Source of the DNA: a virus | Lineage: Duplodnaviria; Heunggongvirae; Uroviricota; Caudoviricetes | Reading direction: 5' to 3' (one strand) | Length of the DNA stretch: 64,000 nucleotides | Virus record (IMG/VR): IMGVR_UViG_2617271072_000004 | Location: 32,726-96,725 of that record | In this document: positions 1-64,000 of the stretch, piece by piece | How the letters are laid out: the number at the start of each line of letters is the position of its first letter | Position numbering within the stretch: the first letter of the stretch is position 1 | Translations under genes and position numbers: made by a program | The notes under the pieces: generated by a model | What the model was told of the DNA's origin: nothing | Databases searched by the model: none | What the model saw: the letters and a program-made list of their open reading frames with translations, nothing else

Positions 1-2
1 CC

Positions 3-122
3 ATTGCTGAACACTACTCAAAGATATCCAATCAGGAGTACCGCATCACCCAAGACGACCTGGATGATCTCACTGACACAATCGAATATCTCATGGCCAC
101 TAACCAGCCAGACTCACAATAA
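3..122 (+). CDS. coi: C-terminal fragment of a small protein immediately upstream of c1 (position of coi, C1 inactivator); 5' end cut by window edge
   Basis: Frame-3 reading ...IAEHYSKISNQEYRITQDDLDDLTDTIEYLMATNQPDSQ* ends 110 bp before c1 start; protein-like composition; position matches coi-c1 operon of P1 as recalled. Confidence 0.4.
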   Translation: MAEHYSKISNQEYRITQDDLDDLTDTIEYLMATNQPDSQ

Positions 123-138
123 ATGCACTAATAAATCT
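122..138 (+). promoter_or_regulatory. C1-operator-like site (14/17 match to ATTGCTCTAATAAATTT) between coi and c1
   Basis: aATGCaCTAATAAATcT read on plus strand. Confidence 0.35.
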
Positions 139-232
139 ATTATTTTCGTTGGATCCTTCTATAATGGTGGCCAACAACTCCCAGTGTAATCCGCTGTGAG
201 TTGTTGGCCATGTCAATTCTGGAGGAGGATCA

Positions 233-1084
233 ATGATAAATTATGTCTACGGCGAACAACTGTACCAGGAGTTCGTCAGCTTCAGGGATCTCTTTCTAAA
301 AAAAGCTGTTGCACGCGCCCAACACGTTGATGCCGCCAGCGACGGTCGTCCTGTTCGCCCGGTTGTCGTTCTGCCGTTCAAAGAAACGGACAGCATTCAG
401 GCTGAAATTGATAAATGGACTTTAATGGCGCGGGAACTGGAACAGTACCCAGACCTCAATATCCCAAAGACTATTTTATATCCAGTGCCTAACATCCTTC
501 GCGGTGTGCGTAAGGTTACGACTTATCAGACAGAAGCTGTGAACAGCGTCAACATGACCGCTGGCCGCATTATTCATCTGATTGATAAGGACATTCGCAT
601 CCAGAAAAGCGCGGGGATCAATGAGCACAGTGCGAAATACATAGAGAACCTGGAAGCAACAAAAGAGCTAATGAAGCAGTACCCGGAGGATGAAAAATTC
701 CGTATGCGTGTACACGGCTTTAGCGAAACAATGCTGCGCGTCCACTACATTTCCAGTAGCCCTAACTACAATGATGGTAAATCAGTTAGTTACCATGTGC
801 CGCTGTGTGGTGTGTTTATCTGCGATGAAACTCTCCGTGATGGAATCATCATCAACGGTGAATTCGAGAAAGCAAAATTTAGCCTTTATGACTCTATAGA
901 ACCGATCATCTGCGACCGCTGGCCGCAGGCAAAAATATATCGCCTGGCAGATATTGAAAATGTAAAAAAACAAATTGCCATCACTCGCGAAGAGAAAAAG
1001 GTCAAATCAGCCGCATCAGTTACGCGCAGCCGTAACACTAAGAAGGGGCAGCCAGTAAACGACAACCCCGAAAGCGCGCAATAG
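233..1084 (+). CDS. c1: C1 repressor of lysogeny (283 aa)
   Basis: 283-aa ORF with RBS GGAGGAGGA; size and N-terminus MINYVYGEQLYQEF match recalled P1 C1; its cognate 17-bp operator recurs across the window. Confidence 0.8.
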   Translation: MINYVYGEQLYQEFVSFRDLFLKKAVARAQHVDAASDGRPVRPVVVLPFKETDSIQAEIDKWTLMARELEQYPDLNIPKTILYPVPNILRGVRKVTTYQTEAVNSVNMTAGRIIHLIDKDIRIQKSAGINEHSAKYIENLEATKELMKQYPEDEKFRMRVHGFSETMLRVHYISSSPNYNDGKSVSYHVPLCGVFICDETLRDGIIINGEFEKAKFSLYDSIEPIICDRWPQAKIYRLADIENVKKQIAITREEKKVKSAASVTRSRNTKKGQPVNDNPESAQ

Positions 1085-1108
1085 TTTCTATCCGGCATGG
1101 TCAATGAG

Positions 1109-2593
1109 TTATTCATTAAGCCATGCCAGAGCTTCATCAACCTGCGCTTCGTCTTCGACGCTAAGCACTTCATCCTGGGGAACATAATCAGCCAGCATAG
1201 CGAAACAATATGTATCCCAATGGTCTGGTGAGTGCAGGTTGAGTTTTTTCTTCATATCCTCCTTACTCATCACCTTCCATTGACCTGCGGAGTTAATCCC
1301 TACAGGGATTTTCGACGCTTCCTCAATAGTTTCATTACCCTTATCCAGTCTCATACGACCAGATTTTACGGCCTCTGCGGCTTGAACGTTGGCATAAGCA
1401 CGTTTATCAAAGTACAGGCTCTTATCTTCACGGCTATGCATCTTTTTACCCCAGCGTATACGCTGTACGGTAATACCATAATACTCGTACATCAGATCCG
1501 CCGTTGCTTTACCCAGGCCATCGCCGTCTATCGCTATGGTGATATTGGGGAATCGCTCAGGATTACATTCTGCGAAAATTTTGGCGGCAAGCTGCGTTTC
1601 TGTAACGTCTGTGTATTCCAGCATTCGATAGTTGATTACACGGCGTTTATTTCGCTGGCCGGACACCATCATGATATTGATAACGGACTTATCCCGTCCC
1701 GTACCACCAGCAACGTCCACACATGCAAGCCAGCCCCATCCTTTTGCAATCTTGACTTTCCGCCGCGTTGCACGTTCAACCTCATCACGCCCAAGAAGGA
1801 AGCCATCCTGTGATTTAGGGAATAGGCCGCGTACCTTAATCATGTACATAGGGTTATCACGCCCGCCGTACTCCGCCAGCTTCATTTTGATAAATGCTGG
1901 CGTTACCAACGGTGATTCCTCACTGTTAAGCGTGATCGCCGTATAAACGCCATCAGGGTTACCAGGACGCTTGGCCAGTTTATGGTGTGTATCGTAGAAA
2001 TAGCCGCTTGGGCGTGTAGGCTGTGACAGCAATAAGATGCGGTTATCCTGTCCGGTAAGAGCACCGGTGATGATACCGAAAGCTCTATCACTGACACCGG
2101 AGGCTTCATCGATAATATACAGAAGATGATCTGCGTGTTCACCGGCGAGAGCTTCTTCACTTCCCAGACGAAAGCCCTTCGGTACTACAGTCCATACACC
2201 TTTACCAGTAATCTCATAGAAAGCGGTTTCTGTCAGAACAAAATAATCAGCAAGCCATGGGAAACGGCTGGTGGCAGTAGCCCAGTTTATCTTGATGTAC
2301 TTGAATATACCGGTCATTACCTGCTGAATTTTGTTCGCAACGATAATGGCACGGGCACCTGGATACATGATTATGAACAACATGATCATGATAGAAGTCA
2401 TGTCTGATTTCCCGGTACCGTGACCAGACGAAACAGATGTCTTGCTACCCTGTTCCTGCACAGACTCAATAATCAGATCCTGCTGCCAGGTAGGTGTTTT
2501 GCCGAACAAAACATCAGCGGCAGCAATCCAGTCATAACGATATAGCGCCACCAGCTCGCGCCAACGTGGATCCGTTACGCAACTTCTGGCCAT
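1109..2593 (-). CDS. pacB: terminase large subunit (PacB-like), 494 aa
   Basis: Walker A-like GHGTGKS near N-terminus, C-terminal nuclease-like region; follows small terminase with 1-nt overlap. Confidence 0.85.
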
Positions 2594-3786
2594 TAATCAT
2601 CATCCCCGTATAGCTTGCGGGTAACTTCTTCGTCTTCCTCCTCGTCTTCGTCCAGGTCTTGTTCCAGCCATGGGTCGTTTGATACACCTTCAGTATCAAC
2701 ATCTCCATAACCGCCTGTATCAACGATATCGGCGATTTCTTCCCTACGCTGCTCAATCCACAATGCGGCATCGGCGCGGCGGTTGGCGGCCCGTTCTCGC
2801 GCAACTTTGTCCAGATCTTCAAGAGAAGGGCCACCGACGGCTGTTTGCCTTTCCTCATCATCGGTATTGGTCTTAGGAGCACGCAGATCGGCTTTGATTT
2901 GCTCCAGCATCAGGGGCGGTACTTTCCCTCCATGCGCCTCGATGAATTCAGCTGCCTCCAGCACTGACCAGTTGTTTTCACGCTTTCGTTCGTATGCCAG
3001 CTTAACAATGCCAGCTTGCCCCATAGACAAAGCGTGCTTTTCCGCCTCCCGGCTTTCTTTTCGATAGTTATTCCGGATGCTGTAAATGGTGTTGATCAGG
3101 CTGCTTATCTGCGCGGAACAGCTGTTTAGCATGCTCGCGATACGGTATTCAGGCGGAGTTCCTTCATCATCGTCTTTTTGCTGATCGCGCATTTCCTGAA
3201 CCAAGCGAATACACGTATCCCTGGCGTTCTCCAGCATAAGGAGATGAGAGAGAGACTTTTCCAGAAGAGTGGTTTCCAGAACATCAGCCCCGGACCGACG
3301 CAACATAGCGCGCGCGGCCTTCCGCGCTTCAACGTTATCTATCAGGTAATCGCCAGCTTCGAATTCAAAGCGTTCACCATCATCATCCAGGGTGTCGCGT
3401 TCCAGGCGATCACGTAAGGTCCGGTGGGCGCGGGTGATCACGTCATGATCATCAGAACGATCATTTATGCGCTTATTCTGGCGCTTCGCGTTCTCGACTG
3501 CGGCACTGACAACAGCATTAACTCTTTGTTTTTCAGCCATTTCAGCCACAATGTGATCACCTGCACGTTGATCATTAGCGTGATCAATGATCATGCTTTT
3601 TAGTGGTTTTCTGACAGGCTTATTTGGCTTACGGCTGTCCGCTGTTCCGGTGTCTTCTTTGAATGCACGGAGATAACGACGTGCGGTGTTTGGGTTGAGA
3701 TTAAACTCGGCGGCATATTGTGCGATGGTGTAACCACCATCTCGCGCCAGGCGAGCAAAATTCTTCTTGTGATCGTCCCAGGTCAC
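2593..3786 (-). CDS. pacA: terminase small subunit / pac-site recognition protein (PacA-like), 397 aa, GTG start
   Basis: N-terminal HTH-like region ([29 protein letters not shown]), highly acidic C-terminus, directly upstream of and overlapping large terminase. Confidence 0.75.
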
Positions 3787-3872
3787 TTATGCTTCCTTTC
3801 GTATAAAACTCTTTTTGACGCGAGGGTAACGAAAGTCACATGTCAAAAGGCCCGGAACGGGCAAGCAATCAA

Positions 3873-4325
3873 TCAGATACGTGCGGATGTGGCATTACCG
3901 TAATGACGGTGCTGACGGACCACCTTATTGAAAAGTTGACGCGCCATCACCCAAGGCTGGTGCTCCCGGCGTTCCTTTTCGTCCTGCGTCATATAGAGTT
4001 CGTTCTGGAGTTTTTCATCAAACCGGCGCGGAGCGCGGCTGCGGCGAAAGAATTCAGGATTCAGAGAGTGGATCTGAAATCTACGTGGGCGTGTACTGTC
4101 ATCAATCAAAACAGACGAATACTTAGACACAGCGATAGCCTTTAAGCGCAGATAAACATCGCGCTTATCGACATCCAGATGCGGGTATTCCTTTTCAAGA
4201 ATTGCTGCGAGTTCTTTCGCTGATAGAAGAGATTTAGTGCGGATCATGTAATCCGCAATCTCGTACGATGTTATTCGTGAGTGATTTATTTCCATGAAGT
4301 GGCGTCCCTGCCAGTTAAGTAACAT
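3873..4325 (-). CDS. lpa: 150-aa protein at the position of the late promoter activator Lpa
   Basis: 150-aa ORF directly upstream of pacA; preceded by C1-operator-like site with TTGCTC-N17-TTTAAT promoter geometry. Confidence 0.5.
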   Translation of the reverse strand: MLLNWQGRHFMEINHSRITSYEIADYMIRTKSLLSAKELAAILEKEYPHLDVDKRDVYLRLKAIAVSKYSSVLIDDSTRPRRFQIHSLNPEFFRRSRAPRRFDEKLQNELYMTQDEKERREHQPWVMARQLFNKVVRQHRHYGNATSARI

Positions 4326-4396
4326 CCTGTCACCTACTGATTAGCCCATGTCAACTAATCAACGTGGAATATAATACCCTCGATTAAAGAAATAGC

Positions 4397-4413
4397 AATA
4401 CATTAGAGCAATT
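4397..4413 (-). promoter_or_regulatory. C1-operator-like site (14/17) upstream of lpa-like gene
   Basis: minus-strand reading AtTGCTCTAATgtATTg; -35-like TTGCTC, 17-bp spacer, -10-like TTTAAT. Confidence 0.5.
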
Positions 4414-5457
4414 TTATCTAACGCTCGACGAGTGACTTGTGATAGCGCCGACTCCAAGCGCGTAATCAAAGAACAATCGTTGATGCATCGCCAGCCTACC
4501 GTGCGTCTTCTCCCAATTATCGCGGTCACGCTCAATATCACGCTGGCATGACTGGCACAGAGGAATAGCATAAATGTCATGCGCGCATAATCGACTATGA
4601 CGAACGATATAAGGCGTAATGTGAGCGCCAGCTCCCGCAGCTCCACAGCCACAGCATGGACGGGAAGCCACAAAGTCCATGTACTCGGGCAATTTTAGCG
4701 ATTGAAGTTTTGGTATTTTGAAATGCGCCATACCTGGGTCGGAGTCAACATCCACAGGGCATACTTTTGCACGCATCGGCGCGGCGCGTTCTTCCATCAT
4801 CTGAACATATGCTGTAGCGCGATCGTCATACGGGCGAATATCCGCCTCTTTCAGAGGTCCGCTATCCTGCGGAGTAGCCTTCATCTTATTTATTGATATG
4901 CGGCAGACTTCTTCCGGCATCAGGTGCATCATGTTGCGCATGAAAGCCCACCAGCACAGCTCCTGAATACTTAAATCATGGCTATTTGAAAGGCCCATTT
5001 CCTGACGGGCGACATCCAGTATCCAGTTAACGCGATTATTGTGCAGCGTTTCTTTCAGCTCATTAAAACCACGCATCCGGTAATGGTTATCGTGATGCCA
5101 GCACAACAACACCGCGCTATTGTCTCGTTCAGCGTGGACAATATGGTTGTCACACCAACTACGATCTGCGGCCTGGCATTGACCCTCTTTCCTACGCAAC
5201 CACGCCACCAGCGCGTCAATTCCACCAATACGGCGAAACAGTTCATCGCTGTTAAAAAACGGCTGCAACGCCTCATTTGTTGCCATGGTTTGCTCGGTAA
5301 CAACGAGGCCGTCTTCCATGTGCTCGATTAACTCACGCGGCACCGGCTCCATGATAAATTTACGGCCAGCCTCCACCAGTTTTCTGACCTCCTGATCCAC
5401 TTTGAACGTGGCGAGGCCAAGCTCTTTCTGTACAAAGGGAGTAATTACGGCTTTCAC
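4414..5457 (-). CDS. Cys-rich DUF968-like phage protein (347 aa)
   Basis: C-terminal cluster [18 protein letters not shown]...LCAHD...CQSCQ typical of prophage DUF968 proteins (from memory). Confidence 0.55.
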
Positions 5458-5484
5458 ATCACACCTTTAATCACTGATTGGGCT

Positions 5485-5685
5485 TTATCTGCTGCCCGGC
5501 ATTCTCTGTTTAAGCACAACCATTTCCTGACGGCATAACACAGCAATAGCGGTCCTGACTCCAATTTGCTTACCAACCAGGTATTGCTTTACCTTGCGGC
5601 GACTCACGCCATCAAGAAGCATCTTTAACGCTTCAAGGGACAATTTGTTGTATTTGCGTGCCATTAATCTACTCCGCAGAACCAT
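5485..5685 (-). CDS. small basic protein (66 aa), function unknown
   Basis: ORF between doc and DUF968-like gene; overlaps doc 3' end by 17 nt. Confidence 0.4.
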
Positions 5686-6049
5686 ACAATCTACGTAACG
5701 TGTCGGCGACAGAAGATACAGATATCTCGCCAGTCGCAGCGCCTACAGTAAGGTCTGCCAGTTCAGGTGAATCAAATACCTGCACCCCGTTACGGCGTAG
5801 AAATAGCAGCGCGCTGTTTAGCGCGGTACGCTTATTGGCATCATTGAATATATGCCCTCTCGCTGTAGCCACCAGGTAGGTGGCGGAGACTTCGAAAAGG
5901 TCGGTGATCTCTTCGTAGGCAACTCTGGCCTGAACTCTCCCGATAATGGCCTCTGCCCTGCCCGGATCTGACATGCCAGGCAGGCCGCCGTAGCGGCTTA
6001 TATTCGCATCATGAAGCGCAATAAGTTCTTCCGGTGATATATGCCTCAT
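5669..6049 (-). CDS. doc: Doc toxin (death on curing), Fic/Doc family, 126 aa
   Basis: Sequence [25 protein letters not shown]...[11 protein letters not shown] matches recalled P1 Doc; 1-nt overlap with phd. Confidence 0.9.
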
Positions 6050-6270
6050 TATCGGTTAACCAGTTCCTTGTTGGTGGAGTCCAGGGTGTCAAACAGGGAT
6101 GCAAATTCAGCATCCAGCGCCGCTTTTTTGTAGGCTTCGAAAGTAGCCTTGCTGACAATTACTGCTGGCTCACGGCCTCTGCGGGTGATTTCAACCTCTT
6201 CCCCGGCTTCAACATTGTTGAGCACTTCAGAAAGGTTGCCGCGCGCGGTACGGAAGTTAATGGATTGCAT
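6049..6270 (-). CDS. phd: Phd antitoxin (prevent host death), 73 aa; ORF track extends 2 codons upstream
   Basis: [49 protein letters not shown]... matches recalled P1 Phd. Confidence 0.9.
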
Positions 6271-6342
6271 AAACACCTCGTGTACTCGTTATGTGTACAC
6301 AATTATAAACCTCACAGGCATAAAGCACCAGCCCTTTGCAGC

Positions 6343-6732
6343 TTAAATAACCGGACAATCATCAAACTCCCCACTTCGGGCATCATTGATGACATGAGTG
6401 ATCACACCAAAAACAGCATTACTGCCCGTGCATCCATCGTCATCTACTGGTAACGCCTCTTTCTTCCCGGTGCTTAAATCCTCCAGGTGCTGGCGCGGAT
6501 ACTTCCTGTATCTCTTTATGCGATATTCACCCTCCATAGCGCACACAAGCAGCGAACCATCAACTGGAGTAAGCGAAGAATCAACCACCAGCAAAGCACC
6601 CTGCAATATTCCCTCACGGTGATGGCTATCAGCTGCCCGCATGAAGTAGGTTGCTGATGGATGTCTAATTATCTGCTGATCAAGAGAAATTCGGCTTTCA
6701 ACATAATCCGCCGCAGGAGAAGGGAAGCCCAT
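6343..6732 (-). CDS. humD: UmuD'-like S24 peptidase-fold protein (HumD-like), 129 aa
   Basis: GFPSPAADYVE motif and LexA/UmuD C-terminal fold signature; LexA box 20 bp upstream. Confidence 0.85.
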   Translation of the reverse strand: MGFPSPAADYVESRISLDQQIIRHPSATYFMRAADSHHREGILQGALLVVDSSLTPVDGSLLVCAMEGEYRIKRYRKYPRQHLEDLSTGKKEALPVDDDGCTGSNAVFGVITHVINDARSGEFDDCPVI

Positions 6733-6750
6733 AGCGTTTTACCTCAATGA

Positions 6751-6770
6751 TACTGTTTATTCATACAGTA
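6751..6770 (-). promoter_or_regulatory. LexA (SOS) box TACTGTTTATTCATACAGTA upstream of humD
   Basis: Perfect CTGT-N8-ACAG palindrome about 20 bp upstream of humD start. Confidence 0.6.
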
Positions 6771-6855
6771 TACATTGAAAAGGCATAGTTTGTGAAAGCG
6801 GGGTTTGTAGGCGCGCCACGCTGGGGGCTAATCACATTTCTCCCCCATCTTGCCG

Positions 6856-7107
6856 TTATTTTTTTGGTGCATCCTCGTTCTGATACACCGGATCGCTCCC
6901 TTTTGGCAACTGGAGGCTTAACTGCCGGTAGTGCCGTAGCCGTTCCATGAAATAGGCGCGCAGGTTTTCCGGTTGCTCACGGGCCACCTGCTCTGCAATC
7001 ACAGGTATATTCAGCCGTTCTTTGTAAGCAACGCCGCTGGCGGCAAGGTCTACGTTCACCTTGTCTCGCTCTTCCTGGCTTTTAGCTGCTATATTTCGAT
7101 CTGACAC
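6856..7107 (-). CDS. hot: homologue of DNA polymerase III theta subunit HolE (Hot-like), 83 aa
   Basis: [43 protein letters not shown] aligns with recalled E. coli HolE. Confidence 0.8.
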
Positions 7108-7139
7108 AAGAAACCTCCAGGAGTTAGTGGATCAGGCAC

Positions 7140-7490
7140 ATGCACAATAACGTTCTCAATGTTAGCCGTTCAATTCAGACAATCAGAGACTGCACCAGTG
7201 TGGTGGCATCAATCCCATTGCGAAACAGCATAGACGAACTGCAAATTCGTGTATTGAATCCGAATCAGGCTAATAAGCAATTGCGCTTTATTTTGACGCT
7301 GAAAAGTGAAACAGAGGGGATAAAGCACAGCGTAAAAGTGTTTTCTGAGGCCATTCTGCTTAATGGGAAGCTCCGGCATCTGGTAAGGCCAGAACGTCAA
7401 TATCCTGACGTCCTGGCGCGTGAAAAAGACCTTCTTTCTGAAGTTCAGGATAGGGTGATCGATTTCGTCAAATGCTATCCCCTGCATTGA
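7140..7490 (+). CDS. hypothetical protein (116 aa), lone plus-strand ORF in a minus-strand block
   Basis: Protein-like composition; competes with antisense ORF 7209..7487. Confidence 0.3.
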   Translation: MHNNVLNVSRSIQTIRDCTSVVASIPLRNSIDELQIRVLNPNQANKQLRFILTLKSETEGIKHSVKVFSEAILLNGKLRHLVRPERQYPDVLAREKDLLSEVQDRVIDFVKCYPLH

Positions 7491-7690
7491 GGGCAGGTGT
7501 TCCCTTCCGCAAAGTAGGGAAAATTGCTATCAAGTTCATCACACCATCTGCGATGGTCGTAGCACCAAAAAGCCTCCCACGGTAAACCAAAAGACTTCAT
7601 CCACTGGGACACTCGATCTAGTATATCTGCTGGTGGCAGTTCTTCTGGCAATAATTTGCCTGATAATTCCCTTTCCGCCCGCGACAGCAT
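7475..7690 (-). CDS. hypothetical small protein (71 aa), C-terminal CPQC
   Basis: ORF only. Confidence 0.4.
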   Translation of the reverse strand: MLSRAERELSGKLLPEELPPADILDRVSQWMKSFGLPWEAFWCYDHRRWCDELDSNFPYFAEGNTCPQCRG

Positions 7691-7741
7691 TTTTTTGAGG
7701 CTCGCGTTCTCTTTTTCAGCTCATCTACGCGCACCTGTAAT

Positions 7742-8392
7742 TCAGCTTTCGTTGGCATGGTCCACCTCATGCTTTTCAGCCACCAGCGGCAATAAAGCCC
7801 TGGCCATCTTATGAACCAATAGTGCATCAATAATGCCAAGCGTATGCCCCGGCTTAATGTTTAATGCCGCCTCAAGGTGACACCTTTCCAGGTCACTTTT
7901 CTCGGCTTGTTTATGATGATCTGGTGTAATAACGTCGCCCAAAACACGGCTAATTCTTTCTCGTAATTGCTGGGTGCCAGCACACTTGATCGCTGTATCG
8001 TGGAGACGGTTAACCAGTTCGCGATAAACATGCGGCTTAATGCGGATACGTTCACCGGTGACGCCCTTTCCTGGCGCTGGCACCGAACTATCCGGAATAT
8101 CCGGATAGTTGCCAGCCTCGTAAGCTACCCGCAGCCAGTGCATGAATGTTTCAGTGGACACACAACCACAGTCCACATCGATTTTTCCGCGTTGCTGTTC
8201 CAGCCAATGCTCAAAATTCAATCTACACGTATTACTTTCATGTTGCTCTTTTTGTCTCAAGGCCAGCATCTGCTGGGCTATTTCCAATACTTCATCTGCC
8301 GTATATCCAGCACCGTGACCATACATTTCGATACGGGAAATAATCTCTGATATGCGCTCTTCAGTGATTCTGGTCATTTCTTTTTGCGCCAT
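7742..8392 (-). CDS. hypothetical protein (216 aa)
   Basis: ORF with protein-like composition; no recognised motif. Confidence 0.55.
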   Translation of the reverse strand: MAQKEMTRITEERISEIISRIEMYGHGAGYTADEVLEIAQQMLALRQKEQHESNTCRLNFEHWLEQQRGKIDVDCGCVSTETFMHWLRVAYEAGNYPDIPDSSVPAPGKGVTGERIRIKPHVYRELVNRLHDTAIKCAGTQQLRERISRVLGDVITPDHHKQAEKSDLERCHLEAALNIKPGHTLGIIDALLVHKMARALLPLVAEKHEVDHANES

Positions 8393-8748
8393 TTCTTTTC
8401 ACATTCCTTAGTCCATTCTTCAATGTTCATTTTGGCAATATCAGTCATTCCATCACCTAAGAAATACTTTTTCCGGTATGTCTTGCACTTAAACCACACT
8501 ACAACAGCCACCAGCCAGAAAATAAAAGGCCATACAGCAATACCAACGACAGCCGCGATAAAGCCCAATAGCCATAAATGAAGCTCTCCAACTTCTGTTT
8601 CCGGCAATATTCTTAAAGAATTAAACAGCAGGATGAACGAATGGTCGTATGCATTGGCAGTATAAGACATGCAATCCATATAATTAAAGTCATAGCCTGC
8701 GGCTGCCGCCCATAATGGGCGGTCAAGAAAATGTTTTAGTGTCATCAT
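8374..8748 (-). CDS. putative membrane protein (124 aa, two hydrophobic helices, Lys-rich tail)
   Basis: Hydrophobic segments LWLLGFIAAVVGIAVWPFIFWLVAVVVWF. Confidence 0.5.
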   Translation of the reverse strand: MMTLKHFLDRPLWAAAAGYDFNYMDCMSYTANAYDHSFILLFNSLRILPETEVGELHLWLLGFIAAVVGIAVWPFIFWLVAVVVWFKCKTYRKKYFLGDGMTDIAKMNIEEWTKECEKKWRKKK

Positions 8749-8754
8749 ATAAAT

Positions 8755-9144
8755 TTAAGGTTCAGACCAGTTATCTTCAATAGCAATGCTTAATCTTTGT
8801 AGCCATTCTGCTAATTTCAGCATTGCTTCTCTTTCGCTTAAACCACGAGGAAAATCATCAAGCGAAATTGTTGGCTTGAATCCCCCGCAATTATCCATTT
8901 CAACTGTCAGATTTTGTTCCAGCACGGTATTTCTTACGCGGCTATTGTGCCGGAGCAAATATACTGAGCGTGATTTATTGGTTTTGTGGTCTAGCTTATA
9001 TTCGGTAAGTATCATCTGGCTTTTGCCATGATTATTACCTCTCCACATACTTACCTCACTTAATAAAACAACTCCATGCGTAGTTGATGATTTTTTCCCA
9101 CGTAATATAAATCTGCACTCCGGCAGTAAAACCAAAGCCAACAA
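8755..9144 (-). CDS. hypothetical protein (129 aa)
   Basis: ORF only. Confidence 0.45.
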   Translation of the reverse strand: MLALVLLPECRFILRGKKSSTTHGVVLLSEVSMWRGNNHGKSQMILTEYKLDHKTNKSRSVYLLRHNSRVRNTVLEQNLTVEMDNCGGFKPTISLDDFPRGLSEREAMLKLAEWLQRLSIAIEDNWSEP

Positions 9145-9227
9145 TTGCTGAAAAAATCAAAAACATTTACTTTTGACATTATAAATTTTCTCTCGGTGTC
9201 GTAGGTGATAGCACCATAATTGATAAT

Positions 9228-9464
9228 TTAGTGAGTTAGCAGTTCCAGTTCATTTTTGATGATTTCCGCATGAGCATCATCGTTATCAACACTTAGCTCG
9301 TTTAATGCTTCTCGCACTACATCAACTTCTTCAGGCTGAAAGAAGTCGTCGCGGTAATCACCAAATAGAACCGAAACCAGCCTGCCACCAGCAACATCAA
9401 GATTGGCGCTAACAGGTGGCTCTTTGCCATCCTCAAATTCGACTACAAAAGTTAATTTTCCCAT
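9228..9464 (-). CDS. hypothetical acidic protein (78 aa)
   Basis: ORF only. Confidence 0.45.
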   Translation of the reverse strand: MGKLTFVVEFEDGKEPPVSANLDVAGGRLVSVLFGDYRDDFFQPEEVDVVREALNELSVDNDDAHAEIIKNELELLTH

Positions 9465-9540
9465 CGTTACCCCCAGAAGATAAAAATAGCGGCAATCGCC
9501 ATAGCTACGCCTACAATCGCAAATGCTTCAGGCCAGCTTA

Positions 9541-10740
9541 TTACCTCACCTCCAGTCTCCATACCGCCTGACCAATCCGGCTGGCATGGGTATCTTTGGA
9601 TACTGTTCCATCTTTAGCCAGCTCCATAAGAATTTTGCGCAAATCTGCCGACCGCCATTCTTCATCAGGAAATTCCTTCTCCATTGCCAACCGCAGATTC
9701 CAGGTTGCCATCCTGAATGGATATTCCCCGCCGAGAGCTTTATCTTGCAGGGCAGCCCGGGAACGCATCACCTGCAAAACCTTCTCTTTTACATCCATCA
9801 TTTCGCCTCCTGCGGCGGTTCTGGTAGCGGCATCCAGAACAAGGCGTTCCCTACCCTGAAGCATGGCAGCGTGGCAGGCATCCTCTACGCCTTTAACTGC
9901 ATCTGCGCAGTAGTTATAGCGATTGCATTCCACTAACTTCTGCTTGAGATTTTCAATTGCTTGCGCGACATCATCCTGTATTTCCGGAACTGGCGGAACG
10001 GCTGTCTGCTGCTCTCGAACGTCATTAGTCGCTATCGGTTCTGCTGCCAACTGACTGGCATATTTGTTAATGGTAACGATAAGCTCTTGCTCAGCCTCAT
10101 CCAGACAATCACCGATACCTCGCCTGTCACCGTCAAAATCATCGAAATCGGCACGAATCCTGGCAACCTTCAGGATTGCGGACAACACCTCACTAGGAAT
10201 TGCCGGATAGTTGGTTGACGTTTCCGCGATTTCCCGAAAATTATTGGTTGACGAATTCTTGTTTTCCCGAAAGTTTCCGGACTGAAGCATGGCGGCGCGG
10301 CAGGCGTTAAGCGCGTTTTGCACGCGTTTAGCGTTCTGTACTTCGTATTTAGGTGCGGCTGCCAATGCCCATAGCCAACCAATTTCATAGCTATCAGCTT
10401 TTGATAGAGCACATTCCATTTCCAGTGTTATTTTCTTAGGTACGAGTTGCCAATCATCTGGCACTACCGGTGCTGGCAGCTCGCGATACAGCGAGATTAC
10501 ACGACGCGGGTCCGCATATTTATCTGGCGGACACTGAAATATCTCACCGAAACCATACTTCCTGACATCGCGCAGTTCCTCTTCATCAGTCCATGCCACC
10601 GGTTCTGCTTCCAGCGATGCCAGAGCAATCCGTGCCAGCTCTTCCGCTTCTTCTGCTGGCAGTACAACGTTGCTACCAGGTCCGTATGTTTCGCGCCACT
10701 GCTTGATTGTCAGCAGTCGCTCTTTGGTAATAGTGATCAT
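9541..10740 (-). CDS. hypothetical protein (399 aa) with internal repeated motif (NACRAAMLQSG / DACHAAMLQGR); start overlaps upstream nuclease-like gene (ATGA)
   Basis: Long ORF, translational coupling with 10737..11252. Confidence 0.6.
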   Translation of the reverse strand: MITITKERLLTIKQWRETYGPGSNVVLPAEEAEELARIALASLEAEPVAWTDEEELRDVRKYGFGEIFQCPPDKYADPRRVISLYRELPAPVVPDDWQLVPKKITLEMECALSKADSYEIGWLWALAAAPKYEVQNAKRVQNALNACRAAMLQSGNFRENKNSSTNNFREIAETSTNYPAIPSEVLSAILKVARIRADFDDFDGDRRGIGDCLDEAEQELIVTINKYASQLAAEPIATNDVREQQTAVPPVPEIQDDVAQAIENLKQKLVECNRYNYCADAVKGVEDACHAAMLQGRERLVLDAATRTAAGGEMMDVKEKVLQVMRSRAALQDKALGGEYPFRMATWNLRLAMEKEFPDEEWRSADLRKILMELAKDGTVSKDTHASRIGQAVWRLEVR

Positions 10741-11252
10741 GCCGCGTTTCCTTCTTTCTTATTAACAATTACACCGTCATATATTTCATTAAGGTGCCCT
10801 CTCAACTCCATGCGCCTTAATGCAGATAACATGTAATCGCATTCAACCTGCTTATTTCCAGTAAATGGCTTATCGTCAGGATTACCCCAACAGCAATTAC
10901 CCTTGGGCCACCCATGTACTTTCCGTACTCTTCCGTTAACAACGTGAAGTAATCCCCAGCCAGGTGGTAAATCCTCAATTGAAATAATTCCCGGCTCACT
11001 AATAAAGAATCGCCAGTCGCCCATGCCAAGTGAGGGATTTTTACGGAAACGCTTTTTTCTATCTGCCAACAAGTCAGCACGAGAACACTTCGCCTCTATC
11101 AGGCATGATGCTGAATTTCTGAACCCCATAGCATCTGGCTGTTCTCCGGTACTGGTTACAGCTATAAAGCGGTCATGAAAACAAACCTTGAACCCGTTGC
11201 GCTTAAGGAACTTGTACGCAATTTGACAGAGTTCGCGGTGTGTTAACGCCAT
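10737..11252 (-). CDS. PD-(D/E)XK nuclease-fold protein, MmcB-like (about 171 aa from MALTHREL); ORF track extends to 11441
   Basis: Motifs GEQPDAMGF and CLIEAKCSRADLLADRKKRF; RBS AAGGAGAG before internal ATG. Confidence 0.5.
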   Translation of the reverse strand: MALTHRELCQIAYKFLKRNGFKVCFHDRFIAVTSTGEQPDAMGFRNSASCLIEAKCSRADLLADRKKRFRKNPSLGMGDWRFFISEPGIISIEDLPPGWGLLHVVNGRVRKVHGWPKGNCCWGNPDDKPFTGNKQVECDYMLSALRRMELRGHLNEIYDGVIVNKKEGNAA

Positions 11253-11787
11253 ATCACTCTCCTTTAGTGCGCAAATGGTTTTTCCAGCGGTTTTGCGCCG
11301 CGCTGGGCTTTTGCAAAAACCACAATCCATCATCCCGTAATATTTCATCAACCCCATCCGTCGGTTGCTGAGTCTCACCCACTGCCAGACGCCAGGAGCG
11401 TTTCTACGAACTAACAGAATCTTTGCTTTACGGTTTTTCATCTTACAGCGTACCCTTTCTTCCGCCTGTTCTGTGACGCAGTAGGCTTACGCTTTGCGGC
11501 AAAAGCCACCTGACCAAATGGATGGAGTACCGCTATCTTATGGTTGCTAATAACCAGCTCCACCACACGCACAGGTCGCTGTAAAAAAAAGTCGTTTTGC
11601 CTTACGGTTTTTCATCGCTTTGCTCTCCTGCGTCTCTTTGCTGCTCGTCGTGCCGCTGCAATACCGGTATGGCGGCGCTTTGGTGCCGGGATGATGTTGT
11701 CAGCCATCAGGACATGTGGCTTTGCAATTAGCGCAGAAGCCCAAAAACGAGTCGGGTACGGTAACAAGCCGATACATGCCACACGCA

Positions 11788-12486
11788 CTACTCACCTCCG
11801 TTGATGCGAATGCCAGCGGCACGGGAATCATTCCATCGCTTTACTTCTTCACGAATTACGTCAATGCATTCTTTCGAATCCATTAGGTAATCTTCATCAA
11901 AAAGCCTTTCCTGTTCGTTTTCTATCGCAACAATGATTGCTTCAACTAACTTTTGTGCCTGAGAACCACTTTCTAACTCTGCAATGCGCTTCTCTGCGGC
12001 TTCCAGCTTCTCGCGCATATCGTCAACGTACTCGACCAGAGATCCGCCAGCAGGAATTTCGCACTCCTCGACCAGTTGGAAGTAGATATCAGCTGCGGCC
12101 CGTGTGTTGCTATGCCTAGCGTCGCCCATCTCACCTTCACGAAGAGCATCGCGTTCGGCGGTAAGATTGGCTATTTTGCTGTCTTTGCCTTCCAGCTCAA
12201 CGCGAAGCCTCCCTACCGTTAGCGCAATTTCCTCGTTCTCCTGGTCACGGCGTTTGATGTATTGCTGGTTTCTTTCCCGTTCATCCAGCAGCGCCAAGAC
12301 GGTAGCCGGATTGGCTGCGGCGATGAATTCAGCATCACGAGATTCGTTTTCACTGAACACCATAGCTATTTGCTCATGCTTTATGCCGTCAGTGGAGTAA
12401 ATCTCATCGTCGAATTCAACAGCCCACTTACCTTTCGTAGCCTTCTCCGCCGCCTCGCGCAGTTCTTGATAGTTAATTTTGCTCAC
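11788..12486 (-). CDS. Ead/Ea22-like family protein (232 aa), GTG start
   Basis: N-terminus VSKINYQELREAAEKATKGKW; coiled-coil middle; RBS AAAGGAGGC. Confidence 0.55.
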   Translation of the reverse strand: MSKINYQELREAAEKATKGKWAVEFDDEIYSTDGIKHEQIAMVFSENESRDAEFIAAANPATVLALLDERERNQQYIKRRDQENEEIALTVGRLRVELEGKDSKIANLTAERDALREGEMGDARHSNTRAAADIYFQLVEECEIPAGGSLVEYVDDMREKLEAAEKRIAELESGSQAQKLVEAIIVAIENEQERLFDEDYLMDSKECIDVIREEVKRWNDSRAAGIRINGGE

Positions 12487-13195
12487 TGGTTGCCTCCTTT
12501 GCGAAGCTGGGCAGCAAAGTCAACTAACCACTCAGTCATTTCAACCTTCCCTACCAGGTCTGAACCAGGGTGCATACAGCAATCACTCTGCGCCGCTTTG
12601 AAATCCTTATACTCATATTCTTGGGCCACCAGATTTTTGCAGCTTCTATAGCAGCATCCACCCCCTGCGCCCGAACTTCAGCCAGGAAAGCGTCGGTGGC
12701 TGGAATTTGCGGCATCCCTCCGTCTGTTGCGCAGATATACGCATCAGATATTTCATCCTGCTGGCCATCAAACACGTAGCAACAGCCCCTGATAAACAGC
12801 TTCATTGAGGCATTCTCCACTGCCAGCGCCGTGCGATTACCATCCAGCTCTGCAATGCGCTGTTTTGCGGCATCCAGTTCAATCGACAATTTTTCCAACT
12901 GCTCTTGATGCTTCTTGTATTCCTGATATGCGTGCCAAGACTGACCTTTGCGCACACTATCAGTGATATCAGTAATCTGTTCTGGTGTTAGCGTGGTCAG
13001 TGGCTGTGATGGGAAAATAAGCACTTTCCCGGAATCCCAATCAAAACCAGCGTGAATTGACTGAACCTCAACTGAAGGTGTTGAACCAATGCTGCCAGGC
13101 GAATGAACAACGATTGTTACATCCATATCGCGACGATGGCTGTGGTTGTTGGACAAAATACGATTCACCAACTCAGAAAATTTGGAAAATTTCAT
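12483..13195 (-). CDS. paralogue sharing the PATDAFLAE(V/I)RA block with 13479..14179; frame broken near 12640 (A-run)
   Basis: ORF 12551..13195 plus alternate-frame C-terminus ...EMTEWLVDFAAQLRKGGNQ* paralogous to neighbour C-termini. Confidence 0.45.
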
Positions 13196-13483
13196 GCTGA
13201 TTCCCCTTTCTCTGCTCTCTCCTGTCGGAACATCACTATCATCAGGTCGCCTTTTGTCGCTATCCTGGCTGTTGTACCTGGTTCAATGCGGCTAAGCTCA
13301 AATGCGTCATAGAACGCTTCTAATGCCTTCTGGCGTAGTTCCTGTTTGCGCCGTTTTTTCCACTGTTTTAGGAAAATGGAACCCAGCCATCGCCATGTAC
13401 GGGACATGATGTAAAGCCAACCGAGAAGTGCCAGACCGGTATTTAGGAGCGTATCGATCGTTATTGTCGTGTCGATATTCACT
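13192..13483 (-). CDS. small membrane protein (about 97 aa), GTG start overlapping upstream stop
   Basis: Hydrophobic LLNTGLALLGWLYIM; ORF track over-extends upstream. Confidence 0.4.
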
Positions 13484-14179
13484 GGCTGCTTCCTTTGCGA
13501 ATCTGTTCCGCCCATTCTTCAAGGGATTTCTCCGCATATTCACCAGACAGGCCATCAATCGGATGCGCTTCATTAGCCAACTCTTCTTTCGCTGACAAAA
13601 TCATGCGTGTAACGTCGAAAACTTCACGCAAAGACTTATTGATAAATCCGTGATTGAACGCAGCAGCAAGACGGCTGGCGGTATAGTTAATCCCCTCGTT
13701 GCGTGCTTCCGCACGAATTTCAGCCAGAAAAGCATCGGTAGCTGGAGTTTCGCTGTGGTGTAGGGCATCGTTGATAATCATTGCAGCAACACCAGCCTGC
13801 CCTGCATCCGTGACCGACACATGCTCAAGAGTTACGGCCATTGCGTGTTTCAGCCCGGCGTTCTCTGCCACCAGCGCCGCGAGCTTAGTCTCAAGCGGTG
13901 CTATTCGGCACATAGCATCAATATTTGTGTCCTCCAGGCGCTTAATTTCACCAAGTAGCGCCAGTGCAACCTTTGGGTTGAATGCGGCAACATAACGAGC
14001 GTTGTTCTCTGCGTTTTTCAGCCCATCAAAGCCGGTCCATTTGATAACATCTTCACATCGTTTATCACCGGGCGTATGCACCGCATACGTACCAGTACCC
14101 GGCGAAATAAATGCGACCCATTCGCCCTGTGTTGCCTGTTTTGCTATCTCACGCAGTGCCCGGTAATTAATTTTGCTCA
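13479..14179 (-). CDS. Ead/Ea22-like family protein (about 233 aa), GTG start; ORF track extends to 14216
   Basis: VSKINYRALREIAKQATQGEW N-terminus preceded by AAAGGAGGC RBS. Confidence 0.55.
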
Positions 14180-14417
14180 CTGGCTGCCTCCTTTGCGGAG
14201 TTGCGCTTCGATGCACGAAAAAAAAGACTCCCGAGTATGACTGTTAAGAGCTGGTGCGAACGCCGCGTTAAGAACGGCAGCATCACAGCCGTCATCAATA
14301 TAGAGCGCAATTTTTTTTCTCCAGGCGCGCTTTGGCTTCCTGCAACTGCATACCCCGGCACGCACGCGGGATATAATCAGCAATTTGAGCGATAGCTTTT
14401 TCGTTCTGTTTAAACAT
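14177..14417 (-). CDS. small protein (about 80 aa) ending ...IEAQLRKGGSQ; frame broken at T8 run near 14311
   Basis: ATG overlapping upstream stop; C-terminus paralogous to neighbours. Confidence 0.35.
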
Positions 14418-14613
14418 GCTTCACCTCGATAGGCTTGATGGTGTCTAACAGCAGTCGACGGCGCGTATTTTCTGCAAAGTGGCGGCGTCCGGTATCTTTG
14501 TGGTAAAACTCATTTTTGCCGACGACCCACATCCGCTCTGTTTGGTGCAGTTTTTTTACCTTCGGGCCATCTTTGGTGATCACGGTACCGGTATGGGTTT
14601 TTACGATTGTCAT
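14410..14613 (-). CDS. hypothetical small basic protein (67 aa)
   Basis: ORF, 4-nt overlap with PAPS-reductase-like gene. Confidence 0.4.
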   Translation of the reverse strand: MTIVKTHTGTVITKDGPKVKKLHQTERMWVVGKNEFYHKDTGRRHFAENTRRRLLLDTIKPIEVKHV

Positions 14614-15488
14614 TCCACTACCTCTTCGAATTTCAACTCCAATTGGTCACCCCAGATTTCACATGATTCGGAACACGAACCAGTATCAAACCGCTTGGCC
14701 AGCACCATCGCCTGATACAAATTTCTGTAGTCACTGTCGGCATACATTCTGGCAATCCCGTCAAGCGTCAGGTGGCCACGGTACATAACGTCTTTACCTG
14801 TTCTGCGATGACCATCCCTGACGTGTTTGCCTGTAACCAGTTCATTAAAAACCCGCATCAGACCTGGTTCGTCTTTACATGCAAGCCCCAGCTTTTGCGT
14901 TGACTTTTTGATGCAAAAAACACAGTTCCCGAGGTGCTCCGGGATTTGCAAATCAAAAGGTTGTTTTCGCCACCACCGGATAACATCCGACTTATCAAAA
15001 TCTGACAGTTCGGCAAGATACCGGACGCCCGGTTTCGGTTTCAGCCTACGGGGTTCGTCCGCACGAATACCCAGCCATGTGATGTAATTCCCTCGCCCAA
15101 AATGGTCATCGCAATATTTCGTGAAAGGGGTGAGTTTTAGCCTTTCAGTACAGAACGCGCCGCCGATGTATGGCGTACCGTACTTTTTAACCATGTCCAT
15201 AAACGGTTTAAGCACCGGCATTCGCGTCTGAATATCCTTTGGTTCCCATTCCGTATAACCATTTGGCTTCCCAATTTCTGGATTTATATCGACCTGCAAC
15301 ACCGTTAGCGGTACGTTCCAGAACTTCACAACCTCACGAATAAAGCGATACGTCAGAGGATGTTCACAGCCGGTATCCATAAAAATGAAATGGACGCTAG
15401 CGCCAGCTTTTCGCTGTGCTTCCATCAGATGAACGAGATAAGCCGATGTTCGTCCACCTGAAAAGCTGACGACTTGATGCATACTCAC
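14610..15488 (-). CDS. PAPS reductase-like (PP-loop ATP pyrophosphatase fold) protein, 292 aa
   Basis: PP-loop motif SFSGGRTS near N-terminus, C-terminal Cys cluster. Confidence 0.75.
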   Translation of the reverse strand: MSMHQVVSFSGGRTSAYLVHLMEAQRKAGASVHFIFMDTGCEHPLTYRFIREVVKFWNVPLTVLQVDINPEIGKPNGYTEWEPKDIQTRMPVLKPFMDMVKKYGTPYIGGAFCTERLKLTPFTKYCDDHFGRGNYITWLGIRADEPRRLKPKPGVRYLAELSDFDKSDVIRWWRKQPFDLQIPEHLGNCVFCIKKSTQKLGLACKDEPGLMRVFNELVTGKHVRDGHRRTGKDVMYRGHLTLDGIARMYADSDYRNLYQAMVLAKRFDTGSCSESCEIWGDQLELKFEEVVE

Positions 15489-15491
15489 GGT

Positions 15492-16070
15492 TTATTCCTG
15501 AATGCGCTTAAACTCGATTACCCATACCAACGGGTTAGATAGCCAGTTATCCTGCCCGTAAATACTGCGCCAGATATCACCAAAACCAACGCGATAAACA
15601 GCTTCAGATGGCGTAATCTTGTACGTCGCCGGAGTTGCGCCTTCTGCTTTAGCATCTGCCTCGCTCATGTCATGCAGCCGTTCCACACGCACGTCGGTAA
15701 TTTCCAGAAGAATGCGCGATGCCCAGCGCGGCATGTGAATTGATGGCGTCCACTTTTCTGATACTGGTTTATTACAAACCTCGACCGGAACCCGGTGCGT
15801 TTGTTCTGTCCAGGAGTTACGCACGCTTGCGCGATAAACCAGCGTTGCGACGTCCGTCGCTTTGCCATGTACCCGGTAGGTTTCGCGAACCCAAATACGA
15901 TCGCCCGGTTGACCATATGGACAATGCTTGGCAAGCAACTCTGCGGCCACTGCCCGTCCATAGAATTTTTCTTCAACAATCCTGCGAGTCTGTGTTTTAT
16001 TCCCGCCAAGAATTGCCCGGACCATCTCATCGTTAAAAATCATGCCGCGCTCTTTCACTTCGCCTTTCAT
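15492..16070 (-). CDS. ASCH/PUA-like domain protein (192 aa)
   Basis: N-terminal MIFNDEMVRAILGGNKTQTRR resembles ASCH GxKxxExR signature. Confidence 0.45.
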   Translation of the reverse strand: MKGEVKERGMIFNDEMVRAILGGNKTQTRRIVEEKFYGRAVAAELLAKHCPYGQPGDRIWVRETYRVHGKATDVATLVYRASVRNSWTEQTHRVPVEVCNKPVSEKWTPSIHMPRWASRILLEITDVRVERLHDMSEADAKAEGATPATYKITPSEAVYRVGFGDIWRSIYGQDNWLSNPLVWVIEFKRIQE

Positions 16071-16079
16071 ACATCCCCC

Positions 16080-16166
16080 TTACCCATGTGCGACGATGCC
16101 GCCAAAAGTGATAGAGAACAGCCAGAAATAGATCGCGGCCATAATGATTTTGAATGCCGTGTTCAT
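16080..16166 (-). CDS. 28-aa hydrophobic micro-protein (MNTAFKIIMAAIYFWLFSITFGGIVAHG)
   Basis: Strong RBS AGGAGC 7 nt before ATG; single predicted TM helix; below ORF-track size cutoff. Confidence 0.35.
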   Translation of the reverse strand: MNTAFKIIMAAIYFWLFSITFGGIVAHG

Positions 16167-16248
16167 ATTTTCAGCTCCTGTGATTGATTGGATACATGCC
16201 GCGCCTTGCGGCATGTTTTAATTTTCACTTTCTCTGTTTTAAAAATCA

Positions 16249-16265
16249 AGATTTATTAGAGCAAT
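16249..16265 (-). promoter_or_regulatory. C1-operator-like site (16/17) with TTGCTC-N17-TAAAAC promoter geometry
   Basis: plus strand agATTTATTAGAGCAAT at 3' end of HAD-like gene. Confidence 0.55.
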
Positions 16266-16771
16266 TATTGTTGATGAAGAAGTGCATTTTCATATTCCCT
16301 GACCATTAACGTAAGTACGCCGTGACTCCTGAAAACACGCGCCACTTCAATCTTATCTTCCAGCGCGAACGCAATTTTACTTAGACCAATTTTCTTCAGG
16401 AGATCAATCTTTGCAGGGCCGTCATTTCTGTCATCGGTGGCAGGACGCATAGATAGCAAAGGCTCAGCCCCATTTGTTACGTGCTTACGCAGCCAGGCTC
16501 GTGTTTTATCCCTTGCGATCTCACAGCGCCCGGTTACAAACCAGACCGTGTAAACGTTAAATAACTGGCGCACCATATCAATAACCGGAGTGATGGGAGT
16601 ATCGGTGTCACAGGCGAGATTAAACTCGTTCCAGTCCTTTGTTAATGCACCTTTACCTGGTGGCGGAAGCAAATGCAGTCTGTCTTCAGTTGCCTCTGAT
16701 ATTGTTCCATCAATATCGACTATGACGATATACGGACGTTCCTGGTGTGCGTGTTTATTGAAAATACTCAA
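16265..16771 (-). CDS. HAD-superfamily phosphatase-like protein (168 aa)
   Basis: Motif I VIVDIDGT near N-terminus. Confidence 0.6.
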   Translation of the reverse strand: MSIFNKHAHQERPYIVIVDIDGTISEATEDRLHLLPPPGKGALTKDWNEFNLACDTDTPITPVIDMVRQLFNVYTVWFVTGRCEIARDKTRAWLRKHVTNGAEPLLSMRPATDDRNDGPAKIDLLKKIGLSKIAFALEDKIEVARVFRSHGVLTLMVREYENALLHQQ

Positions 16772-16844
16772 ATGCCCTCCTCATTGGACGAAAAAAAATG
16801 CTGGTGGGCGCACTCCACCAGCATTAAAAGTGACGCTGTAACTA

Positions 16845-18107
16845 TCAGCGGACGTAAATAGTGCCGCCGTTCTCTTTTTCCCATGCATCGCTACGTGCAT
16901 AGCAAACATCGAGAAGTCTTCTTGCCGCTGTTTCCTCTAAACCCAATTCGACAACCAACTGCTCATGACGGCGGGTAACCACATCAAACAGGGTATGCAA
17001 CCCTTTAGTTGCCAGATCATCAATGAATTCCGGTTCGAACGGCAGCTCTGCATCTGCCAACATAACCTCTTGCGCCCACTCAACTCGACGGACCAATTCC
17101 GGGCGGCGGCTTTCCATCTCTTTACAGATCAATTCATGGAAGAACTCTACCCAACCTTCCGGCTGGAACTCGCGGAAAATTGCCAACGGCTGGAAGTTTG
17201 GCATCAACCATTCGTTGATTCGGATATCAATGGCATAGCCCATGTCGCAGCAGAACTGATAAGCAAAGTCCAGCTTAGAAACGATATAAGGACGCTCGTT
17301 ATTGAACTCTTTAGGCGATGAGATCCCATAAGCCAGGAGGCGCGGGAAGAAGGAGATTTGCCCTAACGTCGGATGAAGTTTGCTTGCAGGGAAACGGCGC
17401 TCAGTAATGCCATACATTTCCTTCTTGAGCGTCGCAAATTTGGCATTCTCATTAACCAGCGCGGTAACCTCTGCTTTTTTATTAGCAAATGCCACGCGCG
17501 CTTCGCTTGCATCTTTAATAGTTTTTTTGAGCTGTTGGTTAAGGTCGGCGACCTGCTTACGCAGTTCCTGTCGCTCGCTTTTAGCTTTGTTATAGCGTTT
17601 CTCAAGGTTAAAAGGATCAAGTTTCATGATCTCTTTATATTGAGATTTTAGCGTTGAAATCTGTGAGTTCCGCAGTTCAACCATCGCGGTCATTTCATTG
17701 AGTTTTGTTTCCAGCTCAATGCTTATACGTTCGGCATTATCAGCACGCTGGTTGGCGTCATGCGTCGCATCGTCGATCGCGTCCTGTTGCTGGCGTTTCA
17801 AATGTTCAATTTGTAGCTGAAGCTCTTCAATTTCTTTACCCTTCAGACCGAGATCCAACTGCATATTTTCAGCTGCATCTACCAGGGAGTTATGGCTATC
17901 AGCTTCTGCGTTATAAACATCAATAAGCTGTGCGTGAAGCATCTCCGCTGACTGAACCGCATTATCAAAAAAACGCGCTGTGAGGTCATCACAACTAACG
18001 CGGCGTTGCGCGGCCCGGATGTTCTGGATAATGGCCGGGATACCGGCATTCAGGACGTCAGGGATAGATACATTTTCGATTGATTGGTTTTGTGCTGAAG
18101 TGATCAT
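16845..18107 (-). CDS. coiled-coil protein (420 aa) with unknown C-terminal domain
   Basis: About 180 aa of heptad-rich sequence (EIEELQLQIEHLKRQQQ...), then globular C-terminus. Confidence 0.6.
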   Translation of the reverse strand: MITSAQNQSIENVSIPDVLNAGIPAIIQNIRAAQRRVSCDDLTARFFDNAVQSAEMLHAQLIDVYNAEADSHNSLVDAAENMQLDLGLKGKEIEELQLQIEHLKRQQQDAIDDATHDANQRADNAERISIELETKLNEMTAMVELRNSQISTLKSQYKEIMKLDPFNLEKRYNKAKSERQELRKQVADLNQQLKKTIKDASEARVAFANKKAEVTALVNENAKFATLKKEMYGITERRFPASKLHPTLGQISFFPRLLAYGISSPKEFNNERPYIVSKLDFAYQFCCDMGYAIDIRINEWLMPNFQPLAIFREFQPEGWVEFFHELICKEMESRRPELVRRVEWAQEVMLADAELPFEPEFIDDLATKGLHTLFDVVTRRHEQLVVELGLEETAARRLLDVCYARSDAWEKENGGTIYVR

Positions 18108-18108
18108 T

Positions 18109-18327
18109 TCAAAGTTCCGTATTAGCTTGTGCTTCGGTCATTTTTCCTAAGTATGAAGGAGGAAGGACTACGCAATTTGTATCCAGTCCCTCACCTATGG
18201 CAGCCTGTAAAATTCTGGCTAAGGTGAGTCTCTTGTTGCGATACCTGGTGATGACATGCCTGATACCGCCGGTCGGCGTAACAAAGGCGATCAGCCAGTA
18301 GTGATATTTCCGTCGGAATGGCCACAT
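18109..18327 (-). CDS. small protein (72 aa from MWPFRRKYHYW); ORF track extends to 18378
   Basis: ATG preceded by AAGGTG RBS and an operator-like site. Confidence 0.4.
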   Translation of the reverse strand: MWPFRRKYHYWLIAFVTPTGGIRHVITRYRNKRLTLARILQAAIGEGLDTNCVVLPPSYLGKMTEAQANTEL

Positions 18328-18341
18328 AGTGCACCTTGTAG

Positions 18342-18358
18342 ATTGCTCTAATAAAAAA
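18342..18358 (+). promoter_or_regulatory. C1-operator-like site (14/17), inverted relative to the others
   Basis: ATTGCTCTAATAAaaaa. Confidence 0.45.
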
Positions 18359-18386
18359 ACGTGATGAGTGTACATCACGTTTTAAA
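18357..18386. terminator. hairpin AACGTGATG-agtgtac-CATCACGTT flanked by A-run and T-run (bidirectional intrinsic terminator)
   Basis: 9-bp perfect stem, run of A on one side and T on the other. Confidence 0.55.
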
Positions 18387-18391
18387 AATAT

Positions 18392-18408
18392 GGAATTATT
18401 AGAGCAAT
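18392..18408 (-). promoter_or_regulatory. C1-operator-like site (14/17) abutting stop codon of glycosyltransferase gene
   Basis: ggaaTTATTAGAGCAAT. Confidence 0.45.
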
Positions 18409-18409
18409 A

Positions 18410-19111
18410 TTATTCTAATTCTCGCTCAAAAAATGAGCTGATAAGGGGAAGCCAATCCTCTGACACTTCGCGAGGTCGCGGTTTGCCGTGGAAAAAGATT
18501 ATTCGGCAGTCTTTTGGTAATGCCCCATTCCCCCTGGAGTAACGCGCGCTCGCATATTTTGAACCAGGTTCCACAACATCGGCCTTGTAACTTACAAACC
18601 ATCCTGGATACAGATCCTGAAATGCTGGTGTATCATCGCCCATAACCTTTCGTAAGAACCCCTGGTCACCCCAGCACTCAGTAGTGACACAACGAGAAAT
18701 CCAACCTTCCGGATCTTGCCAGAATGAACTCCAGATATGCGCTTTAACACTATTTGGTATCCACAGGGCACCGCTGCCACGATATTGTGGATGGTAAAAA
18801 TCCCTAAGCATGGTGAAGCTGGTTGGTGGATGCTCTAGGATTGGGCGTATATCACCGGCAATAACCGTGTCCAAATCCAGATAGAACAGATCATCGGTTA
18901 TATCCGGTCGGAACAACTCGATTTTCGCCCACCAGCCACGGCACTTTTGCCACTGGTTGATCAATGGGATAACTTTGACGCCAGGTACATGTAAACACTT
19001 CAGGTCTGTCAGGCAAATAATTTCATAGTCTTTTGGCAGTTGATTAACCAGCCACTGCACATCGGAAGCGTTATAGTCACCACCAGAGCGAAGAACTAAA
19101 GCAATCTTCAT
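18410..19111 (-). CDS. putative GT-A-type glycosyltransferase (233 aa)
   Basis: DLD motif (YLDLDTV) after N-terminal Rossmann-like strand; 4-nt overlap with ppp. Confidence 0.5.
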
Positions 19112-19800
19112 GCTGCACCATCACCTTTCACTTTCATCAATGTCAGGTTTCCGCAAAATACGGCACCAGTGTCGATATACTGCTGATTCCAGAATGTCTT
19201 CGGGCTTTTCACCGGAGTGTGACCAAAGATAAAACGATCTGCGCCCGAAATTTCGCCACCAATATCATCCATCGAATCACTGATACGCTCGCGCGCCCAG
19301 ACAACGTTGAAAAGCGGTACCTCCTTACCGAATTGGTATTCATTATCCGGATAGTCGGCATGGGCTATAACGATAGTTTCTTGCCCGGTGTTCAACTCAA
19401 TGATATAGGGCAGACGCTTTACCAGCTCCACCAGCGCCCAGGCTAATATTTCCTGATCAGTGTCCAGCATGAAGAACCATTGTCCGCCATTCATTAGCCA
19501 GTTATTCACGTTGCCATCTGGACTTAACGCATCAATCATCAGCCGCTCATGGTTCCCCATCACTGCCCTGAACCAGGGCATCTGCAATAGTTCCAGACAT
19601 TCGACATTTTCAGTACCGCGATCGATAAGGTCGCCGACCGATATCAGTAAATCCTGCGCCGGGTCAAAATCCACACGATGGAGTTCGGACATCAGTCTGG
19701 TGTAGCAACCATGCAGATCACCAACAACCCAGACATTCCTGTATTTGGTACCGTCGATACGGTGATAAATTGTGGGTGCCATCATGTATTCTTCAGCCAT
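19108..19800 (-). CDS. ppp: serine/threonine protein phosphatase, lambda-PPase-like metallophosphatase (230 aa)
   Basis: GDLHGC, GDLIDRG, GNHE metallophosphatase motifs. Confidence 0.85.
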
Positions 19801-19894
19801 TCTTTAAGAGTCATCTGCGGAATACCTCCCATTTTCCCGCATGAAACAACGTCAATCCGTTCACGCGCAGACTGGAATAACAAAGGCAGGTGAC

Positions 19895-20407
19895 TTAGAT
19901 TTTTGGCGTGCCGCCGGAGTGAACGCGTGGTTCTTGTGTAGCGTCAACGCCCACCAGGGCGACATGTTTGAATCCGATATGGAAAGCCAGGTTCAGAGCA
20001 CCATATGCACTATTGCCGCTGGCAATTTCATTCTCATCTTCGCAAAGTCCGAAATGTGCGGACCAGCGCCACGCCCACCACTCGGGAGAATTCGTATTTT
20101 TTGGCTCCATGCCACGTTCAGCCACACGACGGAAGCACAGAACGCCGTCTCTGACTTCACGTTCTTTAACATCGGGTAGTGCCATGCAATAACAAACACC
20201 ACGGCGACGGCGGCCACGACCAACGCGCCGCATATTGTCTGGCGATGGATCAAGTGTGAAAAAATAAGAAGCGCGGTTCAGCCAGTCGATGGCCCCATTG
20301 ACCGCTATAATCGGCACTCCGCGCGGCGCAACAAAGTTTGCGGCGCTTGGGCCACTGCCGACGATAATAACGCGATCACTGCCTCTAAATTTATTCTTGG
20401 GAAACAT
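19895..20407 (-). CDS. Rossmann-like protein (170 aa), motifs IIVGSGPS, IIAVNGA, LVGVDA; paralogue of upstream gene
   Basis: Motif pattern resembling DUF115/MptE-like fold (tentative). Confidence 0.45.
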   Translation of the reverse strand: MFPKNKFRGSDRVIIVGSGPSAANFVAPRGVPIIAVNGAIDWLNRASYFFTLDPSPDNMRRVGRGRRRRGVCYCMALPDVKEREVRDGVLCFRRVAERGMEPKNTNSPEWWAWRWSAHFGLCEDENEIASGNSAYGALNLAFHIGFKHVALVGVDATQEPRVHSGGTPKI

Positions 20408-42829: not shown

Positions 42830-42905
42830 AACCTACTGTTTTTAAAGTAAATCAATCTAAAATTTCAAGGTGAAATCGCCACGATTTCACCTTGGATTTT
42901 ACCTT
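42830..42905. promoter_or_regulatory. centromere-like site parS: heptamer box A (ATTTCAC/GTGAAAT) and hexamer box B (TCGCCA) around an AT-rich IHF-like core
   Basis: CAAGGTGAAATCGCCACGATTTCACCTTGG palindrome directly after parB. Confidence 0.7.
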
Positions 42906-43062
42906 CCTCCCCTACTCCCGAAAAAATAAAAAAAAAATTGCTTGTCACGAAGAAAGTCAACAAGTTGACTTTCAATAAATCTCTTCCGAAAAGGGATTCA
43001 CACAAGTGCCTTGTGTTTAAGGAAGAGTAAATTGAGTAACTTACGCGAATACCAGAATCGTA

Positions 43063-44739
43063 TTGCAGATATCGCAAAAACGCTCTAAAGCTGTGCTTGG
43101 CTGGGCAAGCACTGCGCAGTTCGGTACTGATAACCAATTCATTAAAGATGATGCCGCGCGTGCCGCATCTATCCTTGAAGCTGCACGTAAAGACCCGGTT
43201 TTTGCGGGTATCTCTGATAATGCCACCGCTCAAATCGCTACAGCGTGGGCAAGTGCACTGGCTGACTACGCCGCAGCACATAAATCTATGCCGCGTCCGG
43301 AAATTCTGGCCTCCTGCCACCAGACGCTGGAAAACTGCCTGATTGAGTCCACCCGCAATAGCATGGATGCCACTAATAAAGCGATGCTGGAATCCGTCGC
43401 AGCAGAGATGATGAGCGTTTCTGACGGTGTTATGCGTCTGCCTTTATTCCTCGCGATGATCCTGCCTGTTCAGTTGGGGGCAGCTACCGCTGATGCGTGT
43501 ACCTTCATTCCGGTTACGCGTGACCAGTCCGACATCTATGAAGTCTTTAACGTGGCAGGTTCCTCTTTTGGTTCTTATGCTGCTGGTGATGTTCTGGACA
43601 TGCAATCCGTCGGTGTGTACAGCCAGTTACGCCGCCGCTATGTGCTGGTGGCAAGCTCCGATGGCACCAGCAAAACCGCAACCTTCAAGATGGAAGACTT
43701 CGAAGGCCAGAATGTACCAATCCGAAAAGGTCGCACTAATATCTACGTTAACCGTATTAAGTCTGTTGTTGATAACGGTTCCGGCAGCCTACTTCACTCG
43801 TTTACTAATGCTGCTGGTGAGCAAATCACTGTTACCTGCTCTCTGAACTACAACATTGGTCAGATTGCCCTGTCGTTCTCCAAAGCGCCGGATAAAGGCA
43901 CTGAGATCGCAATTGAGACGGAAATCAATATTGAAGCCGCTCCTGAGCTGATCCCGCTGATCAACCACGAAATGAAGAAATACACCCTGTTCCCAAGCCA
44001 GTTCGTTATCGCGGCTGAGCACACGGTACAGGCGGCGTATGAAGCACAGCGTGAATTTGGTCTGGACCTGGGTTCCCTACAGTTCCGCACCCTGAAGGAA
44101 TACCTGTCTCATGAACAGGATATGCTGCGTCTTCGCATCATGATCTGGCGTACTCTTGCGAACGACACCTTTGACATCGCTCTGCCGGTTAACCAGTCCT
44201 TTGATGTATGGGCAACCATCATTCGTGGCAAATTCCAGACTGTATATCGCGACATTATTGAGCGCGTTAAATCTTCTGGTGCGATGGGGATGTTTGCTGG
44301 TGCTGATGCAGCATCTTTCTTCAAACAGTTGCCGAAGGATTTCTTCCAGCCAGCCGAAGACTATATCCAGACTCCGTATGTTCACTACATCGGTACCCTG
44401 TTCGGTAACGTGAAAGTGTACGAAGTACCTGCTGGTATTTGTAAGAACTTAACGACAGAGAACATTCAGTTCAGCTCGATGGATGTGCTGTGCTACGTCC
44501 GTGATGAAAATCCGGGTAAAGCAGGCTTCGTGACTGGTGATGCTGTCCCGGCCATCCCGTTCCAGCATCCGACCACTCCGGCGCTGGTCAACCGTACCAC
44601 GCTGTGGGGTTCGGCTATCAACGATATGCACCCACGCAACGGCGCTGATTACTTCACTCGTGTAACGCTGACAATGGCCAAAAAAGGCGGGCTTAACTTC
44701 ATTAGCGGCGACACGATTGATGCCGGTGACTCTGAGTAA
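43063..44739 (+). CDS. major structural protein, probably major head protein (558 aa, TTG start)
   Basis: Large ORF first after parS; size matches recalled P1 major head protein; start may lie upstream in another frame. Confidence 0.45.
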   Translation: MQISQKRSKAVLGWASTAQFGTDNQFIKDDAARAASILEAARKDPVFAGISDNATAQIATAWASALADYAAAHKSMPRPEILASCHQTLENCLIESTRNSMDATNKAMLESVAAEMMSVSDGVMRLPLFLAMILPVQLGAATADACTFIPVTRDQSDIYEVFNVAGSSFGSYAAGDVLDMQSVGVYSQLRRRYVLVASSDGTSKTATFKMEDFEGQNVPIRKGRTNIYVNRIKSVVDNGSGSLLHSFTNAAGEQITVTCSLNYNIGQIALSFSKAPDKGTEIAIETEINIEAAPELIPLINHEMKKYTLFPSQFVIAAEHTVQAAYEAQREFGLDLGSLQFRTLKEYLSHEQDMLRLRIMIWRTLANDTFDIALPVNQSFDVWATIIRGKFQTVYRDIIERVKSSGAMGMFAGADAASFFKQLPKDFFQPAEDYIQTPYVHYIGTLFGNVKVYEVPAGICKNLTTENIQFSSMDVLCYVRDENPGKAGFVTGDAVPAIPFQHPTTPALVNRTTLWGSAINDMHPRNGADYFTRVTLTMAKKGGLNFISGDTIDAGDSE

Positions 44740-44799
44740 TCAGGGGAAGTTCTCCGTTTAACATAGCGCCCCCGTGCGGGGCGCATAACAGGGAAAGTT

Positions 44800-46389
44800 A
44801 TGTCTCAATATTCAATTCAACAGTCATTAGGTAATGCATCCGGCGTCGCGGTTAGCCCGATCAATGCCGATGCGACGTTATCTACCGGTGTTGCATTAAA
44901 TAGCAGCTTATGGGCTGGTATTGGCGTATTTGCGCGTGGCAAGCCGTTTACTGTTCTTGCGGTTACTGAGTCCAATTACGAAGATGTTCTCGGCGAACCG
45001 CTGAAGCCGTCTTCCGGCTCACAGTTCGAACCAATTCGCCATGTATACGAAGCTATTCAGCAAACGTCTGGTTATGTTGTTCGCGCTGTTCCGGATGATG
45101 CGAAGTTCCCGATTATTATGTTCGATGAATCAGGCGAACCGGCTTACAGTGCGTTGCCATACGGTTCTGAAATTGAACTTGATAGTGGCGAAGCCTTTGC
45201 TATCTACGTTGATGATGGTGATCCGTGTATTTCACCTACCCGTGAGTTAACCATCGAAACGGCAACAGCGGACAGCGCGGGTAATGAACGCTTCCTCTTA
45301 AAACTGACCCAGACGACTTCGCTCGGCGTGGTAACGACCCTGGAGACACACACTGTGTCTTTGGCGGAAGAAGCGAAAGATGACATGGGCCGCTTGTGTT
45401 ATCTGCCTACGGCTCTGGAAGCCCGTTCTAAATATCTGCGCGCGGTTGTTAATGAAGAGCTGATTTCGACAGCGAAAGTAACAAACAAAAAATCGTTGGC
45501 GTTCACTGGCGGTACCAACGGCGATCAGTCGAAAATCTCAACCGCTGCGTACCTGCGTGCGGTTAAAGTGCTGAATAATGCGCCGTACATGTACACCGCT
45601 GTTCTCGGCCTGGGTTGCTATGACAATGCGGCGATCACCGCGTTAGGTAATATCTGTTCTGATCGCCTGATTGATGGCTTCTTTGATGTCAAACCGACAT
45701 TGACGTATACGGAAGCGCTCTCTGCTGTTGAAGATACCGGTTTACTTGGTACCGATTATGTAAGCTGTGCTGTCTATCACTTCCCGTTCTCCTGCAAAGA
45801 CAAATGGACCCAATCCCGTGTGGTCTTCGGTCTGTCTGGCGCGGCGTATGCGGCGAAAGCTCGTGGCGTCAAGAAAAACTCTGATGTCGGCGGTTGGCAT
45901 TACTCACCGGCTGGTGAAGAACGTGCCGTCATTGCTCGTGCGTCAATTCAACCGCTGTATCCGGAAGATACCCCGGACGAAGAAGCAATGGTCAAGGGCC
46001 GTCTCAATAAAGTATCTGTTGGCACCTCTGGCCAGATGATCATCGACGATGCTTTAACTTGCTGCACGCAGGATAACTATCTGCACTTCCAGCACGTCCC
46101 ATCCCTGATGAATGCAATCAGCCGTTTCTTTGTCCAGTTAGCCCGACAGATGAAGCATAGCCCGGACGGTATTACTGCGGCTGGCCTGACTAAAGGGATG
46201 ACCAAACTTTTAGATCGCTTTGTCGCCTCCGGCGCTCTGGTGGCTCCTCGTGATCCTGATGCTGACGGTACAGAACCGTATGTGCTGAAAGTTACGCAGG
46301 CGGAATTCGATAAATGGGAAGTAGTCTGGGCCTGCTGCCCGACTGGCGTAGCCCGTCGTATCCAGGGCGTACCGCTGCTTATTAAGTAA
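44800..46389 (+). CDS. putative contractile tail sheath protein (529 aa)
   Basis: Size and position after head gene; RBS before ATG; assignment from synteny only. Confidence 0.45.
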   Translation: MSQYSIQQSLGNASGVAVSPINADATLSTGVALNSSLWAGIGVFARGKPFTVLAVTESNYEDVLGEPLKPSSGSQFEPIRHVYEAIQQTSGYVVRAVPDDAKFPIIMFDESGEPAYSALPYGSEIELDSGEAFAIYVDDGDPCISPTRELTIETATADSAGNERFLLKLTQTTSLGVVTTLETHTVSLAEEAKDDMGRLCYLPTALEARSKYLRAVVNEELISTAKVTNKKSLAFTGGTNGDQSKISTAAYLRAVKVLNNAPYMYTAVLGLGCYDNAAITALGNICSDRLIDGFFDVKPTLTYTEALSAVEDTGLLGTDYVSCAVYHFPFSCKDKWTQSRVVFGLSGAAYAAKARGVKKNSDVGGWHYSPAGEERAVIARASIQPLYPEDTPDEEAMVKGRLNKVSVGTSGQMIIDDALTCCTQDNYLHFQHVPSLMNAISRFFVQLARQMKHSPDGITAAGLTKGMTKLLDRFVASGALVAPRDPDADGTEPYVLKVTQAEFDKWEVVWACCPTGVARRIQGVPLLIK

Positions 46390-46398
46390 GGGAATACA

Positions 46399-47216
46399 AT
46401 GAGCAAAAACTTTTTTCAATCCGGGGCATTTTTGGGGAATGGACTGTCCCGTTTCGCTTTGAACTCTGATCCTGTGCAGCTGATGGAGTCTGCCCGAGCA
46501 AGCGCCGAACCGCCAACAGATCCGGTTATTAATAATAATCCGGAACCGGCGGCACAGACTAACGATAACGTTCCATCTGCCCCGGCTCCAGAGCAAATCC
46601 TGGAAGGGAAAGACGGTAAAGAATGGACCGTCGAACAGGCGCACCAGATGATTCTGGAAGCTGCAAATCGAAGTGCTATGCAGAATGCGTTGAGTGATGC
46701 GGCCGACGCCGTTTTCTCCTGGGCTGATAGCGGTGATCTGACTTTCGACTCCCTTGATGGTTTCGTTCAGGCTATCGCTGGTATCTCTGATGACGACGAC
46801 TCCGAAGTTACAGAAGAACAGGACGATGCCTATAACGAAGCATGGGCAAATGTTGCTGACTTCCTCGCAGCATGCGGTGTAGATGATGACCTGATCGAAG
46901 CACTGGCTGACGATGAAGACGACGACGCTGCTGCTGATGTTGGTGCCTCTATCGCTGGTTTAGATAGCGACGACCGTGACGAACTGGAAGCGGCGTTTTG
47001 TTGTTGCTGGCACTTCTGATGAAATGCTGACTGAAGCATTTAAGAAGGTTGTTCGTAACGGTGAGATCAAACTCATCCGTAAACGCCTGCGTAAAAAAAC
47101 GTCTGACTGCGGCTCAAAAATCGGCGCTGAAAAAAGCGCGTCGAAAAGCCCAGACCGGCGCGGCAAAACTTGCCCGCAAAAAGTCAATGAAACTGCGCCG
47201 TAAGCGCCTTGGCTAA
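46399..47216 (+). CDS. acidic structural-module protein with basic C-terminal tail; frame broken twice (about 46990 and A7 run about 47093)
   Basis: ORFs 46399..47019 and 46976..47203 plus alternate-frame tail ...RKKRLTAAQKSALKKARRKAQTGAAKLARKK. Confidence 0.4.
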
Positions 47217-47251
47217 AGGAGGGGGCCGGAGAACTCCGGCCTTTAACTTGA

Positions 47252-47833
47252 ATGGCTCCTATAGCTTATGGGGTTTACAGCCAGGCTGACGGTGTATCGC
47301 CATATCTGAAAGTTACTTTAACGAACTCTCAGTACCAGGTTACCGGATATATCAGCCAGGGAGCGGCAATGAACATGGCCCAGAATTGGGAAGCGCCATT
47401 TACCGGTATGTCCATGGGATCTGTTTCTGGTGCTCTGGGTGGTTTTGTGCAAGTAGGTACTGAAACAACGTCTGTTGCCCGTTGGAATAGCTTAATGGTT
47501 TGGGAAGGGGGGACTCCGCCGACGTTCACGCTGCCCGTAACTTTCATTGCTTTGAACAATCCATTCATTGAAGTTTCAGGCGCTATCGCCGCGTTGACAG
47601 CCATGATTAGCCCGGAACTAAAAGCGGCCAATGTTGGTGGTCGAATCCCGGAGCGCGTGACGCTAAACATTGGTCGCCGGATCAACATCACCGATGTCGC
47701 CATCCAGGACTTAAGTTTTGATCTCGATGCGCCAAGGGACAGTAATGGATATTTCCTGAAAAACACCGTCAACCTCCAGTTGACCGGTTCTTCGATATAT
47801 AACAGCTCCGATATTGTTCGGGCGTTCCAGTAA
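47252..47833 (+). CDS. hypothetical structural protein (193 aa)
   Basis: ORF. Confidence 0.5.
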   Translation: MAPIAYGVYSQADGVSPYLKVTLTNSQYQVTGYISQGAAMNMAQNWEAPFTGMSMGSVSGALGGFVQVGTETTSVARWNSLMVWEGGTPPTFTLPVTFIALNNPFIEVSGAIAALTAMISPELKAANVGGRIPERVTLNIGRRINITDVAIQDLSFDLDAPRDSNGYFLKNTVNLQLTGSSIYNSSDIVRAFQ

Positions 47834-47844
47834 AAGGATTTTAT

Positions 47845-48354
47845 ATGGGGCACAATAACACTAAGGGAAACCGTAAATTTATTAAGGGCCGCTATACTGC
47901 CAACGCGGCCAAAGGCGAACGACTGGTATCTTCTGAATTCCAGCTCACTTTTGCAGGCTATGAAGATATCAGCGTACTGGTTCGCACGTCGCAAATCCCT
48001 GAAATGACCCGCGAGGATGTGGAGGACTATGGCCCAAATGGTGTGAAGTTCAACCAGCACGGTCCAATCCGTAACTCCGGGGAAATCCAGGTCCAGTGCG
48101 TGGAGACTATCGAAGGCGATATTCTTCAGTTCATTAAAGATCGCATTGCGGCGAAGGACTATGTTGATATCACGATGGCTGCGACCCCTGAATCCAAATC
48201 TTCCGGGGTTAACGCTGTGACAAAAGCTGCTACAACAATTGAAATGTTGGACTGCAAAATCTACAGTGATGCAATCGACTTTAGTACCGAAGATGTGACT
48301 GCCGCTGTGCGCCCGTCACTTCGTATCGTCTACAACTGGATTGAGTGGGATTAA
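47845..48354 (+). CDS. hypothetical structural protein (169 aa)
   Basis: ORF followed by strong terminator. Confidence 0.5.
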   Translation: MGHNNTKGNRKFIKGRYTANAAKGERLVSSEFQLTFAGYEDISVLVRTSQIPEMTREDVEDYGPNGVKFNQHGPIRNSGEIQVQCVETIEGDILQFIKDRIAAKDYVDITMAATPESKSSGVNAVTKAATTIEMLDCKIYSDAIDFSTEDVTAAVRPSLRIVYNWIEWD

Positions 48355-48374
48355 GAGTCATCCCTTGTATTTTA

Positions 48375-48398
48375 AAGCTCCTTCGGGAGCTTTTTTTA
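48375..48398 (+). terminator. intrinsic terminator AAAGCTCCTTCGGGAGCTTT followed by T-run
   Basis: perfect stem with TTCG loop and T-run. Confidence 0.65.
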
Positions 48399-48495
48399 TA
48401 ACTATTTTATATAAACATGCATCGATAACATTGTCTGGAGTTTTATGTTAGATTATTAATGTTCTAATAAACTACAATTATTGAGGTAGCTGTTT

Positions 48496-49122
48496 GTGCC
48501 TGTACTGTTAAAGGGGGACTCTAAAATGGCTGTGATTCCAATGTCGTACTCCCCGGGTACTGTCGCTCGTCGATTTTCGATCCTGGACGGAGTTACCATC
48601 CAAGGTGTGCTTTACCAGGTTATATGGGATTCCAAAACCCCATTTGCAGCTGTAATAGAGGCTGCGCCTTCTATTATCGATGGTGATATGCGCCATAAGG
48701 TTGTCGCTACTCTTGAACTTCAACGTCGCCCGCAGCTTGAAGGCGTACTGGTAAGGAAGTTCTGGGAGGATAGCGATGTTGCCCAGATTGAAGGTATCGT
48801 GGTTGATGGAACCGTCCGGGATGTCGGTTTAGCTACTTTTGTTTACGAAACCGTAGCCTCAAAAGCTGGTGTTGTTTTGCTCAGTGATAATGAGCAATAC
48901 GAAGGTGGAAAAGCTCTTTGGCAACACATCGCCCGTCGCTCTTCCGAGCTAAAAGTGTTTATCCTTGACACCGATGCCGCTCAGTATTACCCGTTTGACG
49001 GCGAACGTGTTTGCTATGACGGGGTAAGTATTCCTGAATCCGAGATATGGAGTGAACACCCAGATCGAAGTAAGCATGGGGTTGTTCTGGTCGCTGAATC
49101 CATAATTGGAAATGCGGCATAG
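48496..49122 (+). CDS. hypothetical protein (208 aa, GTG start; alternative ATG at 48526)
   Basis: ORF preceded by degenerate operator-like site about 48458..48474. Confidence 0.45.
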   Translation: MPVLLKGDSKMAVIPMSYSPGTVARRFSILDGVTIQGVLYQVIWDSKTPFAAVIEAAPSIIDGDMRHKVVATLELQRRPQLEGVLVRKFWEDSDVAQIEGIVVDGTVRDVGLATFVYETVASKAGVVLLSDNEQYEGGKALWQHIARRSSELKVFILDTDAAQYYPFDGERVCYDGVSIPESEIWSEHPDRSKHGVVLVAESIIGNAA

Positions 49123-49304
49123 CAGTAAAAAATTCCTTGCTCCTTAAAAGGGGAGAGGGTTAATCTACGTATGCTAAGCATAGATATGGCCTCAGATTAA
49201 TGTTAAGCGTCTTGCAGGACGCGTAATGTTATCTGGGGCTTTCTTCTATCTGCTTTTCGGGTAATGCCTGAAGCAGATAGCCTCAAGCACCCGCAACGAT
49301 TGTA

Positions 49305-49550
49305 TCAATGTCTGGCTTTTTTTCTATAGAAATCACCTGGAAGGGTGAATATCCACATCAGAAGAAATGTTGCAGCAAACATGATCCCTAATGGCCAGAC
49401 CGCGCCAAAGAAAATCCATTCTAAGATCTCCTCTGCTTGTTCTTTGCGGTCGATATCGACAAGCATTTTTCGGCTGATCATGTATACACAGAAGCCAATA
49501 CAAACATATCCTGCAAAAGCGATCGCTAACTGTAAAAAATCAGATTGCAT
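49305..49550 (-). CDS. small membrane protein (about 81 aa from MQSDFLQLAIAFAGYVCIGF); ORF track extends to 49631
   Basis: Two hydrophobic helices; RBS GAGG before internal ATG. Confidence 0.4.
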   Translation of the reverse strand: MQSDFLQLAIAFAGYVCIGFCVYMISRKMLVDIDRKEQAEEILEWIFFGAVWPLGIMFAATFLLMWIFTLPGDFYRKKARH

Positions 49551-49600
49551 CTCCGACCTCAAACTGAAAACGCCAGGTGACTCCAGATTAGAGCAATCTA

Positions 49601-50411
49601 TCACCCTCTGAATCCTGCCGGTATACCCCATTGTTCGTTATCTTTATTTTTGGCTAAAACCGCATTAAGAGCTTCGTTTACCGTCATGCAATGCGGCAAA
49701 TTATCGAAGTTTGATACCCCGCCAATATCAGGAGAACGCTTGTTCTTCAGGTAAGCATATTTCCGCGCTGCCGCCTCTACTTTCTGCTTGAACTCATGTT
49801 TTTGAGCGCGCTTTTTGGATAACCGCAGATTGTCAGCCTTTGCTTTTGCCTCAGCGATCCATGAAGTCAATTTTTTGAGTCTGCTCGTTCCGGCACCGCC
49901 GGAAACTGATCTTTTTGTTTTTTTAACTTGTGACTTCTTATTCTTTATTGCCACGTCATCCTGACAGGGGGAGGGGGTATCATTTTGACATGGGGGTGTG
50001 GATAAAAAATTAAATAAAGCCAATGTCTTAGCGAGAACAGCTTTAACCTTGGTTGCCGCTGAAGAGATCTTTAATTTGCTTTCAATCAGCGCATTTTTTG
50101 GCTTGTTGTGCGAAGGCCAAAAAGGATGGCGTAAACCGGTACAGGTTAGCGCGACGTTCACGGTGATCGCCGATAACAATCTCTACAGACAGAATTCCTT
50201 TGTTTACAGCTTCACGGAATGCACGAACGACGGTTGATTGGCTATAACCAGTTTCTGCCGCGATCAGGCGGTGAGGCTTGTGAATGAAGTATTCACTGGT
50301 TGTTGCCGCGAGATTTGCACATTGCGACAGGATATGCCCGGTGCTACGGGATAGACCGGAGTGTGTTACAAAGCAGGCCAATTCATAGCCAGAAAAAGTA
50401 AAATCGCTCAT
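49601..50411 (-). CDS. repL: lytic-replication protein RepL-like; frame broken at T6 run about 50095
   Basis: Two overlapping ORFs (50082..50447 with HTH-like segment, 49601..50179) directly downstream of kilA; assigned by synteny. Confidence 0.55.
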
Positions 50412-50476
50412 CGTTATACAGCTCAGGAAAGTGACTTTAGCCAGCATTACAATGCTGGTGGTTCTTACTACGTCTG

Positions 50477-51254
50477 TTAGCGCGTTGCCGCGACAGGTAC
50501 CAGCACACCAGCATCAAGCAATCGCTTCATCAGCCACTGCTGACCTTTGCCGGTTATACGAGTCGTGAAAGAAATCCTGCTTCCATTGCTTGTATCGATC
50601 ACGGTTTCTTTAAGGGTGAAATACCCACGGGATATGTATTCTTGTTTGGGGACGTTCCTGCGTTCACCGGTTGCGATCAGAATTCCGTTATCACGCAACC
50701 AGGTGAAGAGATAGTTTTGGCCCAGGCCGAGCACTTTGGCATAGTTGCCGATTAGAACCCCGCTGGCGGTAGCAACGCGTTCGGCGAATTCGACTTTAGG
50801 TGCATCCATAAGCATTTTTTGCTCCAGCCGTTGCTTTTGCTCTGCCAGGTCGGCAGCCAAACGGAGAGCTTCAGGGAGACTCTGCGGAATAGCAGGTTGT
50901 AATCTTCCGGCTCGATAGTCGATAAATGTCTGGTTTACCTTCAGCCGAAACGCGGGAGAAATCCAGCCTGCGTACTCCACAGCGAGCAATTCATGGGCAA
51001 AAGTGCCGCCGCCACGGCCTTCGAACGAAACTATGCAATTCTGCATAGTTTCTTTTTCAAGCTCTTCGATGAGCTGTTTTGCTGACAGCGTTCTTAGCCA
51101 TTGAGCTGGCGCTTTATGGGCACCGAGTCCGCTCGCTCTGTGTAGAGCATTAAGGTTGTAACGGCCAGCGCGGTCGGTCGTAATTTCAACACCACAAATA
51201 ACAGGCAGAGTGGTTGAAGGATCGACATTTTTGATGAAGGTTTGATATATTCAT
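50477..51254 (-). CDS. kilA: KilA (KilA-N/APSES domain plus KilA-C antirepressor-like domain); frame broken at T5 run about 51230
   Basis: Alternate-frame N-terminus ...VICGVEITTDRAGRYNLNALHRASGLGAHKAPAQWLR joins ORF 50477..51046; operator-like site upstream. Confidence 0.65.
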
Positions 51255-51347
51255 ATCCGCATTGAATGTTTGTTGCATTTTTTCTCCAAATTTGCATCAA
51301 CCTTCAATCACCAGCTCGAAATGGTGATTCTTTGCACTTAGAAAACG

Positions 51348-51364
51348 AAATTTATTAGAGCAAA
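51348..51364 (-). promoter_or_regulatory. C1-operator-like site (16/17) upstream of kilA-repL
   Basis: plus strand AAATTTATTAGAGCAAa. Confidence 0.65.
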
Positions 51365-51441
51365 TTTTTCTGACTCGATCCAGATCGGGTTGGTCGATCT
51401 GCTCAGAAACCTGCCAGTTTGCTGGCAGGTTTTTTCTTTTG

Positions 51442-52487
51442 TTAACCTATTGCTACTGGTTTTAACAAACCAGCATCAAGTAGCTTGCGAGTTAACCACT
51501 GCTGGCCTTTACCCGTTAATTGGGGCGTCAGCCGTATCTGGTAGCCATTTTCATCATCCAGCACCACTTCTTTCACCGTGAAATACCCGGCGTTAATGTA
51601 CTGCTGGCGCGGTACGTTTTTTGCGCGCACCAAAAGCCATGAGAATGCCGTTCTGGCGCAACCATGAGAAAAGGGCGTTTTGCTTAAGTCCAACGACCTT
51701 TGCAAAGTTCCCGATCAGGATTCCATTAGCCACTGATACCCGGTCGGCAAAATCGACTTTAGGGGCTGCGGCCACCAGCTGTTGTTCCAGCTGCAATTTC
51801 TGTTCTGCCAACTCGGCAGCCAGGCGTAGGGCTTCTGGTAATGTTTGGGGGATCGATGGGGTAGGGGAGTTTGCCTGCTGCAATTCTTCCAGTTTGTCGA
51901 TCAGCGAACGGCGGACCGCTTTCGATTCGCGCGCGGCGACTCGCAGGGCTTGTTTGTAGGTCATGGTTATGACAACCATAGGCGTACCGCCACCTGGCGG
52001 CACGGTTGCACTTTTTTGTGTAACCGTCCTCACCTTCTAATTCGTCGAGTATTTTTTCGATGAATTTGTTGTTCCGAACCTCTGGTTCCCCACATAACTT
52101 ACGCGCTTCATTGACCATCTTTAACAGTGTCAGGCTGTCGATTGTGTCTCCGGTGGTGGGGATGACATTCACGGCTGGTGCTGGCGTTGCTGAAGCAACA
52201 GGTGCTGGTTTTTTAACATTCAAATTATTACTGGTCATTCTATGTGCCTCCTTTCTCATTTCTGCTGCCACCGTTGCGTAACGTAGACGTCCTTGTTCAA
52301 TCAAATAATCCCTGATCTCGGCTATCAGTAGCCTGTTGATCACAGCCTTATCTGTTCGGGTATAAAAACGCCTGGTTATCATGAAATAGTTGGCAATTGC
52401 GCCGGGGATCTCCCGTGTCGGTATACAGGCAGTATGCAGGGCGATCGCTTCGGCTATGTCATTACGGGTGACGAGAGGTTTTTTCAT
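51442..52487 (-). CDS. ant1: antirepressor Ant (about 348 aa); split across three frames at T6 runs about 51618 and 52014
   Basis: ORFs 51759..52487, 51593..52033, 51442..51705 are collinear pieces; C-terminal part paralogous to KilA C-domain; start overlaps icd stop (ATGA). Confidence 0.6.
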
Positions 52488-52705
52488 AAACCCCCCTGAA
52501 CGTCGGCAGAGAAGGGGAGGCTCCAGTAACTAAGTGAATTGCGCGAGTTAGTTGAAAAACGGGCAGTAAAAATGCAGGGGCCATCAGGCAATTGAGAGCG
52601 TGCTTCGTCTTCAGTTGCTGCGATAACGAAGTGATAGTGGTGTTTTTTACAGGAATAGAAACGCCAGATGAATTCTGGGCGTGCGCAAGGATTGGCATTA
52701 ACCAT
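52484..52705 (-). CDS. icd: Icd-like cell-division interference protein (73 aa)
   Basis: 73-aa ORF immediately upstream of and coupled to ant, downstream of operator-like site; assigned by size and synteny. Confidence 0.45.
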   Translation of the reverse strand: MVNANPCARPEFIWRFYSCKKHHYHFVIAATEDEARSQLPDGPCIFTARFSTNSRNSLSYWSLPFSADVQGGL

Positions 52706-53019
52706 AGTTACGGCCTCACAATCAGGTTTAACAACCTGCTACCCGCTGCTAAACAGGTGGCAGGACGTGACGGGGTTAGCAGACTGGCGATTGTGAAACC
52801 AGCAGGCCGAAGCCTCCCCATCACGCCCCACCATAATTTGGGCGTAACGCGGTTTTACGGACACAAAAATACCGCAATATCGGATATCTGCGGCTGTCCG
52901 CACAATCATTCAGGCTGCTAAACCCGGTCGCAGAATTTGCTACGACGGCGGAACTATAAGCCTGAACGATTAAAAGGTCAATATGATGCGAAAAGATAGC
53001 ATTCGTGACTTAAAAATAC

Positions 53020-53036
53020 AAATTTATTAGAGCATT
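53020..53036 (-). promoter_or_regulatory. C1-operator-like site (16/17) at head of immI (c4-icd-ant) region
   Basis: plus strand AAATTTATTAGAGCAtT. Confidence 0.65.
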
Positions 53037-53141
53037 ATCTGCTTAATAAATACACAGTTGGATCTAATAACCTCTTTTTTTTAAAGGCGAAAATATGTAC
53101 CCTAAATGGGTTATAAGGCAGGTGAGGTTATAATGAGAAAA

Positions 53142-53273
53142 CTATTACTATCGTTATTATTTATGGCTGGGACTGTTAATGCAGCATCAAGCGTAAAGGA
53201 GATTTGTACCGATTATACGAAATACCTTTGGCAAGTTTACGCCTTTGCGATCAATGACTATTAATCCATGCGT
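53142..53273 (+). CDS. possible 43-aa secreted peptide (MRKLLLSLLFMAGTVNAASS...); coordinates about +/-2
   Basis: RBS GGTGAGG, signal-peptide-like N-terminus; very AT-rich. Confidence 0.25.
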
Positions 53274-53376
53274 AGGAGTGGATTTATGCTGATTCGTTTG
53301 TTTTTAGTGCTTTCCTTTTTAACATTTAAATGTTTTTGCTGATGAAGTTGACTTTTCGAAGGTAGATTGTAATTCA

Positions 53377-53604
53377 GTGGAAACAAGAAAAGCTCTTATT
53401 GAAGAATATAACGAAATATTATCGTCATATGGAATAACAGTGGTTGATTCTTATAATCAAAAAACTATTCAGAAAGGAATAAATAAACTGGTCTGTTATG
53501 GGGTTTACCAATATTCAGATGGCTCTTCGGAGTATGTTATTTATAAAGCATACCCAAATAGTCTTGGTGAATTAATTAGTGAGTTTAAACCGATTAATGA
53601 GTGA
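53377..53604 (+). CDS. hypothetical small protein (75 aa), AT-rich
   Basis: ORF directly upstream of secreted-protein gene. Confidence 0.45.
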   Translation: METRKALIEEYNEILSSYGITVVDSYNQKTIQKGINKLVCYGVYQYSDGSSEYVIYKAYPNSLGELISEFKPINE

Positions 53605-53611
53605 ATGAAAA

Positions 53612-54391
53612 ATGAAATTATTTAATGTAATAACATTTTGTTGTGCTATTTTTGCTGGAAGCGCGATAGCTGATAATAAATTGCCAGATTGGCTTTCTAC
53701 CTCAAAGAAAGATTATGATTTAGTAAGGGCATTCTATTTGTCTGGATTTGCTTCGAAAGCAATGAACAATCAATTTGGTTATCATTTGCCATCTGAGTTG
53801 GTTAATGATTTTAAAGATAATGAATTTGCTGCTCAGGAAAAATGGAACACAATTCCAATTGTGTATGGTGAAATAAAATCCATAAGAATGGTGAATAATA
53901 AACCAATTGTAGAGTTATTTACTCCAGGGGAAAATGCAACGCCACTAAATTATATCAAATTGAAAATATTGGATTCAAAGCAAGACTCTCTGTTAAAACT
54001 AAAAAAAGGGGATGATATATATGCAGTGTGCTCAGGTGCTAATTTTAGCTTAGTGCCAATTCTGAGCAACTGCACTCCTGCAACAGACGTCATTGATGCT
54101 GCACTCTCTTTTTCTGGTGAATATATGTTCCCTGCTTTTGATTCTTTTTCGCCTACTAAGCAAAACGTCAAATATATATTCACAAATCAAGATCCTGTTC
54201 AGATGATGAATTTTATAGGGTACCTATCCTTAGTCGATACAACGAAGGATAAGAAAAAAATGGATATGGTTCGTAAGTGTACGCCTTGGAAGCCGGAATG
54301 TTCACAACAATTCGTTGATGTAATGGAAGGATTTGATAGCATCATGTATAAATATGAGGGAGAATTTAAAAATTACATAGAATTAAAATAG
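53612..54391 (+). CDS. secreted/periplasmic protein of unknown function (259 aa, cleavable signal peptide), AT-rich
   Basis: MKLFNVITFCCAIFAGSAIA then polar mature region with several Cys; own terminator. Confidence 0.6.
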   Translation: MKLFNVITFCCAIFAGSAIADNKLPDWLSTSKKDYDLVRAFYLSGFASKAMNNQFGYHLPSELVNDFKDNEFAAQEKWNTIPIVYGEIKSIRMVNNKPIVELFTPGENATPLNYIKLKILDSKQDSLLKLKKGDDIYAVCSGANFSLVPILSNCTPATDVIDAALSFSGEYMFPAFDSFSPTKQNVKYIFTNQDPVQMMNFIGYLSLVDTTKDKKKMDMVRKCTPWKPECSQQFVDVMEGFDSIMYKYEGEFKNYIELK

Positions 54392-54421
54392 TATTTGAAA
54401 GGATAGTCAATTTAAGTTTAA

Positions 54422-54450
54422 AAAAAACGCCCATTAAAGGGCGTTTTTAT
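54422..54450 (+). terminator. intrinsic terminator (A-run, CGCCCattaaaGGGCG, T-run)
   Basis: stem-loop flanked by A8 and T5. Confidence 0.6.
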
Positions 54451-54577
54451 TGTTTTACTCAAAACAACCTGATTATGTGATAACCATATCATATCCCTCA
54501 TTCCACCTACACTGATTACCCCCCAGACAACAATATTCCTACTCAATGAACAAATGACTACTCGTAGAATCGGTTAA

Positions 54578-55168
<591 letters not shown>

Positions 55169-55178
55169 GGGGGCTGAT

Positions 55179-55790
55179 ATGGGGCTTAATGTTGCTTCAG
55201 TAAAGTCTTATGTATCTTCGGCATTAACGACGACATTATTTGGCTCCGGCGTTGGTGAGCGGGAAGTTGGTAAGCTGACGTCAATCATCATGAACAAAAT
55301 GCTGTTCGCGCAAGGATGGCAGTTCTCTGTCGAAGTTGATGGTCTGGAGGGGGCAGACTTCTTTGCTAAAGACATTACCTACCACGATTACAGCATCGAA
55401 TATGAAACGATTAAAATCGGCGGAGGGAATATCCTTCAACCAACGGAGCGTTCGCCAGGGCAGATAACAATGATGGTCAGGGATACCGTTGATGGCCTCG
55501 TTTTGGACTGGTTTAAGACGGCAAAAAGTCGGGTGATTAATCCAGACGGTACCGGGAATATACCGTCTAAATATTTGCTCAATGTGCGTATTTATCGGTT
55601 GCTGTCTTCCGGCTTAACCAAACTGGAAAATGAGATGACTGTATTCCCGGTCACTACCGGCGATGTCACCTATGCGCGGGATCAGGTTACGGAATTTAAG
55701 TCATTCCCAATGACCTTCGCATTGCACAGCACGTTTAACCAATCCTCAAGTTCTTTGGCTTCCCTTCTGGGCTTTAGTTTTTCTCTTTGA
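55179..55790 (+). CDS. hypothetical tail-module protein (203 aa), possibly tail tube
   Basis: ORF; assignment by position only. Confidence 0.4.
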   Translation: MGLNVASVKSYVSSALTTTLFGSGVGEREVGKLTSIIMNKMLFAQGWQFSVEVDGLEGADFFAKDITYHDYSIEYETIKIGGGNILQPTERSPGQITMMVRDTVDGLVLDWFKTAKSRVINPDGTGNIPSKYLLNVRIYRLLSSGLTKLENEMTVFPVTTGDVTYARDQVTEFKSFPMTFALHSTFNQSSSSLASLLGFSFSL

Positions 55791-55804
55791 ATTAAGGAGC
55801 AAGG

Positions 55805-56743
55805 ATGCTTTTACCCCTTTTCCCGCTACCATCGCGGCCAACTGAATTGATCCAGTTCCGTCAGCCAAATATTGCTGATGCGATGCGTTTCAACTCGATA
55901 ACACCGGAGGAACAAGAACAACAGACAACGGCGTATTTAAAAGCCTTGCTGGCTGAACCCGCGAAACATGATCCCCTGACATGGACGGCGCAGGACCGGA
56001 TTACCGCGTTATGGTGGATATTTACCGGCTCCCGTGAAACACCGGTCGAGACATTCACTTACACCTGTAAACATTGCGGTAAAGAGCATTATTACGATTG
56101 CGATATGAATGCTCTGGCTGAAGATATCCAGGTCCTGGAAGTGGAACCTTTCATTGACGATATTGAGGTGTCTGTAGAGGGAGTACCTTATCAATGGCGT
56201 ATCGTGCCGCTTGATGGTTGGGCAATGGAAATGCTGGAGATGCGCCGTGCAGCATTGCCACCTGAAGACGACGCGGAATTCAAAGAAGCGATCGTTGATT
56301 TGCGTTTTTGGGAATTCGCTTATCAGTGTGAGCTTTATAACGATGTTAGCGGTACTCGTGAAGATCAGGCTGAGCGTCGTTATGAAACGATTAAACGGAT
56401 GGCCATTGATACTGAATTTATGAAGCTGGCGGCACACATCCGACTGGCTCATGAAAAGCTCGAACATGGTTTACCGTGCTACATCGATAAAGGTGAAATG
56501 CGTCTTCGTCTCCCGCCGCATAAATGCCCAAATCAGGATAAAAAGGAGTCCACAGAGGGTGCGTATACCCGTCTGTGGGTGCCTTTCGGGCTACCGACTT
56601 CATTCCACAGGTGGGGATTGAAAAGCTATCAGACCTTAGTGTCCAACCTGGTTTTGTATGGGGGTATACCGATTCAGGACGCTGAAAGGCTTACTGAATC
56701 CTATGCGTTTTTTCCTGTTGGAGAAACTGGAAGAAAAACTTAA
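55805..56743 (+). CDS. hypothetical tail-module protein (312 aa)
   Basis: ORF with RBS AAGGAGCAAGG. Confidence 0.5.
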   Translation: MLLPLFPLPSRPTELIQFRQPNIADAMRFNSITPEEQEQQTTAYLKALLAEPAKHDPLTWTAQDRITALWWIFTGSRETPVETFTYTCKHCGKEHYYDCDMNALAEDIQVLEVEPFIDDIEVSVEGVPYQWRIVPLDGWAMEMLEMRRAALPPEDDAEFKEAIVDLRFWEFAYQCELYNDVSGTREDQAERRYETIKRMAIDTEFMKLAAHIRLAHEKLEHGLPCYIDKGEMRLRLPPHKCPNQDKKESTEGAYTRLWVPFGLPTSFHRWGLKSYQTLVSNLVLYGGIPIQDAERLTESYAFFPVGETGRKT

Positions 56744-56767
56744 ACCGAAACGGTAGGCGATAAGATC

Positions 56768-59700
56768 ATGGAAAGAAAAAAACGCCAACATTGACGATGT
56801 TATAAGGACAGTTGAAACCGCCAGTGCAAAAGAGCTGGAAGAGCTTGCAGGTATCCGGGAAGCTGTTGAAGATTTGAAAGGGGGACGCGTTGCAACTGTT
56901 GATCCTGTCTCTCGCAGTGTGTCGGCATTAAATCGCACAATCGAAAATTCCCGGCCAGACTTTGTGGCCAATGCGCCATCAGTGGACCCTATTGTTGAGG
57001 CAATGAAACGGCTTAATTTAGGGGACGTTTCTCGTGTAGTTCAGGAAGATGTTGCTCAACAGGAACAGCGGGCCAAATCAACCACACCAAAGGGTAAAAA
57101 ACGACGCAGGAAGGCTATACCAGAGGATGTAAAGGCACAACGGACCGAAGCAGCCGAACACGCTCGCGAAATGTTCGGTCAAAAAGGCGGTGCGCAAAAA
57201 AGCCAAAACCAACGCGATGCGCGTGGTCGTTTTTATTGGAAAGTCAGGGAGTAAGGCCGCAGCGGAAGATGCCCGTGCTGAACGAGCAGAAAAGGCCAGG
57301 CGAAAAGAGGATGATGAGCGTCTAAATGCTGAATCAGGTTTATTAAAAAAACTGTCAAAAGTAGCTGAAGGCATAGGTAACCCTTCAGAGACTCGTGCTG
57401 TCGATGCGTTAGGTTATGCCGTTGCAGGTCCATTGTGGGCAGCAGGGAAGGAGCTTGGCGGGATATCAAAAGAAGTTGGCGGATCGCTTAATGGTGCCAG
57501 AAAGTCTATTGCCGATGTGATTCGTGGCAATGACGATAACAGCCGTAGAAAAGGTTTTTTTAGGCGTAAATCGCAAAATAGTGCCGATGTCGTTCAGGTT
57601 AACACCCAAAAACGGACGGTTCAGGAACTTCAGGAGCAGACCAGCGAAATTAAAGAGGGCAATGACAAGATTCTCAGCGCCCTTGATCAGATAGCCAAAA
57701 ACACCGGGAAAAAGAAGGGCGGCTTGCTGTCCAAACTATTTAGCCTGTTAGGGAAGGGGGCCGGTGGCGTCGCGTCGTTGTTAATGGGGCGTGGCATGCT
57801 GAAAAAAGCTGGAGCACTCGCTTTTGGCGCTCTGGGGGCAAAGAAACTTGTAGGAATGCTACGCGGTGGTGGCAAGAAGACTCTCGCTCATGAAGGCGGA
57901 GATTTGGCTGCCCGGGCAGCAGGTAAACTTGGATTAAAGGCAGTTGGTAAAGGGGCGTTACGCGCAATTCCCCTAGTCGGCACAGTGGCTGGAGGTATTT
58001 ATGATGCGGTAACCGGTTGGAATGATACAGAAGCGCAACGTCGAGCGTTTTGGGCTTAAATCAGGACAAGATCCATCATTCCAGCAAAAAGCCGCTTATA
58101 CGTTAGCCAATGTTCTTGATTTGGGGGGACTGGTATCTGGTATTAGCAGTGCTATTGGTGATGTTCTCAAATCACTTGGATTTGAGGATATCGGCAATAT
58201 GTTGCAATCATTTTCGACGGAAAGTATTGCCCAGGCCATTGATAGCGGGGTTACCAACTTAGAAACATATATTTCTAACCTTGGCGACACCATTTCTACC
58301 AAGTTCGATGATTACACAGCAAAGATTGGTGATGCTGTTTCAGCATGGTTTAGCGATACATCTAATAAGTTGCTTGAAAAGCTGGATGCCATAAAAGACT
58401 TCTTTACTGTCGATAACCTGAAACAGGTTTTCAGTGATGCAATTGATAGTGCAATTGACTTCATTAAGAACCCAGGGAAACACATTAAAGAGGCGGCTGG
58501 TAATATTTGGGATGGGGTTAAAAATTTACCCGGTAAAGCATTAGATGCAGCGGTTGATGCCGTTAAAAATACCCCTGCGGCAATGATTGTATCAAAAATA
58601 CCCAATCCGATCGGCGAGGCTAATGCAAAAGAAATCACTCCAGAGTTAAAAGCTCCGGTTAATAGCCACCAGGAGACATCTGATTCTAAAACTGAATCCG
58701 ATGCTAAACAGACTAATATTGCTACCCGCGTGATAAATGCGGCACTGGACACGGCGAAAGATAGCAATAAAACAGTTAAAGAAACTGCCAATCAGATTAT
58801 CAATGCAAATGCCGTAGAAACGGGCAATAGCGCGGTGCGGAAAATTGATTCAGCTATTGGACAAAATAGCTCGTCATCATCGTCGCGTAATACCACCGGC
58901 ACTGGGAATGACATTCAGAAAGCTGCTGATACCTACAATAATGGCAACTTAGATGTAAAAGTCGGAAGCTTGGCGCTGAAGGTAAGGCAAATCTCGATAA
59001 GTTAGCTCCGTATTTTGCTGAACTAGAGAATAAATATGGTCTTCCTGAAGGCACTCTTTACGCGATTGCTGCAACTGAATCTGGTGGTAATCCATACGCA
59101 AAATCCCAAACTGGTGCTCTAGGAATGTTTCAGTTCACGGGCATTGCTCGTGAAGAGACTGGCTTAGCTGAAGGTGAATCGTTTGATCCTGTGAAATCGG
59201 CAGAAGCTGCGGCTCTTCTCATGAGCAAGTATCTGAAGCAAGCCAATGGAGACTTAAACGAGGCCATCACTGCATATAACGCTGGGTTTGGCACTATTAA
59301 TAAGTGGAAAAAAGGCACCGGTGACTTATCGAAGGAAAACCGTGAGTACGCGATCAAGGTCAATACTCATCGTGCTCGCTATTTAGGTGGTGAAATCTAT
59401 ACACCTGGGGCAGGAGCACAGGGTGGGGCGCAATATGGAGTGAGGGGACAACTGCCTGATAACGCCGTTATCGATCAGTCTACTGGTCTGGCGTTTACCC
59501 CTGGTGATAGCCCGTTTGAGAAAGGCGGTCTGGTAGACAAAATCGGCAATGCTGTTGGCGTTAACGATCTGGTCAACAAATTCATGAATGGCCGGGGTAT
59601 GCGTCGGGAAGTCGTTCAGGGAACGCTCGAAGAACGTGCACGAGGGAAGGGGACCGCAACAGCAGCTGGCAATGTGTATGTTGATACTCCGATGCCAGTT

Positions 59701-60162
59701 GAAGAGGCGCGTCCGGTGGCCAGCAACTCAAGTTACTTTGACCAACTCGGCGCACAAATGGGGATTGATGGACTATTCGATAAACTCCGCAACTCGCCGG
59801 GGATGCGGAAAAATAATGCGCCTGAACCAGCCTCCACGTCCCAGGTGACGACTGCCGCCAACGATTTGCAGCAACCAACCGGTCGTATGCAGATAGACGG
59901 GCAGGTTATTAGTGACCTTGGCGGTTCCGGTGCCAAGCCGACAATGCAGTTGGCTGATAATACCGTTTCACTTGATGGTGAAACGAAGCGGCTGTTTGCG
60001 CAGATGACCTCATTGCTTGCCAGGATTGAAGAGCACACCAAAGACTCGGCGAAAGGCCAGGGAACTGTCGTAAAGGTCAGCACGCCTCAGCCGGGCGTTA
60101 TGCGCACGGTACCACTGTCAATTGATGATCCGTTGATGAATGACTACGCGAGAGTTGATTGA
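56768..60162 (+). CDS. sit: tape-measure-like protein with lytic transglycosylase (SLT) domain, Sit-like (about 1130 aa); frame broken at least four times (about 56780, 57200-57250, 58040, 59010-59120)
   Basis: Collinear ORFs 56874..57254, 57190..58059, 58022..59005, 59125..60162; SLT motif ...ESGGNPYAKSQTGALGMFQFTGIAREETGL at the 59-kb junction. Confidence 0.7.
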
Positions 60163-60518
60163 TGGCCAACAATAACGAAATTGATCCTTTGCTGACGCTG
60201 GAGTTATCCGGCGTAAAAACGTATGAGTCCCAGGAGGAGGCCTGGGGCGCTCGTTTATATGAGTGGCTAAACACTTATCAGGGTGAGGTATACGGAGATC
60301 CGTCATGGGGCAATGTTTTACCGCAGTTTAAACACGAACCGACCAACTTGTCGCATGTTCAAATTGCGGTTGAGGCAATGCTGTTGCAAAAACTGACGGT
60401 AGATTTACCTGACATACCGATTTCTGGCTTGTCAGTAGCCGAGGGAGATGCTTTTGATAAGTTGAAAATATCCATTCGTATCATGGATATAACTATCACA
60501 CAGGACGTGGTGCTATGA
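60159..60518 (+). CDS. hypothetical tail protein (119 aa)
   Basis: ORF overlapping neighbours by 4 nt. Confidence 0.5.
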   Translation: MMANNNEIDPLLTLELSGVKTYESQEEAWGARLYEWLNTYQGEVYGDPSWGNVLPQFKHEPTNLSHVQIAVEAMLLQKLTVDLPDIPISGLSVAEGDAFDKLKISIRIMDITITQDVVL

Positions 60519-61948
60519 GTAAAACAACACCGACTAAAGACAGTATTCGTGCAGAGTTTGAAGAGCTTGTCGAGAAAGATTCATTCTGGTCGAAGTTTGT
60601 CGGCTCTCAATTTGTCTCGATGCTGACATTGTTTATTACCCAGATTGTCTACAGGTGCTTTCAGTATGCCGATGCGGCACTGGCTGAAGGCTTTATATCG
60701 ACCGCGACGCGGCGTTCCTCTATCCTGGCAGCGGCAGAAACGAATAGTTACGTTGGTACCAAGCCAACACCGTCATCCGGGATGGTTGAGATCACAGCCA
60801 CAAGTGAAGATGCTCCAGCGGTAATCCCCAAAAACACGCCTTTAATATCTGACGACCAGTACCCTTACATGACTATGGATGTATGCAGGTTGGTTGACGG
60901 CACCGGTACGGTAGAAGTGGCACAGTTGGAAATCCAGGAGGTGACATATACCGTTACGGCAGCCAAAGAATTTCTGGAAGTCGTGTTATCAAAGGCTCTC
61001 ACTGCTGTCTGCTATAAGCTGGAAGTATTCGTGACGACCGATGGTAAGACCACGCAGTGGTCTTCCAGCACAATGTTCCGGTTAGCTGGTAGTAAAAGCC
61101 AGGTCTACGTTGAGTTTTATAAACCATCCGAACAGTTGGGTGTTCGATTCGGCGATGGGCTAATTGGGCAAATACCGCCAGAAGGCTCGACAATTACGCT
61201 TAAGGTATGGTGCACCAACGGCGATATAACCCTGGTTGCTGGCCAAAACCTGACGCCTGTCGATTCTGCGGCTAATTTAGCTAATTTGATTTCAGTTAAG
61301 ACAACGACACCTATAACCGCAGGTACCGATGCTGAAACAACGGAGATCACACGTAACCGTGCACAATATTACCTTGCCTATGATGATCAGGTTGTATGGG
61401 GCGGGGACTATACGTATTTTCTGGTTCGTAACATCCCGGGGCTGTCCTGGGTAAAGGCATGGGGCGAAGGCCAGCAAGAGAAATTAGATGGTGCTTATAA
61501 TGTTCAGAATATCAATAAGATATTTATTTCAGGATGGCATCCAAATAAAAGCCAGTCAGAGCTTGAAGAAATGATCCTGACTGCCTTTAAGAAGGTACCG
61601 AATGAACTGAACAAGAAATTCTCTTATAAAGAGGTCAGAAAACTACCATTTAAGATAACCATCACCGGACGGATATCGGCAAGCCTGACCATTGAGAACG
61701 TGACCGATGAGCTGAAGTCGGCACTGGAAACAAAATTTGGGCGCGACTCAACTTTCTTTGATCCGAACCGCGTCGGAAAGTACATCCTGATTAAGAAAAA
61801 AGACGTTTGGGCGTTTATCGAAACGTTGGGCTATTTCCGCGACTTTTATCTGGAGTTTGTCGAGTGGAATGAGTCCAACGGCTTTTACGATTTCGTTTAT
61901 CTGGATACAGGAAACTCCACCTTCAATATTTCGTATGAGGAGGAGTGA
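60515..61948 (+). CDS. baseplate-like structural protein (477 aa)
   Basis: ORF; position before tail-fibre genes. Confidence 0.5.
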   Translation: MSKTTPTKDSIRAEFEELVEKDSFWSKFVGSQFVSMLTLFITQIVYRCFQYADAALAEGFISTATRRSSILAAAETNSYVGTKPTPSSGMVEITATSEDAPAVIPKNTPLISDDQYPYMTMDVCRLVDGTGTVEVAQLEIQEVTYTVTAAKEFLEVVLSKALTAVCYKLEVFVTTDGKTTQWSSSTMFRLAGSKSQVYVEFYKPSEQLGVRFGDGLIGQIPPEGSTITLKVWCTNGDITLVAGQNLTPVDSAANLANLISVKTTTPITAGTDAETTEITRNRAQYYLAYDDQVVWGGDYTYFLVRNIPGLSWVKAWGEGQQEKLDGAYNVQNINKIFISGWHPNKSQSELEEMILTAFKKVPNELNKKFSYKEVRKLPFKITITGRISASLTIENVTDELKSALETKFGRDSTFFDPNRVGKYILIKKKDVWAFIETLGYFRDFYLEFVEWNESNGFYDFVYLDTGNSTFNISYEEE

Positions 61949-62337
61949 TGCAACGTTCCTGGTTTAATAACCGGCTTACATCAGCTAAGCAAAAGTCATT
62001 GCTCTATAAATCATTGGCTGATTTGGTTCAGTCAATGATGGACACCTTTGTTGACCCATGGTTGGAGCGAATTACCAACCGGAAGTCTATTTTCTCCATG
62101 AGCAAGGAGGATCTGGAGACCAGGACAAATGAACTTGGCCAGTTTTTTACTATCAGAACGTCGAATTCATCTTCCGTTCCGATGTTGTTACAACAGCGGT
62201 TTGATGAGATCCATTTTAAGGGTACTGAACGCCCTATAAACCAGACAATTTATCGCGAATTTAACGGTATATCGGTTTATGGGATCCCATATATGCTCCG
62301 GTGGACTTTGAACGTCATCCCTATGGCACGGTCCTGA
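61945..62337 (+). CDS. hypothetical tail protein (130 aa); overlaps next ORF by 37 nt in another frame
   Basis: ORF. Confidence 0.4.
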   Translation: MMQRSWFNNRLTSAKQKSLLYKSLADLVQSMMDTFVDPWLERITNRKSIFSMSKEDLETRTNELGQFFTIRTSNSSSVPMLLQQRFDEIHFKGTERPINQTIYREFNGISVYGIPYMLRWTLNVIPMARS

Positions 62338-62783
62338 TTCCAGAAAGCACACTGGAAACCACCGGCGGCACATTCGGTGAGATGTTTCTGACTTCCAGAG
62401 GAATGATCAGTATTCCCATAAACGACCTGGCCCGGACAATGGGTATTACTGGAACGATAGATCAGTCCGCAATTACAGAAGAAATTCTCAGAAAGTTTAA
62501 TCAGTTCGTAAAGCCTCTACTGCCACTGCATATAGTGTTTGATGGGCTTACGCTCTATTTGTCGGTTGTTGTAAATGAACAGGCCGACATGATCACTTTG
62601 AATGAGATTTCTGATACCGAAAAAGCATTCTGCTGGTTTGAAACTTCGGATACAACTTCGCTTACTGAAGTTACGTCGATTAACGCCCCGATCACTGCAA
62701 CGCCGGGCGGCACTATTGTGAAAGCAACGCCTACGTTTGATCGCACCCGCGCAGATGATTTGCTGTTGGATAGCGATGCGTGA
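62301..62783 (+). CDS. hypothetical tail protein (160 aa, GTG start) or 3' part of previous gene after a frameshift
   Basis: ORF; no clear RBS. Confidence 0.4.
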   Translation: MDFERHPYGTVLIPESTLETTGGTFGEMFLTSRGMISIPINDLARTMGITGTIDQSAITEEILRKFNQFVKPLLPLHIVFDGLTLYLSVVVNEQADMITLNEISDTEKAFCWFETSDTTSLTEVTSINAPITATPGGTIVKATPTFDRTRADDLLLDSDA

Positions 62784-62861
62784 CAATCACCCCGTCCGCA
62801 GGGCGGGGTGACAAGTTACTTATCTTACAATGAGGCTTCACAACATTGATTAGGGAAAATC

Positions 62862-63296
62862 ATGTCTGACGTCTCAACAAACCTCTATAAGAGTCAGTTG
62901 TTGGACTATTACTATCAGCGGCGCGCTGAATCGTCCATTAACAAAGGCTCTCGATTTTTAATCAGCAAGGCCGTTTTCGGTACCAGTTCACTGGTTACTA
63001 AGAAAGGAGATGGCACTTATGAGATTGGAGAACTGCCAAAGGCTTTCGATCTGGCAGAACTGACCAGTCAATTTTGCACCATCAACCTCGTTCCAACCTA
63101 CTCAGGCGGGATAATTACTGTCCGAATGGACCTTGATCAAAGTCAGTTGCAGGAAGGGAAAAACTACCCATTCAACACTCTGGTTGTTCTGGATAACGAG
63201 AATAAGCCAATCGCCATTATTTGTGTCCAAGAAGACTCGCTGTATGTGGGCAAAACATATACCGCAGTTATGGCCATAAACTCGACTACAGCATAA
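62862..63296 (+). CDS. small tail-fibre-operon protein (144 aa)
   Basis: RBS-containing ORF directly upstream of tail-fibre gene. Confidence 0.5.
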   Translation: MSDVSTNLYKSQLLDYYYQRRAESSINKGSRFLISKAVFGTSSLVTKKGDGTYEIGELPKAFDLAELTSQFCTINLVPTYSGGIITVRMDLDQSQLQEGKNYPFNTLVVLDNENKPIAIICVQEDSLYVGKTYTAVMAINSTTA

Positions 63297-63307
63297 GGAT
63301 ATGCTTG

Positions 63308-64000
63308 ATGAATGACGTTACAGTTGTTACATCGGTTACTTACCCATCACCCGAGTCGTTGGCTCTGGTGGCTGATGTGCAATACCACGAACCATATCTG
63401 TCAGCCGCTCTAAACCGAAAATTCAGGGGAATTGTTGACCCAGGATTTTATGCTGGTTTCTTGCCTAAGCCTGGCGGTGGAATGAACCTGTTAATCACCT
63501 CAGTGGATGGAGATAAAACCGCTGGCGCGGCGTCAGTGGATATTGGTGAATTCTACCAGGTAACTATTCAGCATCGTAAGGATATCTCTCTTGCACTTAA
63601 CGCAGGCAAGAAATATGCAATTGTGCTGAAGGGAAGATACCTTCTTGGAGAAGATACCTATCAGGTGAATACCGCGTCACATATTCATGCAGCTGAATTT
63701 GTTGCCAGAACCTATACCGATTCATATCAGTTAGGTGATGGGGAACTGCTGGTTTGTACGGTGAATATCCCTGCTGGCGTATCTACCATTACTCAAGAGA
63801 TGATTGATACATCCGAGCGTATCAACCGCACGATCGGCATTGATATTTCAGACTCTGTAACCAGTACCAGAAGTGATGTTGCTGCGAGTTCGCTGGCAGT
63901 TAAAAAAGCCTACGATCTGGCGAAAAGCAAGTATACGGCGCAGGATGCAAGCACAACGCAAAAGGGATTAGTTCAGCTCAGTAGTGCCACTAACAGTACG
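63308..64000 (+). CDS. tail fibre protein, N-terminal 231 aa (3' end beyond window)
   Basis: Open frame from ATG 63308 to window end; ...TQKGLVQLSSATNST resembles conserved tail-fibre N-domain motif. Confidence 0.6.
   Translation, partial: MNDVTVVTSVTYPSPESLALVADVQYHEPYLSAALNRKFRGIVDPGFYAGFLPKPGGGMNLLITSVDGDKTAGAASVDIGEFYQVTIQHRKDISLALNAGKKYAIVLKGRYLLGEDTYQVNTASHIHAAEFVARTYTDSYQLGDGELLVCTVNIPAGVSTITQEMIDTSERINRTIGIDISDSVTSTRSDVAASSLAVKKAYDLAKSKYTAQDASTTQKGLVQLSSATNST

What the first reader, a model, noticed from the sequence alone, without database searches (positions are those of the whole stretch)
9541..11640. Translationally coupled MmcB-like nuclease and 399-aa partner, with duplicated pseudo-start
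A PD-(D/E)XK nuclease-fold protein (about 171 aa) overlaps by ATGA a 399-aa protein with an internally repeated motif. Upstream, the sequence ATGAAAAACCGTAA(A/G)GCAAA occurs twice (about 11617 and 11441), each after an RBS; the first copy encodes a 22-aa peptide followed by a T-run. This suggests a leader-peptide or attenuator arrangement, or a duplication scar. A two-gene nuclease module is a common architecture for small defence or DNA-processing systems.
Basis: partly seen in the sequence, partly recalled or inferred. Interest (0 to 1): 0.5.

Follow-up and report, generated by a model that had tools for sequence, protein, structure and literature searches.

The report
Phage nuclease gene beside sequencing-error ORFs
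This is an ordinary stretch of accessory genes in a P1/P7-like phage-plasmid that contains a real but uncharacterised small DNA-cutting enzyme; the odd "duplicated start", 22-aa peptide and 234-aa reading frame come from two neighbouring sister genes distorted by single-base errors in A/T runs.

Summary
The window is a P1/P7-like phage-plasmid. The finding lies in its variable accessory block, called the "hea operon" in P7.

- **Coupling, confirmed, but no fixed partner.** The ATGA overlap is present in 46 of 46 relatives. The downstream gene varies from 114 to 468 aa and differs in other genera.
- **The 399-aa ORF is a fusion.** A 341-nt deletion joined a DUF551-family gene remnant in frame to an intact 86-aa gene.
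- **The duplicated start is two genes.** It marks the N-termini of tandem paralogues of 58 and 62 aa (phrog_1380).
- **The 22-aa peptide and 234-aa ORF are probably artefacts.** They exist only because this record has T8 instead of T7 and A4 instead of A5. The record shows the same ±1 deviations throughout, and these split dnaB and other genes.
- **No attenuator and no defence signature.** No terminator, RNA structure or Rfam match was found, and PADLOC gave no hit.

Low interest.

The parts
16249..16265 (-). C1-operator-like site (ATTGCTCTAATAAATCT). It sits just downstream of the pap-like phosphatase gene, where P7 annotates Op(hea). It is the likely control point of the long minus-strand operon that contains the finding.
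   Evidence: 1 mismatch to the operator consensus; 11 sites in the window against 0.18 expected. P7 annotation and sequence. Function is inferred from P7, not shown.
11788..12486 (-). ead/Ea22-like protein, 232 aa. It is the upstream gene of the coupled chain.
   Evidence: Pfam PF13935, E = 1e-27. Its TAG stop overlaps the GTG start of the next ORF.
11612..11788 (-). Small ORF of 58 aa with a very basic C-terminus (phrog_13831). It is intact here, and its stop overlaps by ATGA the first MKNRKAK start.
   Evidence: The exact protein is on at least 1000 contigs.
11438..11615 (-). Small-gene paralogue A (phrog_1380). It is 58 aa (MKNRKAKRLFLQRPVRVV...) in relatives with T7. In this record T8 cuts it to a 22-aa ORF (11547-11615) plus an orphan 44-aa frame (11438-11572).
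   Evidence: (T7 in 44 contigs, T8 in 3), (E = 6.5e-23, full length). Variable sites by codon position 3/2/10.
11583..11590 (-). T8 homopolymer, T7 in relatives. It is the probable one-base insertion error that creates the '22-aa leader peptide'.
11254..11441 (-). Small-gene paralogue B (phrog_1380; WP_000797279.1). It is 62 aa in relatives and ends at TGA one base before the nuclease ATG. In this record A4 shifts the frame and fuses it to the nuclease ORF, giving 234 aa.
   Evidence: and (E = 1e-40). 37% identical to paralogue A. Codon-position pattern 5/6/14.
11309..11312 (-). A4 homopolymer, A5 in 120 of 120 related contigs. It is the probable one-base deletion error that creates the 234-aa ORF.
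10737..11252 (-). 171-aa PD-(D/E)XK nuclease-fold protein (equals P7 Upf89.0; phrog_9263 / phrog_631). AAGGAG lies 6 nt before the ATG. Conserved residues are E37, D40, E53 and K55.
10737..10740 (-). ATGA stop/start overlap between the nuclease gene and the downstream gene.
   Evidence: Conserved in 46 of 46 IMG/VR contigs that carry a 171-aa copy.
9541..10740 (-). 399-aa ORF: an in-frame deletion fusion of the first 296 codons of a 427-aa DUF551-family (Upf89.5-like) gene to the downstream 86-aa gene.
   Evidence: exact protein P0121 on 222 contigs; parental locus L132, 341-nt deletion; PGAP annotates only fragments.
9851..9856 (-). Deletion junction (…CTTCAGGGTAG|GGAACGCC…) with short microhomology. 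The DUF551 domain has been removed.
9541..9801 (-). Intact 86-aa gene (phrog_2814; WP_000969524.1; PGAP calls its frameshifted copy in the relative L131 an 'eaa protein') with its own AGGAGG and ATG. It now lies inside the 399-aa frame.
10211..10275 (-). 33-nt tandem repeat inside the 399-aa ORF (NFRENKNSSTN / NFREIAETSTN).
   Evidence: family D1.

Best explanation
**What the locus is (shown).** Region 9541-11640 is part of a long minus-strand operon of accessory genes in a P1/P7-like phage-plasmid. The genes are of the lambdoid exo-xis / nin type.

**Native gene order, taken from relatives (shown).**
1. ead/Ea22-like gene
2. 58-aa ORF
3. 58-aa ORF
4. 62-aa ORF
5. 171-aa nuclease
6. a variable DUF551-type gene

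Each gene is joined to the next by overlapping or abutting stop and start codons, so ribosomes probably re-initiate from gene to gene.

**The duplicated start (shown).** It is simply the conserved N-terminus (MKNRKAK) of the two tandem phrog_1380 paralogues, the second 58-aa ORF and the 62-aa ORF.

**The odd ORFs (inferred with high confidence).** In this record two one-base homopolymer deviations truncate the first paralogue to 22 aa (T8 for T7) and fuse the second to the nuclease as a 234-aa ORF (A4 for A5). The same ±1 pattern runs through the whole record, so these are most likely sequencing or assembly errors.

**The 399-aa 'partner' (shown).** It is a real, widespread allele. A 341-nt deletion removed the DUF551 domain and joined the gene remnant in frame to the next gene (86 aa). 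That gene keeps its own ribosome-binding site.

**The nuclease.**
- Shown: it is the P7 Upf89.0 family and has a PD-(D/E)XK fold.
- Shown: D40 and E53-x-K55 are conserved and sit where the canonical motif sits.
- Shown: it is remotely related to MmcB-like and Hjc-like nucleases.
- Inferred: it is a Mg2+-dependent nuclease acting on damaged or branched DNA. It would be made when C1 repression is lifted and would help phage replication, recombination or repair on its own, without a dedicated partner.
For: **Identity of the element and block**
- Searches identify the element and the block.
- The literature calls this 'variable region 8' of P1-like phage-plasmids (PMC9603915).

**Homopolymer deviations**
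- Searches show the two indels against a 99.6%-identical plasmid.
- two independent complete plasmids agree with each other at every site where the window differs by ±1 in an A/T run.
- in the window these sites split dnaB, a 405-aa gene, a glycosyltransferase-like gene and a 242-aa gene. The dnaB and glycosyltransferase-like pieces are otherwise 100% identical to the relatives' proteins.
- A5 in 120 of 120 contigs; T7 in 44 of 47.
- the fused 234-aa protein is absent from the collection; the 58-, 58- and 62-aa proteins are each on at least 1000 contigs.

**Small paralogues**
- both belong to phrog_1380 and are 37% identical end to end.
- variation is concentrated at third codon positions in both small ORFs and in the nuclease.

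**The 399-aa fusion**
- parental locus, with the deletion mapped to the base.
- the exact protein is on 222 contigs.

**Nuclease**
- AF2 model with pLDDT 84.
- 3dnx is PF06319 MmcB-like, E = 4e-30.
- A profile of distant relatives hits 3dnx at E = 1.9e-4.
- 29 of 45 relatives touch Pfam Hjc and 12 of 45 touch MmcB-like, all below threshold.
- BFVD fold hits include phage 'MmcB-like DNA repair' proteins.
- D40 is invariant; E37, E53 and K55 are conserved in at least 90% of sequences, down to 34-54% identity.
- MmcB is a PD-(D/E)XK endonuclease involved in mitomycin C resistance (PMC9578287).

**Stand-alone gene**
- In Morganella, Serratia and Klebsiella the gene sits in the nin region with different neighbours.
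- In E. coli prophages the ATGA-coupled partner falls into at least five N-terminal classes and ranges from 114 to 468 aa.
Against: - No raw reads are available. The two indels could be real mutations, for example from a mismatch-repair-deficient host. T8 is also seen in 2 other contigs.
- Nuclease activity, substrate and timing of expression are untested.
- The C1-operator link is inferred from the P7 annotation and one near-consensus site about 4.6 kb upstream.
- The window protein itself gives no Pfam or NCBIfam hit even at E ≤ 10, so 'MmcB-like' rests on fold and profile evidence.
- Within E. coli the downstream gene is nearly always a DUF551-type protein. A loose functional link between the two is therefore not excluded.
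Confidence: 0.78

Rival explanations
1. The A4 and T8 states are genuine mutations, from slipped-strand changes or a mutator background. In this plasmid the small genes are then really inactivated or fused, possibly as reversible phase variation of nuclease expression.
For: - Both changes are in homopolymers, which are natural slippage sites.
- T8 occurs in 2 other IMG/VR contigs.
- phrog_9263 is a 230-position profile that spans the small ORF and the nuclease. Some fused forms therefore exist in other phage records.
Against: - A4 is absent from 120 of 120 contigs, and the fused protein is absent from 15 billion proteins.
- The record carries about 20 further ±1 deviations in A/T runs. They include frameshifts of dnaB and three other genes, and the dnaB and glycosyltransferase-like pieces stay 100% identical in protein sequence. 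That is the pattern of sequencing error, not of selection.
Confidence: 0.1
2. Leader-peptide or attenuator control: translation of the 22-aa ORF governs termination at the T-run and so controls expression of the nuclease.
For: A short ORF with a Shine-Dalgarno-like sequence and a T8 run is present in this record.
Against: - The T-run lies inside the ORF.
- No terminator-like hairpin is found on the minus strand between 9503 and 12600.
- The fold energy equals that of shuffles, z = 0.30.
- There is no Rfam match.
- In 44 of 47 relatives the ORF is a 58-aa gene of a recognised PHROG with a coding-type substitution pattern.
Confidence: 0.02
3. The nuclease and the downstream DUF551-type protein form a functional two-gene module, for defence, anti-defence or DNA processing. 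The variable partner would supply specificity.
For: - The ATGA overlap is conserved in 46 of 46 E. coli prophage copies.
- Most partners end in a DUF551 domain.
- P7 has the same pair, Upf89.0 and Upf89.5.
Against: - Partners fall into at least five unrelated N-terminal classes.
- In other genera the neighbour is a dATP/dGTP pyrophosphohydrolase or NinF, or there is no coupled gene at all.
- The allele in this window has lost the DUF551 domain yet is found on 222 contigs.
- No PADLOC model matches either protein.
- Only the first five codons (M-I/T-T-I-T) are shared across partners. That looks like a recombination joint rather than an interaction surface.
Confidence: 0.07
4. The 171-aa protein is a free-standing mobile (homing-type) endonuclease whose cuts promote its own spread and the mosaicism of accessory regions.
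For: - The family occurs in very different phage contexts: exo-xis-type block, nin region and a Mu-like baseplate module.
- The gene is always tightly wedged between neighbours.
- The family has 3265 representatives at 50% identity.
Against: - There is no extra DNA-binding domain.
- The closest relatives by fold and profile are repair or resolvase-type enzymes (MmcB-like, Hjc), not known homing endonuclease families.
- No test of insertion polymorphism at a conserved target was made.
Confidence: 0.08

Closest known systems
Phage P7 Upf89.0 and Upf89.5 (hea operon; GenBank AF503408)
   Same: - Same 171-aa protein, with the same ATGA-coupled downstream gene (432 aa, 71% identical to the first 75% of the 399-aa ORF).
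- Same position between pap / Op(hea) and hot / humD.
   Different: - P7 has no small ORFs between the Ead-like gene and upf89.0.
- P7 Upf89.5 has a different C-terminus.
- Both P7 proteins are annotated 'unknown protein function'.
MmcB-like DNA repair nucleases (Pfam PF06319; structure 3dnx, SPO1766; Caulobacter MmcB)
   Same: - Shared D … IE(A/C)K-SR-(A/S)D-(F/L)-AD motif.
   Different: - The window protein does not reach the Pfam threshold; there is no hit even at E ≤ 10.
- It has an extra conserved C-terminal part (GWGLL … KPF-x-NKQ-x-E … RR).
- It is a prophage or phage-plasmid accessory gene, not an SOS-regulated chromosomal gene.
Archaeal Holliday-junction resolvase Hjc (Pfam PF01870)
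   Same: - Small PD-(D/E)XK enzyme of similar size.
- 29 of 45 distant family members give weak Hjc hits.
- The profile touches Hjc structures at E = 0.2-0.3.
   Different: - All hits are far below threshold.
- There is no evidence of junction resolution.
Lambdoid exo-xis / ea region mosaic proteins (Ea22, DUF551-containing variants)
   Same: - The 399-aa ORF derives from a DUF551-family protein next to ead/Ea22-like genes.
- Ea22 genes of Stx phages are described as mosaic, with portable C-terminal domains that include DUF551 (PMC10834534).
   Different: - This allele has lost the DUF551 domain by deletion and is fused to the next gene.
- No function is known for the remaining part.
- The AF2 model is uninformative, with pLDDT 39.

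Membership tests
PD-(D/E)XK nuclease superfamily | αβββαβ core fold | tested here: met
   [not shown]
PD-(D/E)XK nuclease superfamily | Conserved acidic residue at the start of β2 and (D/E)-x-K in β3 | tested here: met
   D40 (…QPDAMGF) is invariant. E53 and K55 (LIEAK) are invariant in close relatives and conserved in at least 90% of relatives down to 34% identity. Their positions agree with strands E41-45 and E48-54.
PD-(D/E)XK nuclease superfamily | Metal-dependent nuclease activity | not testable with these tools
   Needs purified protein.
Pfam PF06319 MmcB-like | Score at or above the Pfam gathering threshold | tested here: not met
   No Pfam hit for the 171-aa protein at E ≤ 10. 12 of 45 distant relatives hit PF06319, with best E = 2.9e-4. 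Control: a 90-aa fragment of 3dnx scores 104.8 bits against a cut-off of 22.
Pfam PF06319 MmcB-like | Structural and motif similarity to the family's solved member (3dnx) | tested here: met
   [not shown]
Pfam PF06319 MmcB-like | Role in repair of crosslink damage, under SOS control | not testable with these tools
   The context here is a phage accessory operon with a C1-operator-like site. No LexA box was looked for.
Hjc Holliday-junction resolvase (PF01870) | Pfam threshold and close structural match | tested here: not met
   [not shown]
Leader-peptide transcription attenuator | Short ORF followed by a terminator hairpin plus T-run, with alternative structures, conserved among relatives | tested here: not met
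   No terminator-like site nearby. Fold z = 0.30. No Rfam match. The 22-aa ORF is present in only 3 of 47 relatives and is otherwise a 58-aa gene.
Known anti-phage defence systems (PADLOC-DB) | Match of either protein to a defence-system model | tested here: not met
   No families at E ≤ 0.1 for the nuclease, the 399-aa ORF, the three small ORFs or the Ead-like protein.
Dedicated two-gene operon module | The same partner is conserved next to the nuclease across relatives | tested here: not met
   The ATGA overlap is conserved in 46 of 46 copies, but partners fall into at least five N-terminal classes and range from 114 to 468 aa. Neighbours differ in Morganella, Serratia and Klebsiella.
phrog_1380 small phage proteins (tandem paralogues) | Full-length match of both MKNRKAK ORFs to one family | tested here: met
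   The 62-aa ORF gives E = 1e-40 over 1-62 of 62. The 58-aa ORF (T7 form) gives E = 6.5e-23 over 1-60 of 62. Pairwise identity is 37%, E = 5e-10.
DUF551 (PF04448) proteins | Presence of the DUF551 domain | tested here: not met
   No Pfam hit in the 399-aa ORF. The domain was removed by the 341-nt deletion and is present in the 427-aa parental form.

The most novel reading that the evidence does not exclude
The Upf89.0-type protein may represent a large phage-borne branch of the MmcB/Hjc-like PD-(D/E)XK nucleases. The branch has about 3,300 clusters at 50% identity and no Pfam, NCBIfam or PADLOC model. It could have a function of its own, such as resolving branched or cross-linked replication intermediates. 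Alternatively it could be a mobile nuclease that creates the mosaic joints of the exo-xis / nin / hea accessory regions. The conserved ATGA joint to DUF551-type genes might then reflect a real functional link.
Probability: 0.15. Interest if true: 0.5.

Novelty: new member of a known kind. Interest (0 to 1): 0.15.

Why it matters
Little of this is new.

- The locus shows how homopolymer miscalls in a record can imitate regulatory features (a leader peptide) and novel fused proteins.
- It shows how an in-frame deletion can turn two mosaic accessory genes into one long ORF that looks like a designed 'partner'.
- The one item of lasting value is the 171-aa nuclease family. It is widespread in temperate phages of Enterobacterales and beyond, and clearly PD-(D/E)XK. 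No curated model captures it, and RefSeq even annotates it as pseudogene fragments in near-identical plasmids. A family model and a simple biochemical test would remove a recurrent 'hypothetical protein' from thousands of prophage annotations.

Tried and rejected
- **Family scans of the nuclease, the 399-aa ORF and the small ORFs.** Pfam, NCBIfam and PADLOC gave nothing above threshold.
- **Sequence search of PDB with the single protein.** Only noise. It became informative only with a profile of distant relatives.
- **AF2 of the 399-aa ORF with a 26-sequence alignment.** Mean pLDDT was 38.9, so the model is unusable and no fold search was run.
- **Foldseek against AFDB50.** The library was not available.
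- **Context of distant family members.** Most contigs were too short to be informative. One showed a Mu-like baseplate context.
- **Attenuator reading.** Rejected after the terminator scan, RNA fold and Rfam search.
- **'234-aa protein is the real gene'.** Rejected. About 171 aa is the conserved length across genera, and the fused sequence is unique to this record.
- **Literature search for the P7 hea operon.** Two searches failed on term length. Only a general paper on variable regions of P1-like phage-plasmids was found.
Full report
**Where we are.** The 2.5-kb stretch around the finding matches 93-100-kb E. coli plasmids of the P1/P7 type at 99.3-99.6% identity (the six closest records). 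It matches phage P7 and many Stx and lambdoid prophages in pieces. In the closest plasmid (pMTY10828_p0111) the neighbours are terminase, lpa, phd-doc, humD and the theta subunit on one side. On the other side are ead/Ea22-like genes, a PAPS reductase, an ASCH protein, a phosphatase (pap) and pmgS. This is the block that P7's annotators call the hea operon, with a predicted C1 operator Op(hea). A survey of P1-like phage-plasmids lists it as highly variable 'region 8' (PMC9603915). The window has a near-consensus C1 operator at 16249-16265 in the same position. All genes from there down to about 7742 are on the minus strand and tightly packed.

**Checking the observation.**
- The ORFs, the ATGA overlap at 10737-10740, the internal repeats of the 399-aa ORF and the two copies of ATGAAAAACCGTAA(A/G)GCAAA are all present.
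- The T-run is inside the 22-aa ORF, not after it.
- A continuous 234-aa ORF (10737-11441) also exists in this record.

**The duplicated start and the odd ORFs.**
- The window is identical to the 99.6% relative from 9400 to 11307. It then differs by two one-base homopolymer changes: A4 against A5 at 11309-11312, and T8 against T7 at 11583-11590.
- With A5, the second MKNRKAK start opens a 62-aa ORF that stops one base before the nuclease ATG. With T7, the first start opens a 58-aa ORF whose stop overlaps the second start by ATGA.
- Both proteins match phrog_1380 over their full length and are 37% identical to each other. They are tandem paralogues, and the repeated 20-mer is their shared N-terminus.
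- A third 58-aa ORF (11612-11788, phrog_13831) links them to the ead/Ea22-like gene, again by overlapping stop and start.
- Among IMG/VR contigs that carry this segment, all 120 have A5. Of the 47 contigs that carry the first copy, 44 have T7 and 3 have T8.
- The fused 234-aa sequence is absent from a 15-billion-protein collection. The three small proteins are each on at least 1000 contigs.
- Allelic variation in both small ORFs and in the nuclease is concentrated at third codon positions: 3/2/10, 5/6/14 and 8/8/34. This fits real coding genes.

**Why I call the two indels artefacts.**
- Two independent complete plasmids, from Japan and South Korea, agree with each other at every site where the window deviates by ±1 in an A/T run. 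There are about 20 such sites over 36 kb, plus those near the finding.
- In the window these deviations split dnaB (ban), a 405-aa gene, a glycosyltransferase-like gene and a 242-aa gene. The dnaB and glycosyltransferase-like pieces are otherwise 100% identical to the relatives' proteins.
- That is the signature of homopolymer miscalling. A mutator origin cannot be excluded without reads; I give it about 10%.
- Either way there is no attenuator. There is no terminator-like site in the region, no excess RNA structure (z = 0.30) and no Rfam match.

**The nuclease.**
- The conserved protein is about 171 aa (160-176 aa) across Escherichia, Klebsiella, Lelliottia, Cronobacter, Pectobacterium, Serratia, Morganella and Providencia. 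It is P7 Upf89.0.
- An exhaustive profile search finds 3265 representatives at 50% identity.
- None of Pfam, NCBIfam or PADLOC recognises it. PHROGs lists it as unknown (phrog_9263 / phrog_631).
- AF2 gives a confident model (pLDDT 84).
- A fragment of 3dnx scores 105 bits on PF06319 MmcB-like.
- A profile of distant relatives hits 3dnx by sequence at E = 1.9e-4, aligning PD…IE(C/A)K-SR-DF-AD.
- Relatives touch Pfam Hjc (29 of 45) and MmcB-like (12 of 45), all below threshold.
- BFVD fold hits include phage 'MmcB-like DNA repair' proteins.
- D40 is invariant; E37, E53 and K55 are conserved in at least 90% of sequences. D40 and E53-x-K55 sit where the canonical motif sits.
- 'PD-(D/E)XK, remotely MmcB-like' is therefore supported as a resemblance. 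Formal membership of PF06319 is not met.
- MmcB itself is a PD-(D/E)XK endonuclease implicated in mitomycin C and cisplatin resistance (PMC9578287).

**The partner.**
- The exact 399-aa protein is on 222 contigs, so it is a real allele. Yet PGAP annotates only fragments there: an 86-aa gene, a DUF551 pseudogene piece and an N-terminal pseudogene piece.
- A parental locus (L132) explains this. It has a 427-aa DUF551 protein followed, by ATGA overlap, by an 86-aa gene.
- The window is collinear with L132 at 99.9% and then skips 341 nt at a short microhomology, …CAGGGTAG|GGAACG….
- The deletion removes the DUF551 domain. Because 341 ≡ 2 (mod 3), it brings the remnant into the frame of the 86-aa gene through 17 residues read out of frame. 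The 86-aa gene keeps its AGGAGG and ATG.
- The 'internally repeated motif' AC(R/H)AAMLQ is the recurrent linker of this mosaic family.
- AF2 of the fusion was uninformative, with pLDDT 39.

**Is it a two-gene module?**
- In 46 E. coli prophage contigs the nuclease stop always overlaps a downstream start by ATGA, and the next five codons are M-(I/T)-T-I-T.
- Beyond that the partners fall into at least five classes of 114-468 aa. Most end in DUF551.
- In Klebsiella the coupled neighbour is a dATP/dGTP pyrophosphohydrolase. In Morganella it is NinF. In Serratia there is none. In all three the gene sits in the nin region between the replication genes and Q.
- A distant relative sits in a Mu-like baseplate module.
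- The nuclease therefore behaves as a stand-alone accessory gene with a conserved recombination joint at its 3' end, not as half of a fixed pair.

**Most likely mechanism.**
- Shown: a polycistronic, stop/start-coupled chain of accessory genes, and a nuclease fold with an intact catalytic motif.
- Inferred: expression on C1 derepression, and a Mg2+-dependent activity on damaged or branched DNA that helps phage replication or recombination.
- The rival readings are real phase variation, attenuation, a two-gene defence module and a homing-type nuclease. They are listed with their tests.

**Verdict.** The locus is ordinary mosaic accessory DNA of a P1/P7-like element. Its most eye-catching features come from homopolymer errors and a deletion fusion. 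The nuclease family is a genuine but modest piece of 'dark matter': a new, unmodelled member of a known kind. Interest 0.15.

Noticed in passing
window 9159, 14311, 16791, 18353, 19899, 20844, 23429, 23482, 24372, 29101, 39257, 40804, 43076, 46996, 47093, 50094: The record deviates by ±1 (once by 3) in homopolymer runs, nearly all A/T, from two independent plasmids that agree with each other at the sites both cover. The changes split dnaB/ban (29101), a 405-aa gene (23482), a glycosyltransferase-like gene (19899) and a 242-aa gene (24372). Any ORF-level oddity elsewhere in this window should be checked against this first.
   Followed up: yes
L130 11074-11252 and 9541-10740 (NZ_CP134391.1); L131, same region: RefSeq/PGAP does not call the intact 171-aa nuclease gene in near-identical plasmids. 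It gives a 179-nt 'frameshifted' pseudogene instead, and it breaks the 399-aa ORF into three fragments. No NCBIfam model covers the family, which may be why it goes uncalled.
   Followed up: partly
L131 (NZ_CP148447.1), equivalent to window 9756: This plasmid has a 2-bp deletion (CCCGGG to CGGG) that frameshifts the 86-aa gene; PGAP labels it 'eaa protein, frameshifted'. It is a second, independent lesion in the same gene block.
   Followed up: no
window 122-138, 4396-4412, 16249-16265, 18342-18358, 18392-18408, 22017-22033, 32353-32380, 35886-35902, 51348-51364, 53020-53036: There are eleven C1-operator-like sites (up to 3 mismatches to ATTGCTCTAATAAATTT), against 0.18 expected. One overlapping inverted pair at 32353-32380 includes a perfect copy.
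   Followed up: no
window 21136-21711 (-): A second, unrelated PD-(D/E)XK / VRR-NUC nuclease gene (192 aa, WP_000943613.1) lies about 10 kb away in the same element.
   Followed up: no
L134 1377-1823 (ENA ERZ25746247 contig): A distant member of the nuclease family (P0367, 148 aa) is wedged between a Mu gp43-like DNA circulation protein and a gp44-like baseplate hub. It overlaps both neighbours. This is an unusual place for a nuclease gene.
   Followed up: no
window 11824-14173: The ead/Ea22-like segment upstream of the finding is not collinear with the closest plasmids. It is about 415 bp longer and only patchily similar; for example, window 13719-13971 matches L130 12771-13023 at 93.7%. This points to further module shuffling among the ead/Ea22 paralogues.
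   Followed up: no
phrog_9263 (230 positions) against window 10737-11441: A PHROG profile spans both the small ORF and the nuclease. Fused or mis-called long forms therefore exist in other deposited phage genomes as well.
   Followed up: no

Follow-up and report, generated by a model that had tools for sequence, protein, structure and literature searches.

How did three genes in one phage operon come to end in nearly the same short stretch of nucleotides, a stretch that also carries the ribosome-binding site and GTG start of the gene that follows? The window analyzed here (64,000 nt; positions 32,726 to 96,725 of IMG/VR record IMGVR_UViG_2617271072_000004, Caudoviricetes) contains such an array on its minus strand. 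The locus falls in variable region 8 of P1-like phage-plasmids (PMC9603915), and the window appears to carry there a gene module of lambdoid type. The reading that we favor, with a probability of roughly 0.6, is that the repeats represent a portable translational-coupling junction, derived from lambdoid and P22-like early operons, that marks and probably guides the exchange of gene cassettes.

The array and its three stop/start junctions

The genes of the locus, the two copies of the sequence block common to G2 and G4, and the three junctions are as follows.

PAPS-reductase-like gene, 14610..15488, minus strand: presence or absence varies among relatives
G0, 14410..14613, minus strand: 67 aa, phrog_1226; upstream, in the same operon of overlapping genes
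G1, 14177..14417, minus strand: 79 aa, function unknown, phrog_1344; split in the window near 14311
J1, 14177..14203, minus strand: G1 end ..AQLRKGGSQ, Shine-Dalgarno (SD) AAGGAGG, spacer CAGCCA, G2 GTG start overlapping TGA
G2, 13479..14180, minus strand: 233-aa mosaic with an Ead/Ea22 N-terminal domain; PATDAFLAEIRA block and C-terminal half common to G4
PATDAFLAEIRA block in G2, 13710..13750, minus strand: partner of G4 12668-12708
J2, 13479..13505, minus strand: G2 end ..EQIRKGSSQ, weakened SD AAGGAAG, G3 (DUF4752) GTG start
G3, 13192..13482, minus strand: 96-aa DUF4752 protein; starts at the J2 GTG and ends ...EKGESA with an ATGA junction
G4, 12483..13195, minus strand: 237 aa; N-terminal part its own (phrog_6026), C-terminal half common to G2; split near 12633
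PATDAFLAEVRA block in G4, 12668..12708, minus strand: 41-nt island, 85% identity to G2 13710-13750
J3, 12483..12509, minus strand: G4 end ..AQLRKGGNQ, SD AAGGAGG, G5 GTG start
G5, 11788..12486, minus strand: 232-aa Ead/Ea22-family protein; starts at the J3 GTG and ends ..GIRINGGE

The 21-mer CGCAAAGGAGGCAGCCAGTGA occurs exactly three times in the window, each time on the minus strand, at 14177-14197 (0 mismatches), 13479-13499 (1), and 12483-12503 (1), and in none of 100 shuffles of the sequence. Searching with its 15-nt core, GGAGGCAACCAGTGA, returned the same three sites, and a repeat search recovered the junctions as a 27-nt family of 89% identity. At each site the upstream TGA stop and the downstream GTG start overlap on the same strand as GTGA (14177-14180, 13479-13482, and 12483-12486), and the SD sits within the upstream ORF, separated from the start by a 6-nt spacer. 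The first-pass annotation had proposed that the C-terminal codons double as the ribosome-binding site and GTG of the next gene; the overlap bears this out, and the GTG inside each junction is the downstream start annotated by PGAP in relatives. The calculated SD duplex with the 16S 3' end amounts to -11.6 kcal/mol at J1 and J3 and -5.6 kcal/mol at J2; the J3 allele is the most frequent one in the wider population. This anatomy is that of a translational-coupling junction, as had been suggested, and ribosomes would be expected to couple translation across it.

The three copies are thus real, while the number and order of the genes that carry them had been misjudged: rather than four consecutive genes with a common C-terminus, only G1, G2, and G4 have the tail, and they are not consecutive because G3, with its own terminus and ATGA junction, intervenes. 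The tail of G5 differs (...RINGGE) and forms a second type of SD-in-tail junction, TAGTG. The two Ead/Ea22-like N-termini stand, with G5 (97.8 bits) and G2 (93.1 bits) far above the cut-off of 27 for the Pfam profile Ead_Ea22 (PF13935), which G1, G3, and G4 did not match. Across the locus proteins, Pfam and PHROGs returned Ead_Ea22, DUF4752, PAPS_reduct, and families of "unknown function" only.

Searches for other kinds of element at the junctions were negative: there were no Rfam matches at E<=1, no significant fold at J1, J2, or J3 (z -0.3 to -1.3), no inverted repeat or attC-like structure conserved at the three sites, and no promoter-like or terminator-like sites. A 14-nt inverted repeat around J3 was dismissed as an element, being missing at J1 and J2.

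Two of the reading frames are split in the window, G1 by one extra A (A8 versus A7 near 14311) and G4 by one missing A (A5 versus A6 near 12633). All relatives examined carry in-frame alleles of both genes, and the frameshift alleles were found neither in IMG/VR nor in any fetched locus. Compared with all relatives, the window has at least 7 private single-base differences in A/T-run length over ~10 kb (at 9159, 11308, 11583, 12633, 14311, 16791, and 18353). Programmed frameshifting or slippage at these A-runs was rejected in view of the private differences and the absence of the alleles elsewhere; the frameshifts are probably homopolymer sequencing errors.

Distribution of the junction and the position of mosaic breakpoints

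Taxonomic range was taken from BLAST of the 30-nt form of the junction, which was matched at >=99% identity in 1246 Escherichia coli records and found in 273 phage records (lambdoid, P22-like, and Stx phages). In the PL operon of phages, its place is immediately distal to the erf/recombinase genes. Among complete E. coli genomes, 2130 of 5426 (~39%) carry the junction, in as many as 10 places per genome, for ~3500 sites over the whole set. It links at least 5 upstream and at least 11 downstream gene families in 17 combinations, and both flanks are unrelated in 5461 of 6555 pairs of junction sites. At the level of sequence, these comparisons establish the junction as portable between gene families; that it is a local product of this array, as the first-pass annotation implied, is untenable, given that unrelated genes share it across hundreds of lambdoid, P22-like, and Stx phages and across 39% of complete E. 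coli genomes.

Homology between sites breaks off close to the junction on either side. Where the upstream sequence was identical and the downstream sequence unrelated, 257 of 383 pairs (67%) lost homology 0-4 nt after the TGA; in the converse pairs, with unrelated upstream sequence, 250 of 300 (83%) lost it 0-4 nt before CGC. In these alignments, mosaic breakpoints demonstrably coincide with the junction's edges. The same is seen in the window: homology with P1-like relatives stops at 12483, 12479, or 12458, and the gene after the G4 junction is Ead232 in the window, X214 in pGF66.2-B, Ead251 in pUMNF18_103, and DUF7739 in four plasmids. X214 follows G4 in one plasmid and G1 in another, and a further mosaic break lies at ~14630, directly upstream of the G0 start. 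Five different cassette orders among seven P1-like relatives, in a region already known to be variable, agree with the earlier view of a diversifying accessory locus. Otherwise unrelated cassettes carry an identical stretch of 21-30 nt, which argues that cassette exchange takes place at the junction.

An unlikely but serious alternative is that the junction is kept solely as a good initiation and coupling signal: cassettes would be shuffled by illegitimate recombination or flanking homology, selection would retain joints at gene boundaries, and the junction itself would have no role in recombination. DUF4752 genes lend this some weight, their identical GTG being joined to at least three unrelated upstream sequences: in 29 of 79 DUF4752-anchored loci the G2-DUF4752 junction is the same as J2, and 33 of the 79 have at least two other, unrelated upstream contexts in front of that GTG, so that precise gene-boundary joints do arise without the junction. 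A 4-nt overlap is found at nearly every gene boundary of the operon, whatever the junction sequence. Moreover, the longest perfect runs in common between copies in the window are just 13 and 17 nt, shorter than any minimal pairing length known to us, which counts against a role in recombination. Against a signal-only origin, the spacer and the bases preceding the SD, on which initiation makes no strict demand, vary as little as the SD itself; illegitimate joints that formed independently of one another should not remake the same 21-30-mer in at least 17 gene-pair combinations. The 30-mer, moreover, is matched in the 1246 E. coli records at >=99% identity. Associations of core polymorphisms with the upstream and with the downstream gene were both weak, above the null, and confounded by relatedness.

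Nucleotide conservation and the kinship of the cassettes

The junction core can be written as (A)AAGGAGGCA(A/G)CCAGTGA. IMG/VR was searched with a pattern for the tail that was degenerate at each synonymous position, the Arg codon excepted. This gave 125 instances, of which 102 were one single sequence and 124 used AAA GGA; one match (L094, core CGCAAGGGTGGCAATCAATGA), which closes an 866-codon ORF, probably arose by chance and was excluded. In general genomes the same pattern yielded 88 variants among the 120 matches listed, with even wobble usage, and the pattern itself is therefore unbiased. Those control matches fell in unrelated phyla at a number near chance; they were rejected as a taxonomic survey and kept as a wobble null only. 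Among 64 representatives with dissimilar flanks, pairs encoding the same amino acid differed synonymously in 29-67% of cases at codons -10 to -3 and in 3-6% in the tail codons, the low values including spacer wobbles that neither SD nor start explains. Furthermore, in 17 of 90 unique upstream contexts, a core of 15-19 nt is read in the +1 frame, in real genes that end ..EATSE or ..QEATSEQD. The aligned nucleotides establish that the junction is conserved at the nucleotide level. Protein constraint alone does not account for the repeats, as the DNA identity exceeds the coding need.

These data also bear on whether a functional C-terminal peptide, (L/I)RKGG(N/S)Q, perhaps serving in partner binding or as a degradation tag, is the conserved entity, with DNA identity secondary. 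The tail does survive in DNA-diverged variants (LRRGSSK and LREGGNQ), and the residues just before it (F-A-A-Q-L; more broadly F-A-A/E-Q/E-L) are conserved with free wobble, a pattern of protein-level selection; these two observations mean that G2 and G4 resemble each other in part through ordinary protein homology. The peptide is nevertheless an improbable explanation of the junction. Read in the other frame, the same nucleotides give unrelated tails, an allele shifted by 1 nt ends ..AQLCQEATSEQN, and the codons just upstream show ~10-fold more synonymous differences than the tail. Unrelated families have in common only six residues, exactly those encoded by SD, spacer, and start. The tail RKGG(N/S)Q would then be a by-product of one reading frame of the junction.

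The first-pass annotation had explained the array as a local series of tandem paralogues that arose when a single gene was duplicated along with its coupling junction. Such a history would fit the three direct junction copies in 1.7 kb, the pair of Ead/Ea22 genes, and the pair of genes with the PATDAFLAE(I/V)RA block. In pairwise comparisons, however, no two genes are homologous over their full length: identity between G2 and G5 is 31% and restricted to the N-terminal ~115 aa, that between G2 and G4 is 25% and restricted to the C-terminal ~170 aa, G1 has nine residues in common, and G3 is unrelated. DNA repeats among the cassettes are confined to islands of 27, 35, 41, and 90 nt, none of which covers a whole cassette. 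The PATDAFLAE(I/V)RA block is indeed common to two genes, G2 and G4, as the 41-nt island of 85% identity, and its two copies (PATDAFLAEVRA in G4, PATDAFLAEIRA in G2) differ at wobble positions, the pattern of protein-level conservation. Near-identical orthologues of each gene occur elsewhere in other gene orders, and unrelated families across lambdoid phages have the junction in common. The genes of the array are mosaics, not tandem duplicates, and duplication is a very improbable origin for the junction copies; of the earlier interpretation, the DNA-level identity, the coupling anatomy, and the diversifying locus remain. Finally, a dedicated site-specific, integron-like cassette recombinase acting on the junction is scarcely credible, for although the locus is cassette-like with nucleotide-precise breakpoints, the annotations of seven P1-like plasmids place no integrase next to the arrays, the junction is without inverted-repeat or attC-like structure, and the other ends of the cassettes differ in sequence.

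A candidate linker for cassette exchange

Under the portable-junction reading, the three repeats would be copies of a widespread intercistronic junction from early accessory operons ("ea"/exo-xis type) in lambdoid and P22-like phages. The junction links a strong SD, through a spacer of 6 nt, to a GTG start that overlaps the TGA of the upstream gene; because these are combined in one element, a ribosome ending one cassette could start the next, whatever genes flank it. During exchange, one crossover probably draws its short homology from the junction, and recombination would be guided to the junction in this way; such a role would fit annealing recombinases of the phage Red-beta/Erf/RecT type, and the second crossover would lie in another conserved island, for example the Ead core. 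To pair efficiently, Red-beta needs a segment of at least 23-27 bp and RecA one of at least 31-34 bp (PMC3945230), and the junction matches the former in length. A stronger claim, which we put forward only tentatively and hold somewhat doubtful, is that the junction is a true Botstein linker, of a length suited to Red-beta/Erf/RecT annealing and too short for RecA, and that ea-type arrays are integrase-free cassette arrays.

"Linker" or boundary sequences belong to the modular theory of lambdoid phages (Susskind & Botstein 1978; Botstein 1980) and have been described for HK620 (Clark et al. 2001), in both cases as cited in PMC3233612 and PMC2839356. As represented there, they resemble the junction in being short conserved gene-boundary sequences between exchangeable modules, with unrelated flanks on both sides, mosaic joints at their edges, and a location in lambdoid and P22-like early operons. 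The present junction differs in being a defined 15-27-nt stop/SD/start element that lies partly within coding sequence, is read in two frames, and also occurs in P1-like phage-plasmids. A full-text literature search for the junction nucleotides or peptide found nothing relevant, the HK620 sequences of Clark et al. 2001 being outside the comparison, and breakpoints are not discussed in PMC9836094. The PeSL mobile regulatory cassettes of T4-type phages (Arbiol et al. 2010, PMC2839356) are likewise repeated regulatory elements between nonessential ORFs of hyperplastic regions, proposed to provide homology for cassette insertion, deletion, or replacement and ensuring expression of the incoming gene. 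They are, however, ~100 bp long and intergenic, with a promoter and a stem-loop terminator, and their mini-circle intermediates have been demonstrated (PMC2839356), whereas the junction is 15-27 nt, translational, without promoter or hairpin, and known here from sequence; the resemblance is functional only. As in the mosaic Ea22 proteins of lambda and Stx phages (PMC10834534), G2 and G5 combine a conserved N-terminal segment and coiled coil with unrelated C-termini; that paper covers mosaicism of protein domains, and the shared upstream junction is not described there. The 4-nt GTGA, the SD in the upstream coding sequence 6 nt off, and the tight packing of genes on one strand are those of stop/start coupling (ATGA/GTGA) in polycistronic operons, but ordinary junctions are specific to a gene pair, whereas this one is reused across at least 17.

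Phage mosaicism has been viewed in two ways, as recombination guided by short conserved boundary sequences or as random illegitimate joints filtered by selection. The junction provides a well-defined and very abundant candidate linker, and it makes this question directly testable because it is abundant, its flanks are unrelated, its breakpoints are nucleotide-precise, and its length lies at the pairing threshold of phage recombinases. For annotation, conserved short C-terminal tails such as RKGGNQ and EATSE can be read-through of an initiation element and not protein motifs, and downstream genes are correctly annotated from the GTGs within the junction. As the junction shows, the accessory cassettes of lambdoid prophages and of P1-like phage-plasmids come from one pool. 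If the junction is indeed a Botstein linker, any gene that gains the 15-27-nt stop/SD/start element would become movable in frame and ready for expression, such movement would span lambdoid prophages, P22-like phages, and P1-like phage-plasmids, and the homology-guided model of phage mosaicism would gain concrete support over a purely illegitimate one.

Gene order and genomic setting of the array

The region matched P1-like phage-plasmids (genus Punavirus), the closest records being E. coli plasmids pGF66.2-B and pUMNF18_103 (99.2 to 99.6% identity over 92 to 94% of the query) as well as phage vB_EcoM-Ro157c2YLVW; Stx-converting and other lambdoid phages matched parts of it at 93 to 94%. The array is flanked by pmgS/phosphatase genes on one side and hot on the other, within "variable region 8" (pmgT...humD) of P1-like phage-plasmids (PMC9603915). 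Its genes are of the lambdoid "ea"/exo-xis type, which makes the array a lambdoid accessory module on a P1-like replicon.

Genes of the array and the gene adjoining it (window positions)
14610-15488, minus: PAPS-reductase-like gene
14410-14613, minus: G0, 67 aa
14177-14417, minus: G1, 79 aa
13479-14180, minus: G2, 233 aa, Ead/Ea22
13192-13482, minus: G3, 96 aa, DUF4752
12483-13195, minus: G4, 237 aa
11788-12486, minus: G5 (Ead232), 232 aa, Ead/Ea22

Almost all adjacent array genes overlap by 4 nt (ATGA or GTGA). Consensus scans of the array strand found one promoter-like site (16293-16264) and two terminator-like sites (16825-16797, 9502-9486), and neither kind of site at the junctions, hinting that the array might be part of one long operon. 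G1 and G4 are each split in the window by a one-base difference in A-run length. Frameshift alleles of the two were found neither in IMG/VR nor in any fetched locus, and in-frame alleles occurred in 19 and 45 loci; within ~10 kb, the window carries at least seven A/T-run differences, those two included, private to it versus all P1-like relatives examined (single-base differences at 9159, 11308, 11583, 12633, 14311, 16791, and 18353). Given these private differences and the absence of frameshift alleles elsewhere, G1 and G4 were treated as intact genes, the splits probably being homopolymer sequencing or assembly errors and not biology. A mosaic joint at ~14630, ~17 nt before G0 begins, falls at a gene boundary: homology ends there in all P1-like relatives without the PAPS-reductase-like gene, and the ASCH-like gene flanking the latter (15420-15746) is only ~70% identical between variants.

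A repeated junction among mosaic genes

A 21-mer, CGCAAAGGAGGCAGCCAGTGA, occurred in three copies with 0 to 1 mismatches, at 14177 (J1), 13479 (J2), and 12483 (J3), and in zero copies in 100 shuffles. It belongs to a stop/ribosome-binding-site/start element, the junction, whose 15-nt core marked the same three window sites and whose repeat family reaches 27 nt at 89% identity. The first-pass annotation had four consecutive genes ending in this junction; three of them do (G1, G2, and G4), while G3 ends in ..EKGESA* and G5 in ..RINGGE*. It was correct in placing Ead/Ea22 N-termini in two genes (G2 and G5) and a PATDAFLAE(I/V)RA block in two (G2 and G4). Its proposal that a cassette had been duplicated locally together with its junction is unsupported, since the proteins are only partially similar and the DNA similarity within the array is confined to islands of 27-90 nt. 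G2 aligned with G5 over only the N-terminal ~115 aa (31% identity) and with G4 over only the C-terminal ~170 aa (25% identity), G1 and G4 had in common only the last nine residues of G1, and G3 was unrelated to the other array genes by pairwise protein comparison. PHROG matches fell on different sub-segments of G2, G4, and G5; mosaicism of this kind is already known for Ea22 genes (PMC10834534). The residues directly upstream of the tail (F-A-A-Q-L) were conserved at the protein level, so part of the G2/G4 resemblance is ordinary homology.

Two smaller repeats lie within the genes. The PATDAFLAE(I/V)RA block (minus strand, 12668-12708 in G4 and 13710-13750 in G2) forms an island of 41 nt in dissimilar surroundings, its two copies being 85% identical and differing at wobble positions. 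Many of the upstream proteins from IMG/VR contain it as well (..AFLAEVRAQGVE..), and it looks like a domain-level mosaic boundary inside proteins. A 35-nt repeat of 83% identity (11972-12006 and 12843-12877, minus strand), encoding AAEKRIAELE in G5 and AAKQRIAELD in G4, is a coiled-coil segment common to these otherwise differing genes.

Conservation and distribution of the junction

IMG/VR was scanned with a pattern, CGCAARGGNRGNARYCARTGA, that left all synonymous positions free except in the Arg codon. Among 125 instances, 102 were CGCAAAGGAGGCAACCAGTGA and 124 used AAA GGA. In the general genome collection, the pattern occurred about as often as expected by chance, with 88 variants among the 120 matches listed, and the even wobble usage of those matches indicates that the pattern itself is unbiased. 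Codons were compared among 64 representatives with flank identity of <80%: pairs with the same amino acid used different codons 29 to 67% of the time at codons -10 to -3 and only 3 to 6% of the time at the tail codons K, G, G, N/S, and Q, the latter including two spacer wobbles for which neither the Shine-Dalgarno (SD) sequence nor the start codon accounts. In other real genes, the core is translated in the +1 frame (tails ..WEAEATSE*, ..KQEATSEQD*, and ..IFMKEATSE*), and a shifted tail ..AQLCQEATSEQN* was also found among core-bearing genes; this is the most telling sign of conservation at the level of DNA rather than peptide. Protein-level constraint, the explanation that the first-pass annotation said would refute its reading, does not account for the whole of the similarity. 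With a 19-mer anchor, GGAGGCAACCAGTGAGCAA, that left the upstream sequence unconstrained, frame +1 was unambiguous in 17 of 90 unique contexts, and the Arg codon variants CGT, CGA, and CAC appeared. Together, +1-frame use and Arg codon variants point to a conserved unit of roughly (A)AAGGAGGCA(A/G)CCAGTGA, comprising SD, spacer, and start. A variant, CGCAAAGGTGGGAGCCAATGA, was present in 10 genomes of unrelated phyla among the matches listed (including L129, L134, L146, L172, L185, and L187); no long ORF runs through it, and it probably falls within the gene of a conserved structural RNA that has nothing to do with the phage junction.

A 30-mer with the junction at its centre was found in 2130 of 5426 complete E. 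coli genomes, at 3517 sites (3017 chromosomal, 500 plasmid). A single genome had up to 10 of these sites, and identity was ≥99% in 1246 records. The 30-mer also matched 273 phage records, including HK544, HK75, mEpX1, Gally (between EaE and EaD), and many Stx phages; the P22-like Salmonella phage SE1, also among them, carries the junction between EaE and EaA. In these phages, the early-left operon carries it a short way beyond the erf/recombinase genes and ahead of xis/int. In HK544 (L329, 3545-4187), the junction ends an HK620p08-like gene and is followed by ~160 nt without an annotated gene before an AlpA-like regulator and integrase, and may be a remnant after cassette loss.

Breakpoints at the junction and its proposed role in cassette exchange

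The junction joins at least 5 upstream families (the PATDAFLAE family, the ..NKYLNAMWRKGGNQ family, G1, and two singletons) to at least 11 downstream families (among them Ead/Ea22, DUF7739, DUF4752, X214, methyltransferase-like, and PAPS-reductase-like) in 17 combinations. Breakpoints were mapped over 115 junction instances with 300-nt flanks. Pairs ≥90% identical upstream and unrelated downstream numbered 383, 257 of which lost homology 0-4 nt after the TGA; in 250 of the 300 converse pairs, homology was lost 0-4 nt before the CGC. Sister P1-like plasmids were 97-99% identical through G4, yet the gene after the same junction varied: Ead232 in the window, X214 in pGF66.2-B, Ead251 in pUMNF18_103, and DUF7739 in four plasmids, homology with the window ending at 12479 (X214), 12458 (Ead251), and 12483 (DUF7739). 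X214 is preceded by G4 in one plasmid and by G1 in a second one, and the comparison across P1-like genomes that the first-pass annotation had suggested for copy-number variation yielded five cassette orders among seven relatives. The window and pGF66.2-B have a second breakpoint at ~12303, in the conserved Ead core. In p18AR0366B (L244, 6463-6490), the 3' part of the junction (..ATTCAGGGGGCAACCAGTGAGCAAAAT..) is joined to an ASCH-domain gene, which reads through in the +1 frame to a tail ..RIQGATSEQN* with a 14-nt overlap with the Ead start. A deletion ending on one side within the junction appears to have taken out the PAPS-reductase gene, G0, and G1.

The SD is a 7-nt perfect match at J1 and J3 (duplex, -11.6 kcal/mol) and weaker at J2 (-5.6); 6 nt separate it from the GTG, which has an overlap with the TGA stop. 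Read from sequence, this is the anatomy of translational coupling, and we infer that translation would pass across the junction from the upstream gene to the downstream cassette. The identical 21-30 nt between unrelated cassettes, with breakpoints at the edges, argues that the junction probably also provides the short stretch of homology at which one of the crossovers of a cassette exchange takes place, the second presumably falling in another conserved island. The minimal efficient pairing segment is 23-27 bp for Red-beta and 31-34 bp for RecA (PMC3945230); the junction length fits the former and falls below the latter. The main rival is credible: the element could be kept purely as an efficient initiation signal, with no recombination role. 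The window's own copies have perfect runs in common of only 13 and 17 nt, and core polymorphisms associate with both flanks, an association confounded by relatedness. Precise gene-boundary joints also arise without this element, since 33 of 79 DUF4752-anchored loci have different, unrelated sequence ahead of the same GTG start. In L248-L327 (30 nt upstream of 1501), that GTG follows junctions of at least three mutually unrelated types: type A (the present element), ..TTTCAGGAGGTGGCGTAGTG, and ..GCAGGAGCCACCACAGTG. Each type brings an SD and an overlapping stop of its own.

A second recurrent SD-in-tail junction (window 11786-11817, minus strand; L245 4263-4290; L247 3171-3200; L002 2754-2780) ends Ead-type genes in ..GIRI(K/N)G(G)E*; its coding sequence is GGCATTCGCATCAA(A/C)GGAG(A/G)..TGA/TAG, and the following gene starts at a distance of 0-2 nt. 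Small proteins unrelated to these have similar ends, ..KGE* or ..KGD*. Given this second type, ea-type operons seem to draw on a small set of reusable junctions. Crossover at the junction would make it a "linker" in the sense of the modular theory of phage evolution (PMC3233612, PMC2839356). A functional analogy is offered by PeSL cassettes, found in T4-type phages, which, unlike the junction, are transcriptional and ~100 bp long. Overlapping-codon coupling is an established idea, as is the existence of conserved boundary sequences in lambdoid phages. Three properties, for which we found no description in the searchable literature (Clark et al. 2001 lay outside its scope), make this element notable: its use in two reading frames, its high abundance, and its occurrence in both lambdoid prophages and P1-like plasmids.

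Follow-up and report, generated by a model that had tools for sequence, protein, structure and literature searches.

In the phage-plasmid P1 the early genes considered here are laid out as pmgN-pmgO-pmgP-ppp-pmgQ / pmgR-pmgS-pap / pmgT-pmgU-pmgV, and in the P1 and P7 annotations the pmgN, pmgR and pmgT units have operators and promoters of their own. The corresponding operons are named 'hdm', 'sht' and 'hea' in P7 and SJ46, and P1-like phage-plasmids of this kind are present in E. coli and Salmonella. In a CRISPRi screen ppp, pmgQ, pmgS, pap and pmgT were non-essential, and pmgR was scored likewise but is listed by the authors among the known essentials that their screen missed (PMC10695390); pmgS is dispensable in P1 according to both knockout and CRISPRi data (PMC9024508, PMC10695390). 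Relatives of some of these genes occur in the lambda nin region (ninC, ninI), Ppp being an orthologue of the lambda phosphatase NinI, and in the early-left 'ea' region of Stx phages. For mycobacteriophages, Freeman and colleagues reportedly described (in 2023) virion glycosylation cassettes with glycosyltransferases beside capsid and tail genes.

We report that the window, i.e. the whole stretch of 64,000 nucleotides analysed here, contains what is, judged by sequence, an already known region: the early region of a P1-type phage-plasmid, under repressor control and annotated long ago. Positions 15979-23000 are 98.3% identical to P1 (NC_005856) at the nucleotide level, and identities to the P1 proteins are 100% for PmgS and PmgR, 99.1% for PmgQ, 98.7% for Ppp and 97.0% for Pap. 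Up to Op88 the gene layout is that of P1, and Op86a/b and Op88 are identical in sequence and position. The first-pass annotation had described eight co-directional genes in this region, and an ORF check of the window recovered all eight on the minus strand with tight junctions (overlaps of 4 nt at 14610-14613 and at 19108-19111; gaps of 1-9 nt at three further junctions). Its protein family guesses (PP-loop, ASCH, HAD, GT-A and lambda-type phosphatase) proved correct at the fold level in profile and structure searches. The features are as follows.

21110-21126, plus strand: counterpart of C1 operator Op83 (Oppp/Op(hdm)), TATGCACTAATTAATTT, 1 nt off the annotated P1 Op83
20913-21065, minus strand: pmgN, opening the Op83-controlled unit (P1 annotation)
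20305-20968, minus strand: pmgO (MptE/DUF115-like), broken by one extra nt in a homopolymer near 20850
19782-20407, minus strand: pmgP (MptE/DUF115-like), broken by one missing nt in a homopolymer near 19905
19108-19800, minus strand: ppp, lambda-type Mn-dependent Ser/Thr phosphatase (230 aa) with GDLHG, GDLIDRG and GNHE motifs
18410-19111, minus strand: pmgQ (hdmD in P7), GT8-like glycosyltransferase (233 aa), GT-A fold with invariant DxD
18392-18408, minus strand: C1 operator Op86a (OpmgRa), overlapping the -35 of PpmgR
18356-18383, minus strand: terminator-like hairpin with a T-run, immediately past pmgQ and overlapping the -10 of PpmgR (promoter position from the P1 annotation)
18342-18358, plus strand: C1 operator Op86b (OpmgRb)
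18109-18327, minus strand: pmgR (72 aa; PMC9024508)
16845-18107, minus strand: pmgS, 420-aa coiled-coil protein (phrog_1660)
16797-16825, minus strand: intrinsic-terminator-like hairpin in the pmgS/pap gap, 11-bp stem followed by T7
16265-16771, minus strand: pap, stand-alone HAD/PNKP-type phosphatase (168 aa), TTG start, DIDGT motif
16249-16265, minus strand: C1 operator Op88 (OpmgT), 1 mismatch to the consensus
16194-16216, no strand assigned: hairpin with a perfect 10-bp palindrome, within the Op88 operon's 5' leader
16080-16166, minus strand: 28-aa hydrophobic ORF (MNTAFKIIMAAIYFWLFSITFGGIVAHG), AGGAG 8 nt before its ATG, unannotated in P1
15492-16070, minus strand: PmgT-like protein of 192 aa with an ASCH fold, the Op88 operon's first long gene
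14610-15488, minus strand: NinC-like PP-loop/PAPS-reductase-family protein (292 aa; Pfam PAPS_reduct, phrog_424)
14410-14613, minus strand: 67-aa ORF (phrog_1226, 3e-42), part of a cassette common to Stx phages
233-1081, plus strand: c1 repressor gene

Repressor control had been suggested from operator-like sites at 16249 and 18342/18392, and this was borne out. Scanning the whole window with the consensus ATTGCTCTAATAAATTT (up to 3 mismatches) gave 11 matches where 0.18 were expected, and the sites 16249-16265(-), 18342-18358(+) and 18392-18408(-) do not differ by a single base from Op88, Op86b and Op86a, which are annotated as C1 binding sites in P1. The operator-binding protein is encoded by the c1 gene, which lies outside the gene cluster (tblastn with P1 C1, 99.3% identity, 283/283 aa). 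In the plasmid prophage state C1 on Op83, Op86a/b and Op88 would silence three consecutive leftward transcription units, which would be turned on upon induction or infection. Very probably the region comprises three C1-repressed operons of mostly dispensable accessory genes in a P1/P7-type (Punavirus) phage-plasmid, with a glycosylation module in the first unit; what the genes have in common is the regulator and the timing, not a joint pathway.

The proposed unit boundaries rest on the P1 annotation and on consensus scans. The hairpin at 18356-18383 is the probable terminator of the upstream, pmgQ-side unit, and Op88 overlaps the predicted pmgT promoters. For pmgR, an 89-aa version with a GTG start would begin within the promoter/operator region. 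We also note that pap, though grouped with pmgR and pmgS, sits past the terminator-like hairpin at 16797-16825, which counts against the three-operon division.

The Op83 unit (pmgN-pmgO-pmgP-ppp-pmgQ) would carry the glycosylation module, consisting of the GT8-like PmgQ and the MptE/DUF115-like PmgO and PmgP. The PmgQ model (pLDDT 95) matches glycogenin, LgtC and GlyE at E~1e-8 and has an invariant D79-L80-D81, and the matches of PmgO and PmgP to MptE-like proteins are below threshold; together the three look like a real glycosylation module. The ppp gene, whose product matches lambda phosphatase (1G5B, E 1.5e-94) and NCBIfam PRK11439 (3.3e-81), appears to be a protein phosphatase gene inserted into the pmgO-pmgP-pmgQ module, and a distant P1-like contig has pmgO-pmgP-pmgQ-pmgR without ppp. 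The Op86 unit would in addition supply the coiled-coil protein PmgS and a stand-alone 3'-phosphatase-type HAD enzyme, Pap, which matches Pfam HAD_PNKP (46.7 bits against a cut-off of 27.6, 4.5e-12) and the phrog_415 polynucleotide kinase (1.7e-57), with no kinase domain in its 168 aa.

The Op88 unit, in contrast to the above, departs from P1, and appears to be an exchangeable cargo operon that begins with the 28-aa ORF, the PmgT-like gene, the NinC-like gene and the 67-aa ORF. P1 runs pmgT-pmgU-pmgV past Op88. The ASCH-fold protein of the window is just 43% identical to P1 PmgT (aa 1-239); the NinC-like gene after it, together with some 7 kb of further cargo, is absent from P1, and in the window about 7.4 kb of other cargo precedes pmgU (8083-7781). 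From position 15661 onward, a stretch that takes in most of the 192-aa ASCH-like gene (upf86.8), P7 is 98.2% identical, but it lacks the PAPS-reductase gene and its Op(hea) operon goes on with the unrelated upf87.4-upf90.8; the ASCH/NinC block differs among P1, P7 and D6-type elements. As many as 54 plasmid records each cover at least 80% of positions 13000-20900, PAPS-reductase gene included. The NinC-like gene and the 67-aa ORF are 92% identical (nt) to those of Stx2 phages, which have them between recT and eaA, and the Op88 unit would continue with Ead/Ea22-like and DUF4752 genes borrowed from lambdoid early-left regions. In contrast to the lambdoid phages, the lambdoid-type genes of the window, ppp included, answer to P1 C1 operators and not to CI/N, and they are spread over different operons in a myovirus phage-plasmid.

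For the 192-aa protein, the AF2 model (pLDDT 88.8) gave ASCH or ASCH-related structures (DUF984, PH0355, PF0470) for 15 of the 16 top Foldseek matches in the PDB (best E 1.3e-4), YqfB being among the ASCH-domain ones; the Pfam ASCH match is below threshold and the family comprises 42,792 representative clusters. The NinC-like protein scores 37.7 bits with PAPS_reduct (cut-off 22.5, 2.7e-9) and 2e-92 with phrog_424, and S8-x-S10-G-G-R-x-S15 and Cys113/126/189/192/276 are invariant across 40 homologues. As to the proposed 28-aa micro-protein, the ORF is present, hydrophobic and intact in 42 of 43 related loci, but its coding support is weak, with 7 synonymous vs 6 non-synonymous variable sites in the 42 loci aligning over most of the region.

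The central idea of the first-pass annotation was that the eight genes form one repressor-controlled pathway modifying the DNA or the proteins of the phage, with anti-restriction or takeover of the host as its purpose. The genes are indeed co-directional, tightly packed and C1-controlled, and several products look like enzymes, namely two phosphatases, the glycosyltransferase and the PP-loop protein. Elsewhere, an association of NinC-like proteins with Dam methyltransferases, by fusion or adjacency, recurs: three homologues carry a fused Dam (PF05869) domain, and a Dam-like ORF lies within 8 kb of the NinC homologue in 19 of 80 viral loci (directly adjacent in about 12). Against one pathway stand the three separate operators and promoters, the terminator-like hairpins after pmgQ and after pmgS, the gene content past Op88, which varies between P1, P7, D6-like elements and the window, and the mosaic nature of the ASCH/PAPS-reductase block, absent from P1. 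Moreover, P1 single knockouts had no anti-restriction defect (PMC9024508), and no DndD/SspC-type NTPase partner is present in the operon. Genes failing to co-occur outside this lineage had been named beforehand as what would speak against the idea, and this is what was found: at 35 loci outside the P1 lineage no PmgQ homologue is accompanied by Ppp, PmgR, PmgS, Pap, PmgT or NinC, and NinC homologues have an ASCH neighbour at just 4 of 80 loci. The single pathway is largely refuted by co-occurrence, and we regard it as highly improbable. It is less doubtful, albeit still rather unlikely, that the NinC-like protein, perhaps together with the ASCH-fold protein (as a reader or hydrolase) but independently of the other genes, adds a base or backbone modification to DNA or RNA or takes one away. 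The Dam association, the PP-loop motif and invariant cysteines, the ac4C amidohydrolase activity of YqfB among ASCH proteins, and the action on DNA of the PAPS-reductase-domain proteins DndC, SspD and BrxP (PMC12914056) count in its favour. However, neither a Dam-type gene nor an NTPase partner adjoins the NinC-like gene in the window, the DndC model gives 17 bits where its cut-off is 290, the ASCH neighbour is rare, and P1 does without the gene, which is therefore unneeded for P1-type biology.

The sole association surviving outside the P1 lineage is that of PmgQ with a PmgO-like gene, mostly within virion structural modules. Of 35 distant viral loci with PmgQ, 20 also have a PmgO-like gene (once PmgP-like), which in about half of the 20 is the immediate upstream neighbour; in five of six annotated contexts the PmgQ homologue lies between capsid and head-completion or tail genes, and among the genes around PmgQ homologues on 17 viral contigs, portal, capsid, connector, methyltransferase, MptE-like and GT2 families are over-represented. 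This is suggestive of virion glycosylation, and the target of the module would most likely be a virion protein decorated with sugar, as suggested by gene context in other phages. The mycobacteriophage cassettes (see also PMC11256854) are alike in this context, distant PmgQ homologues adjoining major capsid, head-completion and tail genes, other glycosyltransferases and methyltransferases, and in that the genes are dispensable for plaque formation; they differ in that the P1 module, a putative glycosylation module, lies in an early C1-controlled block. That this block is not the head gene cluster counts against a virion target, as do, for the glycosylation step, the sub-threshold MptE-like matches of PmgO and PmgP and the frameshifting of both pmgO and pmgP in the window relative to P1. 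Nor is P1 virion glycosylation mentioned in PMC9024508.

An improbable alternative to a virion target is that PmgO, PmgP and PmgQ glycosylate a host surface structure during lytic growth, e.g. the LPS core, which would block superinfection or keep progeny from adsorbing to debris. P1 adsorbs to the LPS core as its receptor, the module is expressed early under C1 control, LPS-core transferases also belong to the GT8-type enzymes, and LgtC, a GT8 lipo-oligosaccharide galactosyltransferase, is among the best structural matches of PmgQ. However, the distant homologues lie inside capsid-to-tail modules together with methyltransferases, on siphovirus-, myovirus- and podovirus-like contigs whose hosts have differing envelopes, which is more easily explained by a phage-borne acceptor, and the other top matches of PmgQ (glycogenin, GlyE, Skp1 AgtA and UGGT) are protein-directed enzymes.

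All eight open reading frames (ORFs) listed in the first-pass annotation were confirmed on the minus strand, and in a megablast against phage genomes the region corresponds to the ppp-pmgQ-pmgR-pmgS-pap block of P1/P7 (Punavirus), with 98-99% identity to P1, P7, SJ46, RCS47 and many P1-like phage-plasmids. Specifically, P1 (NC_005856) aligns to window positions 15979-23000 with 98.3% identity and five gaps, and the identity to the P1 proteins is 100% for PmgS and PmgR, 99.1% for PmgQ, 98.7% for Ppp and 97.0% for Pap. The plasmid collection gave 1222 matching records; 54 plasmid records span at least 80% of positions 13000-20900, including the PAPS-reductase gene (the NinC-like PP-loop gene at 14610-15488), so that phage-plasmids of E. 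coli and Salmonella commonly carry this same arrangement. P1-type phage-plasmids were already known to contain the locus, and the version of the exchangeable Op88 cargo operon found here is a common one. As a whole it offers nothing new: the P1/P7 records and two recent functional screens already cover its genes and operators and show that most of the genes are dispensable. Only two side leads, the PmgO/PmgQ pair and the association of NinC-like proteins with Dam, might repay experiments, and neither requires the eight-gene cluster to be a unit.

For the C1 operators we used the 17-bp asymmetric consensus ATTGCTCTAATAAATTT with at most 3 mismatches, and operator and promoter assignments were taken from the GenBank/RefSeq feature notes of P1 and P7. 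The window has 11 matches vs 0.18 expected by chance. The three sites within the cluster (16249 with one mismatch, 18342 and 18392 with three each) are at positions homologous to experimentally defined P1 operators and overlap promoters. The operators, the repressor gene and two hairpins found in a consensus scan are:

233-1081: c1 repressor gene, 99.3% identical to P1 C1
16249-16265, minus strand: Op88/OpmgT, ATTGCTCTAATAAATCT, exact copy of the P1 sequence
16825-16797, minus strand: strong terminator-like hairpin between pmgS and pap
18342-18358, plus strand: Op86b, exact copy of the P1 sequence
18383-18356, minus strand: hairpin with an 11-bp stem and T-run, directly after pmgQ
18392-18408, minus strand: Op86a, exact copy of the P1 sequence
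21110-21126: fourth operator, Op83 counterpart, upstream of pmgN

Since the sites are exact copies of annotated P1 C1 operators and c1 is present in the window, the repressor control that had been proposed from operator-like sites is correct, and it has long been known. Given the sequence identity with P1, C1 would be expected to bind and repress in this element as well.

In the P1 and P7 records separate operators and promoters are annotated for three leftward units:

pmgN-pmgO-pmgP-ppp-pmgQ (unit 1, Op83), named 'hdm' in P7
pmgR-pmgS (unit 2, Op86a/b), named 'sht' in P7
pmgT onward (unit 3, the Op88 cargo operon), named 'hea' in P7

The stem of the hairpin after pmgQ overlaps the -10 element of PpmgR and its T-run overlaps Op86b; upstream transcripts would end at this hairpin and those started at PpmgR would begin inside it. 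Given the hairpin between pmgS and pap, the latter is without an obvious promoter. The unit annotation in P1/P7 and the two hairpins together argue that the eight genes span the end of unit 1, the whole of unit 2 with pap added, and the start of unit 3, with the unit boundaries placed as this annotation and the consensus scan predict. An alternative 89-aa pmgR with a GTG start was rejected, as its start would fall inside the promoter/operator region.

The first-pass annotation had also proposed that the eight genes specify one modification pathway. We rejected this on co-occurrence tests covering 80 PmgQ loci and 80 viral NinC loci, lack of co-occurrence outside the lineage being the refuting condition that the first-pass annotation had set. 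No homologue of Ppp, PmgR, PmgS, Pap, PmgT or NinC was present within 10 kb of a distant PmgQ (0 of 35 viral loci; 35-43% identity). Near the NinC-like gene, an ASCH/PmgT-like gene was found in 4/80 viral loci and Ppp in 8/80 (lambdoid nin regions, P1- and D6-like elements), while Pap, PmgQ, PmgS and PmgR occurred together in one of the 80, a P1-like element; a distant ASCH-fold homologue in a phage replication region had no PAPS reductase there. Single in-frame deletions in P1, including ppp, pmgQ, pmgS, pap, pmgT and pmgU, gave normal plaquing and unchanged anti-restriction activity, and pmgR is essential, heads and tails staying unjoined without it; genes 88-103 are, according to the authors, not 'head structure and processing' genes (PMC9024508). 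A CRISPRi screen also found ppp, pmgQ, pmgS, pap and pmgT to be non-essential; it called pmgR non-essential too, and its authors list pmgR as a known essential gene that was missed (PMC10695390). A functional reading as a single modification pathway is thus not supported.

The guesses about individual products fared better. They stood for the PP-loop PAPS-reductase-like protein (292 aa; PF01507 above threshold plus the PP-loop motif), the lambda-type Ser/Thr phosphatase (Ppp; motifs and full-length similarity to lambda phosphatase) and the HAD-type phosphatase (Pap; PNKP-type domain above threshold), and at the level of the fold for the ASCH/PUA-like protein (192 aa; Pfam below threshold) and the GT-A-like glycosyltransferase with a DxD motif (PmgQ).

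PmgQ has no Pfam or NCBIfam family at threshold. Its AlphaFold2 model, based on a 54-sequence alignment (pLDDT 95, pTM 0.92), matched GT8-type GT-A enzymes in Foldseek, namely glycogenin, LgtC, GlyE and AgtA (Skp1 galactosyltransferase) (E~1e-8, probability 1.0), and D79-L80-D81 is invariant in the 54 sequences; as modelled, PmgQ is a predicted glycosyltransferase with a GT-A fold and GT8-like. In 20 of the 35 distant viral loci a PmgO-like gene (PmgP-like in one locus) accompanies the PmgQ homologue, directly upstream in about half of these 20. The divergent P1-like contig L050 has pmgO-pmgP-pmgQ-pmgR without ppp, and ppp therefore looks like an insertion into a pmgO-pmgP-pmgQ module. Five of six annotated contexts have the PmgQ homologue between the major capsid gene and head-completion/tail genes, the sixth being a lone chromosomal gene, and the homologue often has MptE-like and methyltransferase genes as neighbours. 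Among 17 further viral PmgQ contigs the commonest neighbour families were portal, capsid, head-tail connector, FkbM-type methyltransferase, MptE-like and GT2. In the element studied here the module is part of an early block under C1 control, next to tail genes 26 and 25 but in divergent orientation to them.

Glycosylation cassettes for virion proteins occur in mycobacteriophages. The context pattern of PmgQ resembles these cassettes (see PMC11256854), and the most economical reading of the PmgO/PmgQ context would be a non-essential virion glycosylation. We hold it possible, if somewhat unlikely, that PmgQ and MptE/DUF115-like PmgO/PmgP constitute a widespread phage module for glycosylation of virion proteins, into which ppp was merely inserted. 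If so, hundreds of viral contigs carry the module, usually placed between the capsid and tail genes and frequently accompanied by methyltransferases. PmgO and PmgP score below threshold against Pfam MptE-like, P1 PmgO gave nothing meaningful against PDB sequences, and there is no mention of P1 glycosylation in PMC9024508. Since the structural matches of PmgQ include LgtC-type enzymes, modification of the LPS core by the PmgQ module stays a live alternative. Were virion glycosylation to be true, P1, a 70-year-old E. coli model phage, would carry an unnoticed non-essential glycan on its particles, and the PmgO/PmgQ pair, conserved in virion structural modules across many phages, would show what the 'putative morphogenetic' labels in P1 stand for, namely virion glycosylation. 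Compared with P1, P7 and the near-identical plasmid CP148519, the window has one-base homopolymer changes in pmgP (near 19905, A5 vs A6) and in pmgO (near 20850, A7 vs A6), each giving a frameshift; these may be sequencing errors, or else two genes of the putative glycosylation module are inactivated.

The second lead concerns the 292-aa NinC-like protein, which scored 37.7 bits against PF01507 (PAPS_reduct; cut-off 22.5). Its PP-loop SFSGGRTS (residues 8-15) is invariant in the NinC-like family, as are five cysteines. PAPS-reductase-domain proteins that act on DNA include DndC, SspD and BrxP, and DNA phosphorothioation systems of these types require an adjacent P-loop NTPase partner (DndD/SspC/BrxC) (PMC12914056). 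The TIGR03183 (DndC) score was 17 bits, far below the cut-off of 290, and no NTPase domain was found in the ten ORFs downstream of the NinC-like gene; DNA phosphorothioation was rejected for want of both DndC-level similarity and an NTPase partner. A Dam domain (PF05869) is fused to the NinC-like homologue in three proteins (P0484, P0497 and P0508), Vibrio phage 44E38.1 has a natural Dam-NinC fusion, and a Dam-like ORF is present within 8 kb in 19 of the 80 viral NinC loci, directly adjacent in about 12 (loci with Dam association: L110, L111, L125, L127, L132-L134, L138, L140-L143). These fusions and this adjacency suggest that the NinC-like PP-loop family may have a DNA-directed role, and hint at an uncharacterised activity of this kind in lambdoid and P1-like phages. 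In the window no Dam-type partner is present beside the NinC-like gene.

The Op88 cargo operon is mosaic. The 192-aa protein is 43% identical to P1 PmgT (309 aa) over PmgT residues 1-239 only; the last 78 residues of PmgT, together with pmgU, are found approximately 7.4 kb further on (8124-7781), where these residues correspond to the 3' end of another ORF, of 216 aa. The genes compared are:

7742-8392: separate 216-aa ORF
15492-16070: ASCH-fold gene (192 aa)
3127-4056 in the P1 locus (L001): P1 pmgT

The annotated P1 pmgT looks like a fusion of an ASCH-fold gene and the end of a distant ORF, and hence the arrangement in reference P1 may have arisen by deletion from a longer cargo operon. In P7 the 192-aa gene is shared from 15661, after which different genes follow; record comparison and alignment show that the PAPS-reductase gene is absent from P7. 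This gene and the neighbouring 67-aa ORF (14410-14613) are 92% identical at the nucleotide level to a cassette in Stx2 phages, which phage PA2 carries between recT and eaA in its early-left region. The remainder of the operon (7700-14400, minus strand) encodes two Ead/Ea22-like proteins and a DUF4752 protein, with no family match for its 399-, 234-, 214-, 129- and 124-aa ORFs, and is lambdoid early-left-type cargo in a P1-type element. D6-like phage-plasmids have Ppp, other genes, and then ASCH and NinC, without PmgQ, PmgS or Pap nearby; in two such contigs (L094 and L095) a Ppp homologue, the ASCH-fold gene and a 98%-identical NinC-like gene are within 3.4 kb. The D6-like arrangement is evidence of recent cassette exchange between phage-plasmid lineages.

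The fold of the 192-aa protein was recognised by structure comparison; searching PDB sequences with a profile of the PmgT-like family gave 0 matches. ASCH or ASCH-related structures made up 15 of the 16 top Foldseek PDB matches of its model (pLDDT 88.8; best E 1.3e-4, TM normalised to target 0.5-0.7), including 3S9X, PH0355, EF3133, ZmASCH, PF0470 and YqfB (9KYF), an ac4C amidohydrolase. With 15.3 bits vs the PF04266 gathering threshold of 21.2, and 33 of 59 homologues matching this family below threshold only (best E 0.0011), the protein is predicted to be ASCH-fold and not a member of the curated ASCH family. The family is very large (42,792 representative clusters at E<=1e-3); the alignment came from this representative search, as a first homologue search yielded only proteins of at least 96% identity, useless for alignment.

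The translation of ppp has the metallophosphoesterase motifs GDLHG, GDLIDRG and GNHE, and residues 11-229 match lambda phosphatase (1G5B) with an E value of 1.5e-94. Pap (168 aa) has the DxDxT-type nucleophile motif DIDGT (residues 19-23), scored 46.7 bits against PF25109 (HAD_PNKP; cut-off 27.6) and aligns to the phosphatase part only of phrog_505 (positions 156-292 of 295). A bifunctional polynucleotide kinase-phosphatase of the T4 Pnkp type was rejected, the 5'-kinase (P-loop) domain being absent from the Pfam and PHROG profile matches, and Pap is a phosphatase-only relative.

A good Shine-Dalgarno sequence precedes the 28-aa ORF, which 42 of 43 related loci keep intact; its variable sites, seven synonymous vs six non-synonymous in the 42 loci aligned over most of the region, weakly suggest that it may be coding. 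In the leader between Op88 and this ORF there is a perfect 10-bp palindromic hairpin (16194-16216, ACATGCCGCG...CGCGGCATGT), followed by a T-run on the plus strand.

Further C1 operator matches are present at 122-138, 4396-4412, 22017-22033, 32353-32380 (an overlapping pair), 35886-35902, 51348-51364 and 53020-53036, among them the Op94/Olpa counterpart near lpa and the Op82/O26 site. The operator matches across the window fit a complete P1-type immunity regulon.

What the first reader, a model, noticed from the sequence alone, without database searches (positions are those of the whole stretch)
53037..54460. AT-rich islet encoding a secreted protein where I recall the sim (superimmunity) locus
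Between the immI operator and the tail genes lies a markedly AT-rich segment encoding a possible 43-aa signal-peptide micro-ORF, a 75-aa protein and a 259-aa protein with a clear Sec signal peptide, ending in a strong terminator. The genes are on the opposite strand from immI and no minus-strand ORF is present. Composition suggests horizontal acquisition; a periplasmic protein here is a good candidate for superinfection exclusion or another envelope-level defence.
Basis: partly seen in the sequence, partly recalled or inferred. Interest (0 to 1): 0.6.

Follow-up and report, generated by a model that had tools for sequence, protein, structure and literature searches.

The report
Phage P1 sim superinfection-exclusion locus
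The AT-rich islet is the long-known sim (superimmunity) locus of bacteriophage P1, whose secreted SimC protein stops a second P1 from delivering its DNA, so the feature is real but ordinary.

Summary
Window 53037-54460 has 32.8% GC against 47.5% for the window, the lowest of any 1.4-kb stretch. It carries three plus-strand ORFs with Sec-type signal peptides and ends in a strong terminator. It is not new: 52900-54600 aligns end to end at 98.4% identity with the annotated simA-simB-simC locus of phage P1, and at up to 99.8% with P1-like plasmids. The 259-aa protein differs from P1 SimC, the published superinfection-exclusion protein, by one residue.

Corrections and additions:
- The "75-aa protein" is SimB (111 aa in P1), cut by a +1 A at 53328-53330. 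None of 141 plasmids or 129 E. coli genomes share this insertion. It is one of many private homopolymer expansions in the window, so it is probably a sequencing error.
- The micro-ORF simA is the truncated 5' end of a 179-215-aa exported protein that is intact in relatives.
- simB-simC is a syntenic pair conserved in a divergent P1-like element.
- SimC is nearly an orphan family with a probable central OB fold.
- The slot 53035-54549 holds alternative exported-protein cassettes in other P1-like elements.

Novelty: already known. Interest: low.

The parts
53020..53036 (-). C1 repressor operator Op51/Oc4 (AATGCTCTAATAAATTT). Left flank; the conserved immI side ends at 53034.
   Evidence: One mismatch to the C1 operator consensus; 7 matches in the window against 0.06 expected. 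Corresponds to the annotated Oc4 in P1. Homology with P7 breaks at 53034.
53035..54549 (.). Variable cargo slot of P1-like phage-plasmids, here filled by the low-GC sim cassette.
   Evidence: Homology to P7 stops at 53034 and resumes at 54550. Homology to Ro157c2YLVW stops at 53272 and resumes at 54550. Alternative cassettes are seen. GC data.
53106..53264 (+). simA, 52 aa (43 aa from ATG 53133). It consists of a signal peptide plus about 26 residues and is the truncated 5' remnant of a 179-215-aa exported protein.
   Evidence: Annotated simA in P1. 86% identical over 50 aa to the N-terminus of the 224-aa ORF of Ro157c2YLVW. Matches positions 1-41 of the 213-position phrog_3933 profile. Full-length homologue lies upstream of simB-simC in L009.
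53268..53604 (+). simB. In P1 it is 111 aa (105 aa from the second Met), an exported protein with two conserved Cys. In the window it is frameshifted by an extra A at 53328-53330, leaving the 75-aa GTG ORF 53377-53604.
   Evidence: Alignments to P1 and two plasmids. With one A removed, the translation equals P1 SimB. The insertion is shared by 0 of 141 plasmids and 0 of 129 E. coli genomes. phrog_14329.
53612..54391 (+). simC, 259 aa. Sec signal peptide of 20 aa, then a mature soluble periplasmic protein of 239 aa. This is the superinfection-exclusion protein of P1.
   Evidence: One residue different from P1 SimC (K215 for N215). Identical to a 777-member protein cluster. phrog_14355 at E 4e-187. 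Signal peptide and Cys pairs. OB-fold evidence.
54423..54448 (+). Intrinsic terminator closing the sim operon.
   Evidence: 10-bp stem with 5 G-C pairs and a T run. dG -14.8 kcal/mol, z -4.1.
54552..54570 (+). Late promoter LPsit (right flank), the first conserved feature after the slot, followed by pmgC at 54602-55168.
   Evidence: Transferred from the P1 annotation through the alignment. The -10 TAGAAT lies at 54565-54570 in the sequence.

Best explanation
The islet is the sim (superimmunity) locus of a P1-type phage-plasmid. It is a low-GC accessory cassette inserted between the immI control region (c4 RNA, operator Op51) and the late tail operon (LPsit-pmgC-tub-pmgB-sit), and it is transcribed away from immI.

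Its active product is SimC. SimC is made as a 259-aa precursor and exported by the Sec pathway. It is probably cleaved after Ala20 and is predicted to be a soluble periplasmic protein with two disulfides. In the periplasm it prevents a superinfecting P1 that has already adsorbed from delivering its DNA into the cytoplasm (superinfection exclusion).

What is shown:
- Identity with P1 sim, shown here.
- The exclusion phenotype and the processing of the protein, shown in the literature for the P1 protein, which differs by one residue.

What is inferred here:
- The cleavage site, the disulfides and the soluble periplasmic location.
- A three-part build: N-terminal helices, a central OB fold (about residues 62-156) and a C-terminal helical bundle.
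- SimB, an 87-aa mature exported protein, is a conserved partner of SimC.
- simA is a decayed remnant of a longer gene.

The molecular target is unknown. My best guess, at about 40%, is that SimC binds a component of the ejected P1 injection apparatus, such as the tail-tube tip or the Sit tape-measure/transglycosylase, and so stops formation of the channel across the periplasm and inner membrane.
For: - Full-length DNA identity: 98.4% to P1 simA-simB-simC and 99.5-99.8% to many P1-like plasmids.
- SimC differs from P1 SimC at one residue.
- Same position and orientation as in P1: Op51 at 53020-53036, c4 RNA and its a1/b1 targets just upstream, LPsit and pmgC downstream.
- Literature: sim causes superinfection exclusion and its product is processed (titles and citations). 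[quoted passage not shown]
- Export signals and absence of transmembrane segments.
- The Cys pairs C140/C154 and C223/C230 are conserved in distant relatives.
- The simB-simC pair is syntenic in the same slot of a divergent P1-like element, with SimB 57% and SimC 39% identical.
Against: - The exclusion phenotype and the processing were not tested here, and the original Virology papers could not be read. Details beyond their titles rest on my own knowledge.
- As I recall, the phenotype was defined with multicopy clones, so its strength from a single-copy prophage is uncertain.
- In this window simB is frameshifted. If that is real and SimB is needed, the locus could be impaired.
- The structural model is of low to moderate confidence (mean pLDDT 62.7, and 35-68 across the OB domain).
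- SimC itself scores below the Pfam cutoff (19.1 against 23.5 bits).
- No evidence identifies the target.
Confidence: 0.93

Rival explanations
1. The locus in this replicon is a decaying, non-functional copy. simA is truncated, simB is truly frameshifted, and the G-to-A change at 53608 weakens the ribosome-binding region of simC, so little or no exclusion is produced.
For: The +1 A at 53328-53330 separates the SimB signal peptide from its mature part. The G-to-A change at 53608 alters GGAAA to GAAAA just upstream of the simC ATG and is shared by only 1 of 140 plasmids. simA is a remnant.
Against: simC is intact and identical to a 777-member cluster. The frameshift is one of many private +1 expansions of A/T runs in the window. 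At these positions P1 and p12579_1 agree with each other against the window, and several of the changes break ant1 and the essential pmgB. That pattern points to sequencing error rather than biology. simA is truncated in P1 itself, where sim works.
Confidence: 0.08
2. The natural role of the sim proteins is not self-exclusion but another envelope function, such as lysogenic conversion or protection from other phages or colicins. On this view, exclusion of P1 is an overexpression effect.
For: The same slot in other P1-like elements carries unrelated exported proteins. P7 has a lipoprotein with a sub-threshold TraT-like hit plus DUF5384. Ro157c2YLVW has a 215-aa protein and a 158-aa protein; the equivalent 158-aa gene in L008 carries PF27224/YfjT. 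sim is dispensable for lytic growth. My recollection is that the phenotype was defined on multicopy plasmids.
Against: The published phenotype is specific exclusion of P1. No other activity is documented. There is no PADLOC match.
Confidence: 0.12
3. The islet is a novel envelope-level defence cassette that has replaced sim in this P1 relative. This is the novel reading implied by the first reader.
For: None after testing. Before testing, only the AT-richness and the lack of Pfam or PADLOC assignment pointed this way.
Against: End-to-end 98.4% DNA identity with the annotated P1 sim locus, and a SimC that differs from P1's by one residue.
Confidence: 0.01

Closest known systems
Bacteriophage P1 sim locus (simA, simB, simC; NC_005856 46786-48070; original sequence M34382)
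   Same: Same DNA (98.4% over 1701 bp), same gene order, same position between Oc4 and LPsit, same divergent orientation to immI, same terminator. SimC differs at one residue. SimB is identical once the extra A is removed.
   Different: There is a private +1 A in simB. A G-to-A change at 53608 puts a stop in the 5-codon upstream extension used in the P1 GenBank annotation of simC, which supports the 259-aa start at MKLFNV. SimA has four substitutions. There is one extra T in the terminator T run.
Other phage superinfection-exclusion proteins that block DNA entry from outside the cytoplasm: Ltp of Streptococcus phage TP-J34, T4 Sp and Imm, P22 SieA, HK97 gp15 (from established knowledge)
   Same: All are prophage- or phage-encoded accessory genes whose envelope-located products act after adsorption to stop genome delivery.
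   Different: No sequence relationship was detected (no Pfam, PADLOC or PDB link). SimC is predicted to be a soluble periplasmic protein, whereas Ltp is a lipoprotein and Imm, SieA and gp15 are inner-membrane proteins. Its target is unknown.
Pfam PF12869 'tRNA_anti-like' OB-fold domain of exported bacterial proteins (structure 3f1z)
   Different: SimC itself is below the gathering score. It carries extra N-terminal helices and a 100-residue C-terminal helical bundle. The function of PF12869 proteins is itself unknown.
Alternative cassettes in the same slot: P7 upf50.5/upf50.0, and the Ro157c2YLVW 215-aa and 158-aa genes
   Same: They occupy the same insertion slot with the same breakpoints (53034/53272 and 54550) and the same orientation. 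All encode proteins with N-terminal export signals and have G+C below the backbone (40-41%).
   Different: The proteins are unrelated, except that the Ro157c2YLVW 215-aa protein is the full-length form of simA.

Membership tests
P1 Sim (SimC) superinfection-exclusion protein | Sequence identity to P1 SimC over the full length | tested here: met
   One residue different from P1 SimC over 259 aa (K215 for N215). phrog_14355 at E 3.6e-187. DNA 98.4% identical.
P1 Sim (SimC) superinfection-exclusion protein | Location between the immI operator Oc4/Op51 and the LPsit-pmgC tail operon, transcribed divergently from c4-icd-ant | tested here: met
   Op51 at 53020-53036. C4 RNA at 52753-52838 on the minus strand. 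pmgC at 54602. P1 annotation.
P1 Sim (SimC) superinfection-exclusion protein | N-terminal cleavable signal peptide (the product is processed) | tested here: met
   In silico only: a basic residue (Lys2) at the N-terminus, a 15-residue hydrophobic core, and A-I-A before the predicted cleavage site after residue 20. Processing itself is known only from the title of Maillou & Dreiseikelmann 1990.
P1 Sim (SimC) superinfection-exclusion protein | Confers exclusion of superinfecting P1 after adsorption | not testable with these tools
   Needs plating, adsorption and DNA-entry assays. Literature for the P1 protein is cited.
Pfam PF12869 tRNA_anti-like (OB fold) | Score at or above the Pfam gathering threshold | tested here: not met
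   SimC scores 19.1 bits against a cutoff of 23.5, E 0.001. However, 4 of 8 aligned relatives match, best E 2e-14.
Pfam PF12869 tRNA_anti-like (OB fold) | Five-stranded OB barrel with a helix between strands 3 and 4 | tested here: inconclusive
Known anti-phage defence systems (PADLOC-DB v2) | Match to any defence-system protein model | tested here: not met
   No hit at E up to 0.1 for SimA, SimB or SimC.

The most novel reading that the evidence does not exclude
Sim may originally be a three-gene operon of exported proteins: a long SimA of about 180-215 aa, SimB and SimC. P1 and this window would retain only a stump of the first gene. SimB and the OB-fold protein SimC would then act together in the periplasm, capturing the ejected tape-measure/transglycosylase Sit or the incoming DNA end. 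That would make Sim a soluble periplasmic injection trap, a mode of exclusion not yet described at the molecular level.
Probability: 0.2. Interest if true: 0.4.

Novelty: already known. Interest (0 to 1): 0.1.

Why it matters
The finding adds little. The locus, its phenotype, its low G+C and its variable presence are all published. There are three modest by-products:
- The 'putative accessory' gene simA of P1 is a truncated remnant, and simB-simC is the conserved unit.
- SimC probably has an OB-fold core and belongs to an extremely narrow family. This could guide the still missing mechanistic work on how P1 DNA crosses the periplasm.
- The window sequence carries systematic homopolymer errors, so any frameshift-based finding from it should be distrusted.

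Tried and rejected
- AlphaFold with only SimC and its 83% relative gave an unusable model (pLDDT 32). The second job, with 8 sequences, reached pLDDT 62.7.
- PDB sequence searches found nothing, either with SimC alone or with the family profile.
- PADLOC gave no match.
- The afdb50 fold library was not available.
- Two homologue searches of the 5.8-billion-protein set and the exhaustive search of 1.84 billion representatives found only a handful of relatives, so no deep alignment could be built.
- The P1 genome paper (PMC523184) and the P22 sieA paper (PMC176996) are not held, and the original Virology papers on sim are not in the library. Several reviews contained only the citation.
- I considered that simA and simB might be halves of one gene, because plasmid pMCR_SCKP-LL83 annotates a 156-aa 'simB'. 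I rejected this: that plasmid simply has TAA changed to AAA at the simA stop codon.
- The Rfam scan found no RNA family inside the islet.
- The promoter scan found no more sigma-70-like sites than shuffled sequence gives. PsimA is therefore taken only from the P1 annotation.

Full report
**Observation.**
The reported segment is real and stands out.
- Window 53037-54460 has 32.8% G+C against 47.5% for the 64-kb window. Same-size sliding windows have mean 47.5% and sd 2.9%. This is the only stretch below 38% (profile).
- Third-codon-position G+C is 0.21-0.36 in the three ORFs and 0.46-0.51 in the neighbouring genes.
- The plus strand carries ORFs at 53106-53264 (52 aa; 43 aa from the internal ATG), 53377-53604 (75 aa, GTG start) and 53612-54391 (259 aa).
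- A 10-bp G+C-rich hairpin with a T run follows at 54423-54448. It folds at -14.8 kcal/mol, z = -4.1 against shuffles.
- The segment begins one base after a C1 operator at 53020-53036. This lies just beyond the C4 antisense RNA (52753-52838) and its a1/b1 targets, both on the minus strand.
- Downstream are pmgC, tub, pmgB and sit.

**Identity.**
- Megablast of 52900-54600 against phage records gives 100% coverage at 98.4% identity to phage P1 (NC_005856 46578-48276), and 97.5% to M34382, the original 'sim region' entry.
- The P1 annotation under the match reads PsimA, simA (52 aa), simB (111 aa), simC ('superimmunity'), then LPsit and pmgC.
- Among plasmids, 555 records match the flanks and 136 carry the whole islet, at up to 99.8% identity.
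- The window's SimC differs from P1 SimC at one residue, K215 for N215. It is 100% identical to a protein cluster with 777 members.

**What is known about sim.**
- The literature held here cites Devlin et al. [quoted passage not shown] - PMC2409434 calls simC the superinfection exclusion gene.
- A CRISPRi screen scores simA, simB and simC as non-essential (PMC10695390).
- PMC9603915 lists simC-simB-simA as one of eight highly variable regions of P1-like phage-plasmids and notes that simABC is among the variable regions associated with low G+C.
- I could not read the original Virology papers. Anything beyond their titles, such as SecA dependence, normal adsorption or the use of multicopy clones, is my recollection.

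(a) *The 75-aa ORF is a fragment of simB.*
- Relative to P1 and two plasmids, the window has one extra A at 53328-53330 (AAA for AA).
- As a result the ORF starting at ATG 53268 (MRRSGFMLIRLFLVLSFLTF...) stops after 24 codons, and the rest is readable only from a GTG at 53377.
- Removing one A restores a protein identical to P1 SimB.
- None of 141 plasmids and none of 129 complete E. coli genomes with this segment share the insertion.
- Against its closest complete relative p12579_1, the window shows 55 single-base indels, most of them +1 extensions of A or T runs.
- In the 7.7 kb that can be compared three ways, P1 and p12579_1 agree with each other against the window at every such run.
- Several of these changes split ant1 and alter the end of the essential pmgB.
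- The simplest reading is systematic homopolymer sequencing error, not biology.

(b) *A G-to-A change at 53608 places a stop codon in the five-codon extension (MSEWK) with which GenBank starts P1 simC.* One of 140 plasmids shares it. This supports the 259-aa start at MKLFNV, the start used for this gene in the p12579_1 record (780 bp).

(c) *simA is a remnant.*
- Its first 50 residues are 86% identical to the N-terminus of a 215/224-aa exported protein of phage Ro157c2YLVW.
- It matches only positions 1-41 of the 213-position phrog_3933 profile.
- DNA homology with Ro157c2YLVW runs through simA to 53272 and then breaks.

**Evolutionary context.**
- Homology with P7 breaks at 53034 and resumes at 54550. 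With Ro157c2YLVW it resumes at the same point. So 53035-54549 is a replaceable slot.
- P7 fills it with a lipoprotein (upf50.5, with a sub-threshold TraT-like hit) and a DUF5384 protein, both carrying signal peptides.
- Ro157c2YLVW fills it with the long SimA homologue and a 158-aa exported protein.
- In PLSDB the three cassettes occur in about 136, 166 and 81 plasmids respectively, counted at 80% coverage or more.
- A metagenomic contig with an 83% SimC variant carries simB-simC followed by the long simA homologue and a gene carrying PF27224/YfjT (L008).
- A divergent P1-like contig (L009) has, in the same slot, long simA (179 aa, 59% identical to the Ro157c2YLVW protein), then simB (57%), then simC (39%).
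- So simB-simC is a conserved syntenic pair, and the P1 arrangement looks like an L009-type operon with most of simA deleted.

**SimC as a protein.**
- The precursor has a typical Sec signal peptide (MKLFNVITFCCAIFAGSAIA|DN), no lipobox and no transmembrane-grade segment in the mature part.
- It has four mature cysteines (140, 154, 223, 230). These align as conserved pairs in distant relatives, which fits a disulfide-bonded periplasmic protein.
- The family is tiny. The exhaustive search of 1.84 billion representatives gave only 15 hits at E up to 0.001, with one full-length distant homologue.
- Residues 62-154 give a sub-threshold Pfam hit to PF12869 (tRNA_anti-like OB fold; E 0.001, 19.1 bits against a 23.5 cutoff). 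Four of eight aligned relatives hit the same family, best E 2e-14.
- An AlphaFold model from the 8-sequence alignment is of modest quality (pLDDT 62.7, pTM 0.50). It shows N-terminal helices, a beta1-3/alpha/beta4-5 unit and a better-predicted C-terminal helical bundle.
- No PDB sequence match and no PADLOC match were found.

**Mechanism.**
- *Shown in the literature for the P1 protein, which differs from this one by a single residue:* sim confers exclusion of superinfecting P1, and its product is processed.
- *Inferred here:* Sec export, cleavage after Ala20, a soluble disulfide-bonded periplasmic location, and action together with exported SimB.
- *Guess:* the OB-fold and helical protein binds part of the ejected injection machinery (tail-tube tip or Sit) or the conduit for DNA, and so blocks transfer across the periplasm and inner membrane.

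**Rival readings:**
- The copy in this replicon is decayed. This is unlikely, because the frameshift looks artefactual.
- The natural role of the locus is another envelope function and exclusion is an overexpression effect. This cannot be excluded here.
- The islet is a novel cassette. This is refuted.

**Verdict.**
Interest is low. The small new points are the remnant nature of simA, the conserved simB-simC pair, the probable OB fold of SimC, and the warning about homopolymer errors in this window.

Noticed in passing
whole window; e.g. 50094-50099, 51228-51232, 51617-51622, 52012-52017, 53328-53330, 54444-54448, 56581-56583, 56708-56713, 56776-56782, 57230-57234: The window carries many private single-base indels, mostly +1 extensions of A or T runs. 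There are 55 indels against plasmid p12579_1. In the 7.7 kb that is also covered by P1, both references agree against the window. This looks like systematic homopolymer sequencing or assembly error, so any frameshifted or split ORF in this window should be distrusted.
   Followed up: yes
window 51442-52487 (minus strand): The antirepressor gene ant1 (347 aa in P1) appears as three overlapping ORF pieces of 242, 146 and 87 aa. The cause is +1 T insertions at about 51622 and 52017, together with a short divergent patch at 51981-52030 relative to P1.
   Followed up: partly
window 55805-56743: pmgB reads as 312 aa instead of 293 aa, because of a 1-base deletion at about 56583 and a +1 T at about 56713. 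pmgB is essential in P1 (PMC10695390), which again suggests sequence error rather than a defective phage.
   Followed up: partly
L002 (phage P7) 3919-4983: In P7 the same slot holds the lipoprotein upf50.5 and a DUF5384 protein, both exported. upf50.5 has a sub-threshold similarity to the TraT surface-exclusion/complement-resistance protein (PF05818, E 7e-5, 23 bits against a cutoff of 31). This could be an alternative exclusion cassette.
   Followed up: no
L003 (Ro157c2YLVW) 1707-2909; L008 1921-3109; L009 4059-4598: A 179-215-aa exported protein, the full-length form of simA, occurs in this slot in other P1-like elements. It has a faint PTP-like phytase hit. In two of the three loci (Ro157c2YLVW and L008) it is paired with a 158-aa exported protein, which in L008 carries PF27224/YfjT. 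Its function is unknown.
   Followed up: partly
window 52865-52946 (minus strand): There is a sub-threshold Rfam match to the isrK Hfq-binding sRNA (43.7 bits against a gathering score of 50). It overlaps the c4 a1/b1 target region and is probably the known relatedness of isrK to the c4 leader region.
   Followed up: no
window 53612-54391 and about 53264-53268: PMC2409434 reports predicted ArgR boxes inside P1 simC and at the simA/simB junction. They are untested, and I did not examine them in the window.
   Followed up: no
L004 (pMCR_SCKP-LL83) 507-1004: In this mcr-1 plasmid the simA stop codon TAA is changed to AAA. This fuses simA and simB in frame into a 165-aa ORF, annotated from an internal start as 156 aa. 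The result would be a protein with two consecutive signal-peptide-like segments.
   Followed up: partly
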